64,000 nucleotides of DNA from the NCBI GenBank assembly GCA_030704615.1, contig CM060734.1, forward strand, positions 48,856,001 through 48,920,000, written 5' to 3'. This document shows positions 1 through 64,000 of this stretch, in pieces. This DNA comes from Takakia lepidozioides (taxonomy: Eukaryota; Plantae; Bryophyta). Under the pieces are notes generated by a model. The model saw only the letters and a list, made by a program, of their open reading frames with translations. It made no database searches and was not told the origin of the DNA. How positions within the stretch are numbered: position 1 is the stretch's first letter; each line of letters starts with the position of its first letter. The translations under genes and the position numbers were made by a program.

Positions 1-359
1 AGTATGGTGACATACATTATTTGAAAAAATAATGATATATTTAAAAATATATATATGGATGGATTGCACGACGTTCTTCCATTTCAAAATATCATTCGTA
101 CATTGCATTGGAATGAACTTAATATATATGTACCTTAACCCTAAGATAACCTTCATTTGTCTTTGTGTCTTCTTCTTGACCTTGATGCATTGCAGCTTTG
201 ATTCACAATTGGCTTTGACACATTTGTCAAACCTTACCATCTCAAAGTTATATTCTCAATTAATATACTTACACTAACAAGTTTTTTACATCATAGAGTC
301 CCGCTTAATATACGTGTAGGTGAATGTGAGGTTTAGGGGTGTAGGGTTTAAGATCTCAA

Positions 360-2098
360 TATGGAAGATGACGACGACTTTTCAAATGAGGCATTCATTT
401 ATCCCTCTGACTTTGAGGAGGAATGGGAGTGAAAAGCAAGCTTGTAGGAGGTCTTTGGAAGAGCTCATGTAAGCGGTGAGTGTGTTTCAACTCCTTTTGA
501 ATAAGCATATATTTATCATTCCGATTTTGAGTCAGATATTGATGGCGAAGTAGAAGTGAAAGACGAATTTGACGTTCATCATGACCATGGGGAAAGAAGT
601 GGATTGTCTAATATGCTCAACGATAATATGGAACCCTTCACAAATGGTCAAGAGTCATCTTCATTGCTATTTGATAATGTAAATACTGAGCTCTCTCCAA
701 AATTCATTTAATTTACATCAGCAAGTAGAAACCTCATGATTCAATGTATTGAGAATGATGTTACACCAACCTTCACACAAATTCGTGAAGTTGATGACAA
801 ATTACAACCGTCTCCTACAAGTCATGGACGCCTTGTAGATGCAAGAGACCCAGTAACCACTGTTGAAAGGTGGAAAAACGTCCAATGCAATTTCAAGGTG
901 CATCAATTTATAGAAGGTAAGGGCTTAGTTCCGAAACGATCCCAAAGATAGACAAGTCTCTTGCCTAGAAGAGTGATCACATTGGAAATAGTGATAACCA
1001 TTTATCGCTAGCACGCACGATTACCACCATAAAGAGTAGTTGGAGTACTGATGGAAGATAGGGGATATTCCACTGTCACTCGTTCAACAATGTATTGAGA
1101 CATGCAAGATATGTAACAAGTCCAAATTCTGGAACGAAGTTCATAATGTTTCTTATGAGGCATTAGAGACGACTCCCCTTGATGACATTTGCACCAAATA
1201 TGTTGTATTACGACGTGTGAGCAAAACGAGAGAAAGTGAGACCCAACGAGTCATATACTTTCAATGCCATAGAGGTAGCACGCAACCGGAAACGGACCAA
1301 GGATGCTACACAAGAGAAATGTAAAGAAAGAAGGGCAAGAACTTCCCGAAAATGTAATTGCGAATTTCTCTTGAAGGTCGTGGTTCATTTACTACAAGAA
1401 GTTGATGTTCAAAAACGAAAAGTTGAAGGATCGACCACTGTATATGTCCATCACAAGCACAGTAGGCATCATCCCGGGTCCCAAAGTGACAAGTTTTTCT
1501 TGCCGGTGCATCCGAATGTAATTGCTTATGCAATGGAGAATTTGACCCGAATGGTATCTACATCAATGGCTGCTCTTGCAAGTGCGCGAGAGGACAAGAA
1601 AATGCAAGCAATGGTTGGAGACTTGGAATGTGTTACAAACCGTTTTTTCTCATTCCTAAAGAAGTGGAGCAATAATTATTCAATGCGGATAAATGGTAAG
1701 TGTACCGTCTCTAGTCCAATGGTTGTATTCATATGCTTGACATTTACATTGACATTCATTACATTCATTTAAACTATATGGAATTGTATTAGATGCATTG
1801 CACGTTGATGATTGGGATGTCGCTCAAGTGGAGGTATCAAGACTTGAACAACAAGGCAAGGTGATTTTTTACCAAGAGTATTGTCCCACGCATGGTGACC
1901 CAATGAAAAGACCATTTGTTGTAGTCATACAAGATGAATTCATGAGATCGAATGCTAGAAGATTTTCAAATGGACAATCATGGGCGTTTGACTCCACGTT
2001 TAAGACGAATCAATATGCCTTTATATGCGGCTATTGTGCCGAATCATGCGGGTCGGGGCATGCCGGTCTTTTATAAACTATGTTCCAAAGATAAGGAG
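360..2098 (+). pseudogene. Mutator-like (MULE) transposase relic, 5' part; interrupted at 2099 by a chromovirus
   Basis: ORF 1236-1772 has an SRKCNCEF...HKHSRH Cys/His pattern (FAR1/WRKY-like DNA-binding domain). 1798-2098 reads SWAFDSTFKTNQY / PLYAAIVPNHAGRGMPVFY, the first catalytic Asp region of MULE transposases. Contains stops and frameshifts; left boundary approximate. Confidence 0.7.
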
Positions 2099-2823
2099 TA
2101 TCGCGCACCTCACTTTGGTAAGCTCCCCTTCAAGTCATAGATACTCGCTTTGATGCGCGTGCCTAACTCCCAACCTGTCCGCTGGGCCAACTCGGAGCTT
2201 CGGCTGCTCACCGGGACATAACGGTCCCCCTTTACTCTTCCAAAAGACCCTCCACCAATTTGGCCCTAGTGGAAATTCCCTTTGGTAGATGGCAGTCCGG
2301 AATAGCTCCCCACTTCTTGGTCGCTTTCCGGCTCGCTCGCTTACTCACTAGTTTTTGGTTACCAACGGGCTTGCACCGTTCTCGGGGTTACTACTCCCTA
2401 TATATACTTCTGTGACTGTCCGCGGGGGTTTCACAATCATCCCTGTCATTTTATGGCGAACCACCACGAAGACCCTCGACTCCCGGTGATGAGTCGCGGT
2501 GAGTCTTGGCCCACCCACCACGGCCCCATTGGACCGTGATGGGTCCCAAGACTCCCCATGACTCCCACCACAAGGCCTCCGCCCCATGGTGAGTCCTATG
2601 CCACCCCCACTAAGTCCCGCTAAGCTACCACCACCCCTTGTGGAGCCACCCCCACCGCAACCCGGTGTGCGGGGCTCCACCTAGTGAGCGCCTCCGCCTC
2701 CTTGAATGCCTTGGGCACTCAAGGGTGCTTCAGCCCCCCGTACCTATCGCTGCCACTGCCCCCACCACAGGGGCAGCCCCTCTGCGTCCCGACTCCCTGC
2801 CCTCAAGGCAAAGGGCCGCGACA
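2099..2823 (-). repeat. 3' LTR of chromovirus element 1
   Basis: Near-identical to the LTRs at 18539, 19634, 20721, 21804 and 49634. Preceded on the minus strand by purine-rich GGTAGAGGTGTG. Confidence 0.9.
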
Positions 2824-3738
2824 CACACCTCTACCAATAGGGAGTCGATGTCCTCATCGACTTGTTCATTTTGTAGAAATGAACATCCAAGTTGTGGCGT
2901 CCCACATCAAGGAGTTTGTTTCTGCACCATGGCGTCCCATGGCAAAGAACCAAACCCCACACTTGACTCTACTCTCCACTAGCTAGTTCGGCCGACTTCC
3001 TCCAAATCCCGGCCAAGGGTGGAGCCTCTCAAGCTCCTCCCAGTGCACTCTTCTTGGCCTACTCCAAGGCCAAGGAACGATCCTCCACGAGGATCGAATC
3101 GCCTTACTGCAACAACATTGCTTGCGACCCTCATGATGCCGCTCTTGGCATCACCTTGAGCAAGGGTTCACCTTGAATCCTTTTTTACTAGGAAGATAAC
3201 CTTGAACCAACCGTGCCCCCCAGCCACTACAATTGGGTCCACCTTGGAATGCTGGCCTGAGGTACGGTAACACGCCGAAGCCGCACTACGACTTCGTCCC
3301 GAGGCTACACGATTATAGTACGTGAACGGAAGCACGTAGCTTCCGCGTTAGCCCGCACTACAAGGCAACCCCCTCGGTAGCGCAGTTATAGTACGCACAC
3401 GCGTCAGGTGCGTACTAGCACGTGAACTCCCAAAGAAGGCGCAAGTTTCCTTGCCCCTTGGATGGGAGTCACCCGATTTCGACACTACGCAAACACACAA
3501 TTAATCCAATTTACCTCTCCCACTTTGTAAGCTAGCATGCATTCTACACACTAGCCAAACAAACCATGCATCACCATTACAAACAAAATAGGACGCGCAA
3601 CATTTGGGAACCATTTCATTTATAACAAAATTTGTACAATACAAGTTTTTGCAATCGGATTCCTGAGCTAGCTAAGCCGGGCTAAACATACATTTCCTCC
3701 CCCACGCTCCAAGGTTGATGTCCCCATCGACGCTTCCT

Positions 3739-5924
3739 TTACTTTTGAGGTCGCCCTTCGAAAGCCGCAACCGCCTCGGATGCGTTTCCCATTTCTGAGG
3801 CACGCATCCAAGATGCCTCTACATGATGATAGCACTTCCATTTCACGAGATACTCCGTTTCTTGATTTTTGAACCTCCTCAACTTAAGCACTGTCTCCAC
3901 CTTGTACTCAGGTTCATTTTCATGGTCCAACAGCATAGGTGGTGGACGCAACACTTGATGCCGATTCGGACGCGCTTCATCTTTGAAGTAAGGCTTCAAA
4001 AGGGAGACGTGGAATACCGGATGCACCTTGCTGTTTTCCAGCAGCTCCAATTCATACACATCCTCATTCATAACCTTCCGGATGCGAAAGGGTCCCGCAT
4101 ACGGAGGTACGAACTTCGGACTCACTTCCGGAGGTAGCCGGAAATTCTTGATGTTCAACCAGACCTCCATGCCTGCCTCAAACTTAACTTCCCTCCGCCT
4201 CCGATTCGCCTGCCGTTCATACCGTATCCTAGCTTTGGCAATGTTGTACTTTGCGAGCTTCAACAAACGCTCGCGTTCTTCCAGTACCGTCGCTGCTGCC
4301 GGTTCCTCAACGTGCTGGGCGTCCCACCTCGTCGGCACCAGAGGTGTCTTTCCATAAACCAATACGAAAGGGGAAACTCCCGTTGCGGAGTGTTTTGTGT
4401 TATTATAACAGAACTCTACCGCGTCCAAGTGCTCCACCCAGTCTGATTGGTCTGCCGATACGTAATTCCGTAAGATCTGCTTCACCACGGAATTCACTCT
4501 TTCCGTTTGGCCGTCCGTCATAGGTCAGAAGGCGGTGCTCATCTTGAGCCTCGTCCCCATATTCTTCCAAAATGCCCTCCAAAATTTACTCGTAAACTTT
4601 CGATCACGGTCCGAGACAATATCCTTCGGGAGTCCATGATGCTAGAAAACGTAGGCGAAATAAAGTCGTCCCATCTCCTGCGCCGTTGCCGTTTCCTTGG
4701 TGGGGATGAAATGGCCAATTTCACTCAACCTATCCACCACCACCATGATCGCATCGAATCCTTTTGACAGCGGCATAGCAGTCATGAAATCCATCGAGAC
4801 ACTTTCCCAATACCCCTCTGGAATCGGCAAGGGTTGTAACAGCCCCGCTTGCTTTTTGTACTCGCTCCGGTTTTGTTGGTATGTGGTGCATGTCTTGACA
4901 TACTCCTCGGCCTCCTCCCTCAGTTTGGGCCAGAAATACTCTTTCTTCAAGAGTGCCGCGGTGCGCTTGGCTCCGCCGTGGCCCGCAAGCGGGCCATCAT
5001 GGCATTCTCTCAAGAGACTATCTCTGATTCCTTCCTTCGGCACGTAGAGACGCTTTTGCTTATACCGGAGCAGTCCATTTTGCAAGTGGAACTGCGATTT
5101 AACCCCCATCCTCAAGTCCCGCATCATGGACTTCGCCATCTCATCCGGTAAGCCTTCCGGATCTTCCTTTGGAGCGCCGTCTCGCTCCTGTATATGTACA
5201 TGACCAACATGAGCTGCTGCTTTCTACTTAAAGCATCGGCCACCACATTGTCCCGTCCCGATTTGTACTGGATATCCACGTCGAACACTGCCAAAGTATC
5301 TTGTCACCTAAGTTGTTTTGGGGACAACTTCGGTTGCGTGGCAAAATACTTCATCGTGACATTGTCCGTGAACACCTTCACCGGGTTGGAACCAACATAG
5401 TGGCGCCAAAGCTTAAGGCAATGCACCACCGCCTTCATTTCCTTCTCATGCGTAGGCCACCGTCGCTCCACTTTATTCAGTTTCTTACTTTCGTAAGCCA
5501 CTGGACGTCCATCCTGCATGAGTACACCCCATATTGCAAAGTCTGACGCATCCATATGAATCTCAAATGGACGGTCGAACTCCGGGATCTTGAGGACTGG
5601 AGCTTCTGCCATCCGCTGCTTCAACTCGACAAAAGCTTGGCCATAAAATGTGTTCCATACCTAGACTTTGGATTTACACAGGAGGTCTGACAGTGGCCCC
5701 GCGATCTTGGCAAAATTTCTCACATACTTCCGGTAATAGGAGGCGAGTCCTAGGAAGGATCGCACTCCCGGGACCGAAGTCGGAGGCTCCCAGTCCAAGA
5801 TCGCAATGTAATCGACACACATCCGCAGCGTCCCATCCTTCTTGTCTGCGAATAGCACCGGGGCTCCGTAAGGTGACTAACTTGGCCGGATGTACCCCTT
5901 TGACATTAGATCCTTGAGATGAGC
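3739..5924 (-). pseudogene. Chromovirus pol, 3' part: RT (internally deleted), RNase H, integrase, chromodomain
   Basis: Motifs DASDFAI..VLMQ (RNase H), HDGPLAGH..C..., SMDFMT, TDGQTERVN, PYAGPF, VHPVFHVSLLK and EYKVETVL...EYLVKW (chromodomain). The RT core is deleted near 5805 (CVDY|IAILDW) relative to the copy at 53047-54087. Several stops. Confidence 0.9.
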
Positions 5925-6519
5925 TGTCGTGCACCTAAGCATCGTGCCACAACATACATCGTTGTCCACCACACAATCTAAGCACACAATCCTAGAAATC
6001 TATACCACAATGATAAGAGAAGAGAAATGAGAGAAGTAGAAGACAATGAAAGATCTCAAAGCATGAAGCAATCACATGAAGAACAAGCCCTAGTCCTTCC
6101 AAGTGAAATCCACTCTATCACATAAACTAAGTCAAGCCAAGGGCACCTTTGCTAAAGGAATCCACCCTACAAAGCCCTCAACACACTCCCTCTCAATACC
6201 TAGAGCTATGGAGGTGAGAGAAGCTCATGGAGGCTCAACTACAAGAAGATGAGCCTCCTCAACACTCACAAGGGGAAAACCTATCTCCATGTCTCAAGTG
6301 AGGCTCGACACCTCACTTGGCATGTGAGACCAAATGAAGTCCCAACACACAAAATATAAATATAAATATCTAAAATGTCATAGTTAACTAGAAGTAGGCA
6401 ATTCTAGATAACCATGACTAAAACCATGACAGCTGTCGTGCACCTAAGCATCGTCCCACAACATACATCGCTGTCCACCACACAATCTAAGCACACAATC
6501 CTAGAAAGCTATACCACAA
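5925..6519 (-). repeat. 3' terminal B-gc-A-B repeat block of copy 1
   Basis: 86-bp B at 5925-6010 and 6434-6519 flanks a 421-bp A (6011-6431) that recurs at 16525-16945. Confidence 0.92.
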
Positions 6520-6775
6520 TCGCCCCTCTAGCTGGTGGTTAGGTCCCTCTAACTCCAGATAGCTACAAGATATAATAGCCACAGCCGTACTAAGTCCTCT
6601 ATCACTGTCCCTATTGTACTCAAACTCTATAGACCAAGAGGCCGGGTACAAGAGCAACCCCATCGTTAGTTGTCGTCTTGCAATCTGTGAACTTGAGTCA
6701 GGATCTCGTGTGTTGGTCTCCTAGTAGCTTGGCCTTGCATTTCTTGTTAGCCTTCCATGGTTGTATCCACTCCCA

Positions 6776-9700
6776 CTATCCAATGCAATGCGGACATAAC
6801 CAATCCCCATCAGGAACCATCTCAAGAGGTGAAGTCAAGCATCCCATATGCCAATCTCTAGAGCATTGATCACACACCAGCATGGTGGCTGCCCCTCTAA
6901 CAGACCCACACAACATGCACCTCAAACTTGCAGGTATCACTGCCAGGTTTGGGTCAACCCTTCCATCAACATTTGGAAGGTGACATGGCGCGCAATTACG
7001 CACATGGTCCTTCCAAATCATGCCATCCCGACCCTCCAAGATCAGGACTCCTGAGGGCAACACCTCTCGAACCCTCAAAATAGTACGTCCTGCAATCACA
7101 TCCAAAGTCATAGGAGCAGTCTGCTGCAGATAAACATAGTCACCAGGGTTGAATCTCCGAACCCCAGGACGATAGCCCCCACCACGTATGGTAGCATACC
7201 TCAACGTATCACGATGTTGTGCAATGGCAAGGTTCTCGAAAACCATGGGCATGACTTTCTTGAACAACTCTGCACGCTACTTACATGCACGTGCCTACAC
7301 GTCCGGATCGTCAAGGTTAAGAACTGTAGCAGCTTCTCTGCGAATGGATGTAGGCAATCCGGCTCTCAGCCAAAGAGAAGAAAGTATGGTGAGAAGGAGG
7401 CAAGTGATGCTTGCTTGCTGAACCTGTAGCCCATGGCTAACCAGGGTAACTGAAGGTCCCAATCTCCTAGGTGTCCCTTCTGCAAGCCATACTTGCGCAA
7501 ACCCCTCTTTACTGTCTGAACAACTCTCTCTGCCAAGCCATCGGCCTCAGGATGATCCCGAGAAGTGGTGCGGTGGTCTATCAAGGCCTTGTCACACAAA
7601 GCCTGAAACTCCCCCAAAAACTCTCTCCCTTGGTCCGTGAGTACCTCAGCTGGAGCACCGAATCGGCTAAGCACACAATCCAAGAATGCATACGCAGCTC
7701 CCTCACTAGCCTTATCAGGCAATGGAACCAATTCAATCCACTTGGAGAAGTGCTCCACCATCACCAACACGTACTTGTTGTGGCGCATGGTCAGTGGCAA
7801 CGGCCCTGCGAAGTCAAGACTCCACCTGTAGCCCAATCCCATGATCGGAAGAGGGTGCAATTGTGGAGTAGGGGCGTTGAATGAAGCACGCACCCTGTCA
7901 CACACCATGCACCTAGCCACAAATTGTTGCACCTCTGTGTGCATACCACGCCACCAATACTGCCCCTGCAGTAGACTATGAGTGCGTCGCATCCCAAAAT
8001 GCCCCAACTCCTCATGGGCATGCCGCACTAACGGTGCCCGCTGTGTTGGGTGAGGCACAATCCTCACTCGACCATCCTCCCACACTCGGAGTAGGTGTGT
8101 CCCCTCCCACTTGAACCTCTTGGCTCGTTGTAGGATCCGATCCCTCTCCTTGGCAGTCACAGTGGCTGCAGTGTCTCCAGTGCGGAGGTAGTCCAACACA
8201 ACTGAATCCTCATGTATATCTTTGGCGCCACCTTGCTCATTGCTAGCCTCAGGGTCCTCAGACACTTGATCTACAGTCATCCCTGTTGCAGGTCCAACCT
8301 GGCCTTCCGCTGCTAAGATACACAGAAATGAAGATGCATGCATACCGGGCACCATCTCCTCGTCCGTCTCACCATGCCACCGAGCTCCAGTGTCATCCTG
8401 CTAGCTCGTGCATGGATTGCGACTCAACCCATTTGCATTGCAATTGACCAAACCCGGTCGATGCACCACCTGAAAGTCATACTCTTGAAGGATGAGTGCC
8501 CACTGTGCAAGCTTCCCCGTAAGCTTGTCTGACTCCATCAACCACTTGAGTGGTTGGTGATCCGTGACAAGGGTGAAGAGATTGCCGTATAGATAGCACC
8601 TGAAGTGTGCCACGGCCCACACTGCAGCTAAGCATTCTCCCTCATATGAGCTATACTTAGACTCTGCAACGTTGTTCAAACGGCTAGCATAAGCCACTAC
8701 GAACTCTCTTCCCTCATCGTCCACCTGTGTGAGCACCGCTCCAAGCCCCAGCATGCTCCAATCTGTATGCAGCTGAAAAAGACGCCCCCTGATAGGTCGT
8801 CTCAAGATGGGCGCCGAGGTCAACCTCGCCTTGAGCTCTTGAAAAGCTTGTTCTTGCTCATCTTCCCACTGCCACTCCTGGTCCACCTTGGTCAGCTTGG
8901 TTAGAGCCTTTGCAATGGCACTAAATCCCTTAACAAACCGTCTATAATAGTTTGCTAACCCCATGAAAGCTCGAACTCGGCTCATATCCGTGGGGCGTGG
9001 AACCTGTGCAATGGACTCTACCTTAGTCTGCTGTACCCTTAATCCTCCAAGATATATCATGTAACCCAGATACTCAATCTGGTTGTGGAAAAACTTGCAC
9101 TTTGGATGTAACTTCAATCCGTGCGCCCTCAAGCGCTCTAATACCCCCTGAAGGTGTCTCTCATGCTCTTCCACTGTAGCACTAAAGATGATGATGTCAT
9201 CTATGTAGCACCGAGCAAACTCCACCCCTGCTAGAATCCTGTCCATGACTCTTTGAAACTCTGCCGGAGCGTTCTTAAGCCCAAATGGTAAGAACCGCCA
9301 CTGGTATAGGCAATCCTTCCCGTGCTCATTGATCCCCCAGAATGCCGTCTTTTGCTTATCCGCCTCCTTGATCGGCAACTGGTGATATCCGGATCGTAAA
9401 TCCAACGTGCTAAAGACCTTGGCATGCCCAATGGCATCAAAGATCTCCTCTGGTGTTGGCATGGCATACCTATCGGACTTGGTCTGACGATTTACAGGCC
9501 GGTAATCACCGCACATACGTCTCTCCGTCCAATTGCCAAAGACATCCTTCTTGGCTGGCATTACTGTGGCTGAAGCATACTCTCCCCCAGATAGCTCCAC
9601 CAAACCAGCCTCCCAAAGGTCCTGAGTTCTCATCTGAATCAAGGACCTCTCCATGTCACTGTATCTATAGGGTCTCCGAAAGATTGGCGTGTCAGTAGCC

Positions 9701-9905
9701 AATTCAATGCGAATCTCTTGACCCTTCATGCTCCTAAGTCCTTCAAACTGAAGGCAAAGCAGTTCCTGTAAGCCCTCAAGAACCGCCGTATACGTCGTCT
9801 CTCTCCTCCGGTGACTATAAGTCCAACATCAGGCTCCTAGTTGTCCTCCGTGACTGCAACCTTGAGTCCAGCAGGCTTAGAGGTAGAAGACGCGTCCCGT
9901 GGTTG
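6776..9905 (-). pseudogene. pol of copy 1: RT, RNase H, integrase, PHD finger
   Basis: Motifs [40 protein letters not shown]...CMVC, DFAGP, TDQGREF, GLAER and a C-terminal C4HC3 PHD. Broken by premature stops and frameshifts. Confidence 0.92.
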
Positions 9906-12900
9906 CTATGCTGCAACCTCTTGAGCAGTGACCACTGCCTCCTCTGTCCGTGGCAATGTCTCATCCTGCCCCATCATCCCATCCTTGAGGACCTCCTCAA
10001 CCCGAGAAAAATCCCCAACCTGATCCATCACCGCCGCCTTGGCTGCCAACTCCTTCTGAACCTCGAGCACCTCCCACGTGTGCCATGGATGCGGCCTGCA
10101 CCTCGTGGTCCCCACCTGCTCGCCCCCACTCGCTGCCTGTACCGTCTCGGTAGGCAGGGAGACCATGAAGGGAAGTGTACTCCATACTCTGCGCTGCTCA
10201 ACCATAACCAAGCTGATAATCCAGGTCAAGCAATTGAGATCCATTGCTTGCCCCAACACCTGACGACGTGATGCCTCAGAAAGAGATAGCACCGCCGTGG
10301 TACCTGTGGTAAAACCCATCGCCCGCTCGCGCTCGTCAGCATTGGGCTCCACTAATTGTTGCAACTGGCTATCCCACAAGAGGCCAGGTCCACCATCCCG
10401 AAAAGCATGGGATCCTGGGAAGCTGAGCAGTGTAGGTAATGCTGCTCGGGGTTGACCCACCCTGTTGACCACTGCCAAAGGCGAACGGTCAACGTGTCTC
10501 ACACGTTGAGACTGCCTCCCTATGTCCAAAATGCTATCCACTGTGAGGTGTGCTGGCCGCTGCACCCCATCAAATGCATGCTTGAGCAGTGCGGGTGACA
10601 TCAAGTTAGCACCATAGCCGTGGACGATGAGCCCGTGATCCCACTGCAGCTGCATCCAGCAACACTGCTGATCCAAGCCACGACCGGACTTGATGCACAC
10701 TGGCCATCACCCTGGCCCGAGAATCACCCATCAGTGGCACATTCTCCAAGATGTATGCTGGAGATACAGCTTGATGAAGCTGTAAGTGGCGCAAAACCCG
10801 CACTATCTCCCAAAACAGACCCGTCCTCGAGTCTCGCAATCCATTGCCATGCCTGGCTGATGAATGCCCTTGGCAGGGCCAACCTGCCACACCAGATCAA
10901 TGGAGCCAACCTGCTCCAAATCCTGCGCCCCCAGCAACGAAATGTCTGCTGACAAGGCTTGTTGGTATCCACGAACTGCAGACATTGGCAACAAATCAGG
11001 GTACTGCTGTACCAACTGAGCAACATGGCGCAGTGAGACGTGTCGTGCAGTCTCATCCCTCTCCACATACAGGTAACGTTGAACTCGTACACCTGCCTGC
11101 AGTACTGCAGCCAATCCAGTGCTGATCCCGCCAAACAAGTCCAGAAGGCATATGCCTTCATCCGGGCACTGCCACACAAGAGGTGTGGTGTCCAATGGCG
11201 ACAACTGAGGTGGTGCTGGTACAATCACCGCACTCTCCTCTTCTCTTGACGGTACGAAGGCCTCTACCCAGGCTTGTTGCACCCGTCCATCAGCAGCCTG
11301 CTGCAAATCCTTGCTCGTACCCCACAATGGAGTGTGAGCAACCATGGCAGGCAACTCCGCCGTACCATGCATGTCATCCTGCTCTACTAGAGGTGGCACA
11401 TCCTCTGCATGGGCATTGCCTTCCAGCAACTCTCCAGGCCAACTAACTGCAGCTGTAAAGGCGGCTAGTGTTGGCATCTTGCCCCGCTGGGCAGCCGCAA
11501 TACCCCCAATGAATGTCACAGGGAGCTGTGCACGACGACCATCCCCTGACTGCCATCCAGGCCTGTAGGATGCTGACTCCTCCCAAAAGTCCAGAGTGAA
11601 GCCCATGGGATATAACACTGCCCCACCAACAAGGACATCGTAAGAGACCGCGTCTGTCACAATGGCCTTGGCTCGCATCACTGAGCCATCTATAGGATGA
11701 TCTGGTTGTAGTCCAATGGCCAACTCACGCCGTGTCATGCCCCGAGCCTGCTCTGATCCTCCCAGAGATGTCTGTATCTGGAAAGGACAAGGCTCCATAT
11801 CCGCCTCCATGAGGCCCAAACCTGCAATAGCAGCTCTGCCCAACATCAGTGGCTGAGCTCCTGAGTCCAACAAGACCCGCAGTGGCCGGTACTTCTTGCC
11901 TGCCGGTCCACTCAAAGTGAAAATGCCTCCCTGGTTGTCTAACAAGACAACTCCAGGTGTCACCATGGCGCGCTCAAAGGCTGGCCTAGCTGGCAGCTCC
12001 GTCAACCTGGCAGCTGCAGCTTGCCATGGCGCAGCCGTGGCAGTCTTGACCCTCAAATCCGAGGATCCCTCTGCCACTACACCTTCCAGTAACTCCGCAG
12101 AAGATGAAGTGACTTCCCCACTCTCGCAAAGTGTTGCTGCTAGTCTGAACACTGCAGCTGGTCTTACCCCCGGCGTCGCAATCATGGTTGCCGAGAATAG
12201 TGGGGCTTGACACACAGAGGTGGCTGCCCCCAATAACACACCGGCTGCATTAGCCTTGGTAGCAGGTGTCAGTGTTGCACGTGTAGCTCTCCCCAATGGC
12301 ATAGTAACCTCCGCCTCGGTAACAGTCGGGCGAGAACTAGGTGCCATGGATGGTGTCGACACTGTCTCCACCAATGTGAATGACTGAGGAAGCCTCGCCT
12401 GACGGCTTGCCTCCCCACGCTGTGGATCCAATTCCACTTCTGCACCTCGTGGCTCAGGAACTCGTGCTGCTCGTTGAGTCACGGCTGCAGCAGACTCCAC
12501 CTGCACTAGTGGTAGTGCTGCTCCGCACATGAATCCCATGCCTCTCATATCTCCTCCCTCAGAAGCATGAGCTGTAGCCATGGCAGTGAGCCTCTGCTCT
12601 AGCTGCTGAAGCCGGTTGGCCATGTCTTGGTCAACACCCTGACCTCCGCGTCCTTGGCCATGTTGAGCTTGCCCTTGGCCTGCACCTCGTGCCCGACCAC
12701 CTCGTCCTCTCTGGGCTGGTCCACCTCGCCCCCGGCCACCATTGTTCCCTTGGAACTGGCCTGGGCGCAACTCAGGGTGCAAGTCATAACACTGGGCATC
12801 TCCATGCCCATACTTGCCACAATGCCCACACTGCAACTGTGCAGGCTGTGCTTGTGCCGGCCTTCTGCCACTCTCTGGGCAATCTCTCTTGACATGGGGT

Positions 12901-14040
12901 CCTCCACATGTCCAACATATCACCCCTGGTTGCTGTTGGCCTGCAAAAGATGCCACGGGCCTCTGCACCTGAGGTCCCCTGTAAGCTCCATGGAATTTGG
13001 GTTGGGAAACCTTGCCCCCTGACCACGCTGTTGGGCAGTCCCTTGTGCCTGTGGGCTGGCAGCTGCGCCTCGTGCAGGCATGTCCTTGCCAAATCCAATG
13101 GTAACAACTCGCTCCTCCACCATGTTGAGCTCAATCCGCTCAGCCAGCAGAAACACATCCGCTAATGTGGGTTGGGCCGCTTGTAACAGGGTTGCATCCC
13201 GCACCCTTCTCCTGAGCTCCTTGTCCAAAATTCCATACCAGAATTGGACTGCCTGAGCTTCAGTAACCCCTTGGGTCACACTTATCAAGCGCCTCATACG
13301 AGTGTAGGCCTCTCGCAAGCTCTCACTGGATTTGCGCTGGAAGTCTTGCAAACTTCGCAGCTTCTCTGTCCTACACCTTGGTAGTTCCTCCGCAACTCCT
13401 GAAAGAACTCCACCACCGGGTTGAATCTAGGCACATGTGTTGTAGTCGTGGCAGGAGGAGTAGTAGCATCTTTTGAACTGGTACCACCTGCAGAAGTACC
13501 GACACTACTTGTTCCACTACTAGTGCTTGTAGTTGGAGATGTTTGTGTAGCTGCTGGTGTCACCGCTGCCTTGTGCCTCTAGTGATTGAGACATAGTTAG
13601 GTGACCAATACTCTCGCCACTCCTCAATCTCCACCGCATGTCCCCGCCTAAATTCATGGTAATCATCTATGGGCGGCCTCTCAAGGTGCTGGAATAGCCC
13701 CTTCCATGCCATAAAGGGCGTAAACAGTTGTGGATTGCGCATTTGCTGCAAATCACACCAACTGTCAAACTCTTATATAAAGTCATCAAGCTCGATGGTG
13801 CCCATAGCTCCAGAGTACCTACGTGGCCCCTTGGTAGCTCCATACATCTCCTCCATCGTGTCCCACAACAATGGCACGGAAATGACTTGCACCCTCGGCG
13901 AGAATCCTCCTGACTCCGAGTCTGAACCTTCCTCAGAAGACACTGAAGGTGAAAGTGGCCTAAACCGCACACCTTGTCTTGTGTACCCACTAGTATCGCT
14001 GGTGCTCGTACCGGCACTCCCCTCAGCAGCTGGTGGCACC
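9906..14040 (-). pseudogene. gag-protease-cytosine methyltransferase ORF of copy 1 (frameshifted)
   Basis: Zinc knuckles, LLDSGA protease, LDLFGG, AGWPCQ, ILENV, RAHRPR, ERERAMGF and RRQVLG are spread over ORFs 9906-10700, 10606-10890, 10803-12968 and upstream fragments. Confidence 0.9.
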
Positions 14041-14820
14041 TCCGTGATGAAAACTCACAACCCAACCGGTTGTCAACCTGTCTCTAATCCCCACTTTCTA
14101 CAAGGTAACCGGGTAAAGAACCTGTTGCGGCTACTGGTTCAAGCAGGAATAATAGGTTTCTAACGTAGACCTGTACCTGCACCTGCATCCACCGCAAGCA
14201 CTCCTATGGTCTGCTGGTCATCAACCCAGCCTCACCATAGAAGAAACACTGGTGGTCTTGCTGGTCATCACTCCAGCCTCACCACCGACAACATACTCTA
14301 GGATTGGCCGGTGATCAAATCCGGACCAACCTCCTATGAAAACAAGCGCCCACACAAAGCTAACATGGCACACAGTCAAGCATGCAGGTGTGGAGGGGAT
14401 CCAAACACAAGAAAATCAAGACAGCAACTCCCCCACACCAAAAACACTCCACAGTGTCGCTCCTGCAAGGACACCCCAGCCCAAACCCGGACTGACTCTT
14501 GCCTCCACCTACGGAAAGGTTTTGGCCTACAGAGAGGGTGAAAACTATGGAGAAGAGAAACTAAAGCAATTCCTAACCCCAGAATGCTCTCATCCCACCA
14601 CTCTCCCTCCTGTCTCTATCCACTCGCTTGTATGGCCGTGGCAAGTATCCTTCAATATCCCTCAATCAATCCTTCAAGAGCTCTTCAACATTGTCCACCA
14701 AAGCTCCTCGAAGGGTCCTCCAAGGACCCCAAAGATCCTCCAAATACTCCTCCAAGGGCCCTCAAATATCTTCCAAACAATCCTCCAAAGGCCCTTAAAT
14801 TTCACTAAGTCCTTTCACTA

Positions 14821-15215
14821 TTGATACCTTAACAGAGGTATAGTCTGAGGTTGCTAGGGTCCCTTATGTTGATGATACCTTTACAGAGGTATAGTCTGAA
14901 AATGAGGGTTCTGTTTGGTATACTAACAGAGGTTAGTCTGAGCTGATTAGGGTCCACATATGGTGATACCTCAACAGAGGTATTGTAAAAGGGACAAGCT
15001 CCTGTTTGGTATACTAACAGAGGTATAGTCTGAGCTGATTAGGGTTCACATATGGTGATACCTCAATAGAGGTATAGTAAAATGGACAAGCTCCTGTTTG
15101 GTATACTAACAGAGGTATAGTCTCACATTAGGGTTCACATATGGTGATACCTCAACAGAGGTATAGTCAAAGGGACAAGCTCCTGTTTGGTATACTAACA
15201 GAGGTATAGTCTGAG
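14821..15215. repeat. Tandem repeat (~45-bp subunits, ~90-bp higher-order period) in the leader of copy 1
   Basis: Recurring (g/t)atac(c)t(c)aacagaggtatagtc core, about 9 copies. Confidence 0.85.
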
Positions 15216-16524
15216 CATACACTACTAGGGTTTGTAATGAAGAGCTAGAATGCAAGTCCTTGACTTCTATGCTTCTACTCAAGCAAAAATATGGTCTCTA
15301 GGTGGTCATAAGAGGCATCTTCTTGCTCTCTTCCACCCCAATGTGCAACCAAGAGTGGTCCAACTCAACTTGCAAGTCATTGTCCACCAAATCAATCCCC
15401 CTTCTAGTCCTTGGGATTTGATTGCAAACTACCATATCTCCATTGCCGAGCAATCATGCATTTGTCTCCTCATCACTTGACAATTGCTCCAAATCAACAC
15501 AAATTATCTCAATGTGTAGGAGCAATGCTTGTCACTTACAATAATGCTCCCAAGCAATCCGCCTTGGATCCCACTCTCACGCCATATGCCTCATTTGGGG
15601 TCTTGCACCAATCCATCATCCATGTGCTCCCCGTGGTCATTTGAATGCATGTTTCATGACCTCTTGGCCTATGTGTTGCTCTCCTTCATCATAACATGAA
15701 TCAACACCTCTCCACTTCACACACAAATGGATCTCAAAGGCCTTCATCTCTTGCTAGTTCAAGAGCTCCCCTTCTCAAACTTGAACTTACAAACTCAAGC
15801 GAGCATGCTCCACACATGCACCACTTGCTTGGTCAACTATCCACCACAAAGCTCGCACTACCAAGAGCATGAATAGCCAAGTATTGCCTCCTCCTCTTGT
15901 CACATTACATAGTTAGGGTGAAGCTATGCATACATTGAATGATGATTTCCCTTCAAGGATTTCCCACCACATGTTCTCCAAGCCCTTCCAACGGCACCCT
16001 AAGCTTGGCTCCACACCACCATGATTGGAAGATTTCTTCACATGCTCCCTTTCAAAACCTCTTGAGCTTCTTAGTGCTCTCCAAGTGCTTGCCCTTGTTG
16101 TCTTCAAGCCCAAGCATATATAGCTCCTTGGCTTCTCTTCCACAACATCCACACTTTGAACTTGCTTAACCCTAGCTTGATAGTGAAATGAGCACTAACA
16201 AGCCTTTAGTCACTCTCCACAAGCCATGGCGCACACCATCGACTCCATAATGCATACAAAGGATTCTCAAACCCTAGAATCCATGCTTCCACACACACAA
16301 GACTTCCTCCTTACAATCCTTGCAAAATCTTGTGACTCAAGAGCTTTCTTCTCAAGCTCTCCAACTCCTTGTTGCATGCAATACTCGAGCACCCTTCCTT
16401 GCAACCCCTTGCAAGCCTTGTGATATAAGAGCTAAATTCTCCTAGCTCTCAACCTCTTTAAAATACAAGTGCAAAACTAATTCTTATACTCCGCACTCAC
16501 AAGCATAAGGTGATCTTCTTGTAG

Positions 16525-16945
16525 TGATAAGAGAAGAGAAATGAGAGAAGTAGAAGACAATGAAAGCTCTCAAAGCATGAAGCAATCACATGAAGAACAA
16601 GCCTTAGTCCTTCCAAGTGAAATCCACTTTATCACATAAACTAAGTCAAGCCAAGGGCACCTTTGCTAAAGGAATCCACCCTACAAAGCCCTCAACACAC
16701 TCCCTCTCAATACCTAGAGCTATGGAGGTGAGAGAAGCTCATGGAGGCTCAACTACAAGAAGATGAGCCTCCTCAACACTCACAAGGGGAAAACCTATCT
16801 CCATGTCTCAAGTGAGGCTCGACACCTCACTTGGCATGTGAGACCAAATGAAGTCCCAACACACAAAATATAAATATAAATATCTAAAATGTCCTAGTTA
16901 ACTAGAAGTAGGTAATTCTAGATAACCATGACTAAAACCATGACA
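16525..16945 (-). repeat. 5' terminal repeat A1 of copy 1
   Basis: Matches 6011-6431 with few substitutions; reads TGTC...TTATCA on the element strand. Confidence 0.92.
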
Positions 16946-18538
16946 GAGCGTTCAGCTCGACCAACTCTCTGTGGCTCAACCGGTAGGGCGCTTTGGCAGG
17001 CAGTTCTGATCCCAGTATCACCTCAATCATGTGGTCAACTCCTCTTCGCGGTGGCAAGCCGCTTGGTAAATCCTCCGGCATCACATCCTGGTATTTCTCC
17101 AAAATCCCCTTGATCCAATCTGGGCTCGGCTCTCCATCACCTTCTCCCTTCACTTGTCTTACATAAAGCAAAAACTGGGGCTCGTGTGACTCCTCCACGA
17201 CCCACTCCCTTGTTGATAGCAGGTTTATTTGCCCTCCCATGGGGTTGGGCATTTCCGACACCCGTAAAACTTTGCCACCATTCCCACACAGTAGAGTGAC
17301 TACTCTCTTGCGGCCATCTTTGACCGCTCCGGATCTGCTCAAAAAGGTCATCCCCAAAATGAGATCCACTCCATCAATCTCGCAAATAGTGAAGTTCTCA
17401 CGTCCCTCCCAACCCCCCAGTTGAAGAGGAACATTGAACGCCAACCTCGTCGCCAATTGTGGTTCTTTTTTGGTAGAACGCACCTCAATAGAGGCCCCCA
17501 CGTCACTTGTCGGGAGCCCCAACTTTCGTGCCGTTGCCGGTGTCATGAAGGAGTGCGACGCTCCTGTGTCCACCAACAACGACACGTTAGTTCCGGAAAT
17601 TATCCCATCCACGAACAATAATTGACTCCCTTTACGCAGGGCGCCAGTTTCCTGATACAACTCACAAGAGTAGTTGCCTACCTTGCAAGTCTTGGCGACC
17701 ACCGCTTCCACCAAGCGGCTGATGGAATCTTCCGACAGCTCTGTGGTCGCCCGAGTCATGTTCAATTATCGGGGTTTTGCGCACTTCTTAGCCATGTGCC
17801 CGGGCTCCCCGCAATTAAAACACACCCCATCGAAGGTCGCCTTCTGTCCGCCATAAGCCGTCGCACCTGATTTTTCTTTCGAAGCACTGGGTGCCGCCTT
17901 GACGTGAGAAGGACCTCCCTTCGATTTCCACGTGCCATTGTCGTCGCGTGGCCTATCCCACTTTTTTTCTGGTCGAAATGAGTCACCCTCCCGCCGGGTC
18001 TTCTTGTGGTTTAGCTCCGTACGGCCTTGTCTTTCGCCCCTAGGGACATCCGATAAACATTCAGCCCTCTCAATTGCCTCGTTCAAAGTCTTAGGTGGCT
18101 TCTCCTCCAACTTCCGCTTGGCCCATGGGGCCAGTCCCGCCACAAAATTGAAGACCATTTTCTGGTTCTGCAATGTCCGCGACTTCGAGTAACAGCACAT
18201 TGAAAGCCTGAACATATCCCCGAATGTCATCCAATTGCTTCAAATTCCTCATCTTGTCCCGGGCGAGCCAGGGCGCGTTGAGGGGCACAAACTGTCTCTT
18301 CATCAGTTCCTTGAACCCACTCCAGTTCAGGTTTCCAGGTTTGGACCTCGGTCATGAAGACGTTTCTGCACCATTGTTGAGCATAGCCCCTCAAATAGGT
18401 GGGAGCCACTTCTACCCGATCCTTGTCACTCAACTTGGCCACCCGGAAATACTGCTCTAGCTCCAAGAGCCAGGTGTTGAGTGCCTTCCGATTTTGGATG
18501 CCCTCAAAGGTGCCGGGTTCCTTAGGATTTACCTTAAA
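16946..18538 (-). pseudogene. Chromovirus element 1 gag-protease and start of RT
   Basis: CFNCGEPGHMAKKC zinc knuckle, LLVDTGASH protease and LPPRRGVDH; frameshifted. Confidence 0.9.
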
Positions 18539-21500
18539 TATCGCGCACCTAACTTCGGTAAGCTCCCCTTCAAGTCATAGTTACTCGCTTTGATGCGCGC
18601 GCCTAACTCCCAACCTGGCCGCCGGGCCAACTCGGAGCTTCGGCTGCTCACCGGGACATAACGGTCCCCCTTTACTCTTCCAATAGACCCTCCACCAATT
18701 TGGGCCTAGTGGAAATTCCCTTCGGTAGATGGCAGTCCGGAATAGCTCCCCACTCCTTGGTCGCTTTTCCGCTCGCTCGCTTACTCACTAGTTTTTGGTC
18801 ACCAACGGGCTTGCATCGTTCACGGGGTTACTACTCCCTATATATACTTCTGTGACTGTCCGCGGGGGTTTCATAAACAACCATGCCATTTTATGGCAAA
18901 CCACCGCGAAGACCCTCGATTCCCGGTGATGAGTCGCGTGAGTCTTGGCCCACCCACCACGGTCCCATTGGACCGTGATGAGTCCCAAGACTCCCCACGC
19001 CTCCCACCACAAGGTCTCCGCCCAATGGTGAGTCCTATGCCACCTCGACTAAGTCCCGCTAAGCTACCACCACCCCTTGTGGAGCCACCCCCACCGCAAC
19101 CCGGTGTGCGGGGCTCTACCTAGTGAGCGCCTCCGCCTCCTTGAGTGCCTTGGGCACTCAAGGGTGCTTCAGCCCCCCGTACCTATCACTGCCACTGCCC
19201 CCACCACAGGGGCAGCCCCTCCCGCGTCCCGACCCCCTACCCTCAAGGCAAAGGGCCGCGACATTAAACTTTGCCTTAGTGGAAGTGACATTAGCCGCCT
19301 TCATCACGTGTTTCAACGTCCCGCCAAACTGCGCCAACAACCCTTCCCAAAAGGCTGCTGGCATGGGAGACATCTGTTGGTATGTCGGAGCTCTCAGGAA
19401 TTCCTCGGGCTCCGACTCCTCAGATTCCTCCCGTTCTTGAACGGCCTCGCTTTCAAAAGCATGCATCGCTTCCTCAAATGGCCGCTTCGGTGACACGTCG
19501 CCCCCGTCGGGCTCACCAGGATCATCATCTTTCGGGTCGTTCCGCTTTCTCTTTCGCTTTGGCTTGCCCGACCCCATGATGAGGCCGATCCCAAGGACAA
19601 TCGCGTACTGAACTCTAAGCTCTGATACCCAAGTGTCGCGCACCTCACTTCGGTAAGCTCCCCTTCAAGTCATAGTTACTCGCTTTGATGCGCGCGCCTA
19701 ACTCCCAACCTGGCCCTCGGGCCAACTCGGAGCTTCGGCTGCTCACCGGGACATAACGATCCCCCTTTACTCTTCCAACAGACCCTCCACCAATTTGGGC
19801 CTAGTGGAAATTCCCTTTGGTAGATGGCAGTCCGGAATAGCTCCCCACTCCTTGGTCGCTTTCCGGCTCGCTCGCTTACTCACTAGTTTTTGGTCACCAA
19901 CGGGCTTGCACCGTTCTCGGGGTTACTACTCCCTATATATACTTCTGTGATTGTCCGCGGGGGTTTCATAAACAACCATGCCATTTTATGGCGAACCACC
20001 GCGAAGACCCTCGATTCTCGGTGATGAGTCGCGTGAGTCTTGGCCCACCCACCACGGTCCCATTGGACCGTGATGAGTCCCAAGACTCCCCACGCCTCCC
20101 ACCACAAGGTCTCCGCCCAATGGTGAGTCCTATGCCACCTCGACTAAGTCCCGCTAAGCTACCACCACCCCTTGTGGAGCCACCCCCACCGCAACCCGGT
20201 GTGCGGGGCTCCACCTAGTGAGCGCCTCCGCCTCCTTGAGTGCCTTGGGCACTCAAGGGTGCTTCAGCCCCCCGTACCTATCGCTGCCACTGCCCCCACC
20301 ACAGGGGCAGCCCCTCCCGCGTCCCGACCCCCTGCCCTCAAGGCAAAGGGCCGCGACGTTAAACTTTGCCTTAGTGGAAGTGACATTAGTCGCCTTCATC
20401 ACGTGTTTCAACGTCCCACCAAACTGCGCCATAACCCTTCCCAAAAGGCTGCTGGCATGGGAGGCATCTGTTGGTCTGTCGGAGCTCTCAGGAATTCCTC
20501 GGGCTCCGACTCCTCAGATTCCTCCCGTTCTTGAGCGGCCTCGCTTTCAAAAGCATGCATCGCTTCCTCAAATGGCCGCTTCGGTGACATGTCGCTCCCA
20601 TCGGGCTCACCAGGATCATCATCTTTTGGGTCGTTCCGCTTTCGCTTTGGCTTGCCCGACCCCATGATGAGGCCGATCCCAATGACGATCGCGTACTGAA
20701 CTATAAGCTCTGATACCAAGTGTCGCGCACCTCACTTCGGTAAGCTCCCCCTTCAAGTCATAGTTACTCGCTTTGATGCGCGCGCCTAACTCCCAACCTG
20801 GCCCTCGGGCCAACTCGGAGCTTCGGCTGCTCACCGGGACATAACGATCCCCCTTTACTCTTCCAACAGACCCTCCACCAATTTGGGCCTAGTGGAAATT
20901 CCCTTTGGTAGATGGCAGTCCGGAATAGCTCCCCACTCCTTGGTCGCTTTCCGGCTCGCTCGTTTACTCACTAGTTTTGGGTCACCAACAGGCTTGCACC
21001 ATGCTCAGGGTTACTACTCCCTATATATACTTCTGTGATTGTCCGCGGGGGTTTCATAAACAACCATGCCATTTTATGGCGAACCACCGCGAAGACCCTC
21101 GATTCTCGGTGATGAGTCGCGTGAGTCTTGGCCCACCCACCACGGTCCCATTGGACCGTGATGAGTCCCAAGACTCCCCACGCCTCCCACCACAAGGTCT
21201 CCGCCCAATGGTGAGTCATATGCCACCCCCACTAAGTCCCGCTAAGCTACCACCACCCCTTGTGGAGCCACCCCCATTGCAACCCGGTGTGCGGGGCTCC
21301 ACCTAGTGAGCGCCTCCGCCTCATTGAGTGCCTTGGGCACTCAAGGATGCTTTAGCTCCCCGTACCTATCGCTGCCACTGCCCCCACCACAGGGGCAGCC
21401 CCTCCTGCGTCCCGACCCCCTGCCCTTAAGGCAAAGGGCCGCGACATTAAACTTTGCCTTAGTGGAAGTGACATTAGTCGCCTTCAACACGTCTTTCAAC

Positions 21501-22529
21501 GTCCCGCCAAACTGCGCCAACAACCCTTCCCAAAAGGCAACTGGCATGGGAGGCATCTGTTGGTCTGTCGGAGCTCTCAGGAATTCTTCGGGCTCCGACT
21601 CCTCAGATTCCTCCCGTTCTTGAGTGACCTCGCTTTCAAAAGCATGCATCGCTTCCTCAAATGGCTGATTCGGTGACACGTCGCCCCCATCGGGCTCACC
21701 GGAATCATTATCTTTCGGGTCGTTCCGCTTTCGCTTTGGCTTGCCCAACCCCATGAGGAGGCCGATCCCGATAGCATACTGAACTCTAAGCTCTGATACC
21801 AAGTGTCACGCACCTCACTTCGGTAAGCTCCCCCTTCAAGTCATAGATACTCGCTTTGATGTGTGCGCCTAACTCCCAACTTGGCCGCCGGGCCAACTCG
21901 GAGCTTCGGCTACTCACCGGGACATAACGGTTCCCCCTTTACTCTTTCAAAAGACCCTCCACCAATTTGGGCCTAGTGGAAATTCCCTTTAGTAGATGGC
22001 AGTCCGGAATAGCTCCCCACGCCTTGGTCGCTTTCCGGCTCGCTCGCTTATTCACTAGTTTTTGGTCACCAACGGGCTTGCACCGTTCTCGGGGTTACTA
22101 CTCCCTATATATACTTCTGTGACTGTCCGCGGGGGTTTCACAAACAACCATGCCATTTTATGGCGAACCACCGCGAAGACCCTCGACTCCTGGTGATGAG
22201 TCGCGGTGAGTCTTGGCCCACCCACCACGGCCCCATTGGACCTTGATGGGTCCCAAGACTCCCCACGACTCCCACCACAAGGTCTCTGCCCCATGTTGAG
22301 TCCTATGCCACCCCCACTAAGTCCCCCTAAGCTACCACCACCCCTTGTGGAGCCACCCCCACCGCAACCGGTGTGCGGGGCTCTACCTAGTGAGCGCCTT
22401 CGCCTCCTTGAGTGCCCAAGGCACTCAAGGGTGCTTCAGCCCCCCGTACCTATTGCTGCCACCACCCCCCCCACAGGGGCAGCCCCTCTGCGTCCCGACC
22501 CCCTGCCCTCAAGGCAAAGGGCCGCAACA
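18539..22529 (-). repeat. Tandem array of four chromovirus LTRs separated by three PBS/gag-N-terminus spacers
   Basis: LTRs at 18539-19263, 19634-20358, 20721-21446 and 21804-22529, period 1083-1095 bp. TSD TTAAA flanks the first LTR. Confidence 0.93.
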
Positions 22530-23159
22530 GAAGTGGACAAGAAGGGACAGCTATAGAGCTTGCTTTGACAAGTTTGTTTTCTAATATTGGGGTTGTGAGA
22601 CCTTCGGCTTTTGTGATTGACAAATGCAAGACCAATTTGAATGCCATCAACGTGGTGGTAGAGAAAAATCCGTATTGTTGGAAGGATGAGATTCGGCAAG
22701 GAGCAAGTTGCGGGAAGAATTTTACTATGTCGTTTTCATGTCATGAAAGCGTGGAGTGAAAATCTTTTGTCACGTATCTCTCTTGAAGAAAGAACAATTG
22801 TGTGGCGTCGTTTAAATGCATTGATGACTTGCTTCGATGAAGGATTGTTTGACAATCACTTGGGGGTTTTCTTTGAGGATTTCAAGCATTTTCGGGGAGT
22901 GGAAGAATACATAAGAACAGGATGGGCTAATGAAGGTGTTCCTTGGAGAGCATTGTGGCCAACTTGGGGGAGGTTTTTTACGTATGGAGGGATGGATACG
23001 ACGAATCACGTGGAACGACATTGGGAGTGAATCAAGTACACACTACTGGGGGGCAAAGTTAATCGATCTATTGATTGGGATCTCATTGTCGCAATCATTG
23101 GGAGTGCTGCTGATGGTACACGCGTCAGTGGACCAACGTTGATACAATATTTTCACCAA
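22530..23159 (+). pseudogene. MULE transposase relic, middle part
   Basis: Reads SAFVIDKC, LLCRFHVMKAW (CxxH) and DTTNHVERHW, and continues the protein interrupted at 2098. Confidence 0.8.
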
Positions 23160-23506
23160 TGTCAAGTTAAATAAGCACAGTGTGAAAACAGCTAGAATAA
23201 AACTAGTTATTTGTATTTAACACTTGGAGTTAGGTCAAGTGTTAAATCAGGTGTCAAGTTTAGTTTGACACCTGGTCTGTCTTATCTTCACGAGAGCGGC
23301 AGTCGCGCAGCTCATCTCTCTCGAGTTGAGCCTGCGCGACCGAGCTCCTGCATGCGTTTAGATCTGAGTGTACTCATGATGGGAGTGTAGGTTGTTGTGG
23401 GGTGGAGTCCCCATAGCTTGGGGTGCCCCTGGCTCGACTTCTATTTCTAAGAGTGATGGTTTGGTTTTCATGCTTTGCATCGTGTGTGACTTTAGCTTGC
23501 TTATCA
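23160..23506 (+). repeat. 5' terminal repeat A1 of copy 2 (347 bp, TG...CA)
   Basis: No differences seen by eye from 34766-35112. Confidence 0.95.
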
Positions 23507-23522
23507 CTCGAGAGAGATGAGC
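23506..23522 (+). promoter_or_regulatory. Putative self-priming primer-binding site
   Basis: ACTCGAGAGAGATGAGC is the exact reverse complement of 23310-23326 inside repeat A. No TGG tRNA-type PBS is present. Confidence 0.75.
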
Positions 23523-25815
23523 CTATCTAGTTTTCTAGTGCTAAGCTAGATACAATGTTCTTTTAACACTATTATAATATATAACTTGGGGCAGGAGCCC
23601 ATCTAGTCCTGCTGTTGCCATGGGTTTGCGCTTGTTGTTTACACATGGGCGTTGGTGGTGATCAGGGTGTAGTTATCCCTGTTTTGTGGTGGCGGGTGCG
23701 CGCGGGGGCCCTAGTAGCCTGCTGCCTGAGCGCTGGGGCAGGCTGAGCACCCAGTAGGCCAGTCGTGCCCAACTTGTGTGGTCCGTTGTGTTGCAGCTCA
23801 AGAAGGGCCATTGGCTTGTAGCCCATTCTGGCTTGCAGGCATATTGCTGGATTCACCGTGACCTGTAGCGCTGATGGTTTTATTTGGCGGGAGCGGTAGC
23901 TTGTCAAGAACCAGGTTGGCATGAGTGTAGAAATTGGTCAAGTTGGCCCAAGTCCTTGGTGATGGGGTCTTGCAGTGACCACTGAACTGTCTGCCTGCAT
24001 CTGTGTTGTTGTTTGCCCCTGTGCGGAGTCTCCGGACGTGCTGTCGACGGGTCTCGGCGTTGCGCACTCGTGTATGGTGTGAGTAGTGAAGGTCGAACGA
24101 GAAGCAGAGCGCGCTGGATGGCGGGGCGCAGGGATGCACCATCTCTCCCATCTGTTGTTCCGTTGTTTTTATGGAAACACTTTGTTCATCAGTTGTTTTT
24201 GTTTGGATCAAGAACCGAGGGTGCAGAACAAGCCTTCCACATCTTGTGGTGCTGGGGAGGCAGCGGACGAGCAGAATGTGATTGGTAATGTTGGGGGACT
24301 GTAGAGAGGGGTTGAGAGATGTACTCAAATGGAGCAGCAGATTATGGTTTTCACTGATGCGTGATGCTTGCTTGCTAACTGCTTGCTTGCTGACCAGATT
24401 AAGGACTGGGTTATGGAGTTGAAAGCGGGATCCTACTTGTCAAGGCCCAAGTGCAGAGTCCCTTCCAAGTGGTAGCTACGCCTCCTACGAAGCCTTCAGG
24501 GATCCCAACAAGACTAGGTCATAACACTTCGCTGTTTCTGTGTGCGGGTATTCTATGCACCGTGAATTGTCTTTTGGCTTGACCAGCACCTAGTAATCTG
24601 GTCGAAGAAGGGGCCCTTTTGAATATCTGGCATGTAGGTCAGCACTGGAGCATGGAACAGCGCTGACTGGAGTTCTTTAAAGATCCTTCACAATGGTGCG
24701 ACTGCAGCTTTGGCAATATGCTTTATGTAGAACGTGAAGGAGTCTGTCAGGGAGGATATTTACTGACTCGGTTATGGTGAACTGGATTGTACCCCTAGTG
24801 GTTGAATGACGTAAGAGTCTTGGTTTCTCCTCGGAAAGAGGCTCTTACTGTCAGCAGCTTAGGTTGCTCTTTCTAAGCAGGGTAGGGAAGGAGGAAAGTT
24901 GGGGTTTTTCCCTTGCAGCTGGCAAGGTGCTTAGAATGGTTAAACAGCCATCCTCCGTGATCGGTTCTCTATATTGTCTTTGGAACCGTAGCCCTACTCA
25001 CTGCCACACAGATTGATCAGCTAGCTCTCGGACTTGAAGCCAGTGGACAACAGTTCTTTGGGGTTTTGAGAGCCCCTGCTAGTAAGCAAGGATCAGAGGA
25101 CAGATCTGCCACAAAGCCAGGCACATTGCCGAGTGGTCGAGGCACGCGTACTTCCGTGCACTGCAGCTGGGTTTCCACATAGCCGACAGGCTTGAAGAAA
25201 GGTCCCAGCTGGGGATCACTCAATTTGGACACTGCTAAGCTGGTGTGTGGGGCAGGCTTTGCAGGAACTTGCTTGCCAACTTTACTTCAATGAAACTTGT
25301 GAGGGTGCCAAGGTGAAGTGTTGCTAAGGGGAAATGAGCTCCACGACCTCCATTGTCACCATGGTTTGTGGTAGAAGACGGTTGGGATTCCAAAGCATGG
25401 TGAGCTGTTGAACTCAAATGAAATGGAGGGGAACAGCAGGCACGTGGCCAGGGAACCTAGGATGCCATATAGAACTTAGGGAACCGGGAACCAGTTACCA
25501 GACATTTTGGGTGTAACTTTAAATTGTTAAACTTGAAAACCTTTAAAAAAAAAAAAAACCCTTTTTAATCTAATTTGAATGATTTGGAGCCAAATTCATC
25601 ATATCTTTGTCAAATGGACTCTGGTTGACCCAGTTTTTGGGGGATAGCTGCAGAAAGGGGAAATCTACCTATCTAAACCTGGTTTCTGCTTTGGGGACTC
25701 TGCTAAAAATCTATGGAATTTTTAGAGTGTGAGAGTGCCATGAAAGATCCACAATCCTGTCTCTAGAACCTGTGCTGGTCTATATGAGAGACAAATTGGT
25801 GGATGTACTCCATGC

Positions 25816-26565
25816 ATGGCTGGGGGAAATGAGGACGTAATTGAAGGGCAGGTCTCTTCTCTTAGTCTGTGCACACAAGGGGACACGATTTATGTTTCCC
25901 AAGGAACTCAGACTGATTTGAGTGGAGAACAGTTGGACGAGTTGATTGCATACTGGGAGTCAGGCATTAGCAGTAGACAACAGACTGCTGTAGTTGGCAT
26001 TGAGGGCCTCAATATCGCCTTGGACAGTCAGAACTCTGTTGGAGCCAGCAGTTCTGCAGCTGTAGGTGAAATACCAAAGTGGGTGAAAGCTAGGCTTGGA
26101 ACACAGCCAAAGACAGCCCCGGGGACCAAGGTGTTCAGCCACAAGGCCGTGGTGTACTGGAGCAGAGGAGCAGGAGCTGCACAAGTTTGTGCAATTAGAC
26201 AGTGTTGCAGTCGGACACGCTCTGCACAAGGCAACCACGAGCGGGGGTTCATTAGCGAGGACAAGTTTGTTCTGTTTGAAGGCGATGCAGTCATTCGCAA
26301 TGAAGACACCCGCAATCGTCTCAAAGCTTTCGAGTTGAGAGACTATCAGACCCTACCTTTGTTTTCTTTAGTGTTCAGTGAGCGGGAGATAGCAGAGTGT
26401 TGCTTTGTCTCTACCTGGCAGAAAGAGGAGGAGGGTTGGTTAGAGCGAGCTACTGTAGCTTGGGACAAGGTTAGTGGCAGGTTTCTGGACATAGATATAC
26501 CTCCTACACCTTACCATCAAGCAGAGCGAGGCACTTTGAGAGAAGTCTGGAAGTTGATAGCATAG
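25816..26565 (+). CDS. Accessory ORF of unknown function in the leader of copy 2 (249 aa)
   Basis: Uninterrupted ATG-initiated ORF, sense to gag; no motif recognised. Confidence 0.45.
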   Translation: MAGGNEDVIEGQVSSLSLCTQGDTIYVSQGTQTDLSGEQLDELIAYWESGISSRQQTAVVGIEGLNIALDSQNSVGASSSAAVGEIPKWVKARLGTQPKTAPGTKVFSHKAVVYWSRGAGAAQVCAIRQCCSRTRSAQGNHERGFISEDKFVLFEGDAVIRNEDTRNRLKAFELRDYQTLPLFSLVFSEREIAECCFVSTWQKEEEGWLERATVAWDKVSGRFLDIDIPPTPYHQAERGTLREVWKLIA

Positions 26566-27084
26566 ATCAGGATTAGATCTTGCTTGGGCGGGCTTCTATT
26601 CTTCCCCTCCATCTCTGTACTATTTTCATTACCTTGTACTTGTAGTTGCCAAAGCCTCTCTTGGTGGAGGCCAGTCAGTCCGGGGTTTTGGGCTGGGATA
26701 TTCTGCAGGATCAGCGTTGCTGCTGGATTTTGGTGTGGGGGTGTTGATGTTTTGATTTCTTGTGTTTGGATCCCCCCCAACACCTGCATGCTTGACTGTG
26801 CGCCATGTTGGTTTTGTGTGGGCGCTTGCTTTCATAGGGATTAGGCCGGATTTGATCACCGGTCAATCCTAGAGTATGCTGTCGGTGGTGAGGCTGGAGT
26901 GATGACCAGCAAGACCACCAGTGTTTCTTCTATGGTGAGGCTGGGTTGATGACCAGCCAACCATAGGAGTTCTTGCGGTGGATGCAGGTGCAGGTGCCCT
27001 GAGCCATTGGGATATGACCCTTAGACTGCAACAGGTGCCCACCCGTGTCACTATTAGATTAGTACTAGAGCCTTATAGTGTCAC

Positions 27085-30000
27085 GTGGAGGAGGTGCACA
27101 TTGTGAGTGTCATTACGGAGTTACCCAAGGGTTTTGAGGGGAGTACGGCTACAGGCAGTAACAGTGAGAGTGGGTTCACAAGACGAGGTATTCGGTTCAG
27201 ACCACCTTCACCGCCACCCTCAATTACTGTAGAGTCAGACACAGACTCGGAGGCTTCATCAACAGGTGTGCACTTTCATTCGCCATTGTTGTGGGACGAC
27301 ATGGAGGAGATGTATGGAGCTACCAAGGGGCCTCGTAGGTACTCTGGAGCTGTGGGCACAATCGAGTTGGATGACTTTATCCAGGAGTTCGACAGCTGGT
27401 GTGATTTGCAGCAGATGCGCAATCCACAGCTATTCACCCCATTCATGGCGTGGAAGGGACTGTTCCAGCATTTGGAAGGCCCGCCTATGGACGATTACCA
27501 CGAGTTCAGGCGAGGACATGAAGCAGAGATTGAGGAGTGGAGGATGTATTGGTCACCTGACTACATCTCCATTACTCGAGGCACGACGCGACCAGTAGCT
27601 GCATCAGTACCAATAGCTCCCACTGCCAGCACTAGTAGTGGAGCAGGTAGTGCTGGTACTTCTGCAGGTGGTACCAGTTCAGAAGGTGCTACTACTCCTC
27701 CTGCCACAGCTACAACACATGTGCCTAGATTCAACCCGGTGGTGGAGTTCTTCCAGGAGTTGCGGAGGAACTACCAAGGTGTACGGACAGAGAAGCTGCG
27801 AAGTTTGCAAGACTTCCAGCGCAAACCCAGTGAGAGCCTGCGAGAGGCGTACACTCGTATGAGGCGCTTGATAAGTGTGACCCAAGGGGTTACTGAAGCT
27901 CAGGCAATCCAGTTTTGGTATGGAATTCTGGACAAGGAGCTCAAGAGAAGGGTGCGAGATGCAACCCTGTTACAAGCAGCCCAACCCACATTAGCAGATG
28001 TGTTTCTGCTGGCTGAGCGGATTGAGCTCAACATGGTGGAGGAGCGAGTTGTTACAATTGGATTTGGCAAGGACATGCCTGTACGGGGCACAGCTGTCAG
28101 CCCACAAGCACAAGGGACTGCCCAACAGCGTGGTCAGGGGGGCAAGGTTGCCCAGCCCAAGTTCCATGGAGCTTACAGGGGACCTCAGGTGCAGAGGCCC
28201 GTGGCATCTTTTGCAGGCCAACAGCAACCAGGGGTGATATGTTGGACATGTGGAGGACCCCATGTCAAGAGAGATTGCCCAGAGAGTGGCAGAAGGCCGG
28301 CACAAGCACAGCCTGCACAGTTGCAGTGTGGGCATTGTGGCAAGTATGGGCATGGAGATGCCCAGTGTTATGACTTGCATCCTGAGTTGCGCCCAGGCCA
28401 GTTCCAAGGGAACAATGGTGGCCGGGGGCGAGGTGGACCAGCCCAAAGAGGACGAGGTGGTCGGGCACGAGGTGCAGGCCAAGGGCAACCTCCACATGGC
28501 CAAGGACGCGGAGGTCAGGGTGTTGACCAAGGCATGGCCAATCGGCTTCAGCAGCTAGAGCAGAGGCTCGCTGCCATGGCTATAGCTCAGGCGGTACCGG
28601 CTCCCAGGCGGGATGGCCCACCTCCTGCTCCTGAGGGAGGAGATATGGGCGGCATGGGATTCATGTGCGGAGCAGCACTACCATTAGAGCAGGTGGAGTC
28701 TGCTGCAGCCGTGACTCGAGGAGCAACACGAGTTCCTGAGCCACGAGGTGCAGAGGTGGAGTTGGATCCACAACGTGGGGAGGCAAGCCGTCAGGCAAGG
28801 CTGCCTCAGTCATTCACCTTGGCGGAGACAGTGTCAACGCCATCCATGGCACCTAGTTCTCGCCCGACTGTTACCGAGGCGGAGGTTACTATGCCATTGG
28901 GGAGAGCTACCCGTGCAGCACTGACACCTATTACCAAGGCTAGTGCAGCCGGTGTGTTATTGGGAGCAGCCACCTCTGTGTGTCAAGCCCCACTGTTCTC
29001 GGCGACCATGATTGCGACGCCGGGAGTGAGACCAGCTGCAGTGTTCAGACTAGCAGCAACACTCTGCGAGAGTGGAGAGGTCACTTCATCTTCTGCGGAG
29101 TTAGTGGAAGGTGTAGTGGCAGAGGGATCCTCGGATTTGAGGGTCAAGACTGCCACGGCAGCGCCCTGGCAAGCTGCAGCTGCCAGATTGACGGAGCTGC
29201 CAGCTAGGCCAGCCTTTGAGCGCGCCATGGTGACACCTGGAGTTGTCTTGTTAGACAACCAGGGAGGCATTTTCACTTTGAGTGGACCGGCAGGCAAGAA
29301 GTACCGGCCACTGCGGGTCTTGTTGGACTCAGGAGCTCAGCCACTGATGTTGGGCAGAGCTGCTATTGCAGGTTTGGGCCTCATGGAGGCGGATATGGAG
29401 CCTTGTCCTTTCCAGATACAGACATCTCTGGGAGGATCAGAGCAGGCTCGCGGCATGACACGGCATCAGTTGGCTATTAGACTGCAGCCGGATCATCCTG
29501 TAGATGGCTCAGTGATGCGAGCCAAGGCCATTGTGACAGACGCGGTCTCTTACGATGTCCTCGTTGGTGGGGCAGTGTTATACCCCATGGGCTTCACCCT
29601 GGATTTCTGGGAGGAGTCAGCATCCTACAGGCCTGGATGGCAGTCAGGGGATGGTCGCCGTGCACAGCTCCCTGTGACATTCATTGGGGGTATTGCAGCT
29701 GCTCAGCGGGGCAAGATGCCAACACTAGCCGCCTTCACAGCTGCAGTTAGTTGGCCTGGAGAGTTGCTGGAAGGCAATGCCCATGCAGAGGATGTGCCAC
29801 CTCCAGCAGAGCAGGATGACATGCATGGTACGGCGGAGTTGCCTGCCATGGTTGCTCACACTCCGTTGTGGGGTACGAGCAAGGATTTGCAGCACGCTGC
29901 TGATGGACGGGTGCAACAAGCTTGGGTAGAAGCTTTTGTACCGTCAGGAGAGGAGGAGAGTGCGGTGATTGTACCAGGGCCACCTCAGTTGTCGCCATTG

Positions 30001-31286
30001 GACACCACACCTCTTGTGTGGCAGCGACCGGATGAAGGCATATGCCTTCTGGACTTATTTGGCGGGATCAGCACTGGATTGGCTGCAGTGCTGCAGGCAG
30101 GTGTACGAGTTCGACGTTACCTGTATGTGGAGAGGGATGAGACTGCACGACGCGTCTCACTGCGCCATGTTGCTCAGATGGTGCAGCAGCACCCTGAGTT
30201 GTTGCCGGTGTCTGCAGTTCGTGGATATCAGCAGGCCTTGCCAGCAGACATTGCGTTGCTGGGGGCGCAAGATTTGGAGCAGGTTGGCTCCATTGATCTG
30301 ATAGTGGCAGGTTGGCCCTGCCAAGGGCATTCATCAGCCGGGCATGGCAATGGATTGCGAGACTCGAGGACGGGTCTGTTTTGGGAGATGGTGCGGATTT
30401 TGCGCTGCTTGCAGCTTCATCAAGCTGTATCTCCAGCATACATCTTGGAGAATGTACCACTGATGGGTGATTCTCGGGCCAGGGTGATGGCCAGTGTGCA
30501 TCAAGTCCGGTCGTGGCTTGGGTCAGCAGTGTTGCTGGATGCAGCTGCAGTGGGGTCACGGGCTCATCGTCCACGACTATGGTGGACTAACTTGATGCCA
30601 CCCGCACTGCTCAAGCGTGCATTTGATGGGGTGCAGCGGCCAGCACACCTCACCGTGGATGGCATTTTGGACACAGGAAGGCAGTCTCAACGTGTGAGAC
30701 ACGATGACCGTTCGCCTTTGGCAGTGGTCAACAGGGTGGGTCAACCACGAGCAGCATTACCTACACTGCTCAGCTTCCCAGGATCCCATGCTTTTCGGGA
30801 TGGTGGACCTGGCCTCCTGTGGGATGCTCAGTTGCAGCAGTTAGTGGAGCCTAATGCCGACGAGCGAGAGCGGGCTATGGGGTTTTCCACTGGGACCACG
30901 GCGGTGCCTTCCTTTCTGAGGCATCACGTCGTCAGGTGTTGGGGCAAGCAATGGATCTCAATTGCTTGACCTGGATTGTCAGCTTGGCTATGGCTGAGCA
31001 ACGTAGAGTGCGGAGTGCACTTCCCTTGACGGTCTCTCTGCCTACCGAGACGGTACAGGCAGCGAGTGGGGGCGAGCCGGTGAGGACCACGAGGTGTAGA
31101 CATCCATGGCACATGTGGGAGGTGCTCGAGGTTCAGAGGGAGTTGGCAGCGAAGGCAGCTGTGATGGATGAGGTTGGGGATTCTTCTCGGGATGAGGAGG
31201 TTCTCAATGATGAGATGATGGGGCAGGATGAGGCCTTGTCATTGACTGAGCAGGAAGGGGGTACTGCTCAAGAGGTTGCAGCATAG
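27085..31286 (+). CDS. Gag - aspartic protease - C5 cytosine DNA methyltransferase polyprotein (one 1-nt frameshift near 30913)
   Basis: 1294-codon open frame with CWTCGGPHVKRDC and CGHCGKYGHGDAQC knuckles, an RGG tract, VLLDSGA and DNMT motifs at about 30030-30960. Copy 1 shows the frame continuing to QEVAA-TAG. First ATG is at 27301. Confidence 0.9.
30031..30960 (+). other. DNMT3-like cytosine-5 methyltransferase domain
   Basis: Motif I LLDLFGGISTG; II YVERD; IV DLIVAGWPCQ (PCQ 30316-30324); VI YILENV (ENV 30448-30456); VIII RAHRPRLWWTNL; IX ERERAMGF; X RRQVLG. Confidence 0.92.
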
Positions 31287-34200
31287 CAACCACGGGACGG
31301 TCCTCTACCTCTAAGCCCACTGGACTTAAGGTTGCAGTTACGGAGGACAATTGGGAGCCTGACATTGGACCCATTGTCACCGGAGGAGAGAGACGACGTA
31401 TACGGCGGTTCCTGAGGGCTTACAGGAATTGCTTTGCCTTCAGTTTGAAGGACTTGGGAGCACTGAAGGGTCAAGAGATCCGTATTGAGTTGGCCACTGA
31501 CACGCCAATCTTTCGGAGACCCTATAGATACAGTGACATGGAGAGGTCTTTGATTCAGATGAGGACTCAAGATCTCTGGGAGGCAGGTTTGGTGGAGCTC
31601 TCTGGTGGAGAGTATGCTTCAGCCACAGTGATGCCAGCTAAGAAGGATGTCTATGGCAATTGGACGGAGAGACGTATGTGCGGTGATTACCGGCCTGTAA
31701 ATCGTCAGACCAAGTCCGATAGGTATGCCATGCCAACACCAGAGGAGATCTTTGATGCCATTGGGCATTCCAAGGTCTTTAGCACGTTGGATTTACGATC
31801 CGGATATCACCAGTTGCCGATCAAGGAGGCGGATAAGCAAAAGACGGCATTTGGGGGATCAATGAGCACGGGAAGGATTGCCTATACCAGTGGCGGTTCT
31901 TACCATTTGGGCTTAAAAACGCTCCCGCTGAGTTTCAAAGAGTCATGGACAGGATTCTAGCAGGGGTGGAGTTTGCTCGGTGCTACATAGATGACATCAT
32001 CATCTTTAGTGCTGCGGTGGAGGAGCATGAGAGACACCTTCAGGGGGTATTTGAGCGCTTGAGGACGCACGGATTGAAGTTACATCCGGGCAAGTGCAAG
32101 TTTTTCCACAACCAGATTGAGTATCTGGGTCACATGATATATCCTGGAGGATTGGGGGTACAGCAGACTAAGGTAGAGTCCATTGCACAGGTTCCACGTC
32201 CCACGGATGTGAGCCGAGTTCGAGCTTTCATGGGGTTAGCAAACTATTACAGACGGTTTGTTAAGGGATTTAGTGCCATTGCAAAGGCTCTAACCAAGCT
32301 GACCAAGGTGGACCAGGAGTGGCAGTGGGAAGATGAGCAAGAACAAGCTTTTCAAGAGCTCAAGGCGAGGTTGACCTCGGCGCCCATCTTGAGACGACCT
32401 ATCAGGGGGCGTCCCTTTCAGCTGCATACAGATTGGAGCATGCTGGGGCTTGGAGCGGTGCTCACACAGGTGGATGATGAGGGAAGAGAGTTCGTAGTGG
32501 CTTATGCTAGCCGCTCGAACAATGCTGCAGAGTCTAAGTATAGCTCATATGAGGGAGAATGCTTAGCTGCAGTGTGGGCCGTGGCACACTTCAGGTGCTA
32601 TTTATACGGCAATCTCTTCACCCTTGTCACGGATCACCAACCACTCAAGTGGTTGATGGAGTCAGACAAGCTTACGGGGAAGCTTGCACGGTGGGCACTC
32701 ATCCTTCAAGAGTATGACTTTCAGGTGGTGCATCGACCGGGTTTGGTCAATCGAAATGCAGATGGGTTGAGTCGCAATCCATGCACGAGCCAGCAGGATG
32801 ACACTGGAGCTCGGTGGCATGGTGAGACGGACGAGGAGATGGTGCCCGGATGGCATGCATCTGCATTTCTGTGTATCTTGGCAGCGGAAGGCCAGGTTGG
32901 ACCTACAACAGGGATGACTGTAGATCAAGTGTCTGAGGACCCTGAGGCCAGCAATGAGCAGGGTGGCGCCAAAGATATACATGAGGATTCAGTTGTGTTG
33001 GACTACCTCCGCAGTGGAGACACGGCAGCCACTATGACTGCCAAGGAGAGGGATCGGATCCTACAACGAGCCAAGAGGTTCAGGTGGGAGGGGACACACC
33101 TGCTTCGAGTGTGGGAGGATGGTCGAGTGAGGATTGTGCCTCACCCAACACAGCGGGCACGGTTAGTGCGGCATGCCCACGAGGAGTTGGGGCATTTTGG
33201 GGTGCGACGCACCCATAGTCTACTGCAGGGGCAGTATTGGTGGCGTGGTATGCACACAGAGGTGCAACAATTTGTGGCTAGGTGCATGGTGTGTGACAGG
33301 GTGCGTGCTTCATTCAACGCCCCTACTCCACAATTGCACCCTCTTCCGATCATGGGATTGGGCTACAGGTGGAGTCTTGACTTCGCAGGGCCGTTGCCAC
33401 TGACCATGCGCCACAACAAGTACGTGTTGGTGATGGTGGAGCACTTCTCCAAGTGGATTGAATTGGTTCCATTGCCTGATAAGGCTAGTGAGGGAGCTGC
33501 GTATGCATTCTTGGATTGTGTGCTTAGCCGATTCGGTGCTCCAGCTGAGGTACTCACGGACCAAGGGAGAGAGTTCTTGGGGGAGTTTCAAACTTTGTGT
33601 GACAAGGCCTTGATAGACCACCGCACCACTTCTCGGGATTATCCTGAGGCCGATGGCTTGGCAGAGAGAGTTGTTCAGACAGTAAAGAGGGGTTTGCGCA
33701 AGTATGGCTTGCAGAAGGGACACCTAGGAGATTGGGACCTTCAGTTACCCTGGCTAGCCATGGGCTACAGGTTCAGCAAGCAAGCATCACTTGCCTCCTT
33801 CTCACCATACTTTCTTCTCTTTGGCCGAGAGCCGGATTTGCCTACATCCATTCGCAGAGAAGCTGCTACAGTTCTTAACCTTGACGATCCGGACGTGTGG
33901 GCACGTGCATGTGAGCAGCGTGCAGAGTTGTTCAAGAGAGTCATGCCCATGGCTTTCGAGAACCTTGCCATTGCACAACACCGTGATACGTTGAGGTATG
34001 CTACCATACGTGGTGGGGGCTATCGTCCTGGGGTTCGGAGATTCAACCCTGGTGACTATGTCTATCTGCAGCAGACTGCTCCTACGACCCTGGATGTGAC
34101 TGCAGGACGTGTTATTTTGAGGGTTCGAGAGGTCTTGCCCTCAGGCGTCTTGGTCTTGGAGGGTCGGGATGGCATAACTTGGAAGGACCATGTGCGTAAT

Positions 34201-34419
34201 TGTGCGCCATGTCACCTTCCGAATGTCGATGGCAGGATTGACCCAAACCTGGCAGTGGTATCTGCAGGTTTGAGGTGCATGTTGTGTGGGTCTGCTAAAG
34301 GGGCAGCCACCATGCTGGTGTGTGATCGATGCTCTAGAGGTTGGCATATGGGATGCTTGACTCCACCTCTTGAGATGGTTCCAGATGGGGATTGGTTATG
34401 TCCACAATGCATTGGATAG
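31287..34419 (+). CDS. Pol: reverse transcriptase - RNase H - DDE integrase - PHD finger (1-nt frameshifts near 31299 and 31853)
   Basis: YIDD; TDWS/EGE/TDH RNase H; HHCC; D-D-E (DFAG, TDQG, LAER); PHD at 34276-34416. Gypsy domain order. Confidence 0.92.
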
Positions 34420-34667
34420 TGGGAGTGGATACAACCATGGAAGGCTAACAAGCAACGCAAGGCCCAGCTACAGGATACCTTGAATACACGAAGGCCTGGC
34501 TCAAGTTCACAGATTGCAAGACGGCGACTAACGATGGGGCTACTCTTGTACCCGGCCTCTTGGTCTATAGAGTTTGAGTACGATAGGGACAGTGATAGAG
34601 GACTTAGTACGGCTATGGCTATTACGTCTTGTAGCTATCTGGAGGTAGAGGGACCTATCCACCAGCT

Positions 34668-34677
34668 AGGGGGGCGA
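34668..34677 (+). promoter_or_regulatory. Polypurine tract directly upstream of B1
   Basis: AGGGGGGCGA; the equivalent sequence sits at the same position in copies 1 (from 6520) and 3 (from 48487). Confidence 0.7.
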
Positions 34678-35198
34678 TTGTGGTAGACTACTTTATTGTG
34701 CATATATGTGTGGTGTGGTTCGGACAGCGATGTAGTTGTGTAGCGATATGTATGCGCACGACAGCTGTCAAGTTAAATAAGCACAGTGTGAAAACAGCTA
34801 GAATAAAACTAGTTATTTGTATTTAACACTTGGAGTTAGGTCAAGTGTTAAATCAGGTGTCAAGTTTAGTTTGACACCTGGTCTGTCTTATCTTCACGAG
34901 AGCGGCAGTCGCGCAGCTCATCTCTCTCGAGTTGAGCCTGCGCGACCGAGCTCCTGCATGCGTTTAGATCTGAGTGTACTCATGATGGGAGTGTAGGTTG
35001 TTGTGGGGTGGAGTCCCCATAGCTTGGGGTGCCCCTGGCTCGACTTCTATTTCTAAGAGTGATGGTTTGGTTTTCATGCTTTGCATCGTGTGTGACTTTA
35101 GCTTGCTTATCATTGTGGTAGACTACTTTATTGTGCATATATGTGTGGTGTGGTTCGGACAGCGATGTAGTTGTGTAGCGATATGTATGCGCACGACA
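34678..35198 (+). repeat. 3' terminal B-gc-A-B block of copy 2
   Basis: B1 34678-34763, GC 34764-34765, A2 34766-35112, B2 35113-35198. Confidence 0.95.
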
Positions 35199-35691
35199 CC
35201 AATGTCAAGCGATATGTATGAATCATATATACACACATCATGTTTCAATAGTCTTATTATTACGTAACTTGGTGAATGAGGTCATGACATACGTGGACAC
35301 GAACATGTCTGATGAAAATGAAGACATTCATAATGACCCCACAACAAATGAGGGCGACATTGCACGAACAAAACTTCTTGAGCTCATGGGTGATTTGAAG
35401 TTGGAGCTTGTCAAAGTGCGGAGCCAGGTGAAAGACTACTCCTCAGAAGAGTTGAAATGCAAGTTGAAAGCGATCAAGGAGTGTGTGACATCTATCACCG
35501 AACCATTTACTTTCACACGGCCTTCCACAATTTCTCTACCTTCCAAAGGTTCTATATATGGTATACAAAAGAATGTAAGGAGGACTAAGATGGGGCATGA
35601 TAATACCAAAAAACGCATTGTTATTGATAGAGACGAAGCTTGGCCGCAAACTAAACGTCCATCCATAAAGCTAATAAGTTGTTATTATTAA
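35199..35691 (+). pseudogene. Probable 3' remnant of the MULE transposase gene
   Basis: Directly continues the sequence interrupted at 23159. AT-rich ORF with similar composition; no diagnostic motif. Confidence 0.45.
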
Positions 35692-35974
35692 ACTCAAATT
35701 TCCATAAAAAAAATTCCAAAGCAACCATAGCCGACAGCTCTGACATTACACCAGGACAAAGCCGACAACCAATGTTGAGAATCCCCGGAGCTGCTGCCAG
35801 ATTTGTACAGCTCGCTCAGATACAGAGGGCGTAGATATCGCGTCAAAAATAGAATGAATGATCAAAAATTCGAACTCAAAACTGTACAAACGAAATCCGC
35901 GCATCAACCTTCACAGAAAAGACACGATGATTAGAATCTAATGTACAAATCCACTACAACATGAGAAATAGAAA

Positions 35975-36112
35975 AATGGGCTTCATGTGTGGAGCCGCAC
36001 TTGCAGGACCATTGCATGTGGACTCTGCAGCTGCTGTCATAGCAACACGTGCTCCTGAGCCAAGAGGAGCGGATGTGGATTTTGATCCACAAAGAGGGGA
36101 AACAAGTCGGAG
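35975..36112 (+). mobile_element. Isolated diverged fragment of the DNMT-Gypsy gag linker
   Basis: MGFMCGAAL...SAAAV...PEPRGADVDFDPQRGETSR versus MGFMCGAAL...SAAAV...PEPRGAEVELDPQRGEASR at 28654-28791. Confidence 0.8.
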
Positions 36113-36858
36113 TGCGACAGAACGAGAACGCTTTGCGCACTTTCGCACATGCTAAAAAACATAGTCGATCCCAAAGTCACGCAAGAGGGGGCGATCCAAA
36201 AGAGTTTATCAGCTAGTGCGGTGTTGAGTCTCTTAACGGCAAACTTCCACCACTGAGGAGCCATTGTGAGGGAAAAGCAAGTGGGAGCAACACTGAGAGA
36301 GACGATGTAATGAAGGTTCAGGGCTTACGGTGAACTGAGAGAGACGATGTGAGGAAGGTCCGGGGCTTAAACAGGGAGAAGCCAACAAAATCTCGATTTG
36401 TCATCATGCAATTCTGGATGAAATCACTGAAACAACATCCGCGGATGGATGACGGGTCACGATGGATGATGAAAGGGAAAGGGGAAGCTGGTTGCAGCCA
36501 GTGGATGAATGATGAGCAGATGAAAGGATGAAATAACGATGGGTTGATGTATTTTCTGTTTGCATGCAGATAATGGTGGAATAGGAAAGTCATCGCCCAA
36601 GAACGCGCGAATCCAAAACAGGAAAGGCGAGCACGAGCGTGTGGCGGACACAGCCCTCCCTGCCTAGATTACCGTGAAAGAGGTTATTTTTCTCCTCTCA
36701 CTATTTTTCTCCTCCCGGGGCCTGGTTTTGCTCCCAGGTGTCCCTCTTTTTCAAGAGAAAAAAAAAACTCGGAAAGACTTGGGATAAACCTGCAGCCTAA
36801 ACCCTACAAGAGAGAAATCCCGGCAGTGTGTCGCTCTTGAAGCTCGCTGTTTGTAGCC

Positions 36859-37351
36859 ATGGCCAGCCTGCACCGCCTGTCCGTCCCTTCGTCTCCTGCA
36901 GCTTTACATCTGAATGCACCTCTTCGGGAAGAAGTAAGAAGTCGGTCTGATTTGTCTCTCTCGTTTCCCCCAACATTGCACGTTGTGAGTAATCGCATGC
37001 GGTGCAATGTGAAAAGACTGTCAGTGAGGAGAAGCAGGCCGTGTATTACGATGGGGATTCGAGCGATTGAGTCGTACGATGCCTCATTCCAGCTTCAGCC
37101 AGAGGTGGGCATTCTTCTTTTCGGCATCTCTTCAATTTGCAGAACTCGTTTGATGAAACCTGCATGCTCTGAGTTCGGAAGGAAAGTGGAGCGTTGTTGT
37201 GGAATACTGAGATGTGCATTCCACCCATGCTCAAATCAATTTTTTTGGTAATGTACTGGTGATTACACCACAAGTAAAAATGCGAAAGCGGAACGCTAGT
37301 GCAGCGCATCGGCAACGTTTCTCGCATTGGACTGCTAACGCACCACCCTCG

Positions 37352-37388
<37 letters not shown>

Positions 37389-39382
37389 AGCCTAAAGGCC
37401 TGGCACTGTTGAGTCTAATTGCTGGGCAGCTCACACAGAGCAAGTTGATGCTTTTGTCAAGGGCTTTCTAGAGGATATCTGGAAAACCCGAACTAATTGT
37501 CTTTACCAAGGTTAAGTCACACCCTCGCAAAGGTTGCATCTATTCCCTTTTGTTCCGTCCAAACTGGGGTCTATGGCCACAAGGCTACGGCAAACAACGT
37601 CTTATGAGTACATTCTCTAGATGATGCTGTCGGCGTCAATTATCTCACTACATCGAAGTGTCCTAATTGGATACTGCTTCCTAATAAATCCACAACTAGC
37701 TACTCGCCCAAGCAAACTCTGCAAGGATTTTGTATCTCTGCTCTCTACCTCCCGGCAACCTCTCTACCTCTCTACCAGTAATTTGCCCTCAATTTTTCCC
37801 TTGAAAGGAACAGCCATAACTCTGTGAGGGTAATGGTACATAGTCAACGATCTCCTCACACAATGCATTTTGATTATTACTTTGACCTTTCGGCTCTGCC
37901 TTGTTTGAAAACTAGAGTTTTAGTACTCCAAAGTGGACCATGGAGCTACCTGTAGAGCTTGTATGTGAGACTAGGCATAAAGTATAAGCTTTCACATCAA
38001 CTGTGGGGATCTTTCTTGCGGGGCATTAACTAGCCAATGGCTTCTAGTGGTGTGCAGAATGAGCAGTTGCTGTGCTCACTGCTAGGCTCCGGCTCGTTTT
38101 GTGAACAGGTATGCCCCCTTTGCTTGGCAACTTGACTTGGATGGAGTTGCAAAGTTCTGGTTGTGGCTGGGCTATACCCACAATCTCCTTTTATGGTTGG
38201 GGATTTGGGAGCAAAGGTTAGGAACCAGCCAGAATAGCATTACTACAGCAATTTTTTTGCACTGTATCATTCAAGTTCTTCGCTTTCGCATCATCACAGA
38301 TCCAGAACATGAACGCCATGTTTCTATAGCCCCCAGTTGTACCACGAGCAAATAAGTCAGCTAAACATGTGTTTCTGATGGTGAAGGGGTACAACACAGG
38401 TGGCGCGGGAATCAGGCTTGTATACTGCTGAGTTTACAGACTTACTTTTCCAACCTGTACCCTGGAGTTTGAACACAACACACGGGATGCCTCAGGTTTC
38501 ACTCTTTGCACTCACATGTCTGGGAGACTGTTTGTGTTCGACTAGGCAGTTGCTGGGTCTCCCAAAAGTTTTATGAGAAGCGTGACTGTGAGTCTTTGTC
38601 AAGATTGGGTGATTTTGATAGGGTTCAGCTTGTCTTGGATACTGCAATGAGGATGCAAGCATTTGCATGGTGGTGTGTGACAGGAATTTGAGAAATACTT
38701 GGAGGACAAGGACAACTATGTGATTATCAATGTCCCTCCAAATTTCATGTTCCAGGCCAAGGTATGACACTATGAAAGCTTATATTACTTGCACTTTATC
38801 CAGTGTGTCCAACTCTTGGAATGTAATGCCACAATGCTTATCCACCAACCGAAGTCAAGTTTTGATATAGTAGTCTCGAACTAGAGCCAAAAGAACCTGG
38901 GGCCTTGTGAGCACCTATTCTTTTGCATAGCACTGCAGCATACAGAGTGCTGAAGTGGCCTTTCCGACCCCAGTTGCAATTTTCAACCTGTAGAGTAGCT
39001 ACCTAAAGTGCCTGTTCACCTAACCAGATGTTCGACTTCACAGCATTCATGAAGTGATGCCATGCCCACCTTTGTGATTAAAATGGTAGGTGATGATGGA
39101 ATCGTGCAGACAATTGCTACTAAATCAGCTGTCCTATTGTCTCGGTTGTACAGATATGATTTGCTTTCAGAGGTCAGAAATCATCAGTAAATTTTCAGAA
39201 GATGAATCTAAATCTAATTGTGTGCCGACACTTCATGAATAAGGGATTGCAAGTCTCGCTAATGTGAAAAACTTTCATCTCCAGAGTCCCCAGTGAAAGG
39301 ATGTTTATTTTTTCTTGTTTTTGCACAGATCTTTAAACCTTCGAGGCTATGTGCTGTCTTCAAAAAGTCTGGAAGCAGTTGA
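36859..39382 (+). CDS. Spliced gene, protein of unknown function (5' exons uncertain)
   Basis: Three phase-0 AG/GT-bounded exons (38400-38495, 38684-38761, 39329-39382) join in frame: VARESGLY...MPQ|EFEKYLEDKDNYVIINVPPNFMFQAK|IFKPSRLCAVFKKSGSS*. Candidate upstream exons at 36859-36933, ~37400-37510 and ~38155-38216. Confidence 0.55.
37345..37384. repeat. (CT)n microsatellite
   Basis: Seen directly. Confidence 0.95.
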
Positions 39383-40332
39383 GATGACATTGGAGCCCCT
39401 TTGAGAATGCAGAAAGTTCAGTGTTTCCAACGTTGCCCACTGAACTTTACTGCCATGAGTCTTGGCGCCATTGGAGAAGATGGTAACGGATACTGGGAAA
39501 GTCTACTCAGCAATGCAAGCTCATTGGTTATGGTTATGGTTATGGTTATGTACTTCAGAAGTGGGAGGTATTTGGTGTCAAAGTTGATGAATCTACAATG
39601 GTTTTTAACTGTCAAGCTGCCGTATGCAGCTTTTGTGCAGTAGATTTGTCTGGCACAAAAAAGATTGCTTGCAAGTTCCAAGTGCTTTCTGTCATGGGGG
39701 GACGGTTTGGTTAGGCACTTGTAGGCCACTACTTCTCCGCGGCAGATGACTAATGCAGGGTATTCTGGTTACTGATTCATATGTTTAAATAATTTGTCAT
39801 TAAACATTTGTTTTTCTGCGGATTTTTGCTTTCTTTTGAGCAGGAAGAGTACCTTAGGAAGAGTACATAGCAGGTTGCTTCTATGGTTACTTGTAAATCT
39901 TTTAACATGCTCTACAATTTTTCAAACAGTGTACAGTGGGAATAGTTGTAAGATGCTTCAGGTTTCAAACTTGGCCCACAAGTGTATCAGTCCCCACATT
40001 GAAGTTACATTTACAAATCATCCAGTATTCACCTGACGATTCTAAGCTACAAAGTGGTTAGCATTCCGTGCTGACCATGCTACATGCACTATTTCCCCTA
40101 CTCTGTTCTGCTCAACTGACAAAACCATATTTACTGGTAGCTTGAAGTTCGATATGTAGCCTGACCTTTCTGTAAAGATTTTCCATCTGGAAGGTGACAT
40201 ACCTACAGTTCAGAATGTCACATAAGCTTTGTTCTATGTTACAGACCAATGTACAATTGATGTTCCGAATGAAAACGCAAGTAGAGGCATTTTCCTTTGC
40301 CGAGAACAACTAGGTCGCAGTAGTAGTATACA

Positions 40333-42662
40333 TCAAGACTCGGATCCTTGTCGCTTGCACTTTGGAGAGGAGCCCTGTGATTTTAGAGCTTGCCTCACAA
40401 TGCAGGCAGTTACAATTTTCGCCCCCAGTGAAGCTGAACTATGTGTAAGAAATAAAGCTCCGCCTACCAACAACATCCCCTTTGCTAACTGCCGTTTTGA
40501 GTGGCGTTTATAAAACTCTTGGCAACTGTTGCTTCCTTGCCTGCTGATGTCCCATGCATCTTCCAGCACAGCTTCAAGACGTGGAAACCTCTCCTTTATT
40601 GCAGCCGGTAGCTGCACACATTCAGTGTCACGATTGAAAAGAGGAATCTTAAACAGTGAAAAAAGATCTTGCATCTGAACTCTTAGCTTAACCCGACAGA
40701 ATCGATTGCAAGATGCGTGTGCCAACTGGCCAAGTAAACAGTCCAAAAGAGAAAAATCGTGTAGTACAAAGTACAAACACAGATAATATTTGACTCATTG
40801 AGTAAGATGTAGCACAAATCACAGCACCATCCACATTTGACAATGTTGTCAATCCTGCTGTCAAGACAGTGTTCGATAAAAGAGACAGCAGTGTACTCTT
40901 CCCCTTCCAACATCGCTCGACCATAACCGCCACCAACATAAAATCAATGATGATACCCAAGGAATTGGAGTAGGCACCTTATGAGCCAAGGATACCGCAT
41001 TAAGGCCATGGCAGAGGTGGGAAGGATGCAGCTTATAGCGGCGTAGATGCAGGTCCATTTTAAGGACGTAGCTCCATATGCCCCGCCGGAAGGCCAGCTT
41101 GGCCATTTCACGCTGCATGCCTCCGTCTTCTTGATGCACAACTTTTATCTCACATGCCTCTCTACCAGCCACTGCACCCAAGTCCCACCCATGACCATGA
41201 TATATTGGGTTACACTTCTTAACCCAATTGATGCAGTGGATCCAGTGTCAGTTGATTAGGAGGGGTGGTTTGGAAACAACAACCATTACGTGGAAGAGGA
41301 CATAAACTCACTGACCTTTGCGAATGTGCCACCCTGACAGATAGACTTCAACACGCTTGGACTTGGACTGCCTGGGCGCATTCTCATGCTCACATGCCTG
41401 TCACCCTCATCCATAGCACCATCAGTCTGTGATACTTGCTCACAGACCTCCCCATGTCATATTTTACATGTGGCCAACCTCAAAACTGACCTGCAAGAAT
41501 AATGCAACCCATTTAGACAAGCTGGGTGTCATGCATGGAACCTTGGTCAGAAATTTGTATAAATACCTTAATCAAACAGTAGTATGATTGGTCATCCCCT
41601 TCCCACAAGCGCCATGCTAAGACATACTCTCTGGGCTTCATTAGAGGAAACTTCTTAACCATTTGCCCAACTTCTGTTCCAGTCTCGCGGCAGATGTCCA
41701 GCTGACGATGATGGACCAGTGTTTTGTCCCATTGTGACCGGAAATCACTGTCCATATAGAAGTCCCGCACCAGCTGCGTGGAACAATCTTCGAACACAGT
41801 ACTGCTAAAGTACTCTGTGGCTCCTCCATCCTGCAGCACTATCCTTTGTGAGTACACATTCTATACTACAATCCAGATACTCACCACCTTCCACTTCTGA
41901 GTAAGAGCGCCACTTCAAACTAGAGGTTGAGATCAATACATTCTGTCTCCAAGTGATCGTCCTAGTGAATAACCTGTGAAGGTTGTTAGCATAAACCTAG
42001 CAAAAGAAATTTTGAAATGATGGAGTCCTGAATGATGAAACTAGGATGACGATGACCTTAGGATCTCGGAGCTTGGCGCTGTAAGTGACGGTGTTAGACT
42101 GCTTCTCCAATACCTCCTCCCAGGGTACCTCGTCTTCCCTACCACCACCTTCCAACATCTCCAGCACACGCTGTAGTTCCTCTTCTGTAATCTGTGCAAG
42201 CTTTCGGGATGCAGGAGAGGACCGATTGCTGTTTAAATCGCCCCTGTCAACATCGCAAATTTATTTGCATCAGTTTCAATTGGTAGACAGTCGTGCTCTG
42301 GAAGCTTGCACTACAGTAAACGTCATTTTTTCACCGTTGGCGATAGAAAAGGTGGAGGCATCCTGCGACTTCTCTATGCATATGGCTGGGGCACGCATGG
42401 GCAACAGACATCCAGACTTACAGAGAGCAAGAGCGAACCTGCGAGCAGCACCAGCACTTGATTTGCCGCAGACAGATAGGATCCGAGGTAGGGCAGATTG
42501 TAGCAGAACGCAGACAGCAACAATGGCAAGCGCAACCAGGGTAGCCCATCCTGGGCCTGTACACGTCCATAGTTCGCTCCCACCGATGCTCATCTTCCAG
42601 TTCATAAACGCCTTCTTCTTCCCCGCAACTTTCAATTCCCCCACATTAAACACTTGCACCAC
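40333..42662 (-). CDS. START-domain (lipid/sterol-binding) protein, multi-exon
   Basis: Exon translations WEEVLEK...YSAKLRDP, TEYFSSTVFEDCSTQLVRDFYMD..FRSQWD, KKFPLMKPREYVLAWRLW, RVEVYLSGWHIRK and VHQEDGGMQREMAKLAFRRGIWSYV; N-terminal hydrophobic segment. Exon boundaries approximate. Confidence 0.85.
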
Positions 42663-43690
42663 ATGATTCGCCTCGGCGCTTCTGAATTCAATTCCAAACC
42701 ATAGTATGATAGAGATTCCTTTCCCTCTCAGACATCTTACAGATCAAGCGCTCTCCTGCGCCAAGAGCTTGTGACGACCAACTTGGGTCCCAACAGTACC
42801 ACAACACTCTCCCTCGCTTATGTAATTGTAGGTGGCTGTCACTTCCCTTCCTTCTTCCAAGAGCGGTAACTTCTTCAAGCAGCCAGACAAGCTCTCAACT
42901 GGAAAGATACTGAATCATCCGATTCCGAGGCCGATTCATTATCCACTAGATTGATCCACTGGATAACCGCGACAGAGTACGCCTTCTGACATAGCAGGTA
43001 GCGACAGAAACAGGAGTCACTAGGTAAAAACTAAAAACCATGATGGACCAGCCCACCGCATTGTCATTGACTTGTAAACAGGAAGTCCGATGATGCCCCT
43101 CTTTAAAAACTTAGATGCCAAGAAGACCTGTCTCTTTATGATATTGTTCTTTCATATGACAGATCAGACCCTCGAAAAGTTCTTGGGTCTTCCGTATCAG
43201 GAAGTTCTGTAGCTCGAGGTGATTCACAAGAGCGCGGCGAGTGCGGGGTGCCAAGCAGTGCAGGGCCCACACATCCTCCTGCTGACCAGGCTCCCTTATC
43301 TGCCGCATCATCCCTCCGCCATCTTCTCTACCATCTCTCCACTCCCCCGCCGCCATCCTCTCCTCCCTCCGACTTCCTCCAAAGGTGGCGGGACACGATA
43401 TTACTATTAAACGTTATTAAATACAACGAAAATATGAAAATACATATCTACGGTATTAACACACGCCATGTGTCGCTGTATCATGCGGTGAAAATCTCTT
43501 TTGATCCAAAGGGAATACCCCGCAGATGATGGGATGGCGTTTAGGATGATCACATCTTAACAACGTTCATCACTGAGGTGGCGTGCTATGATTTGCTTTT
43601 AGTATCGATCCAGTGGCGCATGCTGATTGGGTATGGCGTGACAAATTATAGTGGGTAGGCCTGTCAGTGGATTCCACGTGGACCGGGAAA

Positions 43691-43860
43691 TACTGGAGAA
43701 TGGATGTTATCCAGGTAAGGAGGATGAGTATCGTTTATGTCAGTGCGCACATTCCGTCCGGAACATCCGTCGTCTACTGGAGTATGGATGTCATCCATGT
43801 AACGGGATGAGTATCGTTCATGTCAGTGCGCACATTCCGTCCGGAACATCCGTCGTCTAC
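43691..43860. repeat. ~84-bp tandem duplication upstream of the NEET gene
   Basis: Two copies ending in atgtcagtgcgcacattccgtccggaacatccgtcgtctac. Confidence 0.85.
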
Positions 43861-43982
43861 GTCGAGGTGGCAGAGGGGAAGAAGAGAGGAAGGTGGGGTA
43901 GAGATAGGCAGGGAGGCTGTGTCCGCCACACGCTCGTGCTCGTCTTTCCTGTTTTGGATTCGCGCGTTGTTGGGCTTTGGCT

Positions 43983-44777
43983 ATGGCAGCTCTAGTTCAA
44001 GCAAATGGGGTGCTGTCTTGCGCGTCGGCTGCGTCTTCCTTTCGGGGTGCGGCATTGAGGCAGTGCCGGGCACCGCCTTCTGCCTTGAGGATGCCCGCTG
44101 TGGGCGTGCGAGCAGAAATTGATACCCAGGTTGTGCTGAATCCATCGATTTTGAAGGACGTTGATAAGGTGGTCGATACGGTGGTGATTTCCGAAATCTC
44201 TAAGCCGGTTACTGCGTACTGCAGGTACCAATCTTTCCTTGGTACTCTGGATTCTCATTGCTAAGTTCTGCTGGAAGATTCCGCTGTCTGTTCAGGTGCT
44301 GAAGAGGTCGTTGGGTTGTTGTTACCGTAGTGAGGTGTTAAAGTGGTGAGTAGTGTCTATATTTGAGAGCGGGTGTTGCGGCAAAATCCTTGAGTAAGGG
44401 CTGGGCAGAGGACCTGTAGTATGTTGGTCTTCTCTTTATCTTACCCCAGCAAGCGGGATCGAGCTCAGCTGGTATGCCTTGAGTGGTAATGGTGAATGGT
44501 GTGAGGGGTATTTGCATTGTTCGATTGGCTTCAGGTTTCCCGCAGTGCTAGGGTAGCACTGAAAGCTGATGAAAGCACTGGGGCTTGGCGGATGACAAGT
44601 GGTTAGAAACTATGTCTTAGAAGGCGAGAAATGGACTCACTAGTTTGCTGGAGGAGTGAATGGGTGCGCAGATGCTGGCGGTCAGGAACATTTCCTCTTT
44701 GTGATGGAAGCCATGCCAAGCACAACAAGGCTACAGGCGATAACGTTGGCCCACTTCTCCTGAAGAAGGGCGCTTAA
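43983..44777 (+). CDS. NEET: CDGSH iron-sulfur (2Fe-2S) protein NEET with transit peptide; exons 43983-44224 and 44672-44777
   Basis: The spliced product contains [31 protein letters not shown]; the GT-AG intron phase is consistent. Confidence 0.95.
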
Positions 44778-46067
44778 AGGAAGCTGTTCGCAGGCCTATT
44801 ATTTTGCTGTTAGCGTCTCTAGCAACTTCTGTGACTCTTATTACCTCCTGGATTCCTCCTTCCTCCTTGTCAAGAGATAACGCGCTAAAAGAAGATCAAG
44901 ACAGATGACATTGATTTTGTAAATAATCGGACAAAGGGTCGCCACGTGACATGCTCAAACGATTGAAGCGAGTAAGTTAGTGTCCATTTTTGCTTGTCAG
45001 ATTGCCAGGGGCAACCTGCACCTCTCAACCCAATAGCGAACCTCCTTTTCCACTACTGTGTAATTGATATGTCAGCGCGCATTTGTCTCTCTTGCATCGA
45101 TCTTGTACGAAAGACAAGTCCTCCGGCTTGAAAATATTGGTTTCAGAATAATGGTACTTGTTACTTGACAATTGAACCGAATAGTACTATGATCTGGGAG
45201 CAAGTAATACGCCAGGCCAGGGTGCAAGCCTACTTCAACATGCATTACTAAGTAGACAATGTAAAAGTTGAGGTCGGGTGATGAAATTGCTCACCAGCAG
45301 ACAATGATATGGCAGGCATCCAATAGTAGTTGTAGCAGTAAATGCCCATACGGTGAGTATATCCGGACTGCTATGAATCTACAGCTGCACCTGAACCCAA
45401 CAGAGAACTCAGAAGGAAATCAGGCGATTTTGCTCACGGCCAAGGAAATCGAACTCCATCGCCCAAGCCTCACACTCCCCACCTTCGCATGGCAGATCAG
45501 CACTGCGCGCTGTGATGCTCTAACATTCTGAAATCAATGCCAAGCGGGTTTAGTGTTTAGTCAAACTGCTCGCACTGCACAAGGATTCAACACACGAGGA
45601 CAAAAAAAAAATGCTTTCATTCAAATGTCATCTGGACTTCTCGCACCTTCTTCTCGTCAGACTGTCTCATCTGCTGTGCCCTCTACCAATGGTTGAGCCC
45701 TAGGACGCGTGTGTGAGGTTGAAATAAACGGATATGCCAATTGGATCTCCTGCATCACTGCTAGGTGTGTCCGAAAAACCTCTGAGAGGGAACTTCTCAC
45801 CTTCTGTACGTTCGCCCATTGTACATGTTGTAAATAAAATCTTACAGGGTTTCATCAACATCTCAGAGACGCCCTCATTCAAGAGTGACGATTCAAACAT
45901 TGACTTGTGTCCAAGAGCTACAACGGGAGGAAATGTTGGAGTGCCCTGGGCAGCAAAAGCAGAGGGACGGCCACAAGAAAAGCTGAGGCCCCTCCCTCTT
46001 TCATTGTGCATATGTGTTGATAGTCTGTGCCCTTCTCTGGTGCAAAGCGACTTCTGGTAGGTGAGGG

Positions 46068-46904
46068 ATGGCAAGAGCCCGGAAACGAGGATGGACGCGG
46101 GTTTGTAGTGTGTATGGGTTGGAAGAGGCAAACATGGTGATGGGTTTGTTGGTACAGGGAGCGGTGCTGGCAGGTGCCTCAGGCTTACTGGTATCGTTCT
46201 TTAAACCCGTGGCACGACTGCTTACAAGCTCTGCCAGGTTCGTGCCCTTGCAGGTCTGGAGTGTGCTCATGGGTTTTGGCATTGGAGTCCTAGCTCTCAT
46301 GTCTCTGTGCTTCTTCGTCACAGCTGCAAACACTGTCTACACTAGTGTGATTTTGTGCGACAAAGTTGCACACCGCATGTTGGATGTGGTAGAAAAATGG
46401 CGAGATGTTCAGACTGTGTTGGATGTTGGCTGCGGACGAGGTCTGCTTCTCAATACAGTAGCAATGCGGCTGAAGAAGGAAGGGGGCGGGGGAAGGGTAG
46501 TTGGTGTGGACCTCTGGCTGGACCGAGGTAGAACGATGGCAGGGACGCTGAAAACCTCAGCCATAGAGGGAACTCAGGAGTATGTGACCTGCAAGACGGG
46601 GGATGCTTGCAGTCTTCCTTTCACAGATGCGTGCTGTGATGTCGTCGTCTCAGCACTTCACCTAAGTAACTTGGGAGAGGAGTTCGGAAAGACGAGTGCA
46701 GCTGCGATGGCACAGAGAGGGAAAGCTTTGGAAGAGATCGTGCGGGTATTAAAGCCAGGGGGTCAGGGTATCATTTGGGACATGATGTACGCCCCTGAAT
46801 ATGTGCAAAAGTTCCAGGAGTTGGGAATGCTGGAGATCAAGTTGTCGGAACCCATATCCGCATACATGGTGCCCAGCCACATCTTGTCATTCAAAAAACC
46901 TTGA
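46068..46904 (+). CDS. Class I SAM-dependent methyltransferase with N-terminal transmembrane segments
   Basis: VLDVGCGRG, VVGVD, GDACSLPF, DVVVS, EIVRVLKPGG. Confidence 0.88.
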   Translation: MARARKRGWTRVCSVYGLEEANMVMGLLVQGAVLAGASGLLVSFFKPVARLLTSSARFVPLQVWSVLMGFGIGVLALMSLCFFVTAANTVYTSVILCDKVAHRMLDVVEKWRDVQTVLDVGCGRGLLLNTVAMRLKKEGGGGRVVGVDLWLDRGRTMAGTLKTSAIEGTQEYVTCKTGDACSLPFTDACCDVVVSALHLSNLGEEFGKTSAAAMAQRGKALEEIVRVLKPGGQGIIWDMMYAPEYVQKFQELGMLEIKLSEPISAYMVPSHILSFKKP

Positions 46905-48743
46905 AGTTGGTATTCTCAATGGCTGAGATCTTATTCCAGCTGCAATCCTGGAGGAAAATGCCAATCCAAAGGCCAAGAGAATTTTTGAGAGGAGTCAGGA
47001 GAGCTTGAAGCCTGTGTTTGTGATGAATCCAATGATCTGGAGATTCCAGGCTGAATGAATGAACGACTCTCGAGTTTCTGGCAGGAGTCAGGGCTCAAAA
47101 CCATAGATTTAAGAACCTTAAACCCTGGACGTTGGGAAACGGATGACCATTCAAACTCTGCCATACCGTGCTTGTTACTTTTTCCTGGAACTGATGTCAG
47201 TTATAGAAGTTGAATGGAAGGACCGTGTCTTAGCTATTGACCACTTTCGGATGCAAGGACACCTAACATGGGGCTATCATCAACTTCTTCAGCTTTCAGG
47301 AAGAGTCCATCTACCTAGGCTTTGTTTGATATTATTGTAAAACGACTGGTGCATCCCTGTTGGTGATTCTCAGCAGTTTCAGATGTCTAATTGGAGCTGT
47401 AGTAAGAAGCCATGTGAGACTGTGCTGCCAATTTCTCTCCATGCTTCATTACTCCACAGCTGAACAGAAAGAATTGGGTGGATCAGCATCAAACTGGAGA
47501 ATTAAGGCATGACAGTGGACATGACTTGTTTCTTGTTGGGATTTTAAGTTGTGAAATGTGTTTCAGAGTTTGAGGAAGTGATGTACACTGAGGGTTCCTC
47601 AAGTAGACCAAAGGATTACATCTTTCCAGAATTCGCTGCGAAGTTTGTTTACACTCTCCTCAAGAAAGAGTGTGTTGGCACTACAGAAGCCTAGGTTCAA
47701 TCTAGGAGGACTGCCTGATACTGTTACAATCAATTACAGGGCAAGACAGATGTGATGATCCCTTGCTGAGAGAAGGATCACTACCAGAAAGCCTTAGGAG
47801 CACAAGAAATCCATTTTGTCAATTAACATCCTTTGAAGGAAACACCGGACCGGCATGATGTTACTTGTAAGAATTGTGGGTGGACTGGTCCAAGTAATGG
47901 GACTGAAATTGGGGATCAGAAGCATTCCAAGGGATCATTTTCTATATGACGTGTAGGGGGGCTGTTGTGCGCATATGTATCGTTACACAACTACATCGCT
48001 ATCCAAACTATACCACACATATATGGACAATAAAGTAGTCTGCCACAATGGATAGAAAACTAAAATCACACTGTTGACACAAGAACATGAAATACAACAC
48101 CATCACTCGTTAAACTAAGAGTCAAGCTAGGGGCACCCCAAGCTATGGGGACTCCACCCCACAACATCTTATTTTCCCTTCATAAGCACACTCAGATTCT
48201 AAGCAGTGAAGGAGCTCGGACGTGCAGGCTCAACTCGAGAGAGATGAGCTGCACGACTGACGCTCTCATGAAGATAAGATGGTTCAGGTGTCAAGCTAAA
48301 CTTGACACCTGACTTAACACTTGAACTAAATCCAAGTGTTAAATACAAATAACTAGCTTTATTCTAGTTAGTTTCACACTGTGTTTATTTAACTTGACAG
48401 CTGTCGTGCGCATACGTATCGCTACACAACTACACGTTGTCCAAACTACACCACACATATATGGACAATAAAGTAGTCTGCCACAATCGCCCCCCTAGCT
48501 GGTGGATAGGTCCATCTAACTCCAGAGCTACAAGATGTAATAGCCACAGCCGTACTAAGTCCTCTATCACTGTCCCTATTGTACTCAAACTCTATAGACC
48601 AAGAGGCCGGGTACAAGAGTAGCCCCATCGTTAGTCGTCGTCTTGCAATCTGTGAACTTGAGCCAGGATCTCGTGTGTTCAAGGTCTCATAGTAGCTTGG
48701 CCTTGCATTTCTTGTTAGCCTTCCATGGTTGTATCCACTCCCA

Positions 48744-49633
48744 CTATCCAATGCAATGCGGACATAACCAATCCCCATCAGGAACCATCTCAAGAGGTGG
48801 AGTCAAACATCCCATATGCCAACCTCTAGAGTATCGATCACACACTAGCATGGTGGCTGTCCATCTAGCAAACCCACACAACATGCACCTCAAACTTGCA
48901 GGTATCACTGCCAGGTTTGGATCAATCCTGCCATCGACATTCGGAAAGTGACATGACGCACAATTACGCACATGGTCCTTCCAAGTTATGTCATCCCGAC
49001 CCTCCAAGATCAAGACGCCTGAGGGCAATACCTCTCGAACCCTCAAAATAACACGTCCTGCAGTCACATCCAAGGTCGTAGGAGCAGTCTACTGCAGATA
49101 AACATAGTCACCAGGGTTAAATCTCCGGATCCCAGGACGATAGCCCCCACCACGTATGATAGTATACCTCAACGTATCACGATGTTGTGCAATGGCAAGA
49201 TTCTCGAAAGCCATGGGCATGACTTTCTTGAATAACTCTACACGCTGATCACATGCACGTGCCCACACGTCCGGATCATCAAGGTTAAGAACTATAGCAG
49301 CTTCTCTAGGAATGGATGCAGGCAAATCCGGCTTTCGGCCAAAGAGAAGAAAGTATGGTGAGAATGAGGCAAATGATGCTTGCTTGCTGAACTTGTAGCC
49401 CATGGCTAACCAAGGTAACTGAAGGTCCCAATCTCCTAGGTGTCCCTTCTGCAAGCCATATTTGCGCAAACCCCTCTTCGCTGTCTGAACAACCCTCTTT
49501 GCCAAGCCATCGGCCTCAGGATGATCCCGAGAAGTGGTGCGGTGGTCTACCAAGGCCTTGTCACATAACACCTGAAACTCTCCCAAGAACTCTCTCCCTT
49601 GGTCCGTGAGTACCTCAGCTGGAGCACCGAATC
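48744..49633 (-). pseudogene. Integrase C-terminal half plus PHD finger of copy 3
   Basis: FGAPAEVLTDQGREF...CMLC...CDRY...HMGC...WLCPHC; contains a premature stop. Confidence 0.9.
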
Positions 49634-52600
49634 TATCGCGCACCTCACTTCGGTAAGCTCCCCTTCAAGTCATAGTTACTCGCTTTGATGCGCGCGCCTA
49701 ACTCCCAACCTGGCCGCCGGGCCAACTTGGAGCTTCGGCTGCTCACCGGGGCATAACGGTCCCCCTTCGTTCTCTCAATGAACCCTCCACCGATTTGGAA
49801 CCAGCGGGAATTCCCTTTGGTAGTTGGCAGTCCGGAACAGCTCCCCACTCTTTGGTCGCTTTCCGGCTCGCTCGCTTACTCACTAGTTTTTGGTCACCAA
49901 CGGGCTTGCACCGTTCTCGGGGTTACTACTCCCTATATATACTTCTGTAGCTGTCCGCGGGGGTTTCACAACCAGCCATGCCATTTTATGGCGAACCACC
50001 ACGAAAACCCTCGACTCCCAGTGATGAGTCGCGGTGAGTCTTGGCCCACTCACCACGGCCCTTATGGACCGTGATGAGTCCCAAGACTCCCCACGACTCC
50101 CACCACGAGGTCTCCGCCCCCATGGTGAGTCCTATGCCACCCCCACTAAGTCCCGCTAAGCTACCACCACCCCTTGTGGAGCCACCCCCACCGCAACCCG
50201 GTGTGCGGGGCTCCACCTAGTGAGCGCCTCCGCCTCCTTGAGTGCCTTGGGCACTCAAGGGTGCTTCAGCCCCCCGTACCTATCGCTGTCACTGCCCCCA
50301 CCACAAGGGCAGCCCCTCATGTGTCCCGACCCCCTGCCCTCAAGGCAAAGGGCCGCGACACACACCCCTACCAACAGGGAGTCGATGTCCTCATCGACTT
50401 GTCCATTTTGTAGAAACGAACATCCAAGTTGTGGCGTTCCACATCAAGGAGTTTGTTTCCGTACCATGGCGTCCCATGGCAAAGAACCAAACCCCACACT
50501 TGACTCTACTCTCCACTAGCTAGTTCGGCCGACTTCCTCCAAGTCCCGGCTAGGGGTGGAGTCTCTCAAGCTCCTCCCAGTGCACTCTTCTTGGCCTACT
50601 TCCAGGCCAAGGAACGATCCTCCCCGAGGATCGAATCGCCTTACTGCAAAAACATTGCTTGCGATCGCTCATGATGCCGCTTTTGGCATCACCTTGAGCA
50701 AGGGTTCACCTGGAACCCTCTTTGACTAGGAAGATAACCTTGAACCAACCGTGCGCCCCAATCACTACAATTGGGTCCGCCTTGGAATGCTGGCCTGAGG
50801 TACGGGAACACGCCGAAGCCGCACTACGATTTCGTCCCGAGGCTACACGATTATAGTACGTGAACGAAAGCACGTAGCTTCCGCGTTAGCCCGCACTACA
50901 AGGCAACCCCCTCGGTAGCGCAGTTATAGTATGCGCACGCGCCAGGTGCGCACTAGCACGTGAACTCCCAAAGAAGGCGCAAGTTTCCTTGTCCCTTGGA
51001 TGGGGTCACCCGATTTCGGCACTACGCAAACACACGATTAACCCAATTTACCTCTCCCACTTTTATAAGCTAGCATGCATTCTACACACTAGCCAACCAT
51101 ACCATGCATCACCATTCCAAACAAAATAGGACGCACAACATTTGGAAGCCATTTCATTTATAACACGTTTTGTACCATACAAGTTTTTGCAATCGGATTC
51201 CTAAGCTAGCTAAGTTGGGCTAAGCATGCATTTCCTCCCCCACGCTCCAAGGTTGATGTCCCCATCAACGCTTTTTCCGCTTTTGAGGTCGCCCTTCGAA
51301 AGCTGCAACCGTCTCGGATGCGTTTCCCATTTCTGAGGCACGCACCCAAGATGCCTCCACATGATGATAGCCCTTCCATTTGATGAGATACTCTGTTTCT
51401 CGGTTCTTGAACCTCCTCGACTTAAGTATTGCCTCCACCTCGTACTCAGGTTCATTTTCATGATCCAACAGCATAGGTGGCGGACGCAACACTTGATGCC
51501 GATTCGGACGCGCTTCATCTTTGAAGTAAGGCTTCAAAAGGGAGACATGGAATACTGGGTGCACCTTGCTGTTTGCCGGCAGCTCCAATTCATACACATC
51601 CTCATTCATGACTTTCCGAATGCGAAAGGGTCCCGCATACGGAGGTACGAACTTCGGACTCACTTCCGGAGGTAGTCGGAAATTCTTGATGTTCAACCAG
51701 ACCTCCGTGCATGCCTCAAACTTTACTTCCCTCCGCTTCCGATTCGCCTGCCTTTCATACCGTTTCCTAGTTTTGGCAATGTTGTACTTTGCGAGCTTCA
51801 ACAAACGCTCGCGTTCTTCCAGTACCGCCGCTACTGCCGGTTCCTCAACGTCCTGGGCGGCCCAACTTGTCGGCACCAGAGGTGCTTTTCCATAGACTAA
51901 TACAAAAGGGGAAACTCCCGTTGCAGAGTGTTTTGTGTTATTATAACAGAACTCTGCCGCGTCTAAGTGTTCCACCCAGTCTGTTTGGTTTGCCGACACA
52001 TAATTCCGCAAGATCTGCTTCACTACGGAATTCACTCTTTTTGTTTGGCCGTCGGTCGTAGGTCGGAAGGCGGTGCTCATCTTCAGCCTCGTCCCCATCT
52101 TCTTCCAAAGTGCCCTCCAAAATTTACTCGTAAACTTTGGATCGCGGTCCGAGACAATATCCTTCGGGACTCCATGATGCTTTAAGACGTGGGCGAAGTA
52201 AAGTCGCCCTGTCTCCTGCACCGTTGCCGTCTCCTTGGTGGGGATGAAATGGCCCATTTTACTGAACCTATCCACCACCACCATGATTGCATCGAATCCT
52301 TTTGACAGCGGCATAGCAGTCATGAAATCCATCAAGACGCTTTCCCAAGTCCCCTCTGGAATCAGCAAGGGTTGTAACAGCCCCGCTTGCTTTTTGTACT
52401 CGCTCCGGTTTTGTTGGCATGTGGTGCATGTCTTGACATACTCCTCTGCCTCCTCCCTCAGTTTAGGCCAGAAATACTCTTTCTTCAAGAGTGCCGCAGT
52501 GCGCTTGGCTCCGCCGTGGCCCGCAAGCGGGCTATCATGGCATTATCTCAAGAGGCTATCTCTGATCCCTCCCTTTGGCACGTAGAGACGCTTTTGCTTA

Positions 52601-55427
52601 TACCGGAGCAGTCCATTTTGCAAGTGGAACTGCGATTTAAACCCCCATCCTCAAGTCCTGCATCACGGACTTCGCCAGCTCATCCTTCTGGCAAGCCTTT
52701 CGGATCTTCCTTTGGAGCGCCGTCTCGCCCTTGTACGCCAACAAGAGCTGCTGCTTTCTACTTAAAGCATCGGCCACCACGTTGTCTCGTCCCGGTTTGT
52801 ACTGGATATCCACGTCGAACACTGCCAAAGTATCTTGCCACCTAAGTTGTTTGGGGACAACTTGGGCTGCGTGGCAAAATACTTCACCGTGACATTGTCC
52901 GTGAATACCTTCACTGGGTTGGAACCAACATAGTGGCGCCAAAGCTCAAGACAGTGCACCACCGCCTTCATCTCTTTCTCGTACGCCGGCCACCGTCGCT
53001 CCACTTCATTCAGTTTCTTACTTTCGTAAGCCACTGGACGTCCATCTTACATCAGTACACCCCCAATCGCGAAGTCCGACGCATCTGTATGTATCTCGAA
53101 CAGACGATCGAACTCCGGGATTTTCAAGACTGGAGCTTCCGCCATCCGCTGCTTCAATTCAGCAAAAGCTTGGCCACACAAGATGTTCCATACCCAGACT
53201 TTGGATTTACACAGAAGGTCTGACAACGGCCCCGCGATCTTGGCGAAATTTCTCACATACTTCCGGTAATAGGAGGCGAGTCCTAGGAAGGATCGCACTC
53301 CCGGGACCGAAGTCGGAGGCTCCCAGTCCAGAATCGCCCTCACCTTTCTGTCATCCAATTTGATCCCAACCTGTGTAATCACATGCCCCAGGAACTCCAC
53401 TTTTGTGACCCCGAATTCGCACTTTGAAGCTTTGGCATACAGCTTCCCTTCTCGCAATTTTTGGAACACCCTTTTCAGGTGCTCCAGGTGCTCCTTCTTT
53501 GTTTTCGAGTACACCAAGATGTCATCGATGTACACGATTACAAAGTCATCCAACCACTCTTGGAAAAGGCTGTTCATCAGCGTGCTAAATGTTGCTGGTG
53601 CATTGGTGAGCCCAAAAGGCATTACCAAGAACTCATATGAACCATACCTTGTCCTGCACGCGGTCTTCTCCTCATCTCCTTCCACCACCCGAATTTGATG
53701 ATAGCCGGAGCGCAAGTCGATCCGGCTGAAATACTTCGCTCCTGCCAACCGATCGAAGAGGTCGTCGATCCTTGGCAAAGGGTACCGGTTTTTGATAGTC
53801 ACCTTATTCAGAGCCCTGTAATCGACACACATCCGCAGCGTCCCATCCTTCTTGTCTGCAAATAGCACCGGGGCTCCGTAAGATGACTTACTCGGCCGGA
53901 TGTACCCCTTTGACATTAGATCCTTGAGCTGAGTCTTCAGCTCAACCAACTCCCTGTGGCTCAACCAGTAGGGTGCCTTGGCAGGCGGTTCCGATCCCGA
54001 TATCACCTCAATCTTGTGGTCAACTCCTCTTCGCGGTGGCAAACCGCTTGGTAAATCCTCCGGCATCACATCCTGGTATTTCTCCAAAATCCCCTTGATC
54101 CAATCTGGGCTCGGCTCCCCATCGCCTTCTCCTCACTTCTCTAATGTAGAGCAAAAACTGGGGCTCGTGTGCCTCCTCCACGGCCCACTCCCTTGCTGAC
54201 AGAAGGTTTATTCGCCCTCCCACGGGTTGGGCATTTCCGACACTCGTAAGACCTCGCCACCATTCCCACATGGCAGCGTGACTACTCTCTTGCGGCCATC
54301 TATGACCGCTCCGGATTTGCTAAAAAAGGTCATCCCCAAAATGAGATCCACTCCATCGATCTCACAGATGGTGAAGTTCTCACGTCCCTCCCAACTCCCC
54401 AGTTGAAGAGGAACATCAAACGCCAACCTTGTCGCCAATTGCGGTTCTCCTTTGGCAGAACGCACCTCAATAGAGGCCCCCACGTCACTTGTCGGGAGTC
54501 CCAGCTTTTGTGCCGTTGCCGGTGTCATGAAGGAGTGCGACGCTCCTGTGTCCACCAACAACGACACATTAGTTCCGGATATTATCCCATCCACGAACAA
54601 TAACTGACTCCCTTTTCGTAAGGCTCCAGTTCCTGATACAACTCACAAGAAAATTTGCCTACCTTGCAAGTCCTGGCGACCACCGCTTCCACCAAGCGAC
54701 TGATGGTATCTTCCGACAGCTCCGTGGTCGCCCGAGTCATGTTCAATTGTCGGGGCTTCGTGCACTTCTTGGCCATGTGCCCGGGCTCTCCGCAATTGAA
54801 ACACACTCCATCAAAGGTCGCCTTCTGTCCGCCATAAGCCGCTCCACCCGCTTTTCTTTTCGAAGCACCGGGTGCCGCCTTGACGTATGAAGGCCCTCCC
54901 TTCGATTTCCACGTGCCATTGTCGCCGCGTGGCCTATCCCACTTCTTTTCCGGTCGGAAGGAGTCACCTTCCCGCCGGGTCTTCTTGTGGTTCAGCTCCG
55001 TACGGCCTTGTCTCTCACCCCTAGGGACATCCGAGAAACATTTAGCCCTCTCAATTGCCTCGTTCAAAGTCTTGGGTGGCTTCTCCTCCAACTTCCGCCT
55101 GGCCCATGGGGCCAGTCCCGCCACAAAGTTGAAGACCATTTCTGGTTCTGCCATGTCCGCGACTTCGAGCAACAGCACATTGAAAGCCTGGACATACCCC
55201 CGAATGTCATCTGTTTGCTTCAAATTCCTCATCTTGTCCCGGGCAAGCCAGGACGCGTTGAGGGGCACAAACTGTCTCTTCATCAATTCCTTGAACCCAC
55301 TCCAATTCAAGGTTTCCGGGCTTGGGCCTCGGTCGTGAAGGCGTACCTATCGCTGCCACTGCCCCCACCATAGGGGCAGCCCCTCATGTGTCCCGACCCC
55401 CTACCCTCAAGGCAAAGGGCCGCGACA
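49634..55427 (-). mobile_element. Ty3/Gypsy chromovirus element 2 (5' LTR and leader mostly deleted)
   Basis: 5-bp TSD GAATC (49629-49633 / 55428-55432). 3' LTR at 49634-50360; only ~85 bp of the 5' LTR remain (~55343-55427). Confidence 0.93.
51265..55310 (-). pseudogene. Chromovirus gag-pol (zinc knuckle, protease, RT, RNase H, integrase, chromodomain), frameshifted
   Basis: CFNCGEPGHMAKKC, LVDTGAS, YIDDILV, TDASD, PYAGPF, EYEVEAIL...EYLIKWKGY....SW. Confidence 0.93.
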
Positions 55428-55432
55428 GAATC

Positions 55433-57706
55433 GGCTAAGTACACAATCCAAGAATGCATACGCAGCTCCCTCACTAGCCTTATCACGCAAGACCCGCAGT
55501 GGCCGGTACCTCTTGCCTACCGGTCCACTCAAACATAAAATGTCATCCTGGTTGTCTAACATGACAACTCCAGGTGTCACCATGGCGCGCTCAATGGCTG
55601 GCCTAGCTGGCAGTTCCATCAACCTGGCAGCTGCAGCTTGCCATGGCGCCGACGTGGCAGTCTTGACCCTCAAATCCGAGGATCCCTCCGGCACTACACC
55701 TCCCACTATCTCCGCAGAAGATGAAGTAACCTCGCCACTCTCATAGAGTGTAGCTGCCAGCCTGAACACCTCAGCTGGTCTTACCCCCGGCGTCGCAATC
55801 ATGGTAGCCGAGAACAATGGAGCCTGGCACACAGATGTGGCCGCTCCTAGCAGCACACTAGCTGCCGTAGCCTTGGCAACACTAGGTAGTGGTGCTACCC
55901 GTGTAGCTCTCCCCAATGGCATAGTAACCTCCGCCTCGGTAACAGTCGGGCGAGAACTAGGTGCCATGGATGGCGTCGACACTGTCTCCGCCAATGTGAA
56001 TGACTGAGGAAGCCTAGCCTGACGGCTTGCCTCCCCACGCTGTGGATCCAACTCCACCTCTGCACCTCGTGGCTCAGGAACTCGTGGTGCTCCTCGAGTC
56101 ACGGCTGCAGCAGACTCCACCTGCACTAGTGGTAGTGCTGCTCCACACATGAATCCCATGCCTCCCATATCTCCTCCCTCAGGAGCAGGAGGTGGACCAT
56201 CCGGCCTTAGAGCCGGTACCACCTGAGCTGTAGCCATGGCAGCGAGCCTCTGCTCTAGCTGCTGAAGCCGGTTGGCCATGCCTTGGTCAACACCCTGACC
56301 TCCGCGTCCTTGGCCATGTTGAGCTTGCCCTTGGCCTGCACCTCGTGGCTGGCCACCTCGTCCTCTCTGGGCTGCTCCACCTCGCCCCCGGCCACCATTG
56401 TTCCCTTGGAACTGGCCTGGGCGCAACTCATGATGCAAACCATAACACTGGGCTTCTCCATGCCCGTGCTTGCCACAATGCCCACACTTCAACTGTGCAG
56501 GCTGTGCATGTGTCGGCCTTTTGCCTCCCTCTGGGCAATCCTTCTTGACATGGGGTCCTCCACATGTCCAGCACACCACATCCGCCCGTTGTTGGCCAGC
56601 AAATGAAGGGAGAGACCCCTGCATCTGAGGTCCTCTCTGCCCTTCCCTGAGCTTCACCTGAGCCCCCTTGTTGCCTTGAGCACGTTGAGGTAGTGGTTGG
56701 CTAGGAGCACCACTACCCTGTGGTGTCTCCTTAGCAAATCCCACCATGACTGCACTCGTTCCTCCACCATGTTGAGCTCTATCCGCTCTGCCAGCAAAAA
56801 CACATTTGCTAAGGTGGGTTGGGCCGCTTGTAGGAGAGTTGCATCCCGCACCCTTCTCCTCAGCTCCTTGTCCAATATCCCGTACCAGAATTAGACTGCC
56901 TGAGCTTCCGTAACCCCTTGGGTTACATTTATCAAGCGCCTCATGCGAGTGAAAGCCTCCCTCAAGCTCTCGGTCGGCTTCCGTTGGAACTCTTGCAAGC
57001 TCCGCAACTTCTCTGTCCTCACCCCTTGGTAGTTCCCTCTCAATTCTTTGAAGAACTCCACAACAGGGTTGAAGGCAGGCACGGGTGCTAGTGCTGGTGC
57101 GGTAGTGGCTTGGGTGGACGTCGTAGCTACTGTACCACCAGTCCCACTAGTCCCACTGCTACTTGCTGAAGCTGCCGGTGCAGCGGTAGGTGTAGCCACT
57201 GCCCTCATGGCTCTAGTGCCCCTAGTGATGGAGACATAGTCGGGTGACTAGTACATCATCCACTCCTCGATCTCAACCTCATGCCCCCGCCTGAACTCAT
57301 GGTAATCATCCATAGGCGGCCCCTCAAGGTGCTGAAACAGCCCTTTCCATGCCATGAACGGCGTAAATAGTTGTGGATTGCGCATTTGCTGCAAATCACA
57401 CCAACTATCAAACTCTTGGATAAAATCATCCAACTCGATGGTGCCCACCGCCCCAGAGTACCTTCGTGGCCCCTTGGTAGCTCCATACATCTCCTCCATT
57501 GTGTCCCACAACAATGGCAAAGAAACAACTTGCACCGCCGGTATGAGTCCTCCTGATTCACAATCCGAATCATAACCTTCCGTAGAAGACACAGGAGGTG
57601 AAGGTGGCCTAAACCGCACACCTCGTCTCGTGTACCCACTAGTATCGCTAGTGCTCGAACCGGCACTGTCCCCAGCAACTAGTGACACCTCCGTGTTGAC
57701 ACCCAA
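55433..57706 (-). pseudogene. gag of a DNMT-family element fused by deletion to integrase sequence
   Basis: Homologous to the gag of copies 1 and 2. Reads ...RPLRVLR|DKASEGAAYAF, i.e. protease start joined to mid-integrase at about 55488. Confidence 0.88.
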
Positions 57707-57989
57707 CCGGTCATGAATTTGTTCCTAACCCCCTCTCCACAAGGTAACCGGGTAGAGAACCTGTTGCGGCTTATGGTTTGGAATACTAAGTTCCTAACAT
57801 AGCCTACACCTGTACTTGCATGACCATGGGAATATCATGAAGATACTTATCAAACCGCCCTCCACAAGCTTCAAAATTCGGCCTTCAAGACCACATGCCA
57901 GTCCTTAGGCAGTCCACCAGTGCCTCCACGAGTCAGCACAAGCCGTCCACAGGTCAACACGGGCCACCACAGACCAGCACAGGCCCACA

Positions 57990-58830
57990 CAGCTCACTGG
58001 TCACAGCCGTCACAGTTCCACAGGCCACTGGGCACAGCCTGTCACAGCCCCTCATCGCCCGTCACAGCTCGCCATAGCCTGTCACAGCCCGTCACAGCCC
58101 CATAAGCCACAGGGCACAGCCCGCCACAGCCTGTCACAGCCCCGCACAGCCCGTCACAACCCCACAGGCCACTGGGCACAGCCTGTCACAGCCCCGCACA
58201 GCCCGTCACAGCCCCACAGGCCACTGGGCACAGCCCGTCACAGCCCCTCACAGCCCCTCACAGCCCCCAAGGCCTCAGGCACGGCCTGACACAGCCCCTC
58301 ACAGCCCGTCACAGCCCCTCACAGCCCATCACAGCCACCGGCACAGCCCGTCACAGGCCCTCACAGCCCGTCACAGCCCCAAAGGCCTCAGGCACGGCCT
58401 ATCACAGCCCGTCACAGCCCGTCACAGCCCCTCACAGCCCCAAAGGCCTCAGGCACGGCCTGTCACAGCCCCTCACAGCCCCTCACAGCCCCAAAGGCCA
58501 CGGGCACAGCCTGTCACAGCCCCTCACAGCCCATCACAGCCCCCAAGGCCACCGGCGCAGCCCGTCACAGGCCCTCACAGCCCGTCACAGCCCCAAAGGC
58601 CTCAGGCACGGCCTGTCACAACCCCTCACAGCCCCTCACAGCCCCAAAGGCCATGGGCACAACCTGTCACAGCCCCAAAAGGCCACCGACACAGCCCCTC
58701 ACAGCCCATCACAGCCCCCAAGGCCACCGGCGCAGCCAGTCACAGGCCCTCACAGCCCGTCACAACCCCAAAGGCCACCGGCACAGGCCCTCACAGCCCC
58801 GAAGGCCACAGGGACAGCCCGTCACAGCCC
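57990..58830. repeat. Minisatellite of ~10-bp tcacagccc(c/g) units with higher-order structure in the element leader
   Basis: Dozens of cacagccc cores seen directly. Confidence 0.95.
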
Positions 58831-60365
58831 CATCCATGGCCGCTCTGGCAGTTTAGCCATTTCTCCAAGGGGTTTAGCCACGCCAAGCTAGGGTTTGTGT
58901 CTCTTGGACTCTAGGCTTCTTTCCACCGAGCTATGGCGGCTGTGAGGAAATCAGCAAGGTATTCTTGCTCTTTCGGCTCCCACACACCACCATAGTAGCC
59001 CTAAGCCATGAGGTGGTTGCCACAAACCAAGCCTTCTTTCTCACTTAGCCTCCCCAAACACGCCACTAAACTCAATGGCAAACAACCAAGCCCTGCTGGT
59101 TCCCAGCCCTTATGAGCACTCATTCAAGCACTCTCCTTGGCCATAGCATCTGTCTTAGAGCCTATTCCAGCCCCCTACACCTGCTGCTTCAAGAGTTGCG
59201 CTCCCTTCAAGCTTGAAGTTGAAACCCAATTCACATAGGCCCTACAAGTGCTTTTCTTTCACTCCAAGTGGAAACCAGCCCTAGACCTTCCGTTCTAGCT
59301 CTCTAAAGCTTGAAAACAAGAGCCTCAATGGGCTGAAGGCATGCTCCACACATGCCCCACTCTCACCATAAGAGAATCAGCTCCTTTGCTTCATTTCTTG
59401 CACCCACAAACCTGAAAATACAAGCTTCAGCAGGCTGAAAGCATGCTCCACACGCCCTACAAGGAAACCAGCCCCTTCCTTCCTTTCTTGCACTCCCACA
59501 CCTGAAAGTGCAAGCCTTCACCAGGCTGATAGCATGCTCCACACATGCATTGCCCTCACATAAGGGAAGTCAGCCCTTCCCTCTTCCTTGCTTGCCCTCC
59601 AAGCTTGAAGATGGAAGCTTCAATGAGCTGAATACATGCTCCACACATGCAACCTCTTCACACATGAGATATCAGCCCCCTATCTTGGCTCCTTAGCTCC
59701 TTGATGCTCTCTAAGACAAGACTAAGCACTCCACAACCTTTGCCAAGCTCCTGAAACCCTAAGGCTTACATTTCCAGCCACAAGACACTTCTCTTGTGGT
59801 GCAAGAGCTCTTCTTCCAAGCTCTGAAACCCTAGGTGCACATTCCATGGCCTTGCCGCACCTCTTAGCTCCTGTTCCAGCCCTGCTCTTGCCATGACAAG
59901 AGCCCTCTCAATGCTGAAGCTCGAGATTGAAACCCAATCTCACCATACTCCACAAAGTGCACTGATTTGCCCCAAGCCAAATCAGCCCTTTCGCTTGGTC
60001 TTGCAATCCTTCACACAATGAAAGCTCGCATTCCCAAGTCCAGTTCTCAGCTTTGCCACCAAAGCCACTATAACCTACTCTTGACTGGTCCTCTTCCCAA
60101 TCGTGCTTGCTCATGCATGTACACAATCTGAAACCATCAAGGTGCTCTGGAATTACCTGCAGCATGGTGCTTTCATCTCTGAAGCTGAAGATCGAATGCC
60201 AAGGTCTACCACCTCGTAACCCATATCGCCTCCGCTTCTAACAACCAAGAGCTCCACGGTGCTCCTTGCATAACAACTTGGTTTCTCTCATTCTCAAGCA
60301 AAAACCACAAGTGCTACAACTAACTCGTATCTGGCACTCACAGATACGAGCTCATCTTTCTCGAG

Positions 60366-60682
60366 TGATAAAGAAGAAGAATACAAGCACAACCTCACAA
60401 ATCTGAAGCATAAACTCATGCATATATAACCTCATCACTCAAATACAAGTCAAGCCAAGTGCACCCCACGCCATGGGGAATCCACATTACGGCGCCATAG
60501 CTAGGCGCGGTGAGGCTCAACTCGAGAAAGATGAGCCTCCCGCGTTTGCCGTGAAGATCACCACTCCAGGGCCTAAATCTGCCTTGACCCCTGGATTGAC
60601 ACTTGGGCCAATCCCAAATGTCAATATGTAAAAGCTAGCTATTTCCTAGCTAGTTTCACACTAGTGGTAAAATAACTTGACA
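60366..60682 (-). repeat. Orphan A-type 5' repeat of another subfamily, with its own self-complementary PBS
   Basis: TGTCAAG...TTATCA on the minus strand; 60350-60365 is complementary to 60521-60536. Confidence 0.8.
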
Positions 60683-61002
60683 GTGTCAATGATTCCACTT
60701 TGCTGAATTACTTTGATATGCTCTACTATCGCAAGTTCACCAATATTTCTTAATTTGTCCACTATTGGAATTGAGACCAGTCACTCTTCATGGATCCACT
60801 TTGATAAAGTAAACCCAAACATTTCCCCATTTTTGGGCTTTTATGTATTTATTTTATTTTATTTTATTTTTGTCTCTTATCGTATTTGGTGAAATTCCCA
60901 TGTCTAAACAAGGCATGGGATTAAGATGTCGTTGACGACATCTTAATTCGTGCTTCCCTGAGCAGGATTACAGCTCCTCCCTATGGTTCTCTCCAGCCAA
61001 TC

Positions 61003-61006
<4 letters not shown>

Positions 61007-61041
<35 letters not shown>
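61007..61041. repeat. (TA)n microsatellite
   Basis: Seen directly. Confidence 0.95.
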
Positions 61042-61044
<3 letters not shown>

Positions 61045-61795
61045 GATTTATCCTGTTTGGTGAAATTCTCATTTTCAAAGAGGGCAGAGGATTAAGATGT
61101 CGTTGACAACTCCAGCTTTGATGATCTCAGCATGGACCTCTTTGCCCTTTTTCAACAGCTCCTAGGCTGACACATGCGTTCAGGATGCAAGTGAATGTCA
61201 CCATGTCTGGAGTCACCCCTTTCTGTATCAATTGCTAATACAACCCTTCTTAGAACCCTGTATAGGAGCTTTCCGGATGTTTTTCCTGCGGCCATGACGG
61301 ACATTGTCAACGAAAGCTTGGCCTTCAATGCTACTGCCTGTTTGCACTTCGAACATATGATTGTGATCTGCCCACCAAGCCAAGGTGTCTGCCACCGTAC
61401 TCCCCCGCTGCATGGATGGCATGCAGCTCAATCTTTCAACCCGTTTTCTTCTGGTGGAATTCCGGCTCAGGCGGGGAGCTATTTCTGGATCCAGCGCTTA
61501 CCACCCTTCTACAATTGACAACGAGAGAAACCCTACCAGCTGCTATACCTTTGTCCAAGTAGCTATGGATCATTTACCCTGCACAGCCTTTCGACAAGAT
61601 CCTTGCGATCGAGGTCTGTCCTCAGAACCTCGCACTCGCACTAGATCGCAGCTTGCTTCCGCAGGTAGCTTGCAAGCGTGGAATCCCGTCTTCCCCTTAC
61701 AGCCATAGGTTATGGTGAACACATTCTTCTGCTGCCCCCCGAATCAACTTTCTCCAAAATACATCGCTCATGTGCAACAACAACAAAACGGAAAA

Positions 61796-61882
61796 CGCTT
61801 CTTGGACGAGATTGGTGTGGCTTATGACGAGTTGGAGAACTACGTTGTCATTAAGCATGCCGCTCTTTTCACCTCGACCATC
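61796..61882 (+). pseudogene. THI1: Captured fragment of the thiamine thiazole synthase gene
   Basis: [29 protein letters not shown] matches the conserved plant THI1/THI4 segment as recalled ([11 protein letters not shown]...[14 protein letters not shown]). Flanks are unrelated. Confidence 0.85.
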
Positions 61883-61954
61883 GACATAGTGCTAACATAA
61901 AAGAACTCTATCTAGCTTAGCACTACAAAAACTAGACAGGTCATCTCTCTCGAG

Positions 61955-62304
61955 TGAATGAAAACTAAAATCACACTGTTGACACAAGAACATGAAATAC
62001 AACACCATCACTCGTTAAACTAAGAGTCGAGCCAAGGGCACCCCAAACTATGGGGACTCCACCCCACAATATCTTATTTCTCCTTCATAAGCACACTCAG
62101 ATTCTAAGCAGTGAAGGAGTTCGGTCGTGCAGGCTCAACTCGAGAGAGATGAACCGCACGATTGACGCTCTCGTGAAGATAAGATGGTTCAGGTGTCAAG
62201 CTAAACTTGACACCTGACTTAACACTTGAACTAAATCCAAGTGTTAAATATAAATAACTAGCTTTATTCTAATTAATTTCACACTGTGTTTATTTAACTT
62301 GACA
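61955..62304 (-). repeat. 5' terminal repeat A1 of copy 3
   Basis: Similar to 48049-48399 with scattered substitutions, and related to repeat A of copy 2. Confidence 0.9.
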
Positions 62305-63269
62305 GGGCAACCACATGCAAATTTTGCCAATTTTCCACACGATGTAATAATAATAATGTTGTCTCAAACCGTTGTGTCTATCTATCGAGGAACCAGATAA
62401 GTTCACACGAAAAGGTATTTGCAGAAAACCTCGTCAAGAGTTTTCAAGAGTTTTCTATCGGACTTCTATGCAAGGCTCTCACATTACAGCCAGTGATCCA
62501 TGAGATCAACTTAAGGTCGGTAGTAGACTTATTAGTGGATCCGACATGCTGAAATTGCAGCCTTCCCAGGCATCCCACACACGGAAATTTCTGCAGGCAC
62601 TATACGGATGCGGTGCCTGGCCATGTATCGCACATAGAAAGTCCGGAGCTGCCACTGTTACGTACCAAGATGCCGATGCCTTCTCCAATCTTCAATTCTC
62701 TGGGCTGAACCGGGGTTGCAAATGAAACTCTGGACCCGTCTCTTGTTTCTGAAAGACGATGAGCTCATCCTGTCAAGTTTCTTCTTTCCTGTCCCATGGC
62801 TCTGCTGAGCGCGCAGGGAGAGGCCATACCCAAGGCCCTTCCTTCTCCTGGTGGTGAACTGGCAGTTGACCTCCAATCATGCAGCAGATTTGCGGAACTG
62901 AATTGGACAGCTAGCTTGGGAATGCCGGGCGCGGGAGCCTTGCAAGTTACAGATCTCAATCTACCCAAACGTATAGAGAAGCCCAAGAAAGGTATAGAAT
63001 AGACTTGTAACTCTTTGTGTGCTTTTTGCGTCCCTGCGTTGTGTGCGTCGGAAGCATCCAGCGGGCACGCGACCCATCCCAGCAGAAACCACACTCCTTT
63101 TGGGTGAACAATCCCAGTTGTTGTCATGCAGAAATGTAATCAACGCCCTCACCTTCTGATACACTTCTCTGCTCTCCGTTCTCTGCATTGCTGTGTGCGT
63201 TCGTGAGAGGATGGACTCATAAGACCGTTGCCGTAGCCTTGTGGCCATAGACCCTGCGCCCATTTGGGC

Positions 63270-63295
63270 GAGAGAGAGAGAGAGAGAGAGAGAGA
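63270..63295. repeat. (GA)n microsatellite
   Basis: Seen directly. Confidence 0.9.
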
Positions 63296-63636
63296 AATGA
63301 AATGAAGTGAAATTGTACTTGGGCGAGAGAAAGAGAGAGAGATGGGTTGCTCACTAGCCATATCCCCTTATGGATTTTTTGGGAACTTCCTACCGGCAGG
63401 GTGAGAATAGCGTGAAAATCCGCCGCAAGCTGCAAGAGATGCAAGCAATCTCTTTCCGTAGTGTACATGGTGTGACACATTTATGTGGTCCCTGTGAAGG
63501 AGTGCAGAGCCAGTCTCTTTGAAAGAAGGATAAAGGGAACACCCAGACCAATTAAGGTCTACTATCGATTAAGGATTAGCAATCAGGTGACCAGAAGCTG
63601 GCAAAGTTCTCATGTTCTTGCAATTCTTGCATGCAG

Positions 63637-63716
63637 GTGAAGTAACTAGCATGGAACAGCTCTGGCATGAGTTATTCTCAGACCCTTCACAGTGGTGGGA
63701 CAACAGGTTTAATAAG
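63637..63716 (+). CDS. Exon encoding the first half of an OSB-type 'PDF' ssDNA-binding motif (gene probably continues beyond the window)
   Basis: AG/GT-bounded exon EVTSMEQLWHELFSDPSQWWDNRFNK; LW..F..P..WWDNR is characteristic of plant OSB PDF repeats. Confidence 0.65.
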
Positions 63717-64000
63717 GTGAGGCTATCTTCATTTTGGGCCCAATAGAGGTGGTCAAGGAGGATTTGCGACTGAAGATGGGATTACAGAATTATCTGGACT
63801 CAATTAATGTCTGTTCAGTTGTTCGAAATATGACGACATTGCTCTTCATGCCACCTTACTGGATCCATCAGTATGTGAGTCAAGGTTGTTGCTGGGTGTT
63901 ATTTAAAAGATTCTTGCACAGTAGTCCATTGTAGCCTGGGTATACATCAGGCTGTGGTTGAAGGTATGGCTGCTGCCCTCTGGTGTTTCTCACAGAGACG

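Follow-up and report, generated by a model that had tools for sequence, protein, structure and literature searches.

Primer binding sites complementary to the 5' repeat suggest Tf1-style self-priming in methyltransferase-bearing Ty3/Gypsy elements of Takakia lepidozioides

Ty3/Gypsy retrotransposons of Takakia lepidozioides that encode a DDE integrase, a PHD finger, and a C5 methyltransferase domain probably prime reverse transcription in the style of Tf1, with the 5' end of their own RNA. Self-priming in some form is very likely. The elements were found in a stretch of 64,000 nt of contig CM060734.1 (GCA_030704615.1; 48,856,001 to 48,920,000, forward strand), which we call the window. Each primer binding site (PBS) has its complement in a short site of the element's own 5' repeat, and this complementarity is real and well above chance. 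Tf1-type self-priming, possibly with a switch between hairpin and duplex, had been put forward in a sequence-only reading of the window. The priming proposal is well supported by inference from the pairing kept in outside families, the TATA spacing, and the absence of TGG from the PBS, whereas the switch at the RNA 5' end is not.

The window contains three copies of the element and one orphan repeat (Table 1). The order of parts in copy 2 is A1, PBS, ORFs, polypurine tract (PPT), B1, GC, A2, and B2, and the layout A1-coding-B1-A2-B2 was found in all three copies. The elements end in TGTC...GACA (AACA in copy 3) and all three are flanked by 4-bp target site duplications (TSDs). In copy 2, A1 equals A2 and B1 equals B2 exactly, and the A2|B2 junctions differ by a few bases among copies. 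The flank after the copy 2 TSD (35199-35209) opens with the element's own first seven 5' letters, through chance or a target preference. In metagenome data, all four repeats were visible in 9 of 80 loci, two of the nine being one locus, and exact 4-bp TSDs were present in 5 of 8 distinct full metagenome loci versus 3 of 3 window copies. The motif GACA-NN-TGTC stands at the B1|A2 junction alongside a DDE integrase (window 34678-35202; L003, L004, L015, L026, and L064). Only the arrangement A...BAB was observed, never ABA...B, so that the choice of cut site looks one-sided.

Table 1. Positions of element features in the window, counted from its first letter
Feature	Position	Strand	Basis or remark
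Copy 2, whole element	23160-35198	+	Repeats and TSD CCAA
Copy 2 repeat A1, 347 bp, TGTC...TCA	23160..23506	+	Identical to A2
TATCTT, non-canonical, -31 from predicted start	23283..23288	+	Sequence; spacing from relatives
Copy 2 hairpin around primer site	23302..23340	+	5' arm 23302-23314
Copy 2 predicted 12-nt self-primer	23314..23325	+	12/12 pairing with PBS; inferred start
R/U5 stem-loop domain	23326..23437	+	23326-23332 pairs with 23431-23437 and abuts primer 3' end
Copy 2 PBS, directly 3' of A1	23507..23518	+	Pairing extends over 23506-23522
Copy 2 ORF1: gag-like/protease region and C5 cytosine methyltransferase domain	27079..30969	+	PF00145, E=1.5e-12; protease match in relative L146
Copy 2 pol, two frames (broken copy): RT, RNase H, H2C2, rve integrase, PHD finger	31250..34419	+	Domain matches
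Copy 2 G-rich PPT, directly 5' of B1	34668..34677	+	Sequence
Copy 2 repeat B1, 86 bp, ends in GACA, then 2-nt spacer	34678..34763	+	Repeat comparison
Copy 2 repeat A2, second primer copy and full hairpin	34766..35112	+	Repeat comparison
Copy 2 repeat B2, identical to B1, element end, TSD CCAA	35113..35198	+	Repeat comparison
Copy 1 repeat A1; primer 16753-16764; element 5925-16945, TSD GCTC	16525..16945	-	Sequence
Copy 1 PBS	16513..16524	-	Pairing
Copy 3 repeat A1; primer 62139-62150; element 47963-62304, TSD GCCC	61955..62304	-	Sequence
Copy 3 PBS	61943..61954	-	Pairing
Orphan A repeat from a different subfamily, nested in copy 3; primer 60521-60532	60366..60682	-	Sequence
Orphan PBS	60354..60365	-	Pairing

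Domain searches of the window element recovered the Gypsy order RT-RNase H-integrase, with a PHD finger in place of a chromodomain at the integrase C-terminus. Neither Chromo nor SH3_Tf2-1 was matched in it, while both are present in a neighbouring chromovirus. No tyrosine recombinase was matched among the nine ORFs scanned, and an rve integrase is present. The methyltransferase domain (PF00145) closes ORF1 just ahead of the RT frame, and a homologous region was found in 17 of 18 loci tested and is absent in L050. Copies 1 (6011-16945) and 2 (23160-35198) are 92% alike over 8 kb of their insides and their A repeats hardly align, which implies a faster turnover of repeat and primer than of the coding region. 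A sequencing run presumed to be RNA contains contigs about 99% identical to the copy 2 coding region (window 25816-34757); together with the exact identity of A1 with A2 and of B1 with B2, this suggests that the family was recently active. The window also has a class I methyltransferase ORF (PF08241; 46065-46904, plus strand), and a tandem array of 10-bp units lies inside copy 3 (58031-58831). Some full elements contain orphan A+PBS units from other subfamilies or have them upstream (window 60300-60682, minus strand; L064:300-560), and the sequence following the window orphan is unlike other 5' regions.

The complementarity claimed from the window sequence was recovered as exact reverse complements at all four places. 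Positions 23506-23522 pair with 23310-23326 in copy 2 (17 nt), 16513-16524 with 16753-16764 in copy 1 (12 nt), 60350-60365 with 60521-60536 in the orphan repeat (16 nt), and 61941-61954 with 62139-62152 in copy 3 (14 nt). The runs become 17, 13, 17, and 15 nt long, respectively, once the final base of A1 is counted. In all four cases, as had been noted, the PBS directly follows A1, whose last letters are TCA, and in each of them primer and PBS pair at 12 of 12 positions, where the chance expectation of a perfect 12-mer match within A is 1.4e-5 to 9.8e-5 per copy. The proposal that both partners change together was borne out by copies 1 and 2, which differ at 5 of 12 PBS positions and are each fully paired, but the distinct pairs number three rather than four, because copies 2 and 3 share one primer sequence. 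Among the substitutions listed (at least 40), none falls in 23310-23349 or 23501-23522, an observation of little weight as other stretches are blank too.

One metagenome scan returned 80 loci with 22 scorable A1+PBS copies, which fall into families M1 (4 copies), M2 (17), and M3 (1); L027, a duplicate of L026, and L075, whose PBS is one base off the search pattern, were left out. Together with the four window copies, these make 26 A1 copies, and the addition of L146, the one usable locus among four from a later scan, brings the sample to 27 PBSs. Controls were 286 windows placed 30 to 270 nt further downstream. A perfect run of at least 10 nt was found in 17 of the 26 A1 copies, 16 of these 17 runs being at the primer site, and none of the 286 control windows reached that length (maximum, 9 nt). 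The 24 copies with a locatable site show 258 Watson-Crick and 10 G-U pairs at 288 positions, counted in register. Of the remaining two, L074 has no TATA anchor and so is not scorable, and L005 keeps its PBS and has lost the primer site. In L005 (4235-4640), the site was removed from A1 by a deletion at the hairpin that left a PBS-like string, and the event may have been a hairpin-driven rearrangement. The register for M2 was the best of ten, with the identical choice applied to the controls, and on this basis M2 pairing averaged 10.4 positions (n=16) versus 5.3 in controls (n=1040), with at least 10 paired in 14 of 16 copies versus 4 of 1040. Old M2 copies are imperfect, with 7 to 12 of 12 positions paired.

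L146 was found after the model had been set and fits it, with a PPT, a GACA-GC-TGTC junction, a TATA box, and, 29 nt further, a primer paired at 12/12 positions (maximum in its controls, 7). Its PBS is a seventh sequence version. Across the three versions in the window and the four of the outside families, primer and PBS match at 12/12 positions within a family and at 2 to 11 of 12 across families, and just 2 of 12 PBS positions are constant; each primer in this comparison is the best match in its own repeat, and the controls set the chance level. The covariation check over more copies that the sequence-only reading had proposed thus found pairing kept in four outside families with different sequences, the lost site in L005 aside. 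L146 (9285 bp) was assembled as a circle with open frames, ORF1 and pol being separated by one stop codon, and its record bears the title of a cyanobacterial genome bin, where it is most likely eukaryotic carry-over.

An inverted-repeat scan without constraint gave too much noise over 25 loci, no self-match (6 to 7 nt) and no Tcn1 reference came from three LTR elements nested in other loci, and scans of viral contigs with P0002 and P0060 gave no match; eight of 65 viral loci were used, as tree rows only. A plausibly placed 11-nt match occurs in the deep member L050, but its contig holds four such matches. A PHD finger is present in L050, the methyltransferase region was not detected there, and a similar junction motif lies near 4767-4779.

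The primer site is placed as a transcription start would be. It begins 29 nt after the TATA box in three M1 copies and in L146 and 30 nt after it in M3, and a search without constraint put the best site 31 to 34 nt after TATAAA in 12 of 17 M2 copies. The range over the four outside families, about 29 to 34 nt, is the ordinary spacing between TATA box and start. The A of a pyrimidine-A step serves as the first base in most families. A canonical TATA box is absent from all four window copies, and copies 2 and 3 carry TATCTT at -31. From these spacings, we infer that the copy 2 RNA starts at 23314. In copy 1, pairing goes exactly as far as the predicted first base; it reaches 2 to 5 nt upstream of that base in copy 2, copy 3, the orphan, and M1, an extension that a start slightly further upstream would fit as well.

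The primer site had been described as the loop of a GCTCA...TGAGC hairpin. This hairpin is present, the five window repeats fold with z scores of -3.3 to -6.1, and five of its pairs have changes on both sides among window subfamilies. The predicted start is the last base of the 5' arm, which therefore lies upstream, so that the hairpin would be absent from the RNA 5' end and would form only in A2. A significant hairpin was absent from both M2 copies tested; in M1, M3, and L146, the primer itself pairs with the upstream arm, which closely resembles the PBS. The other arm, TGAGCC, has a partner in U5 with which it forms an R-U5 stem paired in 42 of 42 cells over seven copies (100%, versus 75% for the arm in the hairpin), although this stem shows no change on both sides over the seven copies and whole-sequence MFE folding does not pick it in every copy. 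Given the upstream position of the arm, the U5 partner of TGAGCC, and the M2 result, a hairpin/duplex switch at the RNA 5' end is not favored, and the hairpin is likely to be a mask for the spare primer in A2, or a strand-transfer signal. The primer copy was predicted to be less open with the upstream arm than without it in 10 of 10 repeats, a comparison without a control in which some differences are tiny.

Folding of copy 2 from 23314 gave a three-way junction of the primer/PBS duplex, the R-U5 stem, and a U5 stem. The primer/PBS duplex appeared in both the MFE and the centroid structure (z = -3.8; -3.0 for L146), and the sequence 3' of the PBS mostly folds on itself. Primer-helix counts are in-register counts; in the structural alignment, the M1 rows are one base off in the primer, and its helix 1 was not used. 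Rfam searches of the window at the gathering level returned nothing, with no ribozyme or tRNA-like part detected and one chance-level miRNA match over A1.

These features can be assembled into a model of replication. The first 12 to 13 bases of the RNA would fold back onto the PBS, and the resulting duplex would join the R-U5 and U5 stems in the three-way junction. The element's RNase H, a domain that the search detected, would cut after base 12, and the freed piece would act as primer, as in Tf1, where pairing with the PBS involves the first 11 bases and RNase H cleaves behind them (PMC7175516 and PMC4600332). Minus-strand synthesis would proceed from the end of A and then transfer to A2, and plus-strand synthesis would copy the primer into a new PBS, which would keep the partners matched. 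Because Tf1 cDNA often keeps a PBS copy at its 3' end (PMC11042837), plus-strand copying could carry a change in the LTR into the PBS, and the matched changes may be partly mechanical rather than selected alone. The hairpin in A2 may hide the spare primer from the PBS. Since the PPT lies just ahead of B1, B+A would be the working LTR, and we hypothesize that end-joined cDNA opened at the internal GACA-NN-TGTC would give the integrated A1...B1A2B2 form.

Two other forms of self-priming were weighed against this model. If the RNA started upstream of the loop, a 5' hairpin could form first and then switch to the PBS duplex, releasing a longer primer. The stability and covariation of the hairpin, the extension of PBS pairing over GCTC in copy 2 and the orphan, the lack of a clear TATA box in window copies, and a PBS duplex that still wins when folding starts at 23295 all fit such a switch. 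We nevertheless consider it unlikely, since the TATA spacing in four outside families places the start at the loop, copy 1 pairing does not pass the predicted first base, a significant hairpin is missing from M2, and the 3' arm is better conserved in its pairing with U5. It is quite improbable that the primer is instead the second copy of the site, in A2, with an RNA 3' end that lies or is cut there annealing to the PBS. A2 is identical to A1, so the two copies are indistinguishable by sequence; the split repeats show a replication that departs from the standard LTR route, and a hairpin could mark an end. The 5' edge of the site, however, tracks the TATA box at start-site spacing, folding predicts partial pairing of the A2 site with sequence upstream of it, and a standard PPT precedes B1.

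Priming by a host tRNA fragment or another small RNA, with the LTR/PBS pairing serving packaging, translation, or silencing, is very improbable, although plant Copia lineages with half-tRNA priming are known (PMC6317226) and ARAGORN detected no tRNA, in the window or among 51 loci, with which the PBSs could be compared. A TGG start is absent from all 27 PBSs, which therefore cannot pair with a mature tRNA 3' end. The seven PBS versions each track their own LTR, and a PBS that changes with its LTR at 10 of 12 positions is a poor fit to a fixed host primer. Furthermore, DNA synthesis must begin at the A1 boundary, and the duplex ends there or no more than 3 nt away. A TGG-type PBS (GGG in one copy) follows three chromovirus LTRs of the window, with a self-match of only 6 nt; we take this motif to be the initiator-Met site. 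That chromovirus (18539-22529, minus strand) has four LTRs of about 725 bp in a tandem array spaced about 1.09 kb apart, three of them followed by the TGG-type PBS. Copy 1 is inserted inside it, and a relative is inserted inside copy 3. Tf1-style priming by the RNA 5' end is the preferred reading.

The nearest named proteins are from liverworts (72 to 78% identity), followed by those of Klebsormidium, Closterium, and Tetraselmis (about 38 to 53%). In RT-RNase H trees, the window elements and these proteins, those of K. nitens included, form one clade (SH-aLRT 99 and 90) that lies apart from the 6 to 7 plant chromovirus rows sampled, in trees that hold no Tf1 or Tcn1 row. An AU test did not reject the grouping of M2 with the window/M1 group (P = 0.167), and we therefore make no claim that the algal members are bracketed by self-priming groups.

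To our knowledge, self-priming is known in Tf1/sushi elements, Tcn1, and TAR. The mechanism proposed here is thus known from Tf1, and the lineage is, by domain content, not a Tf1/sushi chromovirus. We found no report on priming in the chromodomain-less methyltransferase Gypsy clade in the literature covered, that is, outside subscription journals and Repbase entries, and the accessible part of a 2026 preprint that mentions streptophyte Gypsy-DNMT3 does not contain the word "priming" (10.64898/2026.05.21.726589). In a reference survey of plant elements, Ty3 self-priming is confined to Tcn1 chromoviruses and non-chromoviruses use tRNAs (PMC6317226). A self-priming chromodomain-less clade with at least seven covarying primers would break this rule and point to a further origin of self-priming. 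It would also explain how split-repeat, methyltransferase-bearing Gypsy elements start reverse transcription. The positions of primer, PBS, and PPT would fix B+A as the working LTR, which would make the A-B-A-B layout testable, and the signature could serve annotation pipelines for elements without a standard PBS. More speculatively, and we regard this as doubtful, a green-lineage Ty3 clade may combine self-priming independent of Tf1/sushi, a U3 "anti-primer" present only in the 3' repeat that hides the spare primer, and integration from end-joined cDNA opened at GACA-NN-TGTC. If true, such an LTR life cycle, self-methylating and independent of host tRNAs, would differ from all those worked out so far.

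Among known systems, the Tf1/sushi group (Tf1/Tf2, Tj1, and plant Tcn1) offers the closest parallel in priming, since its members likewise have a PBS directly after the 5' repeat that is complementary to a short site there, an 11- to 13-nt primer, and a multi-stem 5' RNA structure, which in our case is predicted. They are chromoviruses with a chromodomain and ordinary LTRs, whereas the window elements have a PHD finger, a methyltransferase, and split repeats. The three-duplex "pretzel" that Tf1 requires (PMC10085805) is matched partially, with U5-end and R-U5 stems predicted and no conserved duplex downstream of the PBS. For one Tcn1 element, there was evidence of neither priming mode (PMC2864245). 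Self-priming was predicted from the same type of evidence in plants for the Ty1/copia TAR lineage (Houba and Osr-1; PMC6317226), which belongs to another superfamily with another domain order. The non-chromoviruses Phygy (moss) and Selgy (clubmoss) share the lack of a chromodomain, a 4-bp TSD, and non-seed plant hosts; they use tRNA-Trp or tRNA-Ala PBSs, in contrast to the 27 PBSs without a TGG start here, and the three window TSDs do not fit the NCGN target of Phygy. Troyka was ruled out as an identity by its CG ends, its 3-bp TSD, and its restriction to animals. DIRS-group A-B-A-B elements such as SymbioDIRS-Dnmt3 have the same repeat arrangement but integrate by tyrosine recombinase, unlike the window elements with their rve integrase and 4-bp TSDs. 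The nearest described element is KnitGypsy-Dnmt3 of Klebsormidium nitens, reported to have Gypsy domains, a DNMT in the polyprotein, and DIRS-like A-ORFs-B-A-B repeats in a paper (de Mendoza et al. 2018, PMC5890265) whose main text contains none of the terms "priming", "primer binding", "PBS", or "polypurine". The window elements differ from it in their host, another plant, and in having liverwort proteins as nearest named relatives; they share with KnitGypsy-Dnmt3 the Gypsy domain set, the DNMT domain in the polyprotein, and the split-repeat layout, and they fall into one RT-RNase H clade with K. nitens proteins.

Follow-up and report, generated by a model that had tools for sequence, protein, structure and literature searches.

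A Ty3/Gypsy retrotransposon family in the moss Takakia lepidozioides with a DNMT3-like methyltransferase domain and rearranged ends

The window analyzed here, a 64,000-nucleotide stretch of the Takakia lepidozioides genome (contig CM060734.1, positions 48,856,001 to 48,920,000), contains three insertions of one Ty3/Gypsy retrotransposon family (Table 1). Copies 1 and 2 have different 4 bp target duplications and are independent insertions; the coding region of copy 2 is 92% identical to that of copy 1, with several indels. In copy 3 an internal deletion extending from the protease to the middle of the integrase has removed the methyltransferase domain described below, and a chromovirus is nested inside the element. 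Both methyltransferase-bearing copies are broken by frame damage, which in copy 1 includes three one-base gaps (near positions 30911, 31299 and 31851) despite 100% identity within its repeat pairs A1/A2 and B1/B2. Family contigs carry the extra base at all three gap sites (32, 32 and 26 contigs in run X1, and others in runs X5 and X9), indicating that some family members have unbroken frames; the gaps of copy 1 may be true or may be assembly errors. The family is highly abundant, with 33,133 contigs of a single run mapping to 3 kb (a measure of contig depth rather than copy number).

Copies 1 and 2 form a mosaic in which dS declines from 0.36 (Gag) to 0.04 (integrase), and their A and B repeats are 70% and 79% identical, respectively. 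The combination of falling dS and divergent repeats suggests recombination between subfamilies. The window also holds a chromodomain Gypsy family (2125–22529 and 49660–55427, both on the minus strand), one member of which contains copy 2 while another is nested in copy 3; four tandem LTR copies of this family, spaced ~1.09 kb apart, occupy positions 18565–22529. A tandem array of 10 and 51 bp units (58031–58831) lies in the 5' region of copy 3. Host genes are found at 36859–39400 and 46065–46904 (plus strand): one has introns and, as read by eye, a plastid-transit-like start, and the other encodes a class I SAM methyltransferase (Methyltransf_11, E 1.5e-13). Just past the target duplication of copy 1 are 18 bases (35203–35220) that resemble the start of A plus a piece of B. 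No joint spanning an empty site was found among contigs aligned over the element and its flanks.

Table 1. Coordinates of the three element copies and of their features, as positions in the window.
Feature	Position	Strand	Description
Copy 1	23160..35198	+	Whole Ty3/Gypsy element, TG...CA ends, layout A-internal-B-GC-A-B
Target duplication, copy 1	23156-23159 and 35199-35202		CCAA, 4 bp
Repeat A1, copy 1	23160..23506	+	347 bp, identical to A2
Self-primer (predicted)	23310..23325	+	At inferred RNA 5' end; complementary to 23507-23522
Primer-binding site	23507..23522	+	Just behind A1; predicted to pair with the element's own RNA, not a tRNA
ORF1	27079..30969	+	1296 aa between stops; encodes Gag, two CCHC knuckles, protease and the greater part of the methyltransferase
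Aspartic protease region	29224..29688	+	LLDSGA at 29320-29337; Pfam weak, E 0.079
Methyltransferase, copy 1	30031..31010	+	DNMT3-like C5 cytosine methyltransferase; motif X beyond one-base gap near 30911
LDLFGG, copy 1	30049-30066	+
GWPCQ, copy 1	30310-30324	+
ILENV, copy 1	30442-30456	+
RAHRPR, copy 1	30559-30576	+
ERERAMGF, copy 1	30862-30885	+
RRQVLG, copy 1	30927-30944	+	Frame differs from the other five motifs
Leaky stop (predicted)	31284..31292	+	Conserved TAG, then CAA CCA, between ORF1 and reverse transcriptase
Reverse transcriptase and RNase H	31370..32796	+	YIDD; one-base gaps near 31299 and 31851 in copy 1
Integrase	33097..34056	+	HHCC finger and D,D(34)E core
PHD finger	34276..34416	+	C-terminal
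Polypurine tract	34664..34676	+	Adjoins B1
Repeat B1, copy 1	34677..34763	+	87 bp, identical to B2
B-A junction	34760..34769		Palindromic GACA-GC-TGTC, repeats both element ends internally around a 2 bp spacer; predicted integrase site
Repeat A2, copy 1	34766..35112	+
Repeat B2, copy 1	35112..35198	+
Copy 2	5925..16945	-	Layout as copy 1; target duplication GCTC
Methyltransferase, copy 2	10251..11162	-	Two indels
Copy 3	47963..62304	-	Ends as copies 1 and 2; target duplication GCCC

Pfam matches place the coding region in the Ty3/Gypsy order (Gag, protease, reverse transcriptase, RNase H, integrase), and its best solved relative is Ty3 Gag-Pol (E 3e-74). The presence of an rve integrase sets the element apart from the DIRS/PAT/Ngaro class, which is defined by a tyrosine recombinase and the absence of a DDE integrase. 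The integrase core (33559–33666) has a D-34-E spacing that is one residue shorter than that of the neighboring chromovirus; this is a family-wide property, found in 95 of 98 pattern matches. In place of the C-terminal chromodomain of chromoviruses such as Tcn1, the polyprotein ends in a PHD finger, the closest solved relatives of which are the fingers of CHD4, PHF12, KDM5 and ATXR5. Several of those fingers read unmodified H3K4. Copy 1 alone has an additional ORF of 248 residues (25819–26565, plus strand), which lies in its 5' region where contig depth is high and has no match in Pfam, the window, the loci or the Atlas; the same region of five of six metagenome elements contains no ORF of at least 100 residues.

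An earlier note on this DNA had placed a C5 cytosine methyltransferase inside the Gag-protease reading frame, and this was borne out: Gag, two zinc knuckles and the LLDSGA motif lie upstream in the same frame, and a search of that ORF against the Pfam DNA_methylase profile gave an E value of 1.5e-12 (score 48.1 bits, cut-off 22), indicating that the domain is not a chance resemblance. Motifs I, IV, VI, VIII, IX and X occur in canonical order with the catalytic Cys, Glu and Arg. All six had been read as being in frame, which is correct for five of them in ORF1; RRQVLG (motif X) lies in a different frame of copy 1, past the gap near 30911. The proposed position between protease and reverse transcriptase also stands, but the frame does not continue between the two, being interrupted before the reverse transcriptase by an in-frame stop (31284–31286 in copy 1) in both copies. 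The second insertion that the note had reported, at ~10240–11162, is independent, lies on the minus strand (motifs running from 11144 to 10251) and has its own target duplication, but its domain is damaged by the two indels.

The best solved relative of the domain by sequence is DNMT3A (E 2.5e-9), with DRM2 and HhaI (~9e-4) behind it. A fold model was made of the intact homolog from Calypogeia fissa, which is 74% identical and was aligned with 37 relatives (pLDDT 94.5). That model superimposes on DNMT3B with a Z score of 28.8 (rmsd 2.6 over 271 residues), followed by DNMT3A (27.6), M.MpeI (25.5), DNMT2 (20.7–22.2), DNMT1 (19.2) and ZMET2 (18.1), and a Foldseek search with the same model likewise placed DNMT3 nearest. 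Judged by sequence and by the modeled homolog, the domain is a non-permuted, DNMT3-like C5-methyltransferase, in agreement with the earlier reading.

The catalytic Cys, the Glu of ENV and the second Arg of RxR are kept in all 38 aligned rows. Across 80 metagenome loci (chosen by conserved patterns, so that the presence of the domain in all 80 was selected for), the Cys is kept in 77 of the 78 that cover it and the Glu in 76 of 80, while the two Arg positions are eroded in individual copies (intact in 48 and 62 of the 80); motif IV of the far clade has EC instead of PC in 36 of 40 loci. Between copies 1 and 2 the dN/dS of the domain is 0.26 (bootstrap interval 0.12–0.44), next to 0.29 for RNase H and 0.27 for integrase; within this region the motif X helix gives 0.26 and the methyltransferase tail 0.63. 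Comparisons between subfamilies gave 0.10–0.14 (five pairs, two of them near saturation) and far-clade pairs 0.18–0.32 (four pairs), whereas close pairs in the near clade, which are young copies of one host, gave 0.37–0.56 for the methyltransferase versus 0.29–0.41 for the reverse transcriptase (five pairs). These ratios indicate that the domain is under purifying selection and, with the near-complete retention of the Cys and Glu, uphold the suggestion that it is a family trait. We regard it as highly probable that the domain is a selected and active methyltransferase.

The stop of ORF1 reads TAG CAA CCA in both copies, and in copy 2 the reverse transcriptase frame runs on from it. Of 27 near-clade loci inspected (20 of them picked for showing the stop), 23 have TAR CAA CC at the corresponding position, and all three loci of the next clade have TAG CAR TYA; in the far clade, 11 loci are open from the methyltransferase to the reverse transcriptase, with no stop. 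The read-through context of tobacco mosaic virus is UAG-CAR-YYA; the ORF1 stop has a similar context, but the near-clade variant CAA CCC lacks its last A. The conserved stop is likely to be leaky, which would put the enzyme at the level of Gag: because the stop precedes the reverse transcriptase in this clade, the methyltransferase would be made with Gag, and the reverse transcriptase, RNase H, integrase and PHD finger would be reached by read-through. A Gag-level dose is not a requirement, given the far clade without a stop and the chlorophyte elements with the methyltransferase inside Pol.

A domain search returned 56 matches, including by name 15 from Marchantia polymorpha, one from Calypogeia fissa and one from Sphagnum fallax, and a search from a distant homolog returned 239 proteins, with Monoraphidium and Haematococcus among the few organisms named in the best 120 of the 239. 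Proteins of 3108–5000 residues yielded one match, and viral contigs yielded short matches only (24–53% identity). Two layouts are seen, with the methyltransferase either between protease and reverse transcriptase or between RNase H and integrase: 108 of 217 fetched proteins read RT-RH-DNMT-INT-PHD, and 36 read Gag-PR-DNMT with no reverse transcriptase behind. The chlorophyte algal relatives have the second layout, inside Pol. Quick trees of the methyltransferase and of the reverse transcriptase–RNase H region, built on a subset of 51 elements having both domains, agree with each other (distance correlation 0.69, with none of 999 permutations as high), and the set with the methyltransferase before the integrase forms one side of a starred branch in both. 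For this sample of methyltransferase-bearing elements, the trees are most simply read as a single old acquisition with a single relocation, and their agreement makes a new, independent capture unlikely within the sample. The lineage reaches from chlorophytes to bryophytes, and the family described here most likely belongs with the algal element to a single ancient lineage.

Rather than being bounded by two complete LTRs, copy 1 has the layout A-internal-B-GC-A-B, and the general form of this arrangement (A-internal-B-NN-A-B) recurs in the three window insertions and at several distant loci. The TGTC...ACA ends are flanked by a 4 bp target duplication in nine of ten full elements, consistent with the TG...CA ends and 4–6 bp duplications of Ty3/Gypsy elements. 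The B-A junction follows the pattern [GA]ACA-NN-T[GA]TC, with a spacer of GC in eight matches (seven distinct), AC in four, GT in two and TC in one. The polypurine tract lies directly before B and the primer site directly behind A, so that by standard LTR chemistry the copied unit would be B-GC-A. A1/A2 and B1/B2 diverge in step within all seven elements compared, while differing between subfamilies. The true LTR appears from these sequences to be B plus A, opened at the internal palindrome GACA-NN-TGTC, and the A2-B2 joint of copy 1 resembles what the joined ends of a linear cDNA would look like.

The primer site pairs with 13–17 nucleotides inside A in seven of 11 elements (matched by none of 200 shuffles for each); the pairing is weak in two and absent in the other two. 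Four different sequences form it, indicating covariation, and in copy 1 it lies within the lowest-energy fold (z −4.3). We predict that it represents self-priming of the Tf1 type.

Several loci carry variant ends. An A-internal-B element with its own 4 bp target duplication is present at L022:5979–14618, and five more loci (L009, L034, L069, L074 and L077) end after B1; this form would fit either insertion of a one-LTR circle or recombination between B1 and B2. At L057:14767–14796, an A2-B2 joint lacks most of B2, which fits what end-joining would leave. Both the L022 insertion and the resected L057 joint fit integration of a permuted donor. The mirror form, A-B-A-internal-B, which a symmetric two-LTR circle would be expected to yield, was found at none of 21 left ends (20 distinct); such a circle alone is therefore insufficient. 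Palindromic LTR-LTR junctions are cleaved by the foamy virus integrase (PMC1180852). Taken as sequence, the rearranged ends suggest integration by a route that departs from the textbook LTR scheme.

We lean, modestly, toward an overall reading in which the enzyme is packaged at Gag-like amounts and methylates new cDNA, and the D-34-E integrase inserts a permuted, probably circular donor. The element RNA would prime its own reverse transcription; the enzyme would likely be packed into the particle in Gag-like amounts and likely cut free by the protease, with the reverse transcriptase, RNase H, integrase and PHD finger supplied by read-through of the stop. Reverse transcription would produce a B-GC-A LTR at both cDNA ends, and the enzyme would methylate the newly made cDNA before insertion, most likely at CG. 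The cDNA ends would then join at A-B, and the integrase would open the donor at the first B-A palindrome, GACA-GC-TGTC. If each strand were cut after CA, the result would be CA-3' ends with 2-base overhangs, the recessed ends that integrases use. The opened donor would insert in the observed arrangement, which is a permutation of a two-LTR cDNA, and the pre-methylated copy would arrive resembling host DNA. On its own, the permuted-donor route seems to us reasonably probable; new cDNA as the substrate of the methyltransferase is a choice with slightly better than even prospects.

CpG depletion was considered as a sign of self-methylation and rejected: the copies have values of 0.48–0.53, but the host gene region has 0.55. 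The neighboring chromovirus has 0.86–0.92 and unrelated reverse transcriptases of the metagenome loci 0.32–0.55, and the low values in host genes and in these unrelated sequences make the measure non-diagnostic.

Alternatively, the enzyme might work on host chromatin, either during insertion or afterwards, with the PHD finger serving as a reader, and set the methylation of the target or of the new copy. The methyltransferase and PHD finger co-occur in both architectures, the finger is nearest to those of the chromatin proteins named above, and the chlorophyte clade has the methyltransferase adjoining the integrase, all of which would suit such a role; in the clade studied here, however, the stop separates the methyltransferase from both integrase and PHD finger, and for the latter the comparison of copies 1 and 2 gives no indication of constraint (dN/dS 1.38, interval 0.3–4.6, 55 codons). 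We consider this role unlikely. Methylation could also serve as a switch for the element ends, marking or protecting one B-A palindrome so that the integrase opens only the other, a proposal we hold to be rather improbable. It would supply the asymmetry that the missing mirror form needs, split ends have already been noted together with a methyltransferase in KnitGypsy-Dnmt3 (see below), and the end of B is rich in CG: its last 45 bp contain 1–5 CG (median 4) versus 1.0–1.9 in 45 bp of internal sequence, and B1 terminates in CGACA in six of seven elements. Those values come, however, from seven elements, several of them related and all methyltransferase-bearing, with no chlorophyte DNA among them.

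A non-DNA role, such as RNA methylation or nucleic-acid binding in the particle, would agree with the predicted Gag-level expression, with the replacement of PC by EC in many relatives and with the inactivity of the Klebsormidium enzyme in yeast (below), but the fold is nearer to DNMT3 than to DNMT2 and the catalytic Cys and Glu are nearly invariant; we give it little credence. A last alternative, a neutral passenger or an artefact of assembly, which the broken window copies and the gaps of copy 1 beside its identical repeats might suggest, is refuted by the conservation data, namely dN/dS well below 1, coverage by contigs of four runs, and recurrence in named liverwort, moss and algal proteins as well as in the loci selected for it.

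Beyond the favored reading of packaging, cDNA methylation and permuted-donor insertion, we tentatively raise a broader possibility: an ancient Viridiplantae-wide Ty3/Gypsy lineage might have left the standard LTR route, its integrase opening end-joined cDNA at a palindrome as in the circles of some bacterial insertion sequences, and its DNMT3 domain marking the cDNA to choose the junction or to pre-methylate the copy. If true, this would be a retroelement with its own modification system built in, and Marchantia would make it accessible to genetics. Why a retrotransposon should keep an enzyme that hosts use to silence it has been asked since 2018, with examples only in hard-to-study algae; the presence of the lineage in Marchantia polymorpha makes that question testable with methylation mutants. 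Annotation is affected as well: software that searches for paired LTRs would likely mistake A1 and A2 for the LTRs, overlooking the target duplication. Elements of this kind probably also account for some bryophyte genes annotated as 'DNA methyltransferase'.

The earlier note knew of no characterised land-plant family of this kind, and our literature search also found no description. No bryophyte methyltransferase-bearing Gypsy family and no integrase-driven split-repeat insertion was found in the literature covered, which had most subscription papers and Repbase outside its scope, and the passages searched in PMC6453930, PMC9516144, PMC10952607, 10.1101/363937, PMC9940879 and PMC3350952 mentions no such land-plant family. 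Two later papers, PMC12344493 (citing the 2018 paper) and 10.64898/2026.05.21.726589, mention a 'streptophyte' retrotransposon DNMT3. Three features were not found in that literature: the conserved and likely leaky stop, the covarying self-primer, and the A-internal-B-A-B ends with 4 bp duplications.

The host enzyme PpDNMT3, as described in the text of Yaari et al. 2019 (PMC6453930), has a DNMT3-type catalytic domain, which is shared with ORF1, and a C-terminal DUF3444, for which ORF1 has no Pfam match; no host DNMT3 sequence was among the matches of the domain searches. Gypsy-7a_cRei of Chlamydomonas is a green-lineage Gypsy element with a PHD finger, in common with the window family, and a methyltransferase is not among its domains as listed in the text of Craig et al. 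(PMC9940879). Tcn1 and the Tf1-Sushi chromoviruses, for which Tf1-type self-priming in seed-free plants is described in the text of Neumann et al. 2019 (PMC6317226), share the Ty3/Gypsy order and self-priming; by that description they have a chromodomain and two ordinary LTRs, whereas the window family has a PHD finger, a methyltransferase and split ends, and its reverse transcriptase–RNase H region is 36–38% identical to that of the chromovirus in the window.

The methyltransferase-bearing elements of algae are the nearest comparison, and both are taken from the article text of de Mendoza et al. 2018 (PMC5890265). The SymbioDIRS-Dnmt3 elements, whose enzymes methylate CG in yeast, share the Dnmt3 domain and the A-coding-B-A-B repeats but have a tyrosine recombinase, where the window family has a DDE integrase, 4 bp target duplications and TG...CA ends. 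KnitGypsy-Dnmt3, reported from one alga, Klebsormidium nitens, is a Gypsy element with DIRS-like repeats and an intronless, non-permuted Dnmt3-like domain under purifying selection in its Pol ORF; its enzyme gave no methylation in yeast, a test that the authors call inconclusive. The parts of that text considered here do not mention target duplications, self-priming, a PHD finger or the integration route, and no named Klebsormidium protein was among the matches listed in the domain searches. Compared by description rather than by sequence identity, the window family shares with KnitGypsy-Dnmt3 the Gypsy domains, the intronless Dnmt3-like domain under selection and the DIRS-like repeats; it differs in that its methyltransferase closes the Gag-protease ORF before a conserved stop, rather than lying in the ORF of the reverse transcriptase, and in its occurrence in liverworts and Sphagnum. 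We therefore conclude that this kind of element is already known, from KnitGypsy-Dnmt3, and is extended here to land plants and chlorophytes.
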